64,000 bases of DNA from Nemertoderma westbladi (Eukaryota > Animalia > Xenacoelomorpha), in the NCBI GenBank assembly GCA_032718475.1, contig JAUCBJ010004774.1:26556-90555 (forward strand), written 5' to 3'. Of this stretch, positions 1-64,000 are shown in pieces. Every line of letters begins with the position of its first letter. The first letter of the stretch is position 1. The position numbers and the translations under genes were made by a program. Below the pieces are notes generated by a model. That model saw nothing but the letters and a program-made list of their open reading frames with translations. It was not told the origin of the DNA and searched no databases.

Positions 1-428
1 GTTATGATTTACAGTCGGGCAGATATCAGTCAATATTATTAATTAATATATTTAATATATTTATATAATTAATATATTAGAGAATAAGCTTATGTCATTC
101 AAATACAAATAGACACTGACTGAATACAGTTTCAACAGTAGTATAGGCCTACTGTAGGTACCGGTATGTAGCCTATTTAGCTAAACCTTAAAACGTACCG
201 TACTGTTTTCTTTTGGAAGGTTTTTTTTGAGACTTTTTTTTATACATAAAAACTTGCTCAAAAACGGCCAAGCGGAAACGCTGCCAAATTTTTTTTGTTA
301 AGATGGATAACAGGGAATTGTGGTGCCGCAATATTGCATTGTTGATAAGCGGCACAGCAATCTTAATGCAACTACTGTATAATGCTAATGCAGCATGGGG
401 ATAGATACTGTAGTATATATAAATTTAC

Positions 429-632
429 CAACCGGTAGTGAATATAGTGCGGCTGGCTACAACATGTCGTTCCATTACATTCCGCAGTTGAGTCGCGTTG
501 TTTTTAAGCCGATTCAGAGTGGCTTTTGGGATTTTATTGAAGGCCGCATTTGACGGAGAGTAGATTGTATATGGCCCGTCTTCGTGCAGTGTTGAGGATG
601 TCCCCGCCAAAACGAGAAGGTCAGTGAATATA
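429..632 (-). CDS. Fasciclin gene exon (second FAS1 domain); gene continues left of the window
   Basis: T-rich CAG acceptor; IFTDLLVLAGTSSTLHEDGPYTIYSPSNAAFNKIP...VMERHVV; GTAAAT donor. It starts in phase 2, so a small intervening exon remains unidentified. Confidence 0.8.
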
Positions 633-1456
633 CTGAAAAAAAAAACATTTTTACAATCTACAGATGTCCAATATACAGTGTTAATGTGCAGATAAATGAC
701 TATAACTTATATCTGTAAGTGAAACACGAAATGCCGAGCCGACCCGAAGGTTTCTCCCTCTCTTGGCTATTACCTGTAAGGCTATTAAACGAACGGATGA
801 AGTGGTAGGCATTGACCAGCTGTATCATAGTGTATAGATGATCGAAAAATCTTTATTTAATATAATATAACCAGCTAAAGACCCTCAATACTTTATATTT
901 TTTTATCATCTATACACCTGTAAGGCTGGAATACTGTCACGCTAACTCCCATGGATGAACACAGTGTAACAATAATTCAACTCTTACAATCATACTCAGC
1001 CGTTGCCGCCACGCGGTTACCGAATTGTAACTGGATCGCAACCGGACCGAACCTTGGCTGCTGGACCAACAGACAAGGTACAGCTGGAGGCACAGTGAGT
1101 GAACACTCCACCAGTTCTCTGATGAATATTTATTTAATTAAGTAATTACGCCCGAACGCAGGCTATTTATATTTACTTGAATTACTTAGCTAATAATATT
1201 AACAAAATCATCAATATATTGTGTAGATTATAAATAAAACAATATAAAATGAAATAAAATAAGTCACTACTTTAATATAATAATATGCATTAGTTCAATT
1301 TACCATCTAATGAAAGTATTCTTACCTTTACATATATTATAAACTATTACAATAAATTCTTACACTTATCTGGAAACACAGGTCTACCTGTAAATAATAT
1401 ATGAGCCTAAATGTATATATAACTTTTGTTGGGCACAGCTTTGGCAAAGTCGGCAA

Positions 1457-1528
1457 TGACGTCCAGGTGGGATCGAACTGGTGACCTCTGGGTTGGAAGT
1501 CTGAAACTCTAACCATTCAGCAAGCGGC
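1457..1528 (-). mobile_element. tRNA-derived SINE head or tRNA pseudogene
   Basis: Minus strand has an A-box-like TGCTGAATGG, an anticodon-like loop CTTCCAA and a B-box GTTCGATCC at tRNA spacing; acceptor stem is poor. Confidence 0.5.
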
Positions 1529-1721
1529 TTGGGGTAAAAGGTTGACCCGGAAATACCCCCTTGTATGGCAGACCTTGTATGTCCGCAATTAACCTCCTCA
1601 TGGCCTCCCATCTGTCAATAACACCATATGCTGCCACTGTGCTCAACCCTACAGTACTTGTATATAGATATACTCATACTCAAATCTAGTACCTGTATAT
1701 AGATATACTCTCCAATCTTAC

Positions 1722-1865
1722 GGCCACATCTTGGTCTGCTCTGGGATAAATGAATTTGTTGACCACATGGACTACCCCATTACTCGCCTGCTGATCAAAG
1801 GTAACTATTGGCGACCCGCTGGCAGTAATGACATTTATATCGGTGTAAAGGTTTGTTCGTATTTT
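1722..1865 (-). CDS. Fasciclin gene exon 3
   Basis: CTGCAG acceptor; KIRTNLYTDINVITASGSPIVTFDQQASNGVVHVVNKFIYP contains the FAS1 H2 motif NGVVHVV; GTAAG donor. Confidence 0.85.
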
Positions 1866-2152
1866 CTGCAGAAATATAACAAAACCTAATTATATATTCT
1901 TACAATTTATTATTAACTGTTTCGTATTAATGGAATAATTGTTAAAATCGTCTATCTAGAAATAAAGTGAAATGTTTATCCAACGGTAATCATCAAAAAT
2001 GTTAATGTTTAATGACTCGCGGAGGCCACGAATATTATTTCTCCACAAACATAAACCTCCCGTGATGTGAAAATACCAGGTTTTAAATTATTTGTTGAAT
2101 TTTATTGCAATTTATTATGACGAATTTGTATTTTCTTAAACTTCTCTTTATG

Positions 2153-4390
2153 GATAGATAGATAGATAGATTTATTTATACATTATGTAAAAACAATAAC
2201 AAATACACCAAACAATGTACCGGTATAAAGGTATTGTCCAACATAACATATAGGATTACCCCTAAAGCTTTGCAGCTTATTTCCAAGGGGGTCCTTTATG
2301 TTACTTGGTTACAAATACAATATTACACTACGCTAACCTAAAACCAATATAAAACGTAATTACACTATGTACATGTACAACTTTACCGAGAGCGTGACAA
2401 TGCCCGACTCAACGATAAAGATGTAATGTACAGAACAATTTATTATAAAACGTAATTACAGTATAAATAGTAAATAATTAATAAACTAATAACTTACTGT
2501 AGGACTATTGTACCTATTTTTACATTGCACACGGAGATGAGATTTAACTGCAGATTTAAAAGAATGTTGATTATTTAGGTTTTTAATTTCATTAGGCAGA
2601 GCGTTCCAATTTTTTATGCCGTTAAAAAAGAAAGTATCAGATTCAAAGGATTTACAATTCGGGAGGTAGAAGTTTGAAGCACTAGCTCTGGTACTGTAAG
2701 AGTGTGTATCGCGTACTCTGTTGAATTTTTGTTTTAGGTAATTGGGACATTTACCATTATACACTTTATGCACATGGTTAAGGTGTAGCTGCTTAACTCT
2801 ACTATCTAAGTTAAGTAGTCCAGATTCAGAAAAGTCATCTGGAGTTAGGTGGTGCCTAGGTTTGTAGTCTTTAATAAATCGTACTACTTTATTCTGAGCT
2901 ACTTGTAATTTACATTTAAGCTGTTTGGTTAAGCCTTCATACCAAGAAGAGCACGCATAGTCCATGTGACACTGTATTAAAGAAGAGCAAAGTAACTTGC
3001 GGGAGTCGGTGTTCAAACTATTTTTATTTCTGTATAGAAACCTAAGCCTACTGTTAACTTTCGAGAAAATATTTTTCACTGTACTTTCTCCTGATAAGCA
3101 GTTATCCAATGTGGCGCCTAAATATTTAACTTCCTTTTTATTTTCAATCTTATGTCCATTACTAGTGACTTCAAACTTAGTTACCTTCTTTAACTTTCTT
3201 TTGGAACCAAACAAAATACTTTCAGTTTTACCGTAGTGAATGGATAGCTTATTATCAACCAACCACTCATTACAGGATTCTAGAACTGCACTTAACTTTT
3301 GGGAAATATGGATAGGATCTTTATGAGAGAAAATAAGAGCACTGTCGTCGGCATATAAAATCAGTTTAAAATCGGGATCTATACTACTTATCATATCATT
3401 TACATAGCATACAAAAAGCAGAGGACCTAATATACTACCTTGCGGTACACCACAGGTAATCTCTTGTACAGTAGACAGCGATTTGCTAATGACTACAGTT
3501 TGACCTCTGTCTGACAGGTAGGACTTGAACCAGTCTATAGAACCTACACCCATCAGGCCTAACTTACCAAGCAGAATTTCGTGATCTACAGTATCGAAAG
3601 CCTTTTGTAGGTCCAACATTACCATACCAGTATATAAACCCTTTGCGTTATTACATCTAATTGTATCAGTTAAGTTAATAAGGCAGGTGTCTGTAGAATA
3701 TGATTTACGAAAACCGGACTGAAGTTCATAGATCAGATTTAGCCTACTAAGATGTGCTTCCAGCTGTAGAAAAACAGAACGTTCTAGAATTTTAGATACA
3801 ATACTTAAGATACTAACAGGTCTGTAATTACAGGGTTCTACTTTACTATTCTTTTTATACAGAGGAACAACCTTAGCTAATTTCAGTTCGTCTGGTACTA
3901 CATTATCTACGATAGAGTAATTAATAATAAAAGTAATAGGCACTTTAAGTACTTCAGCACCATCCTTAAGAAAACGGGCAGGTATTAGATCTAGACCGGT
4001 ACTTTTTGAGGCTGATAGGCTAAGTAGATTTTTAAAAACGAAATCCTCAGAAACGGGTTTTAAAAATAACTTTTCTGAATTTTGTAACTTTTCTAAATAA
4101 AAATTTTTTAGAGTTTCGGACCCTATACTATATTTATTACTTGATAACGGTAATTTCTTAACTAAATTAGAGGCAACATTAGTAAAATAATTATTAAATA
4201 AATTACTAACTAGAGTATGATCATGAATCAGCTCACCGTTATCTTGCAGAACAATATTCGATTTAGATTTAAGGTTTTTATAACCTAAAGATTTTAGGGT
4301 AGACCATAGACTTTTAGGATTATCTTTATTCTCACTTATTTTGTTGTACAAATATTCAGATTTAGCTTTTTTTATTTCCCGTTGGACAAG
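2153..4390 (-). mobile_element. 5'-truncated CR1/L2-group LINE in fasciclin intron 2
   Basis: RT ORF 2486-4351; 3' hairpin near 2255-2295; AATAAA followed by a (TCTA)n tail at 2153-2177. Confidence 0.85.
2486..4351 (-). CDS. LINE reverse transcriptase (5'-truncated ORF2)
   Basis: [46 protein letters not shown] motifs in an open 621-aa frame. Confidence 0.9.
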
Positions 4391-4752
4391 GTTTATAGCT
4401 CTTTATAGCTCATATTTCAGAAACTCTGATGTACTTGAGTTGGGAAATTCTAACGCTCTATATTGACATCGACACTTCCTTCACCGTCTGCTGATAGGTC
4501 TACGCTATACCTGTATATATATATATACATATCTGACACATGAATCATATATACATAATTAACCCAAAAACACCACCAATATTATATTATGAATCATTTA
4601 CAAAGGTCAGTTTATTCTCAATTAAATTGGGCTTCTTCCTAAAATATTTCCAACTCTGGTTTATTGTTTTGGTTCCTTTCAATGTAACCTGCTTCCTTAC
4701 TAAACACAAAAATTACTAAAATTATATTTCATATAATATATTATACACATAC

Positions 4753-4884
4753 TACTTGACCATCGAGACTAGGAATCAGACCTTCGTCCTTAATGTCAGC
4801 CTTAACGATTTTCATTGTAGAGGCATGGAATGATAGCGTATCTTCTAATAATACAGGGTCGCCGGTTATAGCAGCTAGAAGATC
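4753..4884 (-). CDS. Fasciclin gene exon 2
   Basis: TTTCAG acceptor; reads DLLAAITGDPVLLEDTLSFHASTMKIVKADIKDEGLIPSLDGQV (FAS1 YH-like FH motif); GTATGT donor. Confidence 0.8.
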
Positions 4885-4975
4885 CTGAAAGATCAAAACG
4901 ATTTCAGAATTAATATGAACCGAGATAATTTTACTAAAAAAGACAGAAGAGTCTAACTAATTCAAACAGACTAAC

Positions 4976-5248
4976 CTTGTTCATATTGGCTAGAGCGTCG
5001 TTGTTTGGTACAAATAAAGTGATTGTCTTGTCATTCTGCAGTTTCTGTTTTATTGTGGGACATTTGTCTAAAAGGCTCGCAAATTGTGGTCCCAATTTCA
5101 CCGCCAGATCGTAAACGGTATTGGAGTCCTTGACGACGGATTTCGCCTCGACTAATTCAACCCATGGTACGACATCCGGTTGATTCTTCAACCCAAAGGT
5201 TGCAGCAACAAGGAGACACAGAACCAGTGCACTTATTTGCATAACCAT
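4976..5248 (-). CDS. Fasciclin (FAS1)-domain secreted protein, TGFBI/periostin-like, exon 1
   Basis: ATG at 5248, hydrophobic signal peptide (MQISALVLCLLVAATFG), FAS1 H1 motif TLFVPNNDAL, donor AAG|GTTAGT, phase 0. Confidence 0.85.
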
Positions 5249-6143
5249 ATTAGTGCTGAGGTGGTTGAACTTGTTTAATTAATTAATTTATAATAATTTA
5301 ATATCACAATTTTAGTAAACGTACACTATTTAACCCTATTTTAGAGATACATTTTGCACTCTATAATCGTAGATTAAATCAACCTTTCTAAATTAATTAC
5401 TGACTTCATACTTTACTAATGAAATAATCGTTTAGCTCTCTATCGGACGCATTTTGTATCAAATGAGAAATTGAAAACTGAAATTTATTATTTAATCAAA
5501 TATGGATATTCAATATAAAATAAAAGAATAATATAATTATTACAAGAAGGTACTTTTGTTTAGATAAGTAAAATAGAGTTCAAACAATGGATGGTGTTTT
5601 CCCTGAGTAAATAAAACCACAGTTTAGATATCTCTCTCTCTGGTACTTTTTATCCCACAATTCCCCAATCGATCTTTTCATATCAATGTTTACCAGTACA
5701 AAGTTAACCACACACTGCTAATCTTTAGCTTATAATTGCTATACAGTACTACGTCAGTTCTATAAATAAGTGTTACTATAGTATCTATTGGTGGGGTTTT
5801 GGTCAGAGGTCTGTATCAAATGTCAGTTTTAAACTTTAACCTGTAATGTAACGGCTTGTAACGGCTTGTATACAGCTTGTTACGGTTGCTTTTAGTTCCA
5901 GTGCTTTATTCAATTTAGAGGGGGTCTCAAATTATATTTATCTCGTGCACCAAAACGCTTAATCTGGCCCTGTTCAGTTCAATAAGAACTGTATTAGGAA
6001 TTAGGTTGCTGAACCTTAAGCTGTGGGTAACGAAAGTCTTATTACAGTATTATTATACTACTGACTTAGTTGTAAGAGACAGGCTGACTTAGTGGTACGT
6101 CATAAAACTTGCAATAATAATTACTGATGTTTATCATTTTCAG

Positions 6144-6242
6144 ATGGATGCTGTTCTGACTGGAGCTACATTGTCTTCGGGAGAATTATTTGGCGAATCA
6201 GCTGTCAGTAGTCAAGCAATCAGAACGGACGCTGTATCTCAG
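6144..6242 (+). CDS. PKD1-like exon (start of LamG/ConA-like domain)
   Basis: TTTCAG acceptor, MDAVLTGATLSSGELFGESAVSSQAIRTDAVSQ, CAG|GTTAGG donor; phase 0 matches the next exon. Confidence 0.6.
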
Positions 6243-6687
6243 GTTAGGGTAATTATTATATGGCGGATCAGCTGTCAGTAGAGTCAGCCAATCAGAACAG
6301 AGGCTGTATCTCAGGTTAGGGTAATTATTATATGGCGAATCAGCTGTCAGTAGTCAGCCAATCAGAACAGAGGCTGTATCTCAGGTTAGGGTAATTATTA
6401 TATGGCGGATCAGCTGTCAGTAGAGTCAGCCAATCAGAACAGAGGCTGTATCTCAGGTTAGGGTAATTATTATATGGCGAATCAGCTGTCAGTAGTCAGC
6501 CAATCAGAACAGAGGCTGTATCTCAGGTTAGGGTAATTATTATATGGCGGATCAGCTGTCAGTAGAGTCAGCCAATCAGAACAGAGGCTGTATCTCAGGT
6601 TAGGGTAATTATTATATGGCGAATCAGCTGTCAGTAGTCAGCCAAACAGAACAGAGGCTGTATCTCAGGTAAGGGTAATTATTATAT
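6190..6687 (+). repeat. Minisatellite, alternating 59/61-bp units, each containing the exon end and splice donor
   Basis: About 8 copies of TATATGGCGRATCAGCTGTCAGTA(GA)GTCAGCCAATCAGAACAGAGGCTGTATCTCAGGTTAGGGTAATTAT; degenerate copies continue at 6906-7030. Confidence 0.95.
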
Positions 6688-6905
6688 GGATGTAAACGCT
6701 ACGCCGACAGCCGACAACCACTGCCATCAACAGCAAATATGAAAATGTAACCTGAGTTCGTGACTCTCGCTTATTGTTTTGGTTAGAATAACCTTCCACT
6801 GTAACCTGTTCCTTTCCTTCAATTAATAAATAACATTAATTAGCTTTAATAATGGTTGTCGGCGTTGGTTGTCAGTAGTCGGTTGTCGGCGTAGCGTTTA
6901 CACCC
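6688..6905. mobile_element. MITE with 9-bp TSD (Mutator-like)
   Basis: TIRs GGATGTAAACGCTACGCCGACA / TGTCGGCGTAGCGTTTACACCC; TSD TTATTATAT at 6679-6687 and 6906-6914. Confidence 0.8.
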
Positions 6906-7095
6906 TTATTATATGGCGAATCAGCTGTCAGTTATAAAGTAAACAGAATCGAGGTTGTATCCTGTATCTTAGGATAGGCTAATTATTATAGGGCGAATCA
7001 GCTGCCAGTAGGCAGCCAATCAGAACAGAGGCCTACATACCAGTGTGAACTTCCATTACCACAACTGTTTTTGAAAATGAAACTTTTTAATATTG

Positions 7096-7722
7096 GTTTG
7101 TGGGGCGAGACACGTAGTCGGCGAGCCTTGGCATACGGTTCATATAGGGCAAATGGGGCATGTCCGTCTGTCTGTCTGTCTGTCCGTCCGTCTGTCTGGT
7201 AAATGTTTGAACGCGAATTTCTCGGCATCGCTCGTTCGGAATTGAACCAAACTTAGTAGGTAAGTAGTAGAGAGAAAGTTTAGAAAGTTTGTAAAGTTTG
7301 GTGAAAAATCATGCAGTCTGACGTCAGCTACGACAGATTATGTGGTTTTTAGAAAATGTTAAATTTCTCGGGAAGGCCTCATTTTCCTGAGCTGAAATTT
7401 TGGTGGCCTGTAGAGAATCATGAAGTCTATCTTTTACGAAATTGAAAAGTTAAGACATTTAATTGGGGATCCGCTAGAGACTCAGAAGTAATGACATAGG
7501 CCTACCGGTACGGTACTGCTGTACAGTGCTGCACTGGTAAGTACGAAATTGCAGAATAACAATTTGACACCACCTAGCGGATTAACATATGATTGTATAT
7601 CGAATGAATACATTTATACTGTAGCATGGGATATTGGGTCCAAACTAGACATACCCCATTTGCTCTATATGAACCGTATGCCAAGGCTTGCCGACTACGT
7701 GCTTCGCGAAGTCCCCACGAAC
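7096..7722. mobile_element. Non-autonomous element with about 70-bp terminal inverted repeats and an internal (CTGT)n microsatellite
   Basis: 7096-7165 is the near-exact reverse complement of 7648-7722. Confidence 0.75.
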
Positions 7723-7849
7723 GTGTTGTTTTATAGTGGTACTTTTATTTAATTGTCAAGCAATGAAGTAAAAACCTTACCGGTAGGTATGCAGTACAAA
7801 TGAAACAGTAAAAAAGCAACTGACCTGTAGACGTTGCTGCCGTCTTGCC

Positions 7850-8254
7850 GTCTTGATGCTGTCTAACGCGTTCAATCAAGTGCTGGATGGTATGTCCAAC
7901 ATATTCCCCCTTACAAGAGGGACAAGAGAAAGAATAAACGACGTTAGACGCAAGAATATCTGGAACCGGATGTTTCAATGATGGTAGTGATTGGCGCAGT
8001 TTGGCAGTTGTGTAAACAAACCGCACTGGCCGTGTGCAAGACCTTGGTACTAGACCACGCAACCTACAAACAAAAAGTTCGGTGGCCCAACCGCGGTACT
8101 CAAACTTACAGATAATGGGCCTGGGATTTTCCGACGGTTCCGGCTCCACCGGGTCAATGACCTCGGTGGGTGTAACCGCAGTCACCTCGCTCTCACTACT
8201 ATTGCCAGGACGCCCCCTAGCGGCACGGACGGCGGTAAGCTCACGCTGAATCAT
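7850..8254 (-). mobile_element. Penelope-like element fragment (GIY-YIG endonuclease)
   Basis: SNVVYSFSCPSCKGEYVGHTIQHLIERVRQH is the PLE GIY-YIG motif; no RT core is present. Confidence 0.75.
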
Positions 8255-8498
8255 CGCATTTGTATATTGGTTATTGCTAAGAATAATATTAGCTTCCCCA
8301 ATTGCAGTATTGAGCTGGGAGCCATCCCCGCCCTTACTGACGTTAAAAACGTTAAATTTGTTGTTTTAGTTGTTAAAATACAAGTAAATTTTATTTCTAG
8401 GATATTTTTGTTTAAGATCATCGGCATCAAATGAAAACATAAAAATTTCACTTAGAATATATATAATTATTAGCGAATAATTATTTATTAATTTACAG

Positions 8499-8637
8499 CA
8501 ATCTGTTGACCTTGGAGATTTTGCTTCTGTTGTTTGTATTAAAGATTTTTCCACCTGTCGAGGTTTCGTTGTGATGTTTTGGTGTAAAATTGACGCAGGT
8601 CAGGGGACTACTTCAGATGCTTATTTTATCTCCAGCG
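8499..8637 (+). CDS. PKD1-like exon (LamG-like)
   Basis: TTTACAG acceptor; QSVDLGDFASVVCIKDFSTCRGFVVMFWCKIDAGQGTTSDAYFISS; GTAAGT donor. Confidence 0.75.
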
Positions 8638-10161
8638 GTAAGTCCATTGTTATAGGCCTACAGTATTACAATAATAATGGCTTATTCATACGCTTGCACT
8701 TATTTCACGACACATTATTAGCCAACCACTGGCGGTGGTTGCAGGAAATAATTAACATTCAATTCACAAGTCCATCACACAAATATTTTTCTACACAAAC
8801 ATACAAGTAATATGTTTTCTTCCATTTTTTTTTATTAGGAATGCAATTTTGTGGTACAAGTTTCTGCAATGGGACAATACAAATTGGACCGACAACCCCC
8901 CCCCCCCCACCCCCAAATTCACTACAAATCCGAATGAGATCCTCCCCCTCCCTAGTGGGTGAACCAAAATTTTTATTCTCTGTTTCATTCTTTAGCTTCA
9001 AGCGTTTGAAAAAGGTGTCTCCGACGATATTGTACCAGTTTCATTTGTTACGGGATTAACCTTAAGACACTTTATTACCTACAGAAACCAAATCTGAGGT
9101 GTTATGTCACATCAGATAAGGTATTAATCATTCATGCCTCACCCGGGCGCGGGGTCACGCTTCATTCATGTCTCAAGGCGTGGGGTCACATCGTCCACTT
9201 TTTACACCTACAGTAGGAATTGGGTTACACCTCATTACACAGCCTTACCTGGACGGGGGTCGCGCTTCATTCATTCATTTTCATTTATGTCTCTTTATTA
9301 AGTCTTAATTTATATCTCAGTATATTACAATATTATGTGTATAATATCGAGTCTATTCAAGCACTAATTTATAATATCATTTGCAATTATAATTATTTTA
9401 TTAATGCAGTGAAAACGAGAATGCAAATGTGAAAGAATTGTACGAGCTGATAATATAAATCTTCAAATAATTTCCTATACATATCTCAGTATCACAATAT
9501 TTTCAAAATTCTTTACTTATTTCAATCTTCTACTGTAGTCCATCATACAAAATGTAATGGCAATTAGAACAACCCCCCTAACTCCCCCCCCCTCCCTTTG
9601 GCAGCAGCAATTACTAGCCTTGCTATCTGCAATGGTGCCTTCCCTCATTATCAACTAGTGTTATTACGCACAATATACTATACAGTAATTATACTTATAC
9701 TTATAATATATAATATTTGTGCCTATTTATATTATATTAACTTGATAATACTAAACGGGAAAATAAACAGTAAAACAGTAAATCAAAGTGGGAAAATCTG
9801 TTAGCACCCCGATTGTATGCCAAACCCCAAAGGTCAACTTACAATCAGGGAGGCTGCTAAAGGAACCGAGAGAAAGCCGCCCCAATATTAGATTATTACA
9901 ACAACATATCCATTGGGTAAGAAAGTGGAGGAGAGCCAGCCCGTCTCTTAATTTTTTACTTTATATTACGCGATCAATTTTCACTCATCTCGTCATGAAC
10001 CCAACATGTATGTAAACTTTTGTTAAATTTGTTGGCTATGCGTTTGCGGTTGTTTGGGCGGAGTGTGGTAGGCCTACACTTTTCACACTTAAATATTTTG
10101 GTTGTGAAATGTTACAGGGCATAGCTATCTGAGATATTTCATTTATATTTTATTATGAGAG

Positions 10162-10710
10162 TGTGACGGGATCCAGGAAGGATCCCGATTTATCCGGTTG
10201 TTTAATTCACTCGTCCCCGCCGTGTGCATGAAAGGTAAAAGGGAATCCGTGTCGTTCGTTGTATATAATAACTGATATAGATATAGGGTATATAGATATA
10301 GGTGTACGGATAATGTTGTCGTATACAGAAGGCGGGATACGGTAATTAAAGTCCCGGTCCTTCCCTAGCTAAACTAACTAACCTAAACTAGCACCAATAT
10401 TACACTGAGATAACTGAACTGATATGATTACTGCCAAGTGGCTATATTGCACGGTTGGCCTTGTTACTCTACCTAACCGATGCCTTTCCCCCCTCTGATT
10501 GGTTGATACCCTTGTTGGCGCCCTTTGGAGTGTTTCCGTTCACTCCACCTGTTCTCTCTGGGTTAGGGGTTTGGCCCCTGACCCTCATTGTGTGTTTCCT
10601 TCCCATTTTGTTGGGGTGGCACGAGTTGGTTGATTACCCAATCTCGTGGCTCCCAATATTGCTTATCGGCTTAACTTTATGGGGTGTTAGCGGGATTGAA
10701 TAAGCTAACA
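10162..10710 (-). repeat. 3' LTR of element 1
   Basis: Direct repeat of 23711-24259; only one substitution seen by eye. Confidence 0.95.
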
Positions 10711-11426
10711 CTCCCCCCCATGCTATCTTCCCGGTGAGAAGATAGCATCCACCTTAAGTGCGCTACAATCCCGCTGGATCCCGATCTAGTATCTGGTGTG
10801 GGGTGGAATTCTTTTCTCTCGGAGCCGGCTTTCCAGGCCGCTCCCTATGGGTATGATAACGCTACCCTGTATGCCTGGCATCTCATGTCGGGCCGATCGC
10901 GCTCACCTCTCACGCGACTTTTGTTTCCCCAACACTTTTGCCCTATCTCTTCTCCACTCTCACCCTAACTCTCTCATACCCTCGGACCTCCTCGTCCCTC
11001 ACTCAGCCTCTTATTCTCCCCCCCCCCACACACTAGAATTGCGTCCGCACTCTCTCCGCACTTCGCACTATTTGCTCTGTTCCTCAACCCCACTTCGATT
11101 GCCTCATCCCTTCTGACGAATCCCCCCCCCCCCCCCTCTTGTGCCGTCGCACTCAAGAAGCGTGAAATTGTCTGGTGTCTCGTCCATAGTGCCATAGTCA
11201 GTTATCCCCCCAGTCCCAGTAGCTAATTGAGAAAGGTTGTATGACTATAGTACTTACTCCGAACGTATATTTGTAGATTACTAATTACTACGTACGTACA
11301 TACAAATTGCACTTATATGATTATTTGCATTAATTAAATTTGTACTTAATAGTTCGTACGTCCCACGCGGCGCCTTCCAGGCGTACCACGTCCAAGTCTC
11401 AGTTTCTCTCCCTCGGCTCTGGGAAC

Positions 11427-13973
11427 CTATCTGTTCCTCTGGGCATAGTTCCCCCTGGCGTCCTCTTCCCTGGGTCGTTTCTTGGTTACCACCGCTCCTC
11501 TGGGATCCGCTTTCTGCTTTCGGACCTTCGCCGCCACCTCCCTGCTGATTCCGGCTGTTGGCTCCTTGGGCGCTGGTGTTATTAATGCCCGATATCGCTT
11601 CGCCGGTGGCCCCTCAGAGTGGCCCTGTTGTCTCCCTCTGGTGGCGTCCCATAGGATCATCTTCATGGCTTGCGGTACGTGCTCCGCCAAGAAATCCCTA
11701 AACTCCCCTCGGTTCTGTGGCGTCCACCTGTCCAAATATCTTTGTGTATTCATCACTCCGGCATACGACGCCGCTGTTGCTACCTCTTGATAGGTAAAGG
11801 GTAGCCTCCGCTTTATGATTTCCATGTGAGCCTCCTGATTGATAAGGAAGAAACCCCACTTGAACTCCTGGGCCTTCATGCGCTGGCGCGTCATGGCCCC
11901 GACGTCGGCCCACTCCTCGAATCTCCTGAACTTCTCTTCGTCGTCCATCCAGTCGCACTGGCGTCCGTAGTGTCCCCGAAAGTGGCACTTTGGACATCGG
12001 TTATGCAGTCGTGGACACGCCCCCATCCTGTGGCTTGGTTCTCGGCAGTAGAGACAAAAGGTTCCCTTTTGGAACTGGTACAGGCAGCTCCTTTCCTGGT
12101 GGGTCTGTCTCCCACAGTAGTCGCAACCGAGTACCAATGTCTCCCGCCCCATGTCGTCTCTCGTCCCAAGCGATCTCCGCGGTCTGTGGAGTCGCTGGTA
12201 GGCGAATTTCTCCACGTTGGTGTCCCTGTCTACGTCGATCTCTCCGCCCCTCTCGGGCATTGTCTCCCCGAATACTATCCGTGGTGCCGTCCCCGGTTGC
12301 TCGCCCAACCTGATAGTGCTCCCCGCGAAATCCATCGCCGGCTCCTCGTGCACCCAGGTCCGCTTGCCGGATCTGTTCCAGAAGGCCCTCGCCCCACTGG
12401 CCGTCACCACCCTTCCGCCAACCCAGTCCGTGTCCGAGTGGCCTATCCTCTCGATGGGCGGCATCTCTCCGAACTCGTCGTCGTCCTCCTCCTCCTCTGG
12501 CAGTGGCTCCAACCCCGGTATCCCGATGGATCCACTATGTCCCTTCCCGCCTTGGCTCTCGCCCGTAGCTCTCCATCCCTCTAACTCCCTTAACTTCCTT
12601 GGCGGTTGGTCGCCTTCGGCGCCCGCTGGTATGGGCATCGCTTGCAACCCCGACGTCGACTGTTTCGGTGATCCCACTGTCCATCCCAGTTCTCGCCCTA
12701 GAGACTCCCCCGAACTCCCTGACGAAGTCCAATGAAGCTCGTCTAAGCCCGCCTGTTCCTCGAAGCCGTAACTCTGCGTCCTGGCCTCCTCTTCCCTCTC
12801 CTCTGCTTCTATCCTCTCCTGTCTAGCGACTTCTTCCAGTCGCTTTGCTTCTCGTCTATCCGTTTCTAGCTGCTCCCATCTCTGATACGGCGTATCTGTC
12901 TCCCCGTCTACCAGATGCCGGCTGTTGTAGTACACCGACTCGCCCTTCAGCCCCGGGTGGTCTACCAGACCGTCGAAGGCCATTTTAAAGGCTCTCCTGT
13001 AGCTTAGGGGTGATCCCGATAACAGAAATGCCCCTGGTTCCCTCTCGATAACCACGGTCATAAATAAGTTAAGCAAACTTATCATCATCCAATCTTCCTG
13101 CAGGATATATCGCTTCTGATATACCTTTATCGCTCCTCTGCGGAATTGATATACCTCTTGCTTTCCCGGTCTCGCTCCCCACTTTATCGAGTTCGCTAGT
13201 TCTGCTCCGTATTCTTCCCTGAACTTCCCCCAGTCCATCGGTTTGTGGCACACGAGCCCCAATAGTTGGCCCATTGCCACCGCCCCGCATTGGCCTGTGT
13301 TTTCGACTACCCCCAACCCATCCGGTGCCGTCATAGCCATAAAGACCTTCTGCATATCCAGGAGGTTGGTGGCGTCCGGACCGATGATTCTCTCCGCATC
13401 CTCACGAATCGCCGATCCCACTTTCGTCGTCGACTTCTCTCTTACCAAGACTTGTACCGCTTTCGGTAACTGGTTTAATTTCGGCCCGTCCATCTTCCCA
13501 TACGTTCCTAGATCGAATAAGAAGATGTCCCCATTTGGCGCGGCCAAATGTAGGAGTATGGTCCTGGCCGACCCCGCCGTTCCTCGTCTCGAACCCGCCT
13601 CGTCTTCCACGGTTCCCTCGTCGTCTAGGATCATATATCCTCCTCTGTTGACGGACTCTATGAATCTCTTCCAGTCCTTCCTCGGTGATTCCCTCGGGTA
13701 CTTCGGAATCCCGAATTTCGCCTCGTCCCCTTTCACCACGTAGTGGAAGTGTTGGAAATTCGCGTTGTCCAGCGACGGCGTCCCGTAGGTCCCGACCAGC
13801 CGCTGTTCGTGCATCTCCCGGAAGTGATCCTGCAGCGCTCGTGCCGCGTGACCCCTTTCCAACCTCTCGTAGTATCCTCTCGTCTTCTCTTCCGGATGCC
13901 TCTCGGTGAAATCCACCAGTATCTCCTTTCCTCCTGATTCCGCCTTTCTCTTTCTGATCAACTTGCTCGCCAT
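11427..13973 (-). CDS. Element 1 ORF3: putative DEDDy 3'-5' exonuclease plus three CCHC zinc knuckles
   Basis: First ATG at 13973. ExoI-like ILDDEG, LLHLAAPNGDIFLFDL, LPKAVQVLV..KVGSAIREDAERI (ExoII), QKRYILQED (ExoIII). Knuckles CDYCGRQTHQERSC, CLYCREPSHRMGAC, CPKCHFRGHYGRQC. Confidence 0.75.
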   Translation of the reverse strand: MASKLIRKRKAESGGKEILVDFTERHPEEKTRGYYERLERGHAARALQDHFREMHEQRLVGTYGTPSLDNANFQHFHYVVKGDEAKFGIPKYPRESPRKDWKRFIESVNRGGYMILDDEGTVEDEAGSRRGTAGSARTILLHLAAPNGDIFLFDLGTYGKMDGPKLNQLPKAVQVLVREKSTTKVGSAIREDAERIIGPDATNLLDMQKVFMAMTAPDGLGVVENTGQCGAVAMGQLLGLVCHKPMDWGKFREEYGAELANSIKWGARPGKQEVYQFRRGAIKVYQKRYILQEDWMMISLLNLFMTVVIEREPGAFLLSGSPLSYRRAFKMAFDGLVDHPGLKGESVYYNSRHLVDGETDTPYQRWEQLETDRREAKRLEEVARQERIEAEEREEEARTQSYGFEEQAGLDELHWTSSGSSGESLGRELGWTVGSPKQSTSGLQAMPIPAGAEGDQPPRKLRELEGWRATGESQGGKGHSGSIGIPGLEPLPEEEEDDDEFGEMPPIERIGHSDTDWVGGRVVTASGARAFWNRSGKRTWVHEEPAMDFAGSTIRLGEQPGTAPRIVFGETMPERGGEIDVDRDTNVEKFAYQRLHRPRRSLGTRDDMGRETLVLGCDYCGRQTHQERSCLYQFQKGTFCLYCREPSHRMGACPRLHNRCPKCHFRGHYGRQCDWMDDEEKFRRFEEWADVGAMTRQRMKAQEFKWGFFLINQEAHMEIIKRRLPFTYQEVATAASYAGVMNTQRYLDRWTPQNRGEFRDFLAEHVPQAMKMILWDATRGRQQGHSEGPPAKRYRALITPAPKEPTAGISREVAAKVRKQKADPRGAVVTKKRPREEDARGNYAQRNR

Positions 13974-14442
13974 TCCGAACACTCACTCGCTCACCTGCAA
14001 GGTGGTGCCTTACCAAGGCGCAATACAGATGAGTGATGTATCTAGGATGTTCTGTACCGTCCGATAATGGCCTATTTCTTACTTAACTGCGCCTTTTAAC
14101 CTAAATTATTACTAATTAATTTTGAAGCTAGTAAATGAGCGTAATTTACAATTTCTGTCCGTTACTTTTATTATGTTCTAGAATAACTTTCCTTGTGTTG
14201 CCATTATTTGTAACTTTCAGCCCTTTTCTTATTTATTTTTAATTTAATTTTAATTCCACTGTCCTACTACTTACTATTGCCTATGGATTGTTCTATTCTC
14301 TAATCCACATTTTGGCCTACACTGTGGGCCTGTGCAGTACAGCAGTATGCGTCGTGTGGCCACACGATTTACCCAGCTGTACTCATATGCCCCCCTCTCG
14401 CTACTAACTGCTAACTATATCTATATCTTATATACCCTTTTA

Positions 14443-15100
14443 CCTCTAACTCTAACTCTTCTCTAACTAACGGTACTACGTACCCTCTAACTCTCTAATT
14501 AACGGTACTACATACCCTCTAACTCTTCTCTAACTAACGGTACTACGTACCCTCTAACTCTCTAACTAACGGTACCATGTACCCTCTAACTCTTCTCTAA
14601 CTAACGGTACTGCGTACCCTCTAACTCTCTAACTAACGGTACTACTTACCCTCTAACTCTTCTCTAACTAACGGTACTACGTACCCTCTAACTCTCTAAC
14701 TGACGGTACTACGTACCCTCTAACTCTCTACTTAACTAGCGGTACTACGTACCCTCTAACTCTCTAACTAACGGTACTACGTACCCTCTAACTCTCTACT
14801 TAACTAGCGGCACAACGTACCCTCTAACTCTTCTCTAACTAACGGTACTGCATACCCTCTAACTCTCTAACTAACGGTACTACGTACCCTCTAACACTTC
14901 TCTAACTAACGGTACTACGTACCCTCTAACTCCTCTCTAACTAACGGTACTACGTACCTCCTAACTAACTAACTAACTCTAGGTACTACGTACCTCCTAA
15001 CTAACTGACTCTAGGTACTACGTACCTTCTTACTGACTAACTAACTCTAGGTACTACGTACCTTCTTACTGACTAACTTTTGCCTACTAACTGCGTACCT
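14443..15100. repeat. Internal tandem array (32-36 bp, about 18 units) between pol and ORF3 of element 1
   Basis: Unit CTCTAACTAACGGTACTACGTACCCTCTAACT(CTT). Confidence 0.95.
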
Positions 15101-15145
15101 ACTATGTACTATTATTTTATTTTTATTTTCTGTTTTTATCTATTT

Positions 15146-18100
15146 TTATGTGTGGGAAGGGCGTCTCGCCCTCAATCCCACCCCCCTCAGTCCAAAGCTT
15201 GGACGACTAAACTCATGACAGACTCCACTAAGGTGCCCCTTCAGCAGACAGCATTTTCCCACAGCTCTCCTGTAGGTTTTTCTGTCCTTCGCACCTATCT
15301 TACCACCTATCCGCACTTCTACCGACCGGACTCTTCCGTCCTCGTCGGAGTAAGTTCCTACAACTCTTGCCAACCGCCACTGGTTGTTGATGATAGTATC
15401 ATCCGTAACGATTACGAGATCTCCCTCTCTTAACTCCCTATTTGGCTTCCTCCACTTACTCCTTTTATGGAGTATGGGTAGGTATTCCTCGACCCACCTC
15501 CTCCAATACTCTGCGCTTATTGCTTTAGCGACTTTCCAACTTTGGCGGGAGTGTATGTCATCTGGGTCTACACCCCGCATATCGATGGTCGCTGGCCTTT
15601 CCATCAGGAAATGGCTAGGCGTCAGCACGTCTAATGACTCAGGGTCATCATTCTCCGGGTATAGCGGTCTGCTATTAATGATCCCCTCGCACTTCGCAAG
15701 CACTGTCCGTAAGACGTCCTCAGTGACCATGTGGGTGTTCATTAGCTTCGTCATTAGACGCTTAGAACTGCCCACCAGTCTCTCGACGCATCCTAGTGTA
15801 TGTGGTGCATACGGCGTCCTTCTCTCCCACTTTACTTGTCGTCGTCTCATGGCTGCCCTGACTTCTTCTCCTTCCAAGATGTCCAAGGCGTCTGCCATCT
15901 CATTCTCTGCGCCCACAAAGTTGGTGCCGTTGTCGCTGTATATCACTGCGATCGTCCCACCTTTGCGGTCCCTAAACCTTTCTAAGGCATTAATGAATGC
16001 TGATGTGGTTGCATCTTGGGCGAGTTCTATCCCTACCGCCCGCGTGTTGTTACATACGAAGATGATACCGTAGCGTTTCTCCGTGTGCCGCATCACCTTT
16101 ATCTTTATCGGCCCGAACATGTCCACACCGCAATGCGTAAATGGCGGGTCGTGCTGTCTTACTCTATTCGCTGGTAGTGGCGCCATCTCTTGTATGGCTC
16201 GCTCCTTCTTCGCTCGTCGGCAGGTCTGGCACTGCCCCACCGCCGCTTTTACCTTCTTCCTCAACTGTTTGACCCAAAAGGTCCTCCTTATCTCCGTGAG
16301 GGTTCGGTTGGTGCCCCCGTGCAATATTGACTTATGGGAGTCCCAGATAATCTGGTGGACTATTGGCGATCCTGTGGGAATGATGATGGGTTTCGGTGGT
16401 ATGACTATGCTGTTGTTGTATCCCACCCTAGAATTCATTACTAGAATCCCGTCGTCATTAAGTTGTGGCGACAGCGTGATCAGCTCGCTGTCCCGTCGAA
16501 GGTGCTGTTGGTTACCGACGCATTCCACCTCGTCGCCATAGTTCTTCCGTTGTTCATAGCGGATGACTGCCTTGGCCGCTCCTTCCAGATCTATGGTTGT
16601 CCTGATCTTCTTGTCCTTGCCAACTCCCGCGAGGAAATTCCCGAAGGCTCTCCAGTATGCCACTAGTTTCTTGGTCTTATACCAACTAGAACTGTAGCTG
16701 AGGAGTTTATCCGTCGGGTTATCGCACAGTTCTCGTTTTGGTTGCACATCCCTAATCTCCCTCACCATCTGGGAGTATATCTCTTCTCCCTCTGAATCTC
16801 CTTCTTCTCCCTCTGACACTACTTCTGAGCCCGGGTCCACCTTTCTCATCGGCGGCCAGGCCTCCTTATCGCTCAGAAATTGTGGCCCATGTTGCCACAA
16901 TACTTCCTTCTTCAAGAAAGTGTGGCGTACTACGCCCCTCGACAACAAGTCCGCTGGGTTCTCGTCCGTTGGGCAGTAGTGCCACCTTTCCAGTTCTGTG
17001 CTCGCCCTTATTTCGTCCACTCTATTTGCGACGAATATTGGGTATCTCGTCCTTTCGTTATGTAGCCAACCAAGCACTACCATGGAATCCGTCCAGTAGT
17101 GTGTCTCCACTATGTTGGGAATAGTATCCACTAGGTAGGCTGTGGCTCTAACTCCTAGTCTCGCAGCTGTCAATTCTAATTTGGGAACTGATGCTGAATC
17201 TGGCGGCGTTGACTTTGCTTTGCTAAAGGCTAGTCTGGGCTTATGAGCCCCCTCTCGTTGTACTAAGTAGAGTGCCGCTCCGTACGCCTCCAACGACGCA
17301 TCGGAGAACATGTGTAGGTCCAGGTTCGTCATGTTCCCATCCGGGAAATACACTCGTGGCATGTTGTATGTTCCCATCTTCTCCAAGTCTCCTGTCCATT
17401 TACTCCATTGTTTCTTGATTTCCTCTGGTACCTCTACGTCCCACTCATCCTTCAATTTGTATACTCTCTTGAGTATCTGTTTCCCCATAACTAATAATGG
17501 GGATGCTAGGCCTAGGGGATCGTATATCCTTGCTATATACGATACATAGCCCCTCTTCGTGTGGATGTCTGCGCCCTCCTGGCTCAGCTGATACTTCAGT
17601 TCGTCTGTCTCTCTGTTCCACACGATTCCCAATGCCTTCTGTTGAGATACTGTTCTTTTAATCGCCATGTCCTGCCCTTTGGCTGTTGTGGGATTATCCA
17701 TGGTCGATTCTGGCCTCTTGTCCTCTATCGCCTTGATAAATTCTTCCGAACTGGATTGGAATTTGGTCAGGTTAAAGCCGGATCCTTTCAGGATGTCGCG
17801 AACCTCGCGCCCCGTGTCCAGTATCTCCTTAACCGTATTTCCAGACTCCATTCCGTCGTCTACGTAGAAGCCACGTCGAATCATATCGACGGCCCTAGTG
17901 CTGTATCTATCTTCCTTCCCCTTCACTGTGTCTCTGACTGCCATAGTCGTCGTAAATGAAGACGACTTGGCTCCCATGTTTTGAACTACCATCTTATATG
18001 CTGGCATTATCGACGGTTCTTCCTCGCCGTTATACCATAAGAAGCGCTGACTGTCGCTATCTTCCTCCGTTACACGGACTTGGTTGAACATGCCTTCTAT

Positions 18101-20626
18101 GTCACACGTGAAGGCGTGTTTCCCATTCCTAAATCTAAGTAGGACCTCTATGCCCGAATTGTATATGTCTGGGCCTTCTAACAGGTAGTCGTTTAAGCAT
18201 TTTCCGTCAGTCTTTGCCGATGCGTCGACTACCATCCGTAGTTTACCTTTCTTTGGGTCTAAAGCCACGTGGAGTGGCAGGTAATATGTCCTGTCCGTGT
18301 TCGGCTCGTCGACCGGTAACTCCACGGCCCATCCTTTCTCGACGTACTTCTTAATCGTTCTGTGGATGTACTCGTTCTTCTCGGGGCTCCGTTTTAGTGT
18401 TTGTTTCAGCTTGCGGAGTCTCGTGAGTACCATCCCTCTATTATCGGGCAGTGGTATCTTCGGTAGTTTCCATACCATTCCTATAGTATACCGCCCCTCA
18501 CTGCATGTCATCGATTCCTCCACGCTTTGTAAAGCCTGCTTGTCTTCTACCGAGGTCCCGACCCCGGTCTCTTTTAGTCCCTCGAAATCTTGCCTGAGCA
18601 GTCTTTTGAGCTGCTCCTCTGCTCCCTCATCACCCATTTCCTGCATTGTTCCCGCGAACATGCATCCTGATGTCTCCGACATCCTAAATGGTATCTTACT
18701 CTTGATTGGGCCACTCAGCGTCCACCCGAATGGTGTTAATATCGCCACCGGGTCACACTGCTTGTCTTCGCCGAAGACCGTTTGCATTCTTTCGTTGGCC
18801 ATTGGGCAATCCATTCCTACTATGATGGATACCTTCCTAACGTCCACGTCTGGGATTGAGAAGTCAATGTCGTCCAGGAATTTATATTGCTCGACCTCGA
18901 TGTTGGTTGGCCGCCTGGCATTGATATTAATTGACTCTATCACTTGGATGGGGTCGATGGTTGCCCCATAGTCGCATCCCGGTGCCACTGCTGCAATTGC
19001 GCACCGTCCTGTTCTCATCTCCAGGATCTCATCTTTGCTAGAGATGGTTGTCACCACCATTCTGCTTGGCCTCGTTCTCAATCCTATCTCTTCGGCCACC
19101 CATTCCTCGACTAATGTGAAGGCAGCTCCACTATCAACCAGCATTAGTGTTGTTACTGATCGATTGCCTTCCCCAATCACTCGCACGGGTACTACTCCAA
19201 GTAACACCGTTCCTCTCTTCTTCGCCCCTACTGTGCTCATCGCCATCATCTGGCCTCTCCTCTGACCAAACTTTACCGGCTTCTCCTTGCACTCCCTTGC
19301 TCTATGTCCACTCATTACACATCGCGAGCAGATTTTGTTGCTCAACGCATAATCTATCTGATCCTGCCTAGGTAGCGCCTGCCAGTACCTGCAGTTCATG
19401 GTTTGATGAAGCGCATTTGCGTGTAGCTGGCATTTGCTCTTTGGGTCGTAGCCCTCTTTATACAGTGCATTGCGTATCGCAGCTGCGTTTGTACCAAAGT
19501 CCCTACTATTCTTATTGTTTGAATTCGGCCTACTGGACGTACTGGGGTTATATTTATTCGTGTTGTTATTGTTCCCCTGTCCATTCCATGGTGTTGTCTT
19601 ATCTTTGGCTAGCTGTGGACTTGCAGTCCCCTGCGTCGCTGCATATGGCAATGATTGCCTGAGTCTCGGTAATGCGTTTGATGTATTGCGCTCTGGTTTC
19701 GGTCTATGGTAATCCGTCTTCGGTCCCTTTCCCAGGCTATCTTCGCTATAGACTGGGTCAGTTATTAGTTCAGCCTCGTAGTTTAAGAAGCTTGACATTT
19801 CTTCTAAACCCGGTTCCACACCCTTCTTGTCTCGAGTGGAGAAGGCGATCTTCCTCCACTCGTTGCGCAGCCAATTTGGTAGTGCCTGTGCTATCGTGGT
19901 GATGTTATTGGACGCGTTGAGCTCGTATGGCGCGTCTATCGTCTTCAGCACGATTAGCGCCTTTTCGACTTTGTTAGCGAACGTCTTAATGCTAACGGGA
20001 TTATCCTGTAGGCCACCCGATGTTATGCCTCTCAGTGTCTGTCTGATGATCTTGGCCGGGTGCCCGTATTCCCTATCCAGTGCCCGCCATGCTGTCGTGA
20101 AGCCGCCCTCTATTCCTTGATATTGCCTCACGATGTCGTATGCTGGGCCTCCCGTGTATACTTGCAGATACTTTAGGCACTCCGCCTGCGTCAAGTTTTT
20201 TGTAAGTATTTCGTTACTATACATGCGCCGAAACTGTAGATATTCTTCCGGCCTACTCCCATCGAATTTGAATGGTTCCACGGGTGGTAACTCGATCCTC
20301 GTTTTCAACGCATCGATCAACGTGGCCATCCCCATCGCCTGCACTTCCAATGGGTTCGATGGATGCTGTATAGTTTCTCCTGTCTGGTGCGGTTCGTCCG
20401 TCCTATTTCTTGATCTTCTTTGACTTGGGTATGTCATTGGGGGTAGCGGCCCCCTCCATATCTCTGTGTCACACGACCTATTTTCATCCAAGGGTCTCGT
20501 TGTTCTCGCTCCTATCGGGGTATATTGTTGATATTGTGATGGGGGAATGTCACCCTGCCCCCCCCCCCCCCCCCCACCGGTATGTTTGGTACTGGGGTTG
20601 ATGTTAATATGTTGGGGCCCATACAC
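15146..20626 (-). CDS. Element 1 Gag-Pol (capsid-like, CCHC, protease, RT, RNase H, integrase)
   Basis: KFDG..YLQF, CSRCVMSGHRAREC, LVDSGA, DIEGMFNQV, FYVDD, FSDAS, WTDS, H-x4-H..CQTC, VDMFGP, SDNGTNF, ERL, all in an open frame. Confidence 0.95.
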   Translation of the reverse strand: MYGPQHININPSTKHTGGGGGGGQGDIPPSQYQQYTPIGARTTRPLDENRSCDTEIWRGPLPPMTYPSQRRSRNRTDEPHQTGETIQHPSNPLEVQAMGMATLIDALKTRIELPPVEPFKFDGSRPEEYLQFRRMYSNEILTKNLTQAECLKYLQVYTGGPAYDIVRQYQGIEGGFTTAWRALDREYGHPAKIIRQTLRGITSGGLQDNPVSIKTFANKVEKALIVLKTIDAPYELNASNNITTIAQALPNWLRNEWRKIAFSTRDKKGVEPGLEEMSSFLNYEAELITDPVYSEDSLGKGPKTDYHRPKPERNTSNALPRLRQSLPYAATQGTASPQLAKDKTTPWNGQGNNNNTNKYNPSTSSRPNSNNKNSRDFGTNAAAIRNALYKEGYDPKSKCQLHANALHQTMNCRYWQALPRQDQIDYALSNKICSRCVMSGHRARECKEKPVKFGQRRGQMMAMSTVGAKKRGTVLLGVVPVRVIGEGNRSVTTLMLVDSGAAFTLVEEWVAEEIGLRTRPSRMVVTTISSKDEILEMRTGRCAIAAVAPGCDYGATIDPIQVIESININARRPTNIEVEQYKFLDDIDFSIPDVDVRKVSIIVGMDCPMANERMQTVFGEDKQCDPVAILTPFGWTLSGPIKSKIPFRMSETSGCMFAGTMQEMGDEGAEEQLKRLLRQDFEGLKETGVGTSVEDKQALQSVEESMTCSEGRYTIGMVWKLPKIPLPDNRGMVLTRLRKLKQTLKRSPEKNEYIHRTIKKYVEKGWAVELPVDEPNTDRTYYLPLHVALDPKKGKLRMVVDASAKTDGKCLNDYLLEGPDIYNSGIEVLLRFRNGKHAFTCDIEGMFNQVRVTEEDSDSQRFLWYNGEEEPSIMPAYKMVVQNMGAKSSSFTTTMAVRDTVKGKEDRYSTRAVDMIRRGFYVDDGMESGNTVKEILDTGREVRDILKGSGFNLTKFQSSSEEFIKAIEDKRPESTMDNPTTAKGQDMAIKRTVSQQKALGIVWNRETDELKYQLSQEGADIHTKRGYVSYIARIYDPLGLASPLLVMGKQILKRVYKLKDEWDVEVPEEIKKQWSKWTGDLEKMGTYNMPRVYFPDGNMTNLDLHMFSDASLEAYGAALYLVQREGAHKPRLAFSKAKSTPPDSASVPKLELTAARLGVRATAYLVDTIPNIVETHYWTDSMVVLGWLHNERTRYPIFVANRVDEIRASTELERWHYCPTDENPADLLSRGVVRHTFLKKEVLWQHGPQFLSDKEAWPPMRKVDPGSEVVSEGEEGDSEGEEIYSQMVREIRDVQPKRELCDNPTDKLLSYSSSWYKTKKLVAYWRAFGNFLAGVGKDKKIRTTIDLEGAAKAVIRYEQRKNYGDEVECVGNQQHLRRDSELITLSPQLNDDGILVMNSRVGYNNSIVIPPKPIIIPTGSPIVHQIIWDSHKSILHGGTNRTLTEIRRTFWVKQLRKKVKAAVGQCQTCRRAKKERAIQEMAPLPANRVRQHDPPFTHCGVDMFGPIKIKVMRHTEKRYGIIFVCNNTRAVGIELAQDATTSAFINALERFRDRKGGTIAVIYSDNGTNFVGAENEMADALDILEGEEVRAAMRRRQVKWERRTPYAPHTLGCVERLVGSSKRLMTKLMNTHMVTEDVLRTVLAKCEGIINSRPLYPENDDPESLDVLTPSHFLMERPATIDMRGVDPDDIHSRQSWKVAKAISAEYWRRWVEEYLPILHKRSKWRKPNRELREGDLVIVTDDTIINNQWRLARVVGTYSDEDGRVRSVEVRIGGKIGAKDRKTYRRAVGKCCLLKGHLSGVCHEFSRPSFGLRGVGLRARRPSHT

Positions 20627-23600
20627 CTATCCGCAATAATTCCCCCCTCCCCTGGGTATATGTTATGTCCCTGCATGCTGTAGTCATACTGCTGTACTGG
20701 TACCGGTATAGGCCTATCAACTTCTGGCCTACTCGTCGGTATGTATTCCGCGACTTCCGGGTTTAATCCCGTTGTCCGCGCTATCCTATCCCCTACATTG
20801 CCTCTCTCAGTATGGCCTATGGTATGTGCAGTAAGGCCTACAGTATGTCCTACAGTCTGCGTGTGTTGCTCGGGATCGAAGTTTATTCTTCTCGAATAAT
20901 CCTCCCCGCGGCTACTGTATTCTCGATCGGTAGGTACATTCCGTCGGAAAGTTTCTCTTCGACCTCCCTCTCTACTATTCTCGTCTTCGTACCGGTACAT
21001 CGCGTATCCCTCCATCGGCGCATAATGCACCTCACCAGGTCGCATCTCTCCGGGGCGACGGCAATCTCCCGGAGTCCGACCCCACTGACTCTCCGTTCTC
21101 ATCTCGACTACCGACGGCTCGCTATCCGTCCTCGCTCTTCTATCGTTTGCGGCGATACTTCTACTACTGTCTTCTCTTCCTCTCCCTCCAGTGTAGTATT
21201 CCCGCTCGTGAGATCTCTCGTCGACCTCCCGGTTAAACCCCACTGTTCTTCTTCCCTCTTCTGATCGGGCTCGACGCTTCGTCCGCCCTCTCACGACGTC
21301 AACCTGTCTCTCTCTGCTCGGTCGCACGCCACTGGGGATACTCACAATCCCCCTATTACTGTCCGTCGCCGGGTGTTGCGGTTTACCTATTTCGGCCCGC
21401 GCATTATCCGCTGATGGCTGTGGAGCACTCCCTGCCCCCCCCCCTTTCGCCGCTAACTCGCTGTTGTGGGGCCCCTGTAGCCCCCCCCCCCACTCACCAC
21501 ATCTAACTTCGCTATCCCTCACCCCGCTACTATATCCCTCTTTAGTCGACACATCTACCCTACCGCGGTAGGGTCTATTCACCCCCGCCTCTCCCTCTGC
21601 TATTGCGTGGCCTACCAGGCCCTCTACTCCCTGCCTACCAACTACGTGGCCTACCAGGCCCTCACTGGGTCTACCCAACCCAGCCGCTCCCTGCCCACCA
21701 ACTACGTGGCCTACCAGGCCCTCTCTGGGTTGGCTCAATCCCGCCACTTCCGACCTACCAATTGTACGGCCTACCAGGCCCCCGTCTGCCTGGCCATACA
21801 TGCCCGACGTGTTCATGTTAATAGCACCCATATTGGAAACGGAATTAATTTGTCCGTTTGAAACAAAATCATTTGAATTATTTTGTAAATTCGGACTTGG
21901 ATCATTATTTAAATTATTTGAATTATTTTGCACGTTCAAATTGAAATTATTATTTGTACTTAAATTTAAATTACTGCTACTAGGTAAAGTATTATTTGCT
22001 GCAATAAAGGTTTGGTTAGAGTTATCCCATACGGTACTATTAATATTAACGACGTCTACTATAGCATTATTATCACCCCCCCCCCCCCCGCCCGTACGGT
22101 CACACCAGTCTTGGGTCTGTCGTGCGGTCCCTGTAAGTGGGGTATTAATAAATGTATCCACGGCCCCTGGCTCCTCGAAAATACTCGAGCTAGCCCCACT
22201 CTCAGACGCCCCTACTCGCGCCAATTCCCGTTCGCGCGTATGTACAGCTTTGTACCCTGTAAGCTCACCTTGACGTTTCTCTAGTTCCTTTTGCTCACCC
22301 TCCTTCCTTGCCATTCTCTCCTTACACTCCCGTGCGTCCCGTTCGGCCAATTCCAATTCTCTTCTAGCCCCCTCCCTTCGTCTCGCCTCACGCTCTCTGC
22401 GTTCGTTTTCCTTTCTCTCCTCGCGCTCTCTGCACTCGTTTTCCTCTTTCGCCTCACGCTCTTCGCGCTCATTTTTCTCCCTCACCTCGCGTTCCCTGTG
22501 TTCCGCCTCACGCTCTTTGCGCTCAATTTTCTCTCTCGCCTCGCGCTCTTCTTGTTCCTTCCTCCCTACTTCCTCACACTCCCTAAGGCTTCTCGCGGCC
22601 CTTTCGGCCCTCTCCCCGGTTTCCTTAATCAACGCCATTTCCCTCTCTAGCAGCACTCTCCCCTCCTCTAACCGTCTGCCTACTTCCCTTTGACCTTGCT
22701 CTATTAAATTGAGACGGTACGCGGCATTTATATCTCCCACCCGTCTTTCTTTCACGGAGGATGTAGCAGACTTATCGGTTGTAACGGATTCCCTCCGCCT
22801 CCCCTTCCTACTAACCTTCCCCCGCCTCCCGGAACTTCCTCCGACCGACGAGGCTGAATCCTCGGGGTTAACCTCGGATTCGTCCTCCTCGGGTCTCTCC
22901 CAACCCACTAATTTTACTCCCCGGGCATCGACTAAGTACGGCCCTACGTACACTACGCTAGGTTCTATACCCCCATACCGCCATAAGTCATACAGTTCCT
23001 CGGCAACCCCTCTCGCTCTCTCCTCGGCCAGTCCTCTTTGCCCGAAGCGCATTAGATAATAAAAGTGTCTATTCGACTCACCTAGTCTTCTCTTTAGTTT
23101 TACCTTGTCTATCGTCGCCCCTCCTCTGGCCTCCTCTAATAGTCTCCGGGTCGCGTTGTAGGCCCGTCGAAGTCGATCAGAAACCCCGACATCCTCGTCG
23201 CCGACCTCTCGTCCGTCTCTCCGGGTCCGGCGTCGTACCGTCGGCCCCGCCGTCGCCGTTTCGGTGGGCCACTCGTCGCTCTCGGCCTGTGGCTGGCCGG
23301 CGACATCGGTACCGACATCTCCTCCGTCTCTTCGGGTCCGGCGTCGTACCGTCGGCCCCACCGTCGCCGTTTCAGTGGGCCGCTCGTCGCCCTCGGCCTG
23401 TGGCTGGCCGGCGACATCGGTACGTCGACCCACGTCTCGTGTCGACTCGTCTCCGTCTCCCTCCGTCTCGCTCTCTCCTTCTCTTGGCTCGACCTCGGGT
23501 TCCAGGCGGCCCCTCTCATCCTGGACTGCCGGATGACCCGTTACCGATGGGTCCGGCGTTGTGGGCCTGTACCGCCTGGTTGCGGCCTCGCGGATCGTTA

Positions 23601-23649
23601 ATTCTTCGTCCGGGGTCCGCGTCGGCGTTGTTTCTCCCGACTGGCTCAT
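20512..23649 (-). CDS. Element 1 ORF1: long N-terminal Gag extension (coiled coil, low complexity)
   Basis: ATG about 60 nt after the 5' LTR; E/R-rich coiled coil; overlaps the gag-pol frame at a G18 run. Confidence 0.75.
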   Translation of the reverse strand: MSQSGETTPTRTPDEELTIREAATRRYRPTTPDPSVTGHPAVQDERGRLEPEVEPREGESETEGDGDESTRDVGRRTDVAGQPQAEGDERPTETATVGPTVRRRTRRDGGDVGTDVAGQPQAESDEWPTETATAGPTVRRRTRRDGREVGDEDVGVSDRLRRAYNATRRLLEEARGGATIDKVKLKRRLGESNRHFYYLMRFGQRGLAEERARGVAEELYDLWRYGGIEPSVVYVGPYLVDARGVKLVGWERPEEDESEVNPEDSASSVGGSSGRRGKVSRKGRRRESVTTDKSATSSVKERRVGDINAAYRLNLIEQGQREVGRRLEEGRVLLEREMALIKETGERAERAARSLRECEEVGRKEQEEREAREKIERKEREAEHREREVREKNEREEREAKEENECREREERKENERREREARRREGARRELELAERDARECKERMARKEGEQKELEKRQGELTGYKAVHTRERELARVGASESGASSSIFEEPGAVDTFINTPLTGTARQTQDWCDRTGGGGGGDNNAIVDVVNINSTVWDNSNQTFIAANNTLPSSSNLNLSTNNNFNLNVQNNSNNLNNDPSPNLQNNSNDFVSNGQINSVSNMGAINMNTSGMYGQADGGLVGRTIGRSEVAGLSQPREGLVGHVVGGQGAAGLGRPSEGLVGHVVGRQGVEGLVGHAIAEGEAGVNRPYRGRVDVSTKEGYSSGVRDSEVRCGEWGGGLQGPHNSELAAKGGGAGSAPQPSADNARAEIGKPQHPATDSNRGIVSIPSGVRPSRERQVDVVRGRTKRRARSEEGRRTVGFNREVDERSHEREYYTGGRGREDSSRSIAANDRRARTDSEPSVVEMRTESQWGRTPGDCRRPGEMRPGEVHYAPMEGYAMYRYEDENSREGGRRETFRRNVPTDREYSSRGEDYSRRINFDPEQHTQTVGHTVGLTAHTIGHTERGNVGDRIARTTGLNPEVAEYIPTSRPEVDRPIPVPVQQYDYSMQGHNIYPGEGGIIADRCMGPNILTSTPVPNIPVGGGGGGRVTFPHHNINNIPR

Positions 23650-23710
23650 CTCGCTTGGTGATTGGTGGCTGGTGGTTTAGCTGGCTAGGGGAACAACTCG
23701 ATTTAATTAC

Positions 23711-24259
23711 TGTGACGGGATCCAGGAAGGATCCCGATTTATCCGGTTGTTTAATTCACTCGTCCCCGCCGTGTGCATGAAAGGTAAAAGGGAATCCGTG
23801 TCGTTCGTTGTATATAATAACTGATATAGATATAGGGTATATAGATATAGGTGTACGGATAATGTTGTCGTATACAGAAGGCGGGATACGGTAATTAAAG
23901 TCCCGGTCCTTCCCTAGCTAAACTAACTAACCTAAACTAGCACCAATATTACACTGAGATAACTGGACTGATATGATTACTGCCAAGTGGCTATATTGCA
24001 CGGTTGGCCTTGTTACTCTACCTAACCGATGCCTTTCCCCCCTCTGATTGGTTGATACCCTTGTTGGCGCCCTTTGGAGTGTTTCCGTTCACTCCACCTG
24101 TTCTCTCTGGGTTAGGGGTTTGGCCCCTGACCCTCATTGTGTGTTTCCTTCCCATTTTGTTGGGGTGGCACGAGTTGGTTGATTACCCAATCTCGTGGCT
24201 CCCAATATTGCTTATCGGCTTAACTTTATGGGGTGTTAGCGGGATTGAATAAGCTAACA
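23711..24259 (-). repeat. 5' LTR of element 1
   Basis: Minus strand reads TGTTAGC...CCCGTCACA and contains CCAAT, TATA-like CAATATAG, Inr-like TCAGT and ATTAAA. Confidence 0.95.
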
Positions 24260-25341
24260 GAGAGGAAGAAGAACATACAACGTTATTTACTATATATGTA
24301 ACAAAATAATTGTTTTCGTGTTTAACTTGGAAGCCTCCCCAAATAGTTGATATACAATTATATTTAAAATTATTTCCATGGTCATGGTCATTCACCCGTC
24401 TTTAGTTAGAAATTTGTTTGCATGAAAGACAGTTTAGTTTAGTTTTTACTGATTTATCAGTCATATCATTATCAGTCATATCATTATCTCATATCTGACT
24501 GGGGTAATAATAAAGGATAGGATAAATGGAAGCAAAGTGTGACAGTAACAAATATTTCCCCGTCACCCTAGCATGTCTTAAGTATATGATATATCAAAGT
24601 GGGAAGTTTGGATTCACTGCATAAATGCAGTTCACCAAACTTCCCCCGAATGCACACTGTAACTTCCCCCTTCCCACAAATATCCACTGTTGAATTAATT
24701 TGAAGCGATATAATAAGTACAAAATTGTGCGAGTTTTTAATTGTGTGGTCCAATTGTTATTTGATTTCTATTTATTATTTAAAGTGCATTTAATATCACA
24801 CTGGTTTTTAGAATATTATACTATACAACCTTATGTTTTATTAATTTACCAAATCGAAGCCTCATAAGGGCCGGTTATTTGTACACATATCCCCTAATGC
24901 GCTCAGTAAGGTTCAAACAACATATTGAACCAAGGTGGACGGTTAGATGGCCGCGCAAACTATCTGTGTACTAAAATGTTAAACCTATATAATATATCTG
25001 AAAAAAGTTTTTGTCTGAATGCCAAGACGTGAGGCGGCCTACAGCCAGTAGTTATATATGCTGTAATTATAGCCGGCGCTTACCTTATCCAAATGGTTAA
25101 TTTGTTTAAAATGATATTTATTCATTTTGGTTTAAATAATTACATTGGTTTTGTGGACCATTTATTTTGTAGGTATTCTCCATTATATTTAGTGCTGTGT
25201 GATTTCTTGGGGAGACATTTTTTAAATTGGTGTCCCATAATTTTTTGGTGGAATTTTCATAAATTTTGGTGTGGCTTTAATTTGGTAGCATATTCAAATA
25301 TATTATATAGAACTCTACTAACATACTACTCTTGTTTTCAG

Positions 25342-25547
25342 GTGGGCAAACCGAAATGTCTAACGGATTCTATTTCGGGATTATCCGCGGAATGCTAAGA
25401 GCTGGATTCTCATATAACGATAAAACTTATTGGGTTAATTTCCAATCAACGGATTCTTTTTGGTCCCAATGGAATCACGTTGCCATGTTTGTTGAAGAGA
25501 TTCATGGGTCTTTGACAAAATTGCAATTTTATTTAAACGGAGCCAAG
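25342..25547 (+). CDS. PKD1-like exon (LamG-like)
   Basis: GGQT..GFYFG..QWNHVAMF..LQFYLNG; joins YFISS in frame across the intron holding BEL element 1. Confidence 0.8.
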
Positions 25548-25624
25548 GTATAATAATTTTATAATTTTACTTTTCAACTATCAGTTAGTCGAAGTACCTC
25601 CATCAACATTATAATATCATTATT

Positions 25625-26170
25625 AATGGGGCTCTGATCGAGTTCCGGCAGCTAGTGGTTTGTTTGTTTGTGGCTGTTGGTGTGTGCGGCAGCGGCAGGA
25701 ATGTTTGAACGCTAATAAGTCAGTTAATCTCGGAACCAAACTTGGTACACTTATAGTCTATCAAAAGTTTAGAAATTTTACAAAAAGACAGACTTATATA
25801 GTTCCTCTGTTACTACGGGGCGAATTGACAGAAACGTAAACGCAGCTGTTATTATAGAACCAACAATCAGATTTATCTGAAAGTTGGTAGTAGTAACCTA
25901 CGAGCATTACTTAAATAGGAATTTTACACACAGACAGACTTTTACAGTTCCTCTGTCTGTCGTTAGGGGGCGAATTGACAGAAACGTAAACGCAGCTGTT
26001 ATTATAGAACCAACAATCAGATTTATCTGAAAGTTGGTAGTAGTAACCTACGAGCATTACTTAAATATAAATTTTACACACAGACAGACTTTTACAGTTC
26101 CTCTGTCTGTCGCTAGGGGGCGAATTGTCAGAGCTCCAGTTGATCGTGCTTAGCACGGTTTAATCTATCA
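25625..26170 (+). mobile_element. Helentron-associated (HINE/DINE-like) non-autonomous element
   Basis: Short subterminal inverted repeats GGGCTCTGA / CAGAGCTCC, (GTTT)n near the 5' end, internal duplication of about 150 bp, 3' hairpin CGTGCTTAGCACG. Confidence 0.5.
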
Positions 26171-26352
26171 GCCGCTTTGTTCGTTTCAATTTCAGTCTGT
26201 ATGCGTTTCTGCATATTTCTGTTTACTTTTCTTTCTCTTTGTCTGTCATGGCGGATGGGGTAATGTTCATTTGTGTGTGTTTATTATTATTGTTATTACT
26301 TTAGTAGTAGTATTAGTAGTAGTAGTATTACTTTATTACGTTATTACTCTAG

Positions 26353-26557
26353 GTAGCTACTGACTCCTATGGGCACACCAGAAGCAACGCGATTCATCAA
26401 GTTGGTTCCCAGATGTACGATATGTTCACCCATATTGTAATAGGAAGACCCAATAACGTCCAGGGGAATTATGGGTCGGTTTACATCGATCAATTAGAGA
26501 TTCACATACAAAAAACCAGTGACCTGATATCCGACTACCTTAATCACGCAATCAGGA
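26353..26557 (+). CDS. PKD1-like exon (LamG-like C-terminus)
   Basis: VATDSYG..IVIGRPNNVQGNYGSVYIDQLEI; AG/GTAAG boundaries, phases consistent. Confidence 0.75.
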
Positions 26558-27646
26558 GTAAGATAATACATATTTAGTACACCGAGGACCCACGTACAGT
26601 AGTATGCTTACTGCGTAGACTGATATAATATTATTACATTATTATATAATATTAACAATATTATATTATTATAATACAGAAAATTAGTTTTGAATCCATT
26701 TTTTGTTAATGGTTGTTGTTGGATGTTAATGGTTAATGGTTGCTCATTTTTTGTACTTCAAGACATGGCGAATCTTACCGGCGTCACTTACCCATTTTTT
26801 TATTTGTAGCTCTTTTTTGAGTTTAGATTAGTTTTGATTTTAGAGTTTGAAATACAAGTTTTGGCAAATGTTACAAAATATCGTCTGTTAACGAGTGTAT
26901 CTATTGAAAATTGAATAACACTTTAGTAGAGAAAAACATTTACCAACTTTTCTTCCAGACCGCCAACAAGGCCCGAGTTACCTCCCTAGCAACTGATTTA
27001 TGAAATGTAATGTATTGATTATTTTGTTTCAACTTTTATTTTTTGAGAAAAAGTCTGAGAAAAACGGTTTTAAAAATTAAAGCCCAATCCACAACTTAAA
27101 TAAAGTCTTGAGAACACATCAAACATCAAGGGTCTAATGTCGCAGACACAGGCCGGTTATTTGGACCAGAGTAATATTCTCATGAATCAAAATGAGTTTA
27201 CCGCTTTAACCGTAGCTGGCACGCGCTATTTATACTACGCAATTGGAGGGAGGGTGGGGGGGATTTTATAATATTTTCAGATCTTTCCTGAAATTTAAAA
27301 TTTTAAGGTATAAAAGGATTTTTCTAGATCGCCGATCACGATAAATCTTGTTTAAAATATTTTTGGCATTCCAATCATCATTTTTGGTGCTATTCTGGTC
27401 GCCAGGACGAAAAGTAAGTAAACAAATGTCAAATTTTGTTTTGCCTTTGATTGTTAAGCAGAAATAAGACAAGACCCAGAAATGCTTAATTCTAAATGCA
27501 GAAGTCACATCAGTCAGAATCGACTTGCATGTGTAAACTGGGCCTTTACCATTAAGGACTGTTTCTACAATTTATCTTTATTTGTACAACACTATTGATG
27601 TAATATTTCATAATAATAAGATAAAGTTATTTTACACAATTTGCAG

Positions 27647-27871
27647 GTATTTCCAAGTATTTCTATATGGGTTGTTTCAATGAGCCTGTCTCATTCATTC
27701 CTAAAACAGTTGACAATACATTAGAAATGTATAACTCATGTCTCGATTCTCAATACGCCATGATCAGGGAATTCGGACCATTCTACCAGATTATGTGTAC
27801 AGATAATCTACCAACTATACAGTCTACTTCCTGTTCAGACTATCCTTATGAAAATACTGGAATGAAAATCG
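27647..27871 (+). CDS. PKD1-like exon (WSC-like)
   Basis: YFYMGCFNE..C..C..C pattern; TTGCAG acceptor and GTTAGT donor. Confidence 0.7.
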
Positions 27872-28092
27872 GTTAGTTACTGTACCGGTACTGCTACTGG
27901 TGTCAGTTACAATATTAACAACCCGTACCTTGCAAACACATGAAATATTACAGTATTATATAGGTTTCTAGACAATGATGATACATTTTATGTGAACAAA
28001 AGTTCTAGAACTGTAACTAACTAACAATAGTAATTAAGATGTAGAACGACTTTTTTACAAATAAAATATTTATCAAATATTATGTTTAATAG

Positions 28093-28377
28093 GTACCACA
28101 GCTGGCGCATCTGTGGCTGTTTTTAGGACCACTACATCAACCAATTCTATCAAAGAGTTTAAAATATACAAACCAATTGAAGAGTTCCTGACGGAATTTG
28201 TGGATGAGTCTGGTGTAATTATTGCTGACGTCACGAACATAGAACTAGGGACCAATATCGGTATAAAGATGACCAACATTCTGGATGCCGACCTCGATAA
28301 AGCCACACTGCTGGAGGATAAAGCTGACAGAGGAGGATTACATATAGTTTATATTTATACCATTCTATATAAAAAAG
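28093..28377 (+). CDS. PKD1-like exon
   Basis: Open frame GTTAGASVAVFRT..LYKK; TAG acceptor, GTGAGT donor; phases match both neighbours. Confidence 0.7.
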
Positions 28378-28545
28378 GTGAGTCTTCAATCCTCAAAATA
28401 ATTGGCGACATGTCTCATTAGATTTGATACATAGAACATTCGAAGCGGTTACATCTTTACACGTCATGAGTTTGATCCGTCGATGCGGATGCTAAGGTCG
28501 TTGTAATTTCGTGGATAGATTGCCCGCGTAGTTAATAAAACAATT

Positions 28546-31500
28546 GAAGCGGCCATTCGCAATAGGGAGTAAGTACGAAAAATGTGTTTGTGAGAAAATT
28601 ATAACTTATTAATAGCCGTGTTTTTCATCTTAATCTTCCTTAACTGCAAAGATATATAAATTTCCGTGTGTGAAAATTGATTTCACGTATTTGCACGCTA
28701 TTAACAAACATAAAGTTCGTATCAAAAAAAGATACTCCTTTCCGGAACTGAACTGTATTTTTTCTATTTGCATTTTAATGAAGGATAATCCCTTTTGACA
28801 TGAATATAAATGATGACTTTTTTGCAAAGATAAATATTTTATCCAAAAAAGTTTGTTGTGTGTAATGCGTTTTTAGAGCCTGGGAAGGGTATAATGGAAA
28901 AAAGGAATAAAAAATATTAGGAGTAAATCATAACTAATTTAAAAAGAACCAAAAGCCAAAAATTAGCCGCGCTCTAAAAAACAGCAAATTTTTTCCCCTA
29001 TATACAAGTCAATTGGTGTTAATATTACCCAAGATAGGCCTAGTGGTGGGGTGCCGCAAAATTCTGGTGTACCGTCAACCGGTACACCAGTCACCGGCAC
29101 AGTCGCGGCATTGCGCGCCATCTGGCGCGCTTTATGTCCTTAATCCACTAATGACTGTGTATCTATCAATAAACGTTTATGGCTAACTATCGTTTCTCTA
29201 CGATATCAACACAATTAAAGCAGGATTAGATAGATATACACTGCTGATGTGAGTAACTACGTCTAGAGTTCCGGTACACCAGAATATTCATAGAGTACTT
29301 CATATGCCTGACTGCTGTCACCCACAATTCATAATTCCCGCCTACTAGGATCGGCATGCTGCATTGCAGCTGCATTTTTAGGAATGCTATGCCGGCTTAT
29401 CGACAAAATTGCACCGCCACAACTCCCTATCACCCATGACATTTGCTAGATCATCCGCATCTTCAAGGCCAGTGTCCTTTAAGATGCGTCTCAAGAAAGT
29501 CATGGGCTGTCCACCATGCTTATTCACTCCATGAGGCTGCCAAAGTACAAGATTATGCACTGGCTGGTCCTCACGGCGAAAGCAATGTCCTGCAAAGCGG
29601 AGGCGATTTTGTTCTAGTGTCAAGCTTGGGGGAACCAATGAGACACATCCAATGTTATATAGTGTCTGGTTGGGGATGTATGCATTGTACTTGACACAAT
29701 GAACCCGGCGTAACATTCTTGTGAATGTGCCATCCAGAGATTTGGTGTCCTCAGCAGTTAGAGCCCAGCATGGACTCCCATAGAGGAGTACTGGAACTAC
29801 TGCTGCTCTAAATAATCGGACCTTAAGTTTCCGATTAATTCTTGGTGACTTCCAAATCCTAGAAAGCCTATTCAAGGCTTCCCATGCCTTTCCCTTACGT
29901 ATTGGAAGGTCCTCACCTGACTTCCGGATCCATGATCCCAGTTAACAGAAGTCATCCACATGCTCAAGCATACCATCTTTTGAGCTTATGCTCATGAGAC
30001 TTGCTGACTTGCTGAGGACTTTCAAAGTTAACTGTCAAAATTTTGGTCTTTCTGGAGTTAATAAAAAGACCAACACTAGAAGCAGCATGTTCTACTGAGC
30101 TGAGGAGCCGTTGGGCTCCCTCTAGTGATTCTGAGAGTACTCCTAAGTCATCAGCAAAGTCTAGATCAGTTAGGTACTTGGCAGGATTTCCTCGACTTCT
30201 GGAGCCAGTAGGTGGAGTTATCATCACCCCATCATCATTATGATGATCTAAGGACATGCGTAGAACATAGTCAACAACAATTATGAACAATAATGGTGCA
30301 AGTCTGTCTCCCTGGAGGACGCCCCACAACACTTCAAATGGTTCTGTGTCACCGTCAATAGTAGACACAAATGTTGTCGAACCATCGTATACTGATCTGA
30401 TTGCTGCTATAATTTCATCATGAATCCCATATAATGAAAGTATGCTGAACATACGTGAGCGAGAGACTGAATCAAAGGCCTTGAAGAAGTCAACAAAGAT
30501 AACAGCCAGATGCCTGTCTTTCTTATTTGATAACTCTTCAATTATCCTTCTAAGTGCCAAAATGGGCTCCATGGTCCCACGACCTTTACGGAACCCATTC
30601 TGATTTCCACGGTGCAGTCTCTCAATGGGATCCCTGATGCGATTTAATAGAATTCTATTGTATAGCTTTGCAGCAATCGAGATCAATGAGATTCCCCGAA
30701 AAAAAACCAAAGAGTGTTAGGTTGCCCTTCTTGGGAACTGGCACCAACTTATTTGTTTTCATTTCTTGTGGGACTCTTGTTGTTCGGTACATGTCTACTA
30801 TGATGGGATAGATGAGCTTTAAACCGTTTCCTGTTTCGAGGGTATACAGAAACTGTTTCTGCAGCTGCTAACTTAACTGCCTCTGTGAAGGCAGTATAGC
30901 CCTCACAGTGATCTGCCGCCTCAGAGGCAAGAACCTCATACCTGTTGCTCAGCTGTAGTGTGAAGCTGGATCTCACACTTGGCTGTTGCAACAGAGAGGA
31001 CCAGTCATGCCGCGGCAAGGCAGATTTCGTTGTTCTGCTAGCACGCAGACTAAGTCTTACCTTGGCCACAATAAGGCGGTGATCACTGGAGAAGGGTCGT
31101 AGTGTAAATGCATTACAGTCTTGTATAGAGCTCCTGTATTTCCAACGAAACAGGATATGGTCTATCTGGGACTTGTGACCACTGGGTCCACTATGAGTCC
31201 ATAGCTTTCCAGTTCGCTTCTTGAACTGGGTTCCAGCCGAAAACAATCCATTTCCAGAGATAAAATCCTGAAGATGGACGGAATTTCGGTTGACACTATT
31301 GCTATAGACCCAGGGCGATGTAGGTGATTGATACAGACTTGCATTAAAGTCTCCCAGGAATGTTAAGAATGCATGCTGATCCACTCCATCAGTAGCTGCT
31401 TGTAGATTCTGGTAGAAATTTTCCACCTCCTCTACAGGGGCAACATTAGTTGGAGAGTAGCACACAATCAGAACCACCTTAGGAAACTTCTTAGCCAGTC

Positions 31501-32403
31501 TTCCAGAACATGAGAAATGGCAACAGGTGATGCGGTTACAGATATGGTCTATTTTGTCCAATGCTCCATGTGCAGTTGGATTCATCAATAGACCAATTCC
31601 ACCATGGCCACTATCATCTGCTGAAGCGAGGGCGAGTCGCCAACCGCCCCCCATGTCCTTAATCAGAACCTCATCAGTCTGTCCAGTCTGCATTCGGTGC
31701 TCTTGAACACCCACTGCACTAAGAGAAAGCTTATCTGCCAAGGCCATCAGCTCACCTTGTCGCATTGGGGACCCGAGTGTTAGGGTGTTTACTGAGGCTA
31801 GTCTAGTGACTTGCCTCAGATTCACCAATGGCTTTGTTGGTCGGGGTGGAACATGAGAGTAGCCTCCAACTCCAGAATCCCCCCCCCCCCCCCCCTCACA
31901 ATCTGGCCTCCCTGGTGACCCAGGGTTTGGGCCAGAAAGGTCATCAGGAAAGGGACTCAAAGAATTGTTGGCTGCTCTCTCTCCAGTAGGGGGTGAGACA
32001 GGCAGCCGGTCAGGAGATAACTGACGCCTGTGAGGCCGATTGTGTCCAGTCATTCCACTGGCCTCTAGTGGCTGGACCTCCGCATTACTAATGTAATCCA
32101 TAGTGGGGGTTGGGCGGTGCTTTTTTGCCGAGTCAGCTCTCGGGGCAAATACCACACCCTGGTTCCCGCCAATATTGGTTTGATCTCAGTGAATGGCAAT
32201 AGGGAGTATCTTACTCACAACTCACTTACTCCTCTTTGATTCTCAATGCTAAAAGGGAGTACCTTTTAAATGAAAATTTAAATATTACTGGTATGCCTTA
32301 GCCATCGTGACTGGCCTATTCAGCACATTAAAATGAACCAGAATCGGTGTCTAACTCAATTTTGATAAAATCATACTTACTCCCTATTACGTATGGCCGC
32401 TTC
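28546..32403. mobile_element. Non-autonomous TIR DNA transposon (Sola1-like) hosting a nested RTE
   Basis: TIRs of about 30 bp, GAAGCGGCCATWCGYAATAGGGAGTAAGTA (2 mismatches), flanked by AATT on both sides. Confidence 0.6.
29356..32190 (-). mobile_element. RTE-clade LINE, degenerate (APE plus RT, frameshifts and an internal deletion)
   Basis: VGVQEHR, CYSPT, LGDFNA, QIDHIL, SDH (APE); RGISL, QNGFRKGR, FVDFFKAFDSV, GVLQGD, DFADD (RT), split over three ORFs. Confidence 0.9.
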
Positions 32404-32631
32404 AATTGGATGAATAGGTACAGAGAATAAACATAAGAGTCCAATAAAACACTGTAAAAGATTACAGTGGCGTTGCTTTCTAACATGAACAATTAACAAA
32501 ATTTTATTTAACTTGCATTCACTGAATTTAGTGGTCTCTATACTATACACCGTTATTTTACTTCTTGTGTGTTTCTACCAGATAGAGTATTATGGTTCAT
32601 ATGAAACTCACAAATATAAATTTTATTCCAG

Positions 32632-33434
32632 ATGGCGCAGTAGTTCATACTAACAAAATTTCGGACGCTGATGACCCCCTCCCAATATCCTATTGGACCC
32701 CAGACCAACCGGGAATCTATCAATACGAGATTTTGATAGAAGACAGCTTCTACCCGGAGCAACCACTACCTATAACAACATCGTCACCGGAACAATTCAC
32801 AGTGAAACGAATATTCGTGGACCCTCCTCAAGGCGTTACTATAACAACCGATGGGGGCGACACAAACGCTCCTGTTGCTATTGTTGTTACCATAGCAGGA
32901 GATTCAGCCGCGAATTGTCAGTTAACAATAAATCAGTTAAGCAACCCAATTCCAACCACTTTATCGGGTGCGTTGCACTCAGCAGCTGTCGTCCCTCCTG
33001 TTAATGATAACGATGGATTTGTTATTAGAACAATAACATTCGATCACACGTTTAATACTGCCGATGAATACACCGCTATAATAGAGTGCCCTCCAGGTTC
33101 CGGAAGTATAACAAGCAATACCGTGTTTGTGGTTGATACTATTCCAGATGTAAGATTCACGCAATCTACTAATGTTATTAAGTTAGGAGAGAATATTCGC
33201 ATAGATTGGACTCCCGTTGATCCGAATATAAGTTACGAGTTGCTGTTTGACGGTATAAAGGTTGGTTACAGTGCCGGTGGAACATCGATGTTCTATGAAG
33301 TTGTTTACGGGGAGACCTACACATGCGCCGGTAGCTACGAGCTGGTACTGACAGCCCAAACAATTAGTGGGGGCATGGTTACTGAAGTTGCTAATGTTAT
33401 TGCACAGCAGGAAATAGCTGGAGTTTCTATCAAG
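32632..33434 (+). CDS. PKD1-like exon (PKD/Ig-like beta repeats)
   Basis: TTTTATTCCAG acceptor; beta-rich sequence with FDHTFNTADEYTA and YTCAGSYELVLTA PKD-like motifs; GTGAGT donor. Confidence 0.75.
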
Positions 33435-33634
33435 GTGAGTACTAGTAGTTGTCTATTTTACCACTACAACTAGATCGAGCGAGCTTGGGAAGTGGAAATC
33501 CGGGGTTCACGATTCCCCATAGTTGTCGCTTTCTCAAGTTAATCTATACTGTAATGTATATGTTATAGCCGGTCGTCCACGGCTAAGCTTTCCTTGTTTT
33601 TGTTGCCAGAAAAGCAGATCTGTTTTTTTTCCAG

Positions 33635-33779
33635 ATTTCCGAAGATACACAATGCAGCCCACAAGAGGATCACAGCATAAAGATGAATGTGTATGTGAAC
33701 ACACCAATCTTCGCAGTTATTTGCAATTTGCCGGATGGAGTGGAAGTCTTTGTAGAGATTGATTATAATAAACCTGGAG
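33635..33779 (+). CDS. PKD1-like exon with GC donor
   Basis: T-rich CCAG acceptor; ISEDTQCSPQ..EIDYNKPG; AG|GCAAGT donor gives the phase needed by the next exon. Confidence 0.65.
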
Positions 33780-33895
33780 GCAAGTATAAAGCCCTATTAC
33801 AATGTTTACCAGACATTATCATCAATCAAGTTGTAGTTTGAAAATATTATCTGTGACTGTATCCTTTAGAAACCGGCGACGTTTAAAACTATAGA

Positions 33896-34060
33896 CATGC
33901 TGCATTGCAGCTGCATTTATATATTACATATATATTAGGAATGCTGTGCCGGCTTGCCAACACAATTGCGCCGCCACAACATAATATTTGCTAGATCATC
34001 CGCATATTCAAGGCCAGTGTCCTTTAAGAGGCGTCTCAATAACGTCACGAGCTGTCCAGT
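33896..34060 (-). mobile_element. 3' fragment of the same RTE family as 29356-32190
   Basis: Shares CATGCTGCATTGCAGCTGCATTT and ATTTGCTAGATCATCCGCAT..AAGGCCAGTGTCCTTTAAG with 29356-29490. Confidence 0.75.
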
Positions 34061-34137
34061 ATAAGTGCATAAATCAATCATCTTATCTAATCAGACATTT
34101 TGCATAAAATTAAAAACTGTTTTCTTTTTTTTTGCAG

Positions 34138-34392
34138 AGGAGAGTGAATGGCGACGATACCCAGAATCTCCCAACCAGATCGTAATAGAAGGAAGTTACC
34201 CTGTACCCAGCGAGCAGAGCAACCCAGACAACCCAGCCGAAACGATAGACGTAGGGTACAAGGTCACTGTCAATGTGGTCAACTATGTTACAGCGTCGTT
34301 AGTGGCTTCGAGAGAGGTGTTCGTCGAGTTACCGTGCGATGTGAGTTGTCCGCCTACCCGTAGCGGCTTTCTCTACGTCACAGAGATTTCCG
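34138..34392 (+). CDS. PKD1-like exon
   Basis: Poly-T GCAG acceptor; GYKVTVNVVNYVT..VFVELPC; GTATTA donor. Confidence 0.7.
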
Positions 34393-34491
34393 GTATTATA
34401 TTTAACTTTAGTTACAAATATAATTTTTTAGTCACTGCTTTTTACTTCCGGTGAAATTCAATTTTATTAAGACTATTTTCAATTCTTCTGA

Positions 34492-34638
34492 AGTGCACAG
34501 CTCTCTTGTGCACAGCACTCTTGTGCACAGCACTCTTGTGCACAGCACTCTTGTGCTCAGCACTCTTGTGCACAACACTCTTGTGCACAGCACCTTGTGC
34601 ACAGCACTCTTGTTGACAGCAATCTTGTGCACAGCACT
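34492..34638. repeat. 15-bp minisatellite
   Basis: (GTGCACAGCACTCTT)n, about 9-10 copies. Confidence 0.9.
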
Positions 34639-34911
34639 ATTTATTAACTTGTGTGAACTTAACTGGATTAACTGTGTAGACCAATACATTCCGCTATATA
34701 TTCCGCGAGTGAAATAAAGTTTCGTTTATTTTTTGGGTTCGAAATCAGAGCCGCTGTAACGTGCCCATTTCCCTTACTGTTTTACAAAATACATTTTTCG
34801 ACTTACTGAATACATAGTTGGTGTTTGGCATAATTTTGCGCCATTGACTATTAATTAACTATAACTACAGAATATAAAACTCATTATCAATATTTATTGT
34901 TTAGTATCCAG

Positions 34912-35027
34912 ATATAACAATACGTGGTATAGGTAAACAGCAGGATCAGCCGCGAGTTATATTCAATTCGCAGGAATTGGATTTGTCCGCACTCGTTATA
35001 ATCCAATGCAACCGAATAAAAAACCCG
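34912..35027 (+). CDS. PKD1-like exon (REJ start)
   Basis: DITIRGIGKQQDQPRVIFNSQELDLSALVIIQC; GTAAGT donor. Confidence 0.7.
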
Positions 35028-35032
35028 GTAAG

Positions 35033-35580
35033 TGATAATTATGTGCTAAACTTGGTGATAATTCTGTGATAAATTTTGTGATAATTCTGTGATAAATTTT
35101 GTGATACTTCTGTGATAAATTTTGTGATAATTCTGTGATAAATTTTGTGATACTTCTGTGATAAATTTTGTGATAATTCTATGATAAATTTTGTGATATA
35201 TCTGTACTAAATTTGGTGATAATTCTGTGACAAATTTTGTGATAATTCTGTGATAAATTTTGTGATACTGTAATTCTGTGATAAATTTTGTGATAATTCT
35301 GTGATAAATTTTGTGATAATTCTGTGATAAATTTTGTGATAATTCTATGATAAATTTTGTGATACTGTAATTCTGTGATAAATTTTGTGATAATTCTGTG
35401 ATAAATTTTGTGATAATTCTGTGATAAATTTTGTGATACTGTATGTAATTCTGTGATAAATTTTGTGATAATTCTGTGATAAATTTTGTTATAATTCTGT
35501 GATAAATTTTGTGATACTGTAATTCTGTGATAAATTTTGTGATACTGTAATTCTGTGATAAATTTTGTGATAATTCTGTG
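35033..35580. repeat. 23-bp (11+12) minisatellite
   Basis: (GTGATAATTCTGTGATAAATTTT)n, starting right after the donor at 35028. Confidence 0.95.
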
Positions 35581-36063
35581 GCAGTAAAAGTAAATAATAT
35601 ATTATTTATTTCAAATAACATTTTACATTATTCGATTTACATTTCACTTTTAGACATATTATTTACTCGTTTACATTAAAACTTACAATTATATTTATTT
35701 ATTTATTTTATTACATATTTATAGAATTAAATGTCTATTTACTTACTAATTGAACCAATTTGTTTTCTGTTTGTGTTTTCCAATACTTACAGTAATTTGT
35801 TGATCGACCAAATTATCTTCAAACGTCAATTTAACGCAAAATTACAATTGACAATTGACTCCTCTGTTTGAAACATTAAGGTTATTTATAAATTAACGGA
35901 AAGGAGCAAGTTTCAGTGCTTTTTATTTTACCCAAAACCGTAAATAAGAGTCAATACCACAGGCTACAGTTATAATTTTGTGATTAATCAGCTGTTTTTG
36001 CGTCGATTTTCCCCTGGAAAGCACTAAAACGTTACAGTCGTCTTCAATTGATTGTTCTCATAG

Positions 36064-36271
36064 AATTTCCGAGGAAGTGCGTATAACTGGCGTATTTGGG
36101 ATCTTGAGTCTGGTGATATCGTATTAGACAGATACGATTTACCGCCTTCCACCATCTTACCACCTCGCACACTAATGCCTGGACTCTATCGTGTGTGTCT
36201 ACAGGTGTCGCTACTGCCTGTCGAATTCTTTCTAGGGATGACTACTAGTGATTGCATGTACGCCCAAGTTG
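36064..36271 (+). CDS. PKD1-like exon (REJ)
   Basis: YNWRIW..ILPPRTLMPGLYRVCLQVS; AG/GT boundaries. Confidence 0.8.
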
Positions 36272-36731
36272 GTAGGTAACCCTATTTATTTGGTAGAGAT
36301 TGAAGGCATTGATTGCATTGAGTTCATTGAACTTGCGCAATACAATATAATGGCTCTTTGTTACGAGTTTTTACTTTTATTCCGATAGGAGATTTAATAT
36401 TCAACTCTATTACCAAACCTAAACGCAACACAACTAATTTGAACATTAGTCTTGTAACGTCTTGTACATTAATACAAATAAAATTAAGGCGACGAGCTTT
36501 CTACCTGTTACCAAAACAATAAACGATATTGTTACTATTGCGGGAGAGTAACAGGTTAAAGAGGCGGGCATTCTAGCCCAAACTGTTATATCTTTGCTAA
36601 CCTCTCTACGCTGGGTATATGAGTATTTTTATTCAGTTTAATAAGCTATTATATTGGAATAGTTTATTAATTAAGCTTTTCTTATTTGTTTTTTTTATTC
36701 CAAAAATTACGACATTAGTTATTTTTTATAG

Positions 36732-36931
36732 AACTCCCACCTCTGGAAGCTTTCATAGTTGGAGGTTTAACAATAACTATAGCGCCAACCAATCCGACTG
36801 TCTTACTGGATGGGTTGACACAATCCCAGGATTCCTCTACAATCTCTAAGAACCATCTACTGTTTACATGGAGTTGTCTTTGGATCAATAGATCCCCGAA
36901 TGTTTGCAAAATTAACGATATAAGATCATTA
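36732..36931 (+). CDS. PKD1-like exon (REJ)
   Basis: PLEAFIVGG..VLLDGLTQSQD..LLFTWSC; GTGAGT donor. Confidence 0.8.
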
Positions 36932-37077
36932 GTGAGTCATCTCAATTCCTATAACTACAACTAACAGTTCTCAACATTCATTTAAATTTTACAATAAGCT
37001 GCTTAAATACAACCATATAGCATATAGTGACAGGACAATTGTCCCTCGGCAATTATTATTGTCCTCAAGATTATTTC

Positions 37078-37665
37078 CTCCCAATTACACTTATATCCCC
37101 CCCCCCTCAATGACACTTATATTTCCCCCCAATGACTCGTATATTCCCCCCCTATGACACTTATATTTCCCCCAATGACACTTATATTTCCCCCCAATGA
37201 CACTTATATTTCCCCCCGCCCCAAAGACTCTTATATTTCCCCCTATGACACTTATATTTCCCCCCAATTGCACTTATATTTCCCTCTAATTACACTTATA
37301 TTTCCCCCAATGACACTTATATTTCCCCCACAATGACACTTATATTTCCCACCCCACCAATGACACTTATATTTCCCCCCAATTACACTTATAGTTTCCC
37401 CCAATTACACTTATATTTCCCCCTAATTTCACTTATATTTCCCCCAATGACACTTATATTTCCCCCAATTTCACTTATATTTCCCCCCGCCCCAAAGACT
37501 CTTATATTTCCCCCTATGACACTTATATTTCCCCCTATGACACTTATATTTCCCCCCAATTGCACTTATATTTCACCCTAATTACACTCATATTTCCCCC
37601 CAATGACACTTATATTTCCCCCCAATGACACTTATATTCCCCCCCCCCCCAATGACACGTATATT
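37078..37665. repeat. Minisatellite of about 21-22 bp, left arm
   Basis: (AATGACACTTATATTTCCCCC)n. Confidence 0.95.
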
Positions 37666-40600
37666 ACGTGCGGCAACTCCTACGCTTGTAGGAGTTGCGA
37701 CCACAAGCGGTTTACTCTCGCAACTGAAAGATATGAGCATGAGAACCCTCCAGGAGAAATACCGGCACGGTCGTCGCCCGGGTCAACAAGGATGCATCCC
37801 TCAGTGGTACACCAGGCTGGGGTCGATAAATCGGCTACTATAACCGAAGACAGAAGAAAGAAGAACTAACCTGTTGAAATGTAAAAAGACACTAAAGATT
37901 GCTATAATGAACGCACGCACGCTGAAAGCACATAGCAAACAGGGTGACATGGTCGCTCTGGCAATGGAATATAACATCGACATCATCTGCATCAAAGAAC
38001 CTCGGATTTGTCAAGAAGACACTCCCATGAAGTACAATGACATTGGAAATGGATGGACGTTAGTAACAAGCTCAGCAGTAAGAAACTTGGCCAATGCATC
38101 AATTGCAGGAGTAGGAATTCTGCTAAGTCCATTTGCACTTAAGACCCTAAACAACATCGAATCTATAAATTCCAGGGTTATTATAGCAACATTTGAGGGT
38201 AATCCCAAGACAACAGTAATATGTTGCTACAGTCCAACCAATGCCTCAGAGCCAGAACAATCAGTCAAGTTTTATGAAGATATGATTGGACTTATAAAGG
38301 ACATTCCGAAACACAATGTTAAAGTCATTGCTGGTGACCTGAATGCTCAATGCTCAAACATATAACACCAGTTCTAATAGAAATGGGTACTTACTTTTAG
38401 ACCTAATGGAAGAATGTGAATTGATACCAACAAACACCACATTCGAAAAGAGTAAGGGGAAGCTATGGACCATTCAATACCCTAATGGAACCAAAGCACA
38501 ACTGGATTACATCCTTATAAACAAAAAGTGGAGAAACAGCATGATCAACTGCGAGGCATACAGCTCGTTCAACCTAATTGGTTCGGACCACAGAATTGTG
38601 ACTGCAGAGATCAGACTCAGTTTGAGAGCCAGCAAACCCAGGACAAGCAAGCAAATCAACTATGACTGGGAGAAACTCAGAACTGACAATGCAGTAAAGG
38701 ATGCTTACACAGTAGAAGTTCAAAACCGCTTTGAAGCACTCCAGTCAATGGATGAAGACCAATCCACCGATTCAATATACCAGAATATAATAAAAGCCCA
38801 CAAGGAATCAGCTAAGAGGCATATCCCCCAGAAACCCAAACGAAAAAAGTATGTGCCATGGCAAAACTCTGAGGTTACTTGTAAGAGAGAAGATCTTAAG
38901 ATAGCCTACAAAGTTAAAACCGAACAACCAACAACCTAAAACATTAACAAGGTTGAGAAAGCTAAGGACGATCTTAAATTAGCCTACAACATCAGCCAGG
39001 AAAAGTACATACAGGATTAAACTGAAGCAATTACAACTGCTCACATACAGCAACAATCAAGACTTACCTGGCAAACTGTAAATGAGGTATCTGGTCGGAA
39101 AAGTTGTGCAAAGGGGCGCCTCAAAGCCGATAGTCCAGAAGAACTTGTGGGAAGTGAAAAAATCACTTCAGCAACTTGCTTGGGCAGCCACCAAACATCG
39201 AGGTCAGCCCTACAAGGAAAATATATGACAAGACACTACCTATAGAAACAGGGGACTTCACACCTGCCGAACTCCAAAGAAGCATTAAAAGCATGTCCAA
39301 TAATAAAGCGAGTGGATTAGATGAAATTCCAGCGGAGGTATGGAAAGGAGGAGTGCTAAACAGACCATTATTTGAATGTTTGCAACCGGATGTTAAAAGG
39401 GGAAAAGCCTCCACCAATTTGGACTAAAGGTCAACTAAAGTCTCTCCCCAAGAAAGGAGACCTCGGTATACCAACAAACTATAGTGGGATCTGTCTGCTT
39501 GTGGTAGCTGCCAAAATAAACAATAAAATGATTCTATATAGGATTAGGCCTCACATAGAGAAACTACTGCGTAAGAGCCAAAACGGATTTCGACCAAGTA
39601 GATCAACAATAGCTCAGATACTTGCACTGCGGAGACTGATTGAAGGAATTAAGTCAAAGAATCTCCCCGCAGTCTTGACTTTTGTGGACTTCAAGAAGGC
39701 TTTCGACTCCATCCATAGAGGTAAAATGCTTGAAATCCTAAGAGCTTATGGAAACCAGAAGTAATCGTTGCTGGCATTGGATTGTTATATTGTGACACAG
39801 AAGCACAGGTACTCTCACCAGATGGTGAAACTGAGTTTTTCTCAATCCTGGCTGGCGTACTGCAAGGTGACACATTTGCACCATTACTATTTGTATTTGT
39901 ACTGGATTACGCAATGAGGACGGTCACAAAGGGTGAAGATCTGGGATTCACACTTCAAGAACGCAGAAGTAGTAGATATCTGGCAACTACAGTCACAGAC
40001 ACCGACTTCGCGGATGACATCGCCCTTCTCTCTAATACGCTAGCAGATGCACAGCTTCTACTAAATAAAGTGGAGAGGGCTGCTAAGGAGGTTGGATTGC
40101 ATATAAATGCTACCAAGACCGAATTCATGACCTTTAATGTTGATGGAAAATTGACAACCATTGATAATAATCAACTAAGGAAGGGTGACGACTTCCAGTA
40201 CCTTGGATCATGGATAGAGAGTAGCAAAAAGGACATAGAAGTTAGGAAAGCAAAGGCTTGGGTATGGGTAGCTCTATCAAAAATGGATACCATCTGGAAA
40301 TCAGATCTCCCCAGGCACCCGAAGACTAAGTTCTTACGAGCCACAGTGGAAAGTGTATTTTTATACGGGGGTGAGACCTGGACACTGACTAAATCACTTG
40401 AACAACGAATTGATGGTTGCTACACAAGACTACTAAGGGCAGCCTTAAACATCAGCTGGAGACAACACATGACAAATGCCGAGCTTTATGGTACAATACC
40501 ACCTGTATCAACCACCCTCCTTGAACGCAGATTAAGATTCAGTGGGCACTGCTGGCGAAGTAAAGACGAGGGCATACCAGATCTAATTTTCTGGCAACCA

Positions 40601-40770
40601 ACTCATGGAAAGCGTAGCCATACTGGACGACCGGCCATAACATATATAGATCAACTTGAAAGGGATACTGAACTTGGGAGATTCGAAATTGCGACAACTA
40701 TGGAGAATCGGGAAGCCTGGAAGGATCTCATTTAAACTGTCCGAGGTCGCTCGACTTAGTAGTAGTAGTA
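37666..40770 (+). mobile_element. Near full-length RTE LINE inserted in a minisatellite, disrupted by frameshifts and stops
   Basis: APE (MNARTL, CYSPT, GDLNA, SDH) and RT (QNGFR, DFKKAFDS, GVLQGD, DFADD); (AGT)n tail; TSD GACACGTATATT at 37654-37665 and 40771-40782. Confidence 0.92.
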
Positions 40771-40782
40771 GACACGTATATT

Positions 40783-41450
40783 TATTTCCCCCCAATGTCA
40801 CTTATATCCCCCCCACCCCAATGACACTTATATTTCCCCCTAATTACACTTATATTTTCCCCCAATGACACTTATATTTCCCCCTATGAGACTTATATTT
40901 CCCCCCGCCTCAAAGACACTTATAATTCCCCCAATGACACTTATATTTCCCCCCAATTACGCTTATATTTCCCCCTAATTACACTTATATTTCCCCCCAA
41001 TGACACTTATATTTCCCCCAATGACACTTATATTTCCCCCCAATGACACTTATATTTTCCCCTAATTACACTTATATTCCCCCCAATGACACTTATATTT
41101 CCCCCCAATGACACTTATATTTCCCCCCAATTACGTTTATATTACCCCTAATTACACTTATATTTCCCCCCAATGACACTTATATTTCCCCCCAATGACA
41201 CTTATATTTCCCCCCAATGACAGTTATATTTCCCCCTAATTACACTTATATTCCCCCCCAAATGACACTTATATTTCCCCCCAATGACAGTTATATTTCC
41301 CCCTAATTACACTTATATTCCCCCCCAAATGACACTTATATTTCCCCCCAATGACACTTAAATTTCCCCCCAATGACACTTATATTCCCCCCCAATGACA
41401 CTTATATTCCCCCCCCCCCCCCCAATGACACTTATATCCCCCCCCCCCCG
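40783..41450. repeat. Minisatellite of about 21-22 bp, right arm
   Basis: Same unit as 37078-37665. Confidence 0.95.
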
Positions 41451-41748
41451 ATACAAAGTAGACTCGCAATATAATCGTGACACCACAAAATTACGGTCAT
41501 TTTGTGAAACAATTTATTAGAAATGATAAAGTTATGGCGTGTCTCATGATTTTGTTAAGTTTTTGCCAACTTTAGTGTTTTTTACCTCATATGATGATAT
41601 AATGCATATGTGCATAATAATATTACACATTTTTTCCATAATAATATTCCACATTTTTTCCATAATAATATTACACATAGTAATTGTTTGTGTTAATTTT
41701 GAATGATTTTTCATGGTTGAAGAGTAAAATCCACAAATAGTTACTGCA

Positions 41749-42881
41749 TGTAAAGGCTTTTGCGGAATTAGCCGGTTATTTTCCCCGTAAAGTACTCTGT
41801 AGTTGGTTTAACAGGCATAAAAGGCCGTGTCCTTACTGTACTGGTGTTTTAGAGGACATAAAAGCCATTTCTTCTGTATGTGTACTTTAGCGGACATAAT
41901 TAGCAATTCTATGACGCAATACGCCGGATCCTCTTGAAACAGTGTAGCTACCATGACGACGGCTAACAGCTGATGCTGTACACGTGGAGCTTTTTCTTTG
42001 TTCTCTGTTCCTTCTTTGTTCGGTCGACCAATCAGAGCGTTTTTTGCCTCTGCGTTAGAGATTGTATACGGAAACTCGTGGAGTTGAGTCAGTATGTGAA
42101 TTTGTCCACAGCCTAGAACACCGGCTTTGGAACCGTCTTTAGCCCAACATTAGTAGGCTTAATTATAGAACGTATATCTGTTATCAAACTGATCATAACA
42201 TAACTTAACTTAAACTTTGTACTGCTATTTACTGTCGGTTATTCATTATATTTGTTGATGGAATATTATATTTGGAATACTGATAAATAATCAGACACCC
42301 CAATCTTCTTGATATACTAAAGGTTAGAGAGACCGGTTACATATAACGATTGCGACTTACATTAAGTGGTTTGAAGTGAATCTAATGCTATTTCATAGGC
42401 CCTACATGTATTGTCTGTTGTTCTCTTTATATGTGACTAAAATTAGTGAAGGTCGGCAGATTAGTGTGCAGCATTGTGCAGTATTGTGTATGATTGTGAC
42501 TGATAACAAAGCATATCCTAAAGAATGCGCCATATACGTGAATCTATAGCCATCCCGTTGTGTTTAGTTTAAGTCATAACTCTGTTTACATATTTAGAGC
42601 GCCACGTCCTAAAGGAACTGTTAATATTTCCCGAAAGTGAATAATATTTGTCAGAGATTATATATTACGATCAGTCGAATAATACAGTAGGCCTACCCCG
42701 CAATACGGTTAGGCTTCCGAATCCAGTCTCCCGGGTATATCCAACGGGTGAATGATCGCGCATAGACTGGCTTCGGCTAATGTAGTGTATCAAATACTTG
42801 TCATAGGCTAAAGACGATCTATCATCTAAAAGACATCCCAATTTGGCAGGTTAAACTGCTAAAGGTCTGAAAGCGCAAACA
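41749..42881 (+). repeat. 5' LTR of element 2
   Basis: Direct repeat of 54725-55868, with about 8 substitutions and one 11-bp indel by eye. Confidence 0.95.
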
Positions 42882-45187
42882 ATAACAGATATAGCTTCTG
42901 TATTGCAGTAGGCAATAACGCTGAAGTACTGGACAACCGGTACCTAGTAGGCCTGACTACCTAACCACCCGGACCGGTACCTACAGCAGTACAGGTACAG
43001 CAGTATTATTCGATTTGATAATTATATACCGGTAGGCCTTAATATTGAATCAGGGAGGGCCCGCCCTGGTTTTTTATTGAGATTTTACTTATTTCTGTCA
43101 AGTTGTATTTATTTGTAGGTCAATATTGAGCAGAAGGCGTGTAAGCCTGCTCAGATTGTACAGATAATTTGTAGGCTGGACTGTTGTCTAACTGTTGTTA
43201 AGTCTGAAGGGACTGTAGTGTGTGTAGAGCGTATGTCCGAAAAAGTACTAGTTAGGAAAGTAGGGGCTGCCAGTGCTGTGAGGTGAACCCCCTCGAAATA
43301 ATAAGTCGTACTACTCGGTTAGAACGCATACTAACTAACCATTTCGGAGTCTGCATATACTGTAGTTTGTTTAGGCTTGATAGTAGTCTGCCAGCGTTTG
43401 GTCTGTACTTTGTTTGTGTAGTTTGTACGGGTAGCGTAATATTTCTTACTTAGATAATTTGTAGGCTGGATTTTGTCTGGCTGTTGTTAGGTCTGAAGAG
43501 ATTTCGGTGTGTGTAGAGTGTATGTCCGATAAAGTGCCAGTTGGGAACGTAGGGGCTTCCAGAGCTGTGAGGTAAACCCCCTCGAAAGAATAAGTCGTAC
43601 TACTCGGTTAGAACGCATACTAACTAACCATTTCGGAGTCTGCATATACCGTAGTTTGTTTAGGCTTGATAGTAGTCTGTCAGTATTTGGTCTGCATTTT
43701 GTTTGAGTAGTCTGTATGCGTAGCGTAATATTTATTATTCAGAGTTTATGCGATTATTCGCAACATTCATACCCCTAAGTTTATTCCTACAGTAATTGTG
43801 CTTGTTATATATACCGTTATAGTTAAACTAACCCCGGTACTACATCAGGGCTGCTTGGCGTAGGTAAAGACTGGTGATTTTGTGCCCCGGTCACTCCAGC
43901 AGATACCGTGGTTCTTTTAGCTGTTCAAGTATTTTTAACTACTGATTATTTGTTGTATAATTACTTGTACCTAATTTAGGGTTTAGTGTACAGTACTTTC
44001 CGAAGGTGATTAGTGTGTAGGCAGTATATTTGTGTTGTAAAGTGGTTAATAGGCACGTTGGTTCTGGTAGACCGCGGTAATTAACTTCTAGGTAGGAACA
44101 CTCCGTGATACATAACGTAGTACTTATAGCGATACGGCTATAAGTCGTCAGACGGTGGTATTTTCCTATCTGGACAACGCAGTATATTTACTACTACTTA
44201 TTATTTTCAAATACAGTAGTACCCTGTCCTTGTAATAACCAGATTTTCTAACCCTTTGTTAGGCTGGTTTGTAGATTCCCTGTAAAATTACCCTAAAAAT
44301 TCGTATTTGTAATTTTTGTGTTTATTTAGAGATTGTAATCTCACCCGAATTGTACGTAATTTGTAGTATTAAGTAACTTAGGTAAATTAGAATTATTTGT
44401 TTTAGTGTCCAACAAGTAGCACTTCACTGAGAGTGCACAGCTTCTGTGTAGTGACTCCCCCCAGAAATAATAACATTTATTTCAAATATTGACAAAAACC
44501 CATTTTAACGGGTATATATATTATAAATCAACTCAAACGATTTATAAATAGTAGGCCTGCCATACATCAATTAGGTCTAAATATCAGTTGGACTACTGCT
44601 CAAATAACGGTAATAAAGTAAGTAAAGTAACCAAGTAACCCCTAAAAATTCAGAAATTCAATTATTTAAAATAATTGACATACCGGTATTTACCCTAGGT
44701 TTATTATATTTATTTCTATAAATTTTAGGCTGAAATTATACTGGTATTCTGTAATTAATTCTAGTCTGTAATTATACTTATATATATACATTATAAGTGT
44801 AAGCTGTATACCGGTATTCACGATAGGCCTATTATATATTTATAAATTTAGGCTGAAATTATACCGGTATTCTGTAATTAATTCTAGTTAATAATTATAC
44901 TTATATATACTATAAGTGTAAACTGCATACCGGTATCCACGATAGGCCTATTATATATTTATATATATTTGTGCTGGAATTATATACCGGTATTCTGTGA
45001 CAAACCTAGTCTGTAATAATACTTATATATATACTATAAGCATACCGGTATTCTAATATATTATATATATATCACGCTACACTGAGTAGCAGTATCGGTA
45101 ATTAATTACTAGGCTAACCGTGATACTGAATTTCTAGATTTGCTTTAACTGTAATATAGCAGTAGGCATTCAACTGTGCAAACAAAT

Positions 45188-47293
45188 ATGTCTGACACAA
45201 AGCAAAATCTGTCAGACAGTCTCTTAGATACAACCATCTGTGACCCAGACAGGAGTGTGGAACGTGTAGGACCGAAGTTCAACTCACCTCCTACTGTAAG
45301 AAAGATCATCCCTCCCGTAGTAATATCAGACCCTAGGCTAGTCCAACATCGTAGGTCTGTCATAGGCACTAGAGCTCAGGTCAAGCGGGACCAAGAAGTA
45401 GCGGAACAGCAACCACCCGCGAGCCGAGAACTTATTTCTCAACGGCCCGACAGCTCCAGTAGTGAGGATACTGTAGAGCTGACACCCGAGCGCGGAGCAA
45501 AGATGACGGATGCGGTTTATTCGGATCCCCTTCTCATCCTTCCTGCAGCTGTACTCACTAGAGTATTGATCGCGGTGGAAGAACACCAGATTGATTGGGC
45601 GAGAAGTAAGCGATCGACCAAGGATAGTTATGCGGGATACACAAGGGAAGAACTGAAGTCTATTGTCGAGTCGCAATGGAACTTCCCCGGACCCGGACTC
45701 CCGTTTGACTTATCGGAAGCTGCCTGGGAAGACATACACAGGATGGGAGTAACAAAAGAAACCATCGATCCAGCTGTGTGGAAGAGGTCAGCAGCAGGAT
45801 ACGTAAAGGAATTCTTCAGCTCTATGGAGCGATTAAAAGAACAACTGTTTCAACAACCCCAAGGACCTCAAGAGCAGGGACAGCTGCTTTATCACGTTAG
45901 AGAAAGAATTCTACGAATCAGGCTAATCTTATCGGCCTTTGAGGAGGCTTCTAAAAGAAGACAAGACACGTCGTTGCAAGTTGCCGTAAAGACTTGGTTT
46001 CAACGGGTGAGTCTCCAGGTTCAAGGAACGGCTCAGTGGAAAGCTCAGCTAGATGAGCGCTCAACCCATGGAGAATCAACAGACGCTACATTTTCCCAAG
46101 TGGAAAGTGAAGTGACGGCAGAGAAACCGCATAAGAGGGATGCCATTGACATCTATCTGTCAGACTATCAACGTTTTGTAGGAGATGAAGAGTGGAGGAG
46201 AAGGCTAGCGGGACTTAGCCCTAATAGTGAAGGAGCCAAGCTTGTGTTGGACGCAATAGATGCGGATAGGATAGCTGCGAACCAAGCTACATTTGATGAA
46301 CGCCTCCGCATCACTAGGGTCCAAGAAGAACAAGTAAAGAAAAAACGTATAGAAGACAGAAAGACAGCGGCAGTGGCAGCAGCAGTAGTAGCGGCAGAAG
46401 CGAAAAGAAAAGCGGCAGCGGCAGCAGCAGCGGCAGAGGTAGAAGCGGAAAGAAAGGCGGTAGAAGTGAAAAGAAAGGTGGCAGTGGCAGCGGCCGAAGT
46501 GGAAAGAAAGGCGGCAGTGACAGCGGCCGAAGCGGAAAGAAAGGCGGTAGTGGCAGCGGCAGAGGCAGTGGCAGAAGCTGAAAGAAGAGCATCTGAAGAG
46601 ACCACCCAACTGGAGTTGGAAAATATTCAAGAGAATCAAAACTGCATAAATAAACAGTTAACAGCTAGTCATATGCAGATGATGAATCGATCTACTCCCA
46701 AAAGACAGGGATATACATCATCTGAGGAAGGCGATACCACCGATACTGAAGGTGGAGGAAATAGATCTCGTCTCAGCAGACGTAGAAGAATGTCCCACCG
46801 TCAGAAATTGCCTGATTTGCCCCCAGCTGTTAGAAGGCAACTAACTAACACAGGCTTAGGTAGTACAGAACCCACAGACCAAATAATTAAAATAGAAAGA
46901 CTCCCTACTATAGTAGATGAGCCTGAAATAATTAGGCCTGTTCTCGAAGCCACCCCCTCGGTGATAGAGACACCTGTACTCCCTGAACCTATCTCTAAAT
47001 TCCCTCTGCACAGCACCAAGCTACCTGTGCCCAGCAGAACAGCCCATGAGACAGTTCATGTCCTGGACTCCGAGCGAAATATTAATGATTTGTCGCCCGT
47101 TGTCCCTCGTCCGCCCACTACAACGTTGGCGGCTCCCGCTTCGGCGGTCGAGTGGGTAGATGAGAGACGGCGGGGGATGGATCTCCTGCTCGGGCAGATG
47201 CAGGAGACTGTTAAGCAGTTCAAGGGCACAGTAAGGGAAAGTAGGTTAGAGTTGCAAGAAGTGCAGCAAAGTATCGCGTTAGAACGCGATTAA
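45188..47293 (+). CDS. Element 2 ORF1: Gag N-terminal extension (Ala/Glu/Lys coiled coil)
   Basis: ATG at 45188; (A)AAEAERK repeats; same frame as 47336-50107, separated by a single TAA. Confidence 0.7.
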   Translation: MSDTKQNLSDSLLDTTICDPDRSVERVGPKFNSPPTVRKIIPPVVISDPRLVQHRRSVIGTRAQVKRDQEVAEQQPPASRELISQRPDSSSSEDTVELTPERGAKMTDAVYSDPLLILPAAVLTRVLIAVEEHQIDWARSKRSTKDSYAGYTREELKSIVESQWNFPGPGLPFDLSEAAWEDIHRMGVTKETIDPAVWKRSAAGYVKEFFSSMERLKEQLFQQPQGPQEQGQLLYHVRERILRIRLILSAFEEASKRRQDTSLQVAVKTWFQRVSLQVQGTAQWKAQLDERSTHGESTDATFSQVESEVTAEKPHKRDAIDIYLSDYQRFVGDEEWRRRLAGLSPNSEGAKLVLDAIDADRIAANQATFDERLRITRVQEEQVKKKRIEDRKTAAVAAAVVAAEAKRKAAAAAAAAEVEAERKAVEVKRKVAVAAAEVERKAAVTAAEAERKAVVAAAEAVAEAERRASEETTQLELENIQENQNCINKQLTASHMQMMNRSTPKRQGYTSSEEGDTTDTEGGGNRSRLSRRRRMSHRQKLPDLPPAVRRQLTNTGLGSTEPTDQIIKIERLPTIVDEPEIIRPVLEATPSVIETPVLPEPISKFPLHSTKLPVPSRTAHETVHVLDSERNINDLSPVVPRPPTTTLAAPASAVEWVDERRRGMDLLLGQMQETVKQFKGTVRESRLELQEVQQSIALERD

Positions 47294-47335
47294 TTAGTAA
47301 ATATACAAAAGGGTATAACACCACCCCCTGTAACA

Positions 47336-50107
47336 ATGTGTCAACCTGTTAGGTCTGAAGTATTTCATGCGCAAGGTGTGGAGCCTACACGCATCTATAC
47401 TGCTAGCGAAGTGGAAACTCCTATAGTAAACCCTATTAAGGGTAATTATAAACCTGTTGACAATGATATCCCATATAGACTTGATAATAATCCGAGAAAT
47501 TTATATACCGATAACTCGATATTAAATAACACGATGGCCCAAGAAAGTTTTACGCGTCAAATGGCTAGAACCGAAGCCCGTCAAGCGGTAAAGGTGGGAG
47601 AGATCGTCAAGTTCAATGGAGATGAGATGAAATGGTTACCTTTTAATGAATATTACAAAGATAACATACAGAACTCTGTGCTATCTAACGGAGAGAAACT
47701 TAGATTCCTCATCGAGTGCTTGGAAGGATCTCCCAAGTTAATGGCGTTAAAGTTTATTGGACATCCCGATGGATTAAGACAAGTTTGGGATACCCTAAAC
47801 ATCAGGTATGGTAATAGGACTAACATAGCTAGGTATTTATATGCGAAATTAATGACGCCCCGAAAGTTTCTTAGCAGCGGGATTATAGAGTTTTCCGACG
47901 AGATTCAGGAGATCTGTAGACAACTAGATTGGTTAGGTAAGTCTCATGAATACCAGAATTCTATGGTTGTAGGAGCCTTAGCATCTACTTTGCCCAAGGG
48001 TGGAGTAGGTACACGCTGGGACAAGAAAGTGTTATATATGATGGAACAACAACGAAGAGACCCTACCATGGCTGATCTCATGTCATTCTTAGATGGAGAG
48101 GTAAAATTACAGCTCCTAAAGCAGTCCAGAGAGAAGACACCGGAAAATAAGGTAAGTGAGAAACCCGTTTCTAGGAGAAAGGTAATACCAGTGTGTTATG
48201 CAGACGACGGCGAAAGCCAGGCTTCTCAAGAGGAAGACAGCGGGAAAGACACTGAAAGATCTTACTATGACAACAAAGCGCCTAAGGACGTAAGTAAATT
48301 CAAGTCTCGAACCAATGACAGGAGAGAACAGGTAAGAAAAACTCCTCCTACGTCTCCTAAGAGAATTCATGTAAGAAAGCCCGAGGAAAGAACGAGTGTG
48401 CACAACGTTACCCAAAGTAAGGTAAGTAACATCAAACCAAAATGTGTGCTGTGTGACGGGCCCCACCGTTTAAATGCGTGTGATGAATTCCTGAGGAAAT
48501 CACTAAAGGACAGACGTGAGGTCATGTGGGATAAGCGGTTGTGTTATAATTGCCTCAGACGAGGACACCAACGGCGAACCTGTTATTCCGACGCAAGGTG
48601 TGCAAAGTGCGGCGTAAAACATCATATCTTGTTGCACACTGAATTCGATCGAAACAGCTCGAGTCAGGTAAGTGAGTCCGAACTACATGTCCAATTCAGT
48701 GATGTGAACGACACTGACCAAAGTTCTGAGATGGAAGGATTCTATACGGACGAATTCTCCGACGAAAACGAATCCTGTTACCTGATAAATACCGCAGTGT
48801 ATCGAGCACTTACGTATGAAAAGGACACCGACAGCGAGCTCCCCCTAACTACTTCTGAACGACAACCATCTTGGAAAGCACCAACTTCCAATGTAGGAAT
48901 CCGAGAATTTCCTGTAGTACAGTTAAGGGTCCACGGACCTAAAAGGAGTTATATAGTGAACGCCCTCCTTGACTCCGGTAGCACAGGAACATTCATCGAC
49001 AAAGAACTAGCCGAAGACATCTTTGCTGGACAACCCAAGTTCCGAACTAAGTTAAACATGTCAGGAATTATGCAGGTTTGGAAATCTACAGTAATAACGG
49101 ATTATTATGTAGGTGCGTTGTCCACCCCCCAGGATGAACTAGGAGAACACAGCATAAGGTCAGTAAAAATGGTGGCGATAAAGAACTTCGCTACCAGCCA
49201 AGTAGAACCTTATAACTGGGATGAGGACGATTCCACCCAGCAGCTTAATATACCTAGATTCAACACAGACTACCCTGGAGTGCAAATACTCATTGGCCAA
49301 AATGCGCATGAGGCGCTTGAGACATTGGAGAAACGGCCTGCTCAACCGCAACCACTACAAGTCTATGCGGGAAGAACTAGAGTAGGTTGGTACTTTACTG
49401 GCCCTTCCCGTAGAACTCTCATAGAAAGGTTACCAAAAGAACGGGTATACCAAGTAAGTGAATGGGAAGCGGAGAGCAGTGAGGTGGACGACCCAACTGA
49501 GGGAACACCATACTCCTCAGATAATGACGATATTAACTCCAATGTAGATCAATGGAGACATTGCCCCGAGACGATTAATCTGGCTGACATCGCTTCCAGA
49601 GGAGAAACTCCTCAAGAACTGACAGATACTCCAGACTGGTTAGGTGGACCCGACTTCCTAAGTAAAGAAGATGAATGGTCTCCCCATCTTACCACGGCTG
49701 AGATTAGACAAGCCAAGGGAGCGGAGAAAGTCAAACCTAAAACCCGGACGAGTAAATCAAGGTTATTTAAACCCGTGATAGATCTGTCTGTATTACACAT
49801 TGCCAGGGACGACGCTGTGGATCTAAACTCCCCCACCGCGAACCGATCTGTTGTGGAGATCAGAGAGAGAGACTGGAGATCTGGAACACCAGACGTCTCG
49901 CCGGGACTCTCACCTCTCCTGCCGGGAGCGATGGACCACTATAGATCCTGGAATCGGCTTTGTAAGGCCGTCGTGTATTTGAAGCGATGTTTCTATCGCC
50001 ACTATTCCAGGACGAAGAGGAAACCTGGAATTGTCTTCGAGACACAGCAGCTCAATCGCCCAGTTGGTCGTTTATGTTTACTGGAAAGAGACAGGGAACT
50101 CTCCTGA
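47336..50107 (+). CDS. Element 2 Gag-protease fused to an RNase H C-terminal remnant
   Basis: KFNGD..WLPF; BEL triple knuckles CVLCDGPHRLNAC / CYNCLRRGHQRRTC / CAKCGVKHHILLH; ALLDSGST; then directly QWRHCP..NLADIASRG..WLGGPDFL. Confidence 0.85.
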   Translation: MCQPVRSEVFHAQGVEPTRIYTASEVETPIVNPIKGNYKPVDNDIPYRLDNNPRNLYTDNSILNNTMAQESFTRQMARTEARQAVKVGEIVKFNGDEMKWLPFNEYYKDNIQNSVLSNGEKLRFLIECLEGSPKLMALKFIGHPDGLRQVWDTLNIRYGNRTNIARYLYAKLMTPRKFLSSGIIEFSDEIQEICRQLDWLGKSHEYQNSMVVGALASTLPKGGVGTRWDKKVLYMMEQQRRDPTMADLMSFLDGEVKLQLLKQSREKTPENKVSEKPVSRRKVIPVCYADDGESQASQEEDSGKDTERSYYDNKAPKDVSKFKSRTNDRREQVRKTPPTSPKRIHVRKPEERTSVHNVTQSKVSNIKPKCVLCDGPHRLNACDEFLRKSLKDRREVMWDKRLCYNCLRRGHQRRTCYSDARCAKCGVKHHILLHTEFDRNSSSQVSESELHVQFSDVNDTDQSSEMEGFYTDEFSDENESCYLINTAVYRALTYEKDTDSELPLTTSERQPSWKAPTSNVGIREFPVVQLRVHGPKRSYIVNALLDSGSTGTFIDKELAEDIFAGQPKFRTKLNMSGIMQVWKSTVITDYYVGALSTPQDELGEHSIRSVKMVAIKNFATSQVEPYNWDEDDSTQQLNIPRFNTDYPGVQILIGQNAHEALETLEKRPAQPQPLQVYAGRTRVGWYFTGPSRRTLIERLPKERVYQVSEWEAESSEVDDPTEGTPYSSDNDDINSNVDQWRHCPETINLADIASRGETPQELTDTPDWLGGPDFLSKEDEWSPHLTTAEIRQAKGAEKVKPKTRTSKSRLFKPVIDLSVLHIARDDAVDLNSPTANRSVVEIRERDWRSGTPDVSPGLSPLLPGAMDHYRSWNRLCKAVVYLKRCFYRHYSRTKRKPGIVFETQQLNRPVGRLCLLERDRELS

Positions 50108-51816
50108 AACTATGGAAGACAAGATACTCTTCCCACGACCACCTCCCTAATCCAACAAACATCTAGGGACTCCCCAGCTTAGCAGCGTCTGGAGTGGGTG
50201 TGTGACCATATTATTTTATATTCTTATTATTTTATATTTATGTATGTATTATTATGTAATTTTATTATAATCGTTTTCGTTAATTTTATTTAGTAGAATG
50301 TTATTTTAGCGATTATTTAGTAAATTAGTGCAATATATATTCGCGTTTATTACTTAATTACTTATATATTATATATTTAGTGTGACGGCGAGAAATAATT
50401 CTTTTTTCTCTTTCGTTACTGTCCGTATTATATTACAAATACGTAACTACAGTAAGATGAAATATCCATACTTATTAAAGTACAATAAAGCTCCTACTAT
50501 ATTCAAGTATTATTGGTAAGTAGAGTATTAGGAATGCAAAATTCAGATCCTCGTGTCTCGGCTAAACCAAGCTCTGGGTAGACCTTGGAAACGACTTGCC
50601 TCTTCTCACTGACATTGCTTCGTGCGATATTGCTCTCATACCGTATATTAAATAATACATATAGTAGCGTGATGTCCCTTTAACAGTAGCGTATAACGCA
50701 AAATAAATCTGTTAAACCCTTTGACCATCTGCAATTCTAGTCGATTAAGATATCGCGGCACCCACGGATATACTTGAAAGACAAAATTCTAGAATCAGTG
50801 GTTAACGTCCCCAGACAAGTTCTGGAATAAACTGGTGCCCATCTTAAATATTAATTATTAATATTTATAAAATCTGTCAAATTTCAGATCCTTTAAAATT
50901 CTAGTTGATTAAGATATCGTAGCACTTACCGATACTCTTAAAAGACAAAATTCCTAGAATCAAGGATCCTAGTCCCCAGACATGTTCTGGAATAAAATTG
51001 TGTCTATTTAATATTAAATAATAAAATTTATGGGAATAAATCTAAATTCATATTTTAATGAATTTGATAAATTGTCATTTTTATACAATTTATAACATTC
51101 CCAAAATTCCATTAATTAATAGATCATGGGAGCGGAGATTCACTCTATTAAGTGTATTTGTGTGCGAGAATCTCCAATATATAGTCAATAGCCGATAAAA
51201 TTCATAAAATCATGTATAGAGAGGATATTGACAATTAAAGAATTACTATTAAATAGCATCCCAGATCTGTATGCATGAGAATTACCCTAATTCTACCGCT
51301 AGCTTTCCATAATGTCACCATGGCAACAACCAAGCTAGAATTAGAAGTGAGTTAAAAGAACAATAGAAAGCTTGCCCCATTGAATAGCATAGGGAATAAA
51401 TAGCGCACTGCTAGTATCCAAGGATACATAATAAATAAAGTGACATTCTGGAAGGTACTGACTAACGGACAAATGGCCCGAATGTGTACAGTTTGTGGCA
51501 GTTGTGTTGAATTTGTGCGTTCATAGGTGAATGTTACTGCTAAAGTGTGTTTACAGTAGCTAGTCGCAATTGTGAAAGTAGCCCTAACTCTCCAGAAAGA
51601 ACCTGAAGTACATCTAAGCCTTTGGGACGGACAGTGGAGTGACTTGTGCCGGTTATCATTGTCGTTGTGTAGCTACATCGTTGGCGAAAGCACAGCGACG
51701 ACGGTACATCGGCGCTGAGGATCTTGCACTGTCCGGGGGCAAAGAGGGGTAGGCAGCGACGCCCGCTAGCCTAAAATATAAACTCATTATAATATTGATA
51801 AACTCATATAGCAGAT

Positions 51817-52194
51817 ATGACAGAGTTGATAGAAGATGATCTTGGTATCAGGGAGCGATATACTCTACCTTTACAAGCGTTTGTCGATAGCTTGATACGC
51901 GGCGACGCTGGTCCAACTACTATGGAGGATGATGGTCGTTATATCGAACCTCCAATGTCCCCGGAGCAACTTACGCGTGAATTGGATTATAGAAAGTTCA
52001 CCGCTCGCTATACGCATCGTAATGGTACGTATATGGACTTCTTAACTACTGGCCATCCTATCGATTTACACGATACGGACGATGAAGACACCGAAAGGGA
52101 AATGGTTTTATTTAAATATCATACCCAGCGGAGTCGGCACGATAAACCGAGAATAGAACACGAGAATTCTATTCGAAATCAACTCGAAAGATAG
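51817..52194 (+). CDS. Short ORF, possibly the 5' part or first exon of element 2 ORF3
   Basis: ATG preceded by GCAG; 125 aa, acidic; no recognisable motif. Confidence 0.35.
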   Translation: MTELIEDDLGIRERYTLPLQAFVDSLIRGDAGPTTMEDDGRYIEPPMSPEQLTRELDYRKFTARYTHRNGTYMDFLTTGHPIDLHDTDDEDTEREMVLFKYHTQRSRHDKPRIEHENSIRNQLER

Positions 52195-52948
52195 AACATG
52201 GAAGAAGGCTTGTAAAGACAAATAGAGGAGAACCACTGGAGAAGAGACATGGGTTAATGTCCAGGGTCCATAATGTGAATAGTTTTCCCCGGGGCACGGG
52301 TGCTCGCGGGCGGTCTCCTTCGGGAGGCTGTAATTTTCTCTTCCTTCATCGTTTTCCTGTAATTATTGTGATCAGTGTCACAATTAACAGGCAAGAATGA
52401 ATGATGACGTGACGGAAAACATGTCCATTGTGGTATCTTATGGATACTACCATATATCCTCCCTCCTCTTTACTTCCCTTATCCCTCTATACATCGCTAT
52501 TGAAAATACAACATACTTCGTCCCACCTTCTCTTCCCAACACGCTCGGAGCTTTGGGAGACGATCGACCGATCATTGCCGTATCGTGGTATTGATCATAC
52601 CTCCTCTTAATAAACCTCCCATCCCTTACTATTAATCTGGATGCTCATATTGGTGTCCGCACCTCCTGTCCATGTCACACTCTGTTGATATTTATGATAC
52701 CAACTTCCACCCTCTCGTTGTTGATTAGAAAATCAACCATCAATAATTTCCTTAAGTCCACAACCGTGATACAAGGACTGAAAGGACACGCGGATAGTTT
52801 GTGAACAACTGGTACCATTGTGTGTCATAAATCTAGTTGTTTACCTCCCTTAATGATTGGGGATATAAATCTTATGTAGAACAACTGAGACAAACATATC
52901 CTTGAACTGATTGTTCCCTGGGCAGAAGGCCGAGGTTTCTTCCGCACT

Positions 52949-54646
52949 ATGTATGCCAATACACCCAGCGGCATTACTAAAGTACAACGAACCTCCATCG
53001 GACATCTTGCCTTTCAAGAATACGGATGGAATTTTAAGGTTGGAAATCCTATCAATTACCAACAAGTATATGGAGATCATTATTCTCGTTTATACTTTGA
53101 TGGACCATTGACCGCACCTGGCGCCGTGTATAGCTTTATGAGTGTTCCACTTCGTCCCTCCTTAGCTATATACACGATCTTTGAAAACGCAGCACTTGCC
53201 GGTTGGCTAGCCGATGTGTGCAGTCGTACCATACGCGCCCATCCCTTAATACTTGGAACCAAACTCGCCAAGTTAGATGAACACAATAAATTCATCCGCT
53301 TCGAATGTTTCAGGCGCTTTCTGACTCCGTTCCGTAACGTTGATAGTCAGTTCAAGGACCGCGCTCTGACCAAACTCAGCCTAAGAGACTCAGCTGCGGA
53401 GAAGCTAAACAGCGCGGGATTTGCCCTCTTTCAGGACGTTTGTATACAGAACTTACATTCATCTGTTATACAAAGACCCCGAATCCCCACGGGTTATTCT
53501 GTCGTGGAAGTTCAGACAGTGGGTCCGCTTGCGGAGACAGCCGCACCTACCTCAGCTATGCAATTGGAAGACGAACCAATCTGCTTAGAGTCTGAAGCGA
53601 TCCAGCCTACAGCGCCCCGGAGCAGCGATAACGATTACATCTTGGAGTGGTATCAAGGTCCACAATGTCTCACCGCATACGATTATCGACACGCCAACTA
53701 CGTTTCTCGAAAACGTTGTCGATTATGCGCATCGAGAGACCATTTCACCCCTATGGACTCAGACGTACCCTGCTCCTATTTCCACGAACAACCAATGATG
53801 GAGATCTATTATGCGTATTGCAGACTTAATAACTCGCATATTTTTGCAGTCTGCCCCCAATTTATGACCCAATGCCACCACTGTCAACTTAAAGGACATG
53901 CCAGTTATAATTGCCCCTTTAACCGCGATTTAGAAAGCGTAGATGAGATGATTACCCTGCGCTACATCCGAGCTTGGGAAGCGAACGCGGATTTACATTG
54001 TGAGTCCCGCCATCGCTACTACCCTGGACGCTCTTACGAGGGAGTTTACGCATTCCATCCTTATTTATTCGCGTCTGTGGAACAAAAAACACGCACACCG
54101 AGTTACGAACTAATGAAGCGTGTTGGTGAGTGTATTTCCACCAAATTTGTTCGAAAATATCTTAGGAACGTCAATCCTAACGATATTACTTCATATCATT
54201 TGATCAATTTCATCCGTCAAGACCCTGAGTATGGCGATTTATTTATCAACTCGCACCCTGAGTTACAGGAAGTATCTCGACGGCCCTACGAATATCGAGC
54301 CCGAGAACGCGAGCTGGAAAGAACCATTAAACCAAGGAAGTTTCTCACCACTCACGGTCCGCCTACCGCCATTGTCCAGACGACCCGTCAAGGACCCGTA
54401 GGAGCTGCTGTCCTAAGACGCGCCCTAAAGGCCGTTAGACCTCGTTCCACTGAAGTTGATATCGATCAACCAGGTACCTCGACCGGCGGATACACCGATC
54501 GTAATCCTAAACCTTCTGATGCAATTGTATTGCACCCTTCACCCAGGAGTTACAGCCCTCCTAGTAAAGTGGCTCGCCCCAAAGAGAAAAGGACTCTTGC
54601 TAGCCTCAAAAAACTGCGTAAACGCCGTCCGCGTAAGAAAGACTAA
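52949..54646 (+). CDS. Element 2 ORF3: homologue of element 1 ORF3 (C-terminal half of the exonuclease-like domain plus CCHC knuckles)
   Basis: Gapless match K-x10-YG-x9-G-x7-VYxF-x11-YxxxE to element 1; knuckle cluster ending CHHCQLKGHASYNC; shared R.(F/W)E..AD....R.R motif. Confidence 0.75.
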   Translation: MYANTPSGITKVQRTSIGHLAFQEYGWNFKVGNPINYQQVYGDHYSRLYFDGPLTAPGAVYSFMSVPLRPSLAIYTIFENAALAGWLADVCSRTIRAHPLILGTKLAKLDEHNKFIRFECFRRFLTPFRNVDSQFKDRALTKLSLRDSAAEKLNSAGFALFQDVCIQNLHSSVIQRPRIPTGYSVVEVQTVGPLAETAAPTSAMQLEDEPICLESEAIQPTAPRSSDNDYILEWYQGPQCLTAYDYRHANYVSRKRCRLCASRDHFTPMDSDVPCSYFHEQPMMEIYYAYCRLNNSHIFAVCPQFMTQCHHCQLKGHASYNCPFNRDLESVDEMITLRYIRAWEANADLHCESRHRYYPGRSYEGVYAFHPYLFASVEQKTRTPSYELMKRVGECISTKFVRKYLRNVNPNDITSYHLINFIRQDPEYGDLFINSHPELQEVSRRPYEYRARERELERTIKPRKFLTTHGPPTAIVQTTRQGPVGAAVLRRALKAVRPRSTEVDIDQPGTSTGGYTDRNPKPSDAIVLHPSPRSYSPPSKVARPKEKRTLASLKKLRKRRPRKKD

Positions 54647-54724
54647 CTGTTTAGAGTATTTTTATATTTTAGAAACTGTGATTTGTTATATTTTATAGAC
54701 TTAAATCCCATTTTCTGGGAGCGG

Positions 54725-55868
54725 TGTAAAGGCTTTTGCGGAATTAGCCGGTTATTTTCCCCGTAAAGTACTCTGTAGTTGGTTTAACAGGCATAAAAGG
54801 CCGTGTCCTTACTGTACTGGTGTTTTAGAGGACATAAAAGCCATTTCTTCTGTATGTGTACTTTAGCGGACATAATTAGCAATTCTATGATGCAATACGC
54901 CGGATCCTCTTGAAACAGTGTAGCTACCATGACGACGGCTAACAGCTGATGCTGTACACGTGGAGCTTTTTCTTTGTTCTCTGTTCCTTCTTTGTTCGGT
55001 CGACCAATCAGAGCGTTTTTTGCCTCTGCGTTAGAGATTGTATACGGAAACTCGTGGAGTTGAGTCAGTATGTGATTTTGTCCACAGCCTAGAACACCGG
55101 CTTTGGAACCTCCGTGTTTCAGTCTTTAGCCCAACATTAGTAGGCTTAATTATAGAACGTATATCTGCTATCAAACTGATCATAACATAACTTAACTTAA
55201 ACTTTGTACTGCTATTTACTGTCGGTTATTCATTATATTTGTTGATGGAATATTATATTTGGAATACTGATAAATAATCAGACACCCCAATCTTCTTGAT
55301 ATACTAAAGGTTAGAGAGACCGGTTACATATAACGATTGCGACTTACATTAAGTGGTTTGAAGTGAATCTAATGCTATTTCATAGGCCCTACATGTATTG
55401 TCTGTTGTTCTCTTTATATGTGACTAAAATTAGTGAAGGTCGGCAGATTAGTGTGCAGCATTGTGCAGTATTGTGTATGATTGTGACTGATAACAAAGCA
55501 TCTCCTAAAGAATGCGCCATATACGTGAATCTATAGCCATCCCGTTGTGTTTAGTTTAAGTCATAACTCTGTTTACATATTTAGAGCGCCACGTCCTAAA
55601 GGAACTGTTAATATTTCCCGAAAGTGAATAATATTTGTCAGAGATTATATATTACGATCAGTCGAATAATACAGTAGGCCTACACCGCAATACGGTTAGG
55701 CTTCCGAATCCAGTCTCCCGGGTATATCCAACGGGTGAATGATCGCGCATAGACTGGCTTCGGCTAATGTAGTGTATCAAATACTTGTCATAGGCTAAAG
55801 ACGATCTATCATCTAAAAGACATTCTAATTTGGCAGGTTAAACTGCTAAAGGTCTGAAAGCGCGAACA
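54725..55868 (+). repeat. 3' LTR of element 2
   Basis: TGTAAAGGC...GCGCGAACA, followed by TSD CTGCA. Confidence 0.95.
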
Positions 55869-55944
55869 CTGCATTATATAAAAAAAACGAAGAAAATAAT
55901 TGAAATAGTAATAATAATCTTTCAACATTAATTTCTTAATAAAG

Positions 55945-56111
55945 GTAATTTCTGAAGGGGTTTGGGAACTGAATGTTTTTCAACTGGATGTTGGCGATGT
56001 ACTAGATGTAACTCTGGTTTTACGTAGCGATAACGAAGTTGACAATAGAGAATCGACCTTCACGCAAACAATACGAGTTGTTAATTCCCGTCCACCGGAT
56101 CTAACCCTAAG
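55945..56111 (+). CDS. PKD1-like exon (REJ)
   Basis: VISEGVWELNVFQL..RESTFTQTIRVVNSRPPDLTL; phases consistent with neighbours. Confidence 0.75.
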
Positions 56112-56324
56112 GTAAATGTTATTCTACCTAACTATAATGTAAATGTTATTCTACCTAACTATTATGTAAATGTTATTCTACCTAACTATAATGTAAATGT
56201 TATTCTACCTAACTATAATGTAAATGTTATTCTACCTAACTATAATGCAAATGTTATTCTACCTAACTATAATGTAAATGTTATTCTACCTAACTATAAT
56301 GTAAATGTTATTCTACCTAACTAT
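56112..56324 (+). repeat. 27-bp minisatellite starting at a splice donor
   Basis: (GTAAATGTTATTCTACCTAACTATAAT)n, about 8 copies; the first GT is the donor of exon 55945-56111. Confidence 0.95.
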
Positions 56325-56769
56325 CTAACACGACTAACTCTACCTATCTAACACGAGTGGCAGGGATGGGGAAACCCAACCAATGGGAGGGCCGCACATG
56401 GCGGCTAAAACTGGTTAGTCAACACGTAGGTAGAACTGTGTAATAAGTTTCCATACAATTTCCATATATCTGTTACCCAATATTAATTGTGTTCAATTGT
56501 CTATTATCTACTGCGGATGTCGGACGGTTTTTGACCGTCGTCGTTGCGTGCAGTACTTTGATTGTGCTGTAATCTATTTACCGGTATTTATACACATATC
56601 AGCTATTATTAACAACGATAAAGCAATAACTCTTTTTAACTCTGTTATTCATACCGGCCTGCAGCCTTTTCAACCTTGATAGTCATCACAAGCGTGGCGA
56701 TGCGTACTACTGTATACCACGACATAGAATTACCCAGTCGGGATCCTTGCCAACTCGGATCCCGTCACA
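56306..56769 (+). mobile_element. Possible solo LTR related to element 1
   Basis: Ends TCGGGATCC..GGATCCCGTCACA like the element 1 LTR end; begins TGTTA..CTAACAC; no TSD found. Confidence 0.4.
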
Positions 56770-56946
56770 ATATAAGTTATGTTCAATCGAACCGCCTTTT
56801 AGTCTTCAAATAGGTATATATCTTGATTGATTTTATCGCTATAAGATTATATTTTATTAAATTTCATCTTGAATGTGTAACATCAGTTGGAGGTAATTTG
56901 CGATTAAGATATGCTAAATAATATTTAAGTAACTTTTTTTTTGTAG

Positions 56947-57146
56947 ATGTGTTACCAACTGCAAGGAGAAACTCAACCCAGATGGTGTTTTTATTGCGAT
57001 AGCTGAATGTGGTAATTGCGCGGATGAATATCCTGATGCCACCTACCATTGGCTGCTGGAATGCCATGGTTACAACCAGGAAAAATGCCAAACTGCGGGA
57101 AATATCGCTAATTTTCAATCCGATTTCGATGTGGCTCAAAATGACG
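56947..57146 (+). CDS. PKD1-like exon (REJ)
   Basis: RCVTNCKEKLNPDG..ECGNC..TYHWLL; poly-T GTAG acceptor, GTTAGT donor. Confidence 0.8.
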
Positions 57147-58455
57147 GTTAGTTAAATTTACATTCAAAATTATGTAGGAGCCCAAAATCGCTATAAAATA
57201 CTTGTCAGGGCCAATTTACCGGGTACCCAGATGACATTATTTAAGTAAATACATTTATTATTATTAAGTTATATATTTATTTCAATAATATATATATTTT
57301 ATATTTAACAAGCTGGAAATACCCGAGGCTGCTTACCCGGTATTTCCCGATAATTGTATTGCTAGGCCTACCTAATGTAGAATGCAGTACCATTAATATG
57401 TACGGTAATTAAAAAAAAAAAAAAAACGGGCCGGTAACGGTTCTGCCAAAACCGACAATAACCTTTACCGGTACCGAACGTTAAATACACTTTTCGAAGT
57501 GACCTTTAATGACTGCTCGTTAAAGTTTATGCCAATTTCCAACGCAATCCCTCCACCCGTTTTGGAGGAGTTCGAGCACAACAGGGAGAGAGACAGTGAG
57601 AGAGAAATAATTTGGATTTTATAGGCATGGATGATGTAGATCTTATGACCATGAGGACAGAACGCACACCAAAGAGTATCGTTTCTAGAAAATAGCAAAA
57701 AACTGTAATTTTAATATAATATTAAGAACGAGCTATCAGATAATCAATCATAGAGGCTGACCAACACTATAAATTAACTGTCTTATTATTTAGCCGGGTG
57801 GGTTGTTTAGAACAACCCGCACAGTTTACATGACTTCGGTTTGTGTGCTGCGGGTTGTTTTACTTCTGTTATTTTGTAAACTTTAATGTTGTGTGGCTTA
57901 TTCTGGTTCTCCTATTATCACAATATCATTCTAATTATTGACCAGCATACGACTCTAGTATATTAGATATATTTATTGCTTTAGATTTATAGCTTTGATT
58001 GTAACGAGACAAAAATACAGTCAATCCCTGGTTAATTTACCTTATCCAACATGCGCAAAACACACTTTGTTATCAATTTGTTATTTATAATATACTGTAA
58101 CTCTTGACTTCTATGGGATATCCGCGGTATTTTGTGGAGCTTTTCTGTTGTATTGCTTCGGACGCTGCAATATCGTCATTCCATGATGGATTCGCATTGT
58201 CTTCCAACACAAATATAATAAACGAACCATCACTAGAAACACGGTTGTCGGTTGTCTCGGATCATCCAGAAGATATTCATGAGTCACATAATCCATTCAG
58301 CATGTTACAGAGAACTGGTATGGTGTAACGTTCTAGAATTATATTATCCCCCACACCACATATGGTAATAGGTGGCGTTAATACTATATGTTGACGGAGT
58401 ATAATATATCTTACATATCTTTGGAACTTAGGCAATATAAACTGGTAGACGCCTT

Positions 58456-58640
58456 ATGGTTCCTTATGGACTAGTTAACACGCAAACAACATTTCAACGT
58501 ATTTTAAAAAGTATCTTATTATACTTGGGTTTGTTACCTTATGTTGACGACATCTCAGTTACATCGCTGACCTTTGATACCCATATTAAAGCTTCACATA
58601 ACGTATTTCAAAGGTTTCTGGAAGTAGGTATTAAATTAAA
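58456..58640 (+). pseudogene. Degenerate Ty3/Gypsy RT fragment
   Basis: MVPYGLVNTQTTFQRIL..YVDDISV..H..VFQRF.E.GIKLN matches Gypsy RT motifs. Confidence 0.7.
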
Positions 58641-59009
58641 TTATTATATTGAATACAGTATCGTTCAATGAATTTCTTTTAATATAGAACTGTAGGCCTT
58701 GCCGTTACCTTAAGTTGCTGTTTAATTTATTTACTACATCTTTTGTCTTTTTCTGAGATGTAAAACCCACCTTGGCGAATCAATATCCCGCCTCAATGTT
58801 AAATTCTCAATTTAGGGAAAGGAGCAGGTTACAGTGGCACGTTATTTTAACCAAAGCAATAACTAAACACAATAGAACAGGTTACAGTTTTATTTTTGAG
58901 AGTAATCAACTGTTATTTGCGTCGAATTTCCCCTTTCATATTCATTAATTTAATATTAATTTAATATTCAGCAATATTGAGTCTCAATATCTTCAATCAA
59001 CAATATCTC

Positions 59010-62000
59010 AGAGAGTTACAAGAACGCAAATCTATCTGGGGCTTACTAGACTTGACTATAACGTACCATACTGCTAAACTGCTGAATTGTTTTTAATTTA
59101 TGATTGTTTTTAATTTATATCTTATATAACGCGATATGGCAGATCAGTTTATCAAACTAAGCGAAGAAATCCAATCCATTCTCAAGTCAACAAATGGAAA
59201 GAAAAGCGCAATCACAAATGCACAGGAGCGTGCGGCTTCGGAAAGCCTATTACAGATGGTATCCTTATATACATCTGTATTGGGGAAGCTCGGGGACGCC
59301 CAAAGAGAAACAATCGAGGCCCAAACCAAGCTAATCGATCGGTTCACCCTTAATCCAAATGTAACTCCACGGAACCCACGACGCGGCATTCCTACGGCTA
59401 CCTCCGACCCAGACCCCAGCATATCCATGCCAACGCGCGTCAACGACGGACAATCAGGACCAGGACGCCACCAAGCCGCAGGTGTCGAGCCGGCGGAACT
59501 CGATCACAATACCAACACCAACCCCTGGGTAAACGTGCCACCACCCAGACGGTCACGTCCACTGCGGACTGTCGGCAGGAAATCTGGCACTGGCCTCGGC
59601 GTAGTAGCCAGGGCCACTACCTCGGACCAGCCTTCCAGACTCGCACACATCTACGTCGGGCATTTTTCCGAATCCGTAACCGCAGAAAACGTTAAAAACT
59701 ACCTGTCTCAAGAAAACCTACCCTATCGTGACGTCATCCAGGTATCGTCACCATACCCAGATTGACACACCGATTCTTCCCCTGCCGCTGCCACCAAAGC
59801 CTTCCACGTCGTGTGCGCTCAGGACGTTCGTGAAAAGTTGATAAGTCCAGACAACTGGGAAGAAGGAGTGTTAATTCGCAACTACCGGCTGAATGACGCT
59901 GAGCGCAGTGCTTTTAACCTAGGCCCGCGCCGTCCTACCGCGTTTGGGGCTAACCGCAATAACCCCCAACCATCACCGCTGTCATCAATGGGGCCTCAAT
60001 CAGTAACGGCCAACACTAACACCTGACAATCCACCGGGCCGCCGATCTCCACCGGGGCGCCGATCTCCACCGGGCCGCCAACCTGCATGGGACCGCTGAC
60101 CTCCATGGGGCCGCCGACCTCCATGGGGCCGCCGACCTCCACGGGGCCGCCGGCCTCCACGGGGCCGCCGATTAGAACACAACTAATCGCCACCCTTATG
60201 GAATATAGAGGGGTTGAATAACGTTCTACGACTTTCTCATAACGATTCCGTTTTCAACAGCGATATCTAAATGATGAATGAAACTCTGGCTACCGACTCG
60301 GTTAGCATTCCGGGGTTCTACATATACGAATCGCTAGCGGTTAAGCCGGGTGGTCGGGGTAGACCGTCGGGCGGTATTGTAATCGCAGTAAAGCCACACT
60401 TGAACCCTAAATTACTGGCTACACATAAATCATTCATAGTTGTCTCTACAGACCAAGCCATTTGGATATGCTGCTACTTCCCACCGAGCACAGCACTGGA
60501 AGACTTTATCGAGGAAGTTCTTTGCGTGATGTATGAAATATCGCCCAACTATATCGGTCCGATCATAATGTGTGGCGACTTCAACGCACGACAGGATATC
60601 GATGGCGATAACAAAGCAACAGCCCTTAACGAAATCATGGAAGGCGCAGGTTTATCGCTGCAGTCAAACCCACTTGTGGCAACATACATCTGCCATAATG
60701 GCAGCAGCGTCATAGATTTAGTCTACTCCAACAAAACAGCCCGCAGCGCCACCTGTCTACCGAACGGTTTAAGGAAGCACATCCCAGTCAAAACAGTTTG
60801 GGACTTCGATATATTAGACAATACACCTCCAAATCGAGAACCAAATTGGCAACGAGAACTTAAAAGCGAAGCTCTAGGAAACGACTGTCGCTTACACGAG
60901 GCAAATGCTCTCCTCCAGCAAAACAAAATTGATGAGGCTTATACGAGCCTATCTAGTGCCATCTTAGAGGCTGCGCCTCTAAAGAAGACAACAAACCGCT
61001 TCTCCAAACCGTGGTTTAACGCTCAATGCTATGCCAAACGGCGAGAAGTGCTAGCCCTGAATAACTCAGCAAAGACTGACCCTTCCATTCGACCCGCACT
61101 AAGCGTGGCCAGGCGGGAATATAAGAAGCTCCTTAACGATAAACTTAACGAGTTTACACTGCTATCCAAACCGAAACTCCTCGAAGCGGCTGAAAAACAA
61201 CCATACAAATGGTGTAGAAATAATAAAGAGCAAGGGAGCTGTCCGGTAACGAAGAAAGAAGTATGGGAAAATCATTTCAGCAGGGTCCTACAACGCGATG
61301 ATTTTGTAGAGCATTCATTAGAGCATTCAGACGTCAATATAACAGATGAAATATCGGAATCAGATATCGATGACTCCCCTCCATTCACTGAAGAAGAAGT
61401 AGAAGCAATCATTAGAGACAAACCGTCTGGCAAATCGGGAGGTCCTGACCGACTGCCATACGAGCTGTTCAAGGCCGCGTTACCACTCACCCTTCTCCTA
61501 TGGACAACGTTGTTCAACCTCTGCTTATCCACCGGCACTCTAGTGACATCTTGGAAGTCCAGCATTATGCGAGTATTGTACAAAGGCAAAGGGTCTAGGT
61601 CAGACCCAAATTGCTATAGGGGTATAGCCTTACTGTGCAATGCATTTAAGATACTAACTAGTCTCGTCGAGAAACGCCTTCGTAAACTCGTCTCACATCG
61701 GATTCCCCCAGAGCAATTTGGTTTCATGCCAGGCAGGTCCACAGCTACCCCACTCGCGCAGTTTATCAACTGTATACACAGCACTCTGTCGTCACCTAGG
61801 AAACCGCTATATGGGGTATACATAGATTTCAGTAAAGCGTTTGACAGCGTTCCACGTGCCTGGTTACTGTCTACAATACATGTTCAACATACGAGGAAAC
61901 TTACTGTGGATAATCAAGGCAATCTTGAACACGAACTACATTCAAATTTTCGACGGTTTATGTAAATCTAAAATAATACAACAAACACGAGGCGTACTTC

Positions 62001-63070
62001 AAGGTGACACCCTTATCCCATTGTTTTTCATCTTATACATTTTTGATATTGTAGACTTCATCAAACTTGCCACCATCCGTATCGCGGAGATTTTTGTGCT
62101 GCTGTTCGCAGACGATCTATTATTATTCTTTAGTGAATCCAGGGAAGCCGTACAGGCTGGCTTAGATGCCACAGCAACATGGGCAGCCGACAACGGACTC
62201 GAAATAAACTTCAGCAAGACAGCCGTGATGAAGATCCGCCGGGGTGGCCGATTGGCCGCCTCTGATAAATTCACATATAATGGCGATCCAGTAAATATTA
62301 CGAACTCATACAAATATCTAGGCGTAACCTTCCAGTGTACACTATCATTCACCAAACACGTAACAACTACTTTTACAAAGGCCATCACAGCAACCCACTA
62401 CATAAAGAATCCGAAATTACTTTCAGTTTCAACAGCCACCAAGTTATTCAAACTGAAAGTACTACCGATCGTTCTGTACAGCCTAAGAGAAATATAGCCT
62501 CACTTATCGCCAGCAAACCTACACACAATAGATAAAATTAAATCATCTTTCCTAAAGAAAGTTGTGGGACTCCACCAAACTACTCACAACCGCTTAGTCT
62601 TGGAAATATGCAAAGAAAACAATCTGGTAGTCGATATTGTGAAGCAACAAACCTCACAAACACACCGGAATATCTGGAGTACCTTCACTCAGTACGAAAT
62701 AAAATATCAGAAATACCACCAGAGTTCTACAATTCCATCGCATTCCGTGACAGGCGATGGACGGGCCCCAACTACAAAAACAGACACGTTGTATGCAGAT
62801 TCGCGGTGCACGGCTTCCACCACCTCATATGATGTACACAAGGATATCATGACCTCGCTGATAACTGCACCTGCCGTCTCTGCGGCGACGCCATATTGCG
62901 GTACCACTTATTAGATTGCCCGAGAAACACCAGGACTCTGTCAGATTGGGCAACAACGGGATAACAATTCCTCAGCTACACCCCCCCCCCCCCCCCCCCC
63001 CCGCTCGTTTTTAACTCATAGTTTTTAAAACCTCATCGATTTTTAAACTCTATAATAGATATATATATAT
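59010..63070 (+). mobile_element. Two-ORF LINE (RTEX/Jockey-like), mildly degenerate
   Basis: ORF1 59136-60026 (IYVGHF..VKNYL..WEEGVLIRNY, one in-frame stop). ORF2 has APE (GDFNAR, VIDLV), KPWFNAQC, RT (YRGIALL, DFSKAFDSV, GVLQGD, FADD) and a C-terminal CRLC..H..C. Boundaries are approximate. Confidence 0.85.
60028..60170 (+). repeat. 18-bp GC-rich tandem repeat between LINE ORF1 and ORF2
   Basis: (CTCCAYGGGGCCGCCGAC)n, about 8 copies. Confidence 0.85.
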
Positions 63071-63859
63071 ACATAGTTTATTTTATACCGGCTTAATTAT
63101 AAATATACAATATTCAGCAATATAATTAAGTTCTGAACTCGCATCTATTCGGAGAAAAATAGGTCTACTTATTTGTAAAAAATTACTCATTATTAGTAGT
63201 ACTGCTAAAACTAAGTTACAATACGATAGTGTAACACTTCCAACTTGATCAAATATTTTTATGCCTTTTTGGAAGTAATTATAATTGTTCAATATATGCG
63301 ATGTAATGTCACACACAATGCGTGCGTATCTCTCATACACCCTAGGTAGGCCTACACAACACATACATATTATTATAATGATTTTAGTGAAAAAATAAAA
63401 ACGATTGCAATTATTATTTCCTCACGAAGGGCGTACTGTGGTTATAAATCGTTACGGTGGATGGTAAGGGCGAACCTTATCATGGGTCAGCAGACTGTAT
63501 TTATTAGTTGTATGATTCGATTTGATATGCGCTTTCCTTATGTTGGTTGGGAGAAAGCTGCGAGTCACAGTCAACCTGTCCTCATATTCTTGCATTATAG
63601 GTCTGTAAAGTTTCCCCCGTTACCTTTGTATCATCAATATCGATATTCTAGAAACACATTTTAATATATATCGATGTACCTTACCCATTATGACCAACCA
63701 ACTAAATTTATATAGAAGAAATTTAAGTATTATTGGAATAAATATACCGGTATGAAATATGGAAATTCTATCACTAAAATATAGTATAAGCAGAATTCTT
63801 CTTAGGTTTAGGGTTATTACGTTACTCAGATTACAATCCGTTTTATATTTATTTTGCAG

Positions 63860-63988
63860 ACGACACAAAACTTTATTCTACGATAATATTTCCCGGACAA
63901 CCGCCGATACCTTCTGGGGAAGTCTTTACTCTCACCGTTCGTCTGGATTATAACAGCCAATCAGCATTCGCCAAGTATGAGTTTTCAG
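63860..63988 (+). CDS. PKD1-like exon (REJ); gene continues beyond the window
   Basis: TTTTGCAG acceptor, DDTKLYSTIIFPG..EVFTLTVRL, CAG|GTAAAC donor. Confidence 0.65.
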
Positions 63989-64000
63989 GTAAACCATTCA

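Follow-up and report, generated by a model that had tools for sequence, protein, structure and literature searches.

BEL/Pao retrotransposons are usually described as carrying gag, pol and sometimes env, and an element in Nemertoderma westbladi raises the question of what a large third gene, ORF3, is and does in the place of env. The element is an intact BEL/Pao copy of 14,098 bp on the minus strand of a 64,000-nucleotide window, the whole stretch of DNA analysed here. We found that a whole lineage keeps this large gene, which is not env. The parts of the element are as follows:

10157..10161, no strand: left target-site duplication, GAGAG (sequence)
10162..10710, minus strand: 3' LTR, 549 bp, TG...CA (LTR comparison)
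10711..10719, minus strand: polypurine tract adjoining the 3' LTR (sequence)
11427..13973, minus strand: ORF3, 848 aa, ATG start (ORF list)
14450..15072, no strand: tandem repeats between pol and ORF3, units of about 32-36 and 67 nt (repeat search)
15146..20437, minus strand: C-terminal part of gag plus pol, 1763 aa (ORF list, Pfam)
20512..23649, minus strand: ORF1, 1045 aa, without a convincing family (ORF list, Pfam)
23702..23710, minus strand: primer-site position, 9 nt exactly complementary to LTR nt 361-369 (sequence)
23711..24259, minus strand: 5' LTR (LTR comparison)
24260..24264, no strand: right target-site duplication, GAGAG (sequence)

The two LTRs are identical at 548 of 549 positions, with a single mismatch, and contigs of the public run X1 contain the empty site as a joint from 10156 to 24260 with 5 letters in common; the insertion is therefore polymorphic and young. 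Genes follow the order ORF1, gag-pol, tandem repeats (a block of about 620 bp) and ORF3, which lies 1.17 kb past the pol stop (15146) and 0.7 kb ahead of the purine tract. The first-pass annotation had described an intact 848-aa frame between pol and the polypurine tract, on the same strand of a young element, and the coordinates, the LTRs and the GAGAG duplication agree with that description. The gag-pol open frame begins at 20626, overlapping ORF1, and Pfam recognised DUF1759 (E 2e-10), protease, RT, Peptidase_A17 (E 5e-40), integrase and DUF5641 (E 1e-23) in it. LTR length (0.2-1.2 kb), TG...CA ends, target duplication, the PR-RT-RH-IN order and the polypurine tract are all those of BEL/Pao. 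No TGG start of a tRNA primer-binding site was found after the 5' LTR in either BEL element of the window, and no tRNA genes were found within its 64 kb; membership in BEL/Pao rests on pol, and the missing tRNA-type primer site is not taken to exclude it.

ORF3 itself consists of a DEDDy-fold domain, a charged helix, a disordered linker, three CCHC knuckles, a conserved helical module and a basic tail:

11679..11954, minus strand: conserved module after the knuckles, F-E-x2-A-x2-G-x2-T-x2-R ... G-F, without a named family (alignment)
11955..12125, minus strand: three CCHC zinc knuckles, aa 617-673 (motif)
12147..12752, minus strand: linker, aa 408-609, low-confidence and poorly conserved (pLDDT <50 over most of it)
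12771..12890, minus strand: long charged helix, aa 362-401 (predicted model)
12924..13793, minus strand: predicted DEDDy (RNase D/WRN/Nibbler/EXD2-type) exonuclease-fold domain, about aa 61-350 (Atlas, profile, model, Foldseek, structural alignment)
13995..13996, minus strand: candidate splice acceptor AG, 21 nt ahead of the ORF3 ATG (by eye)

The exonuclease motifs read earlier from the letters lie where they had been placed (KVGSAIRED at 13424-13398, LLDMQ at 13364-13350, YILQED at 13109-13092), as do the knuckles, three exact copies of C-x2-C-x4-H-x4-C, the acidic stretch (30% D+E over residues 361-410) and the basic tail (26% K+R). The annotation's further point that ORF3 is not env was borne out: peak hydropathy over 19 residues is 1.3, so the protein has no transmembrane helix, and its N-terminus is basic by eye. 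A hydropathy of 1.8 is reached by 5 of 50 long relatives. The knuckles resemble nucleocapsid-type RNA binders when the family profile is compared with the PDB, and the knuckle module had no match in the element's own pol (probability 1.1%). A joint from 12082 to 12670 within ORF3 in run X1, whose contigs are of uncertain kind, lacks intron ends and is taken as a deletion in one copy.

We detected a related ORF3 in a second, pol-deleted BEL element of the window:

41749-42881 and 54725-55868: LTRs of the second BEL element
52889..54646, plus strand: related ORF3 of the second element (profile)

RT and integrase are both missing from this element. Its ORF3, an uninterrupted frame of 585 codons, retains the knuckle module and the latter half of the exonuclease domain (E 1.7e-11), and a search upstream did not recover the first half.

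The fold of the N-terminal domain emerged from family-level comparisons. As a single sequence, ORF3 had no match in Pfam or in a word-indexed protein search of low sensitivity, its exonuclease domain had none among PDB sequences, and its single-sequence fold prediction reached a pLDDT of only 32. At the Pfam cut-off, PF01612 matched neither the query nor any of 30 locus ORF3s, and it was weakly present in 3 of 46 relatives (best 23.3 bits, cut-off 23.6). The same low-sensitivity word-indexed search found nothing with family alignment A1, and four proteins without a name with the knuckle alignment. In the ESM Atlas, 24 of the 30 matches to residues 70-345 fell in clusters of 3'-5' exonucleases bearing PF01612 (score 0.94), the best of which carries PF01612 on 34% of its members. 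A HMMER scan with ORF3 yielded 80 relatives with their best scores over the knuckle region, and an iterated profile placed the N-terminal domain in 34 of them, as well as in another cluster member and the second BEL element of the window. Compared with the PDB, a profile of 33 full-length family members matched EXD2 (E 1.3e-13), the Trypanosoma brucei RNase D TbRND (1.9e-6), Egalitarian (1.1e-4), WRN (0.012) and Mut-7 (0.063), aligning to both the exonuclease and the knuckles of TbRND.

A model built from the family alignment has a confident core. Foldseek ranked TbRND first, Egalitarian-BicD-RNA structures second to fourth, and then Nibbler, Rrp6, Exd1, EXD2 and Klenow; all 44 among the matches listed are DEDD-type nucleases or their relatives. 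Structural alignment with VIA over residues 50-352 was best with Nibbler (Z 14.8, rmsd 3.5, 201 residues aligned), and Z was 13.9 for TbRND and 13.3 for Egalitarian; NrnC and TbRND lie within 1 Z of Nibbler and just above WRN, and WRN, Klenow and NrnC are at most 2 Z below the top match. The top values tie and so point to no single host donor of the domain. Taking Atlas, profile and model together, we regard as settled the prediction that the domain has a DEDDy exonuclease fold of the RNase H-like DnaQ type, as had been proposed from its motifs.

Whether this fold still cuts is a separate matter, which we approached by aligning the active site over 92 domains (3 partial ones omitted; some rows are near-duplicates):

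13617..13625, minus strand: ExoI, D117-x-E119 (family alignment; column D in 48/92, E in 54/92)
13398..13400, minus strand: ExoII, D192 (family alignment; D in 49/92)
13095..13109, minus strand: ExoIII, Y289-x3-E293 (family alignment; column holds Asp in 48/92 domains)

The earlier reading of ExoIII in YILQED was right about the tyrosine, Y289, and misplaced the acid: the aligned column holds E293, and D294 sits in a variable column. The tetrads comprise 34 DEDD, 6 DEDE, 40 altered and 12 incomplete ones. In a tree of 88 rows, with 4 left out and the catalytic columns removed, the query groups with four other DEDE proteins in a single clade (FastTree support 0.91); four acids plus the tyrosine have persisted along long branches, as might be expected of a variant metal site. 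In the available text of PMC7797062, Asp230 of TbRND, the equivalent of the ExoIII Asp, binds the A-site metal and is needed, so the query with E293 may have low activity. Given D117, E119, D192, Y289 and E293, we put the catalytic activity of the query copy at about even odds. The tetrad appears to have been lost on several separate branches, with the knuckles retained; intact tetrads occur in many parts of the tree, and this dispersal, with DEDD kept in 34 of 92, makes catalysis look ancestral. The RNA-trimming role first proposed for ORF3 thus keeps its nuclease fold and loses its assured catalysis, in view of Glu293 here and the 40 altered tetrads.

To place the gene in its genomic context, we scanned metagenome contigs with a DNA pattern of the knuckle motif, which selects on knuckles and is therefore silent on BEL elements without the gene. 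The scan gave at least 120 matches, 80 of them with flanks among the matches listed, and none in viral contigs. Among these flanked loci the motif is in frame in 76 and an exonuclease domain is present in 59; 67 share one block of eight accession prefixes and may stem from few hosts, and pol together with ORF3 also occurs in other collections (L010, L056, L079). Pol lies upstream on the same strand in 41 of the 76 in-frame loci among the matches listed, and on the opposite strand in none; 39 loci among them have both pol and the exonuclease domain. Where at least 1 kb upstream of ORF3 is available, 35 of 39 loci among the matches listed have pol, and one of the other four (L022) is a pol-less element between LTRs. 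Pfam on 18 of the 41 pol pieces found Peptidase_A17 with DUF5641 in 15, DUF5641 in 2 shorter ones and only rve in 1, so that all 15 long pols tested are BEL/Pao. Direct repeats flank ORF3 in L013 and L023, and at least four loci (L035, L047, L054, L059) keep the knuckles with 415-684 residues upstream and no detectable exonuclease domain. Two matches (L014, L071) were set aside as chance ones, and three loci (L012, L019, L052) have broken knuckle motifs. No host-gene context was seen around the flanked loci among the matches listed. ORF3 is a lineage-wide gene, not a peculiarity of one element.

Trees of integrase and ORF3 from 31 elements (FastTree only, 2 elements without exonuclease left out) were strongly correlated (Mantel rho 0.89, p 0.001, 999 permutations) and have 18 of 28 splits in common, 12 among those with support of at least 0.9, of which the trees have 18 and 15. 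Integrase identity among the elements falls to 23%, the query's best being 34%, and both trees group 13 altered-tetrad elements into a single clade. These trees indicate that ORF3 is old and has passed down vertically together with integrase through a divergent lineage of BEL/Pao. Selection was estimated at two depths. Three diverged copies in run X1, from low-depth contigs that leave ExoI outside coverage, show 39 listed changes in their N-terminal part, of which 28 are synonymous and 11 are not; 30 fall at third positions, and pN/pS is 0.11, or up to 0.17 with transition bias. Among relatives, 30 locus pairs of at least 60% identity were reduced to 26 by removing 3 identical and 1 saturated; these pairs are not independent and their dS is high, and dN/dS of the exonuclease domain ranged over 0.04-0.25 (0.07-0.16 in 9 DEDD pairs, 0.04-0.25 in 13 altered-site pairs and 0.12-0.20 in 4 others). 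By these substitution patterns ORF3 is under purifying selection, altered-tetrad forms included. None of the three outcomes that the first-pass annotation had named as refuting its proposal was seen: a DEDD-type fold is predicted, selection is purifying, and relatives lie behind BEL pol.

Small-RNA pathways are where the host proteins Nibbler, Mut-7 and Exd1 work, a role also mentioned in the available text of PMC5408684, and DEDDy folds work on DNA too (WRN, Klenow, NrnC). The domain survives loss of catalysis, so end-binding is likely its core job and trimming an option. We suggest that ORF3 grips RNA 3' ends and so shields the element from host RNA surveillance, an explanation that we consider evenly balanced between right and wrong. 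By analogy with TbRND, the knuckles would keep single-stranded RNA in place and pass its 3' end into the nuclease pocket, where forms with the full acidic set would trim it and forms without that set would cap or sequester it. The RNA target, proposed less firmly, may be host small-RNA guides or host-tailed element transcripts, and protection would come from trimming or sequestering the guides, or from removing or masking tails on element RNA. In the available text of PMC7797062, the knuckles of TbRND increase both RNA binding and cleavage. The narrower proposal that an old animal BEL/Pao lineage encodes a small-RNA antagonist with a piRNA-pathway-type nuclease fold, in which active forms would trim guides, dead forms would be decoys and selection would keep both, we advance only tentatively; the lineage would then offer a natural series of piRNA/siRNA suppressors encoded by transposons.

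A housekeeping replication role would account for the strong purifying selection and strictly vertical descent no less well than an arms race, and the rotifer DEDDy ORF3s have no clear correlation with copy number in the available text of PMC5408684. ORF3 could be a replication-cycle cofactor packed with the element, trimming primer, cDNA ends or the end of the genomic RNA, or correcting RT errors, which we regard as possible and rather doubtful. Nucleocapsid-like knuckles speak for it, as do a descent that follows integrase strictly even at 23% pairwise identity and the pairing, in both window elements, of an absent TGG site with LTR self-complementarity, which would require that a 3' end be made; DEDDy domains of Dada DNA transposons have also been proposed to process 3' ends (available text of PMC3706591). 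However, the subclade of 13 elements has lost the tetrad while keeping an intact-looking pol, relatives with a visible primer site mostly have an ordinary TGG whether the tetrad is intact or not, and for the BEL/Pao elements listed by the ICTV, gag and pol suffice for replication (PMC8742986). A search for self-complementary primer sites found none in L022, L023 or 13 TGG-type controls (3-8 nt); ORF3 hence has no lineage-wide link to self-priming.

The high Foldseek and VIA placing of the Egalitarian-BicD-RNA structures, the altered site in 40 of 92 domains with the tested pairs still constrained, the env position and the long charged helices would all suit an Egalitarian-like adaptor, a protein that would recognise stem-loops in RNA through its nuclease fold and direct element RNA to the germ cell, as an env substitute without a membrane. 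We consider this unlikely, as DEDD persists in 34 of 92 domains spread over a tree on which catalysis looks ancestral, and the structural match is no better than that to Nibbler, NrnC, TbRND or WRN. The element could also be the vehicle of a gene kept for its benefit to the host, antiviral or in RNA decay, as has been proposed for accessory domains of other retrotransposons (available text of PMC6338049); this is very improbable here, where ORF3 lies behind BEL pol in 35 of the 39 informative loci among the matches listed and between LTRs in one more (L022), no host-gene context was seen, and the insertion is young with an empty allele. A one-off host-gene transduction or a chance frame with look-alike motifs, as the failure of the single sequence in Pfam, PDB-sequence and word-indexed searches might hint, is refuted by the 80 relatives, their BEL context (41 same-strand loci among the matches listed, 15 of 15 long pols), the co-phylogeny, the purifying selection and the fold match.

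The reading of ORF3 as a binder of RNA 3' ends can be set beside several known systems. The element resembles other BEL/Pao (Belpaoviridae) members in its LTRs, polypurine tract, gag-PR-RT-RH-IN order and Peptidase_A17, DUF5641 and DUF1759 domains (PMC8742986; available text of PMC3118150), and differs in its length (14.1 kb against the 4.2-10 kb listed in PMC8742986), its third gene that is not env-like and its lack of a tRNA-type primer site. The ICTV profile lists only gag, pol and env-like genes (PMC8742986), a term search for 'exonuclease' found nothing in the available text of a BEL/Pao survey (PMC3118150) or an env survey (PMC13524379), and we found no report of an exonuclease gene in BEL/Pao in the literature covered, Repbase Reports, subscription journals and supplements lying outside its scope. 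As far as found, no BEL/Pao lineage before this one has been described with an exonuclease gene. The protein family comprises intact, variant and dead forms, and its invisibility to Pfam is the likely reason for its going unannotated.

The novelty first suggested for ORF3 holds, as far as found, for its occurrence in BEL/Pao; the combination of exonuclease and CCHC knuckles already exists in a cellular enzyme. TbRND (PDB 7C42-7C4C; available text of PMC7797062) also has a DEDDy exonuclease followed by CCHC knuckles, but it is a mitochondrial protein with four knuckles and a 28-residue linker, whereas ORF3 is mobile, separates its domains by about 260 residues, has three knuckles and shares 16% identity with TbRND; the two architectures are likely convergent. 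EXD2, WRN-exo, Nibbler (Mut-7), Exd1 and Egalitarian have the same fold and motif order, EXD2 giving the best profile and Nibbler the best structure, but identity is 12-16% and none was seen here with the ORF3 knuckle module. Dada elements likewise bear a transposon-borne DEDDy domain, but inside the DDE transposase of a DNA transposon and not as a separate gene (available text of PMC3706591).

The closest mobile parallels are the DEDDy ORF3s of Juno and Vesta, which are LTR retrotransposons of bdelloid rotifers, and of Terminons, for which the available text of Rodriguez et al. 2017 (PMC5408684) shows no activity; Athena/Terminon retroelements with a DEDDy ORF also appear in the available text of PMC6431247. 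By the available description in PMC5408684, Juno and Vesta share with the BEL/Pao gene an RNase D-like DEDDy ORF after pol, in the env place and without a transmembrane segment, and an altered tetrad spelling, DEED. Here, by contrast with that description, the host element is BEL/Pao, the exonuclease is joined, in proteins of 600-1500 aa, with three knuckles and one more conserved module, and ORF3 co-descends with integrase across a deep lineage that includes constrained pseudo-nuclease branches, whereas the rotifer ORFs are patchy. The rotifer report, in its available text, left open whether captured exonucleases do anything. The BEL/Pao family adds to that case pol co-descent, purifying selection and matched intact, Glu-variant and dead versions; with such comparable versions, whether animal retrotransposons carry protein counters to small-RNA silencing can be put to the test with single proteins, purified or expressed.

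The gene downstream of pol, ORF3, was retained in pol-deficient elements:

window 41749-55868, plus strand: element 2, a BEL element with LTRs and target duplication
L022:5180-10931, metagenome contig: older pol-less element with LTRs

Element 2, flanked by a CTGCA target duplication and with LTRs of 1133/1144 bp at 98% similarity, has open frames in gag and protease, and its ORF3 frame is still open despite the absence of RT and integrase, along with most of RNase H. The L022 element retains exonuclease and knuckle frames with one in-frame stop. The knuckle module was also present in the ORF3s of four other metagenome-contig loci, in which the exonuclease domain was not detectable and has possibly been lost or replaced:

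L047:3341-6529, downstream of BEL pol
L059:6880-9648, downstream of BEL pol
L035:116-3118
L054

In P0001, the knuckle-plus-helix module is present in two copies.

Further features of the window, including non-LTR retrotransposon fragments with RT and endonuclease among the set of four, were as follows:

20512-23649, minus strand: ORF1 of element 1, 1045 aa
14450-15072: block of tandem repeats separating pol from ORF3 in element 1
2486-4402, 29387-32185, 39734-40735, 60271-62497: non-LTR fragments
~6160-7030, ~34990-35560, ~37100-37670, ~40770-41420, ~56070-56370: satellites

ORF1 was assigned to no family and had no match among the ORF3-bearing loci; about 115 nt at its 3' end are shared with the open gag-pol frame, which suggests a frameshift between the two. 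The tandem repeat block varies in run X1, whose contigs include diverged copies of the element 1 family.

Most relatives share a primer site beginning TGGCGCCC (L013, L029, L031, L036, L037, L039, L053, L062, L066, L068, L069 and others), which we take to be of tRNA-Lys type. On that assignment they differ from the tRNA-Arg or tRNA-Gly primers listed by ICTV for BEL/Pao (PMC8742986). A TGG primer site is absent after the 5' LTR in both window BEL elements, where the corresponding positions are:

23702-23710, minus strand: element 1, first 9 nt 3' of the 5' LTR
42882-42893, plus strand: element 2, first 12 nt 3' of the 5' LTR

These are exact complements of each element's own LTR (nt 361-369 and 425-436, respectively), a complementarity equalled in 1/200 shuffles for element 1 and 0/200 for element 2; among 13 TGG-type relatives, LTR self-complementarity was 3-8 nt. 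A limited literature search found no report of self-priming in BEL/Pao. Self-priming is described for Tf1/Sushi-type elements (PMC6317226), and the LTR self-complementarity of the window elements, judged from sequence, matches that pattern.
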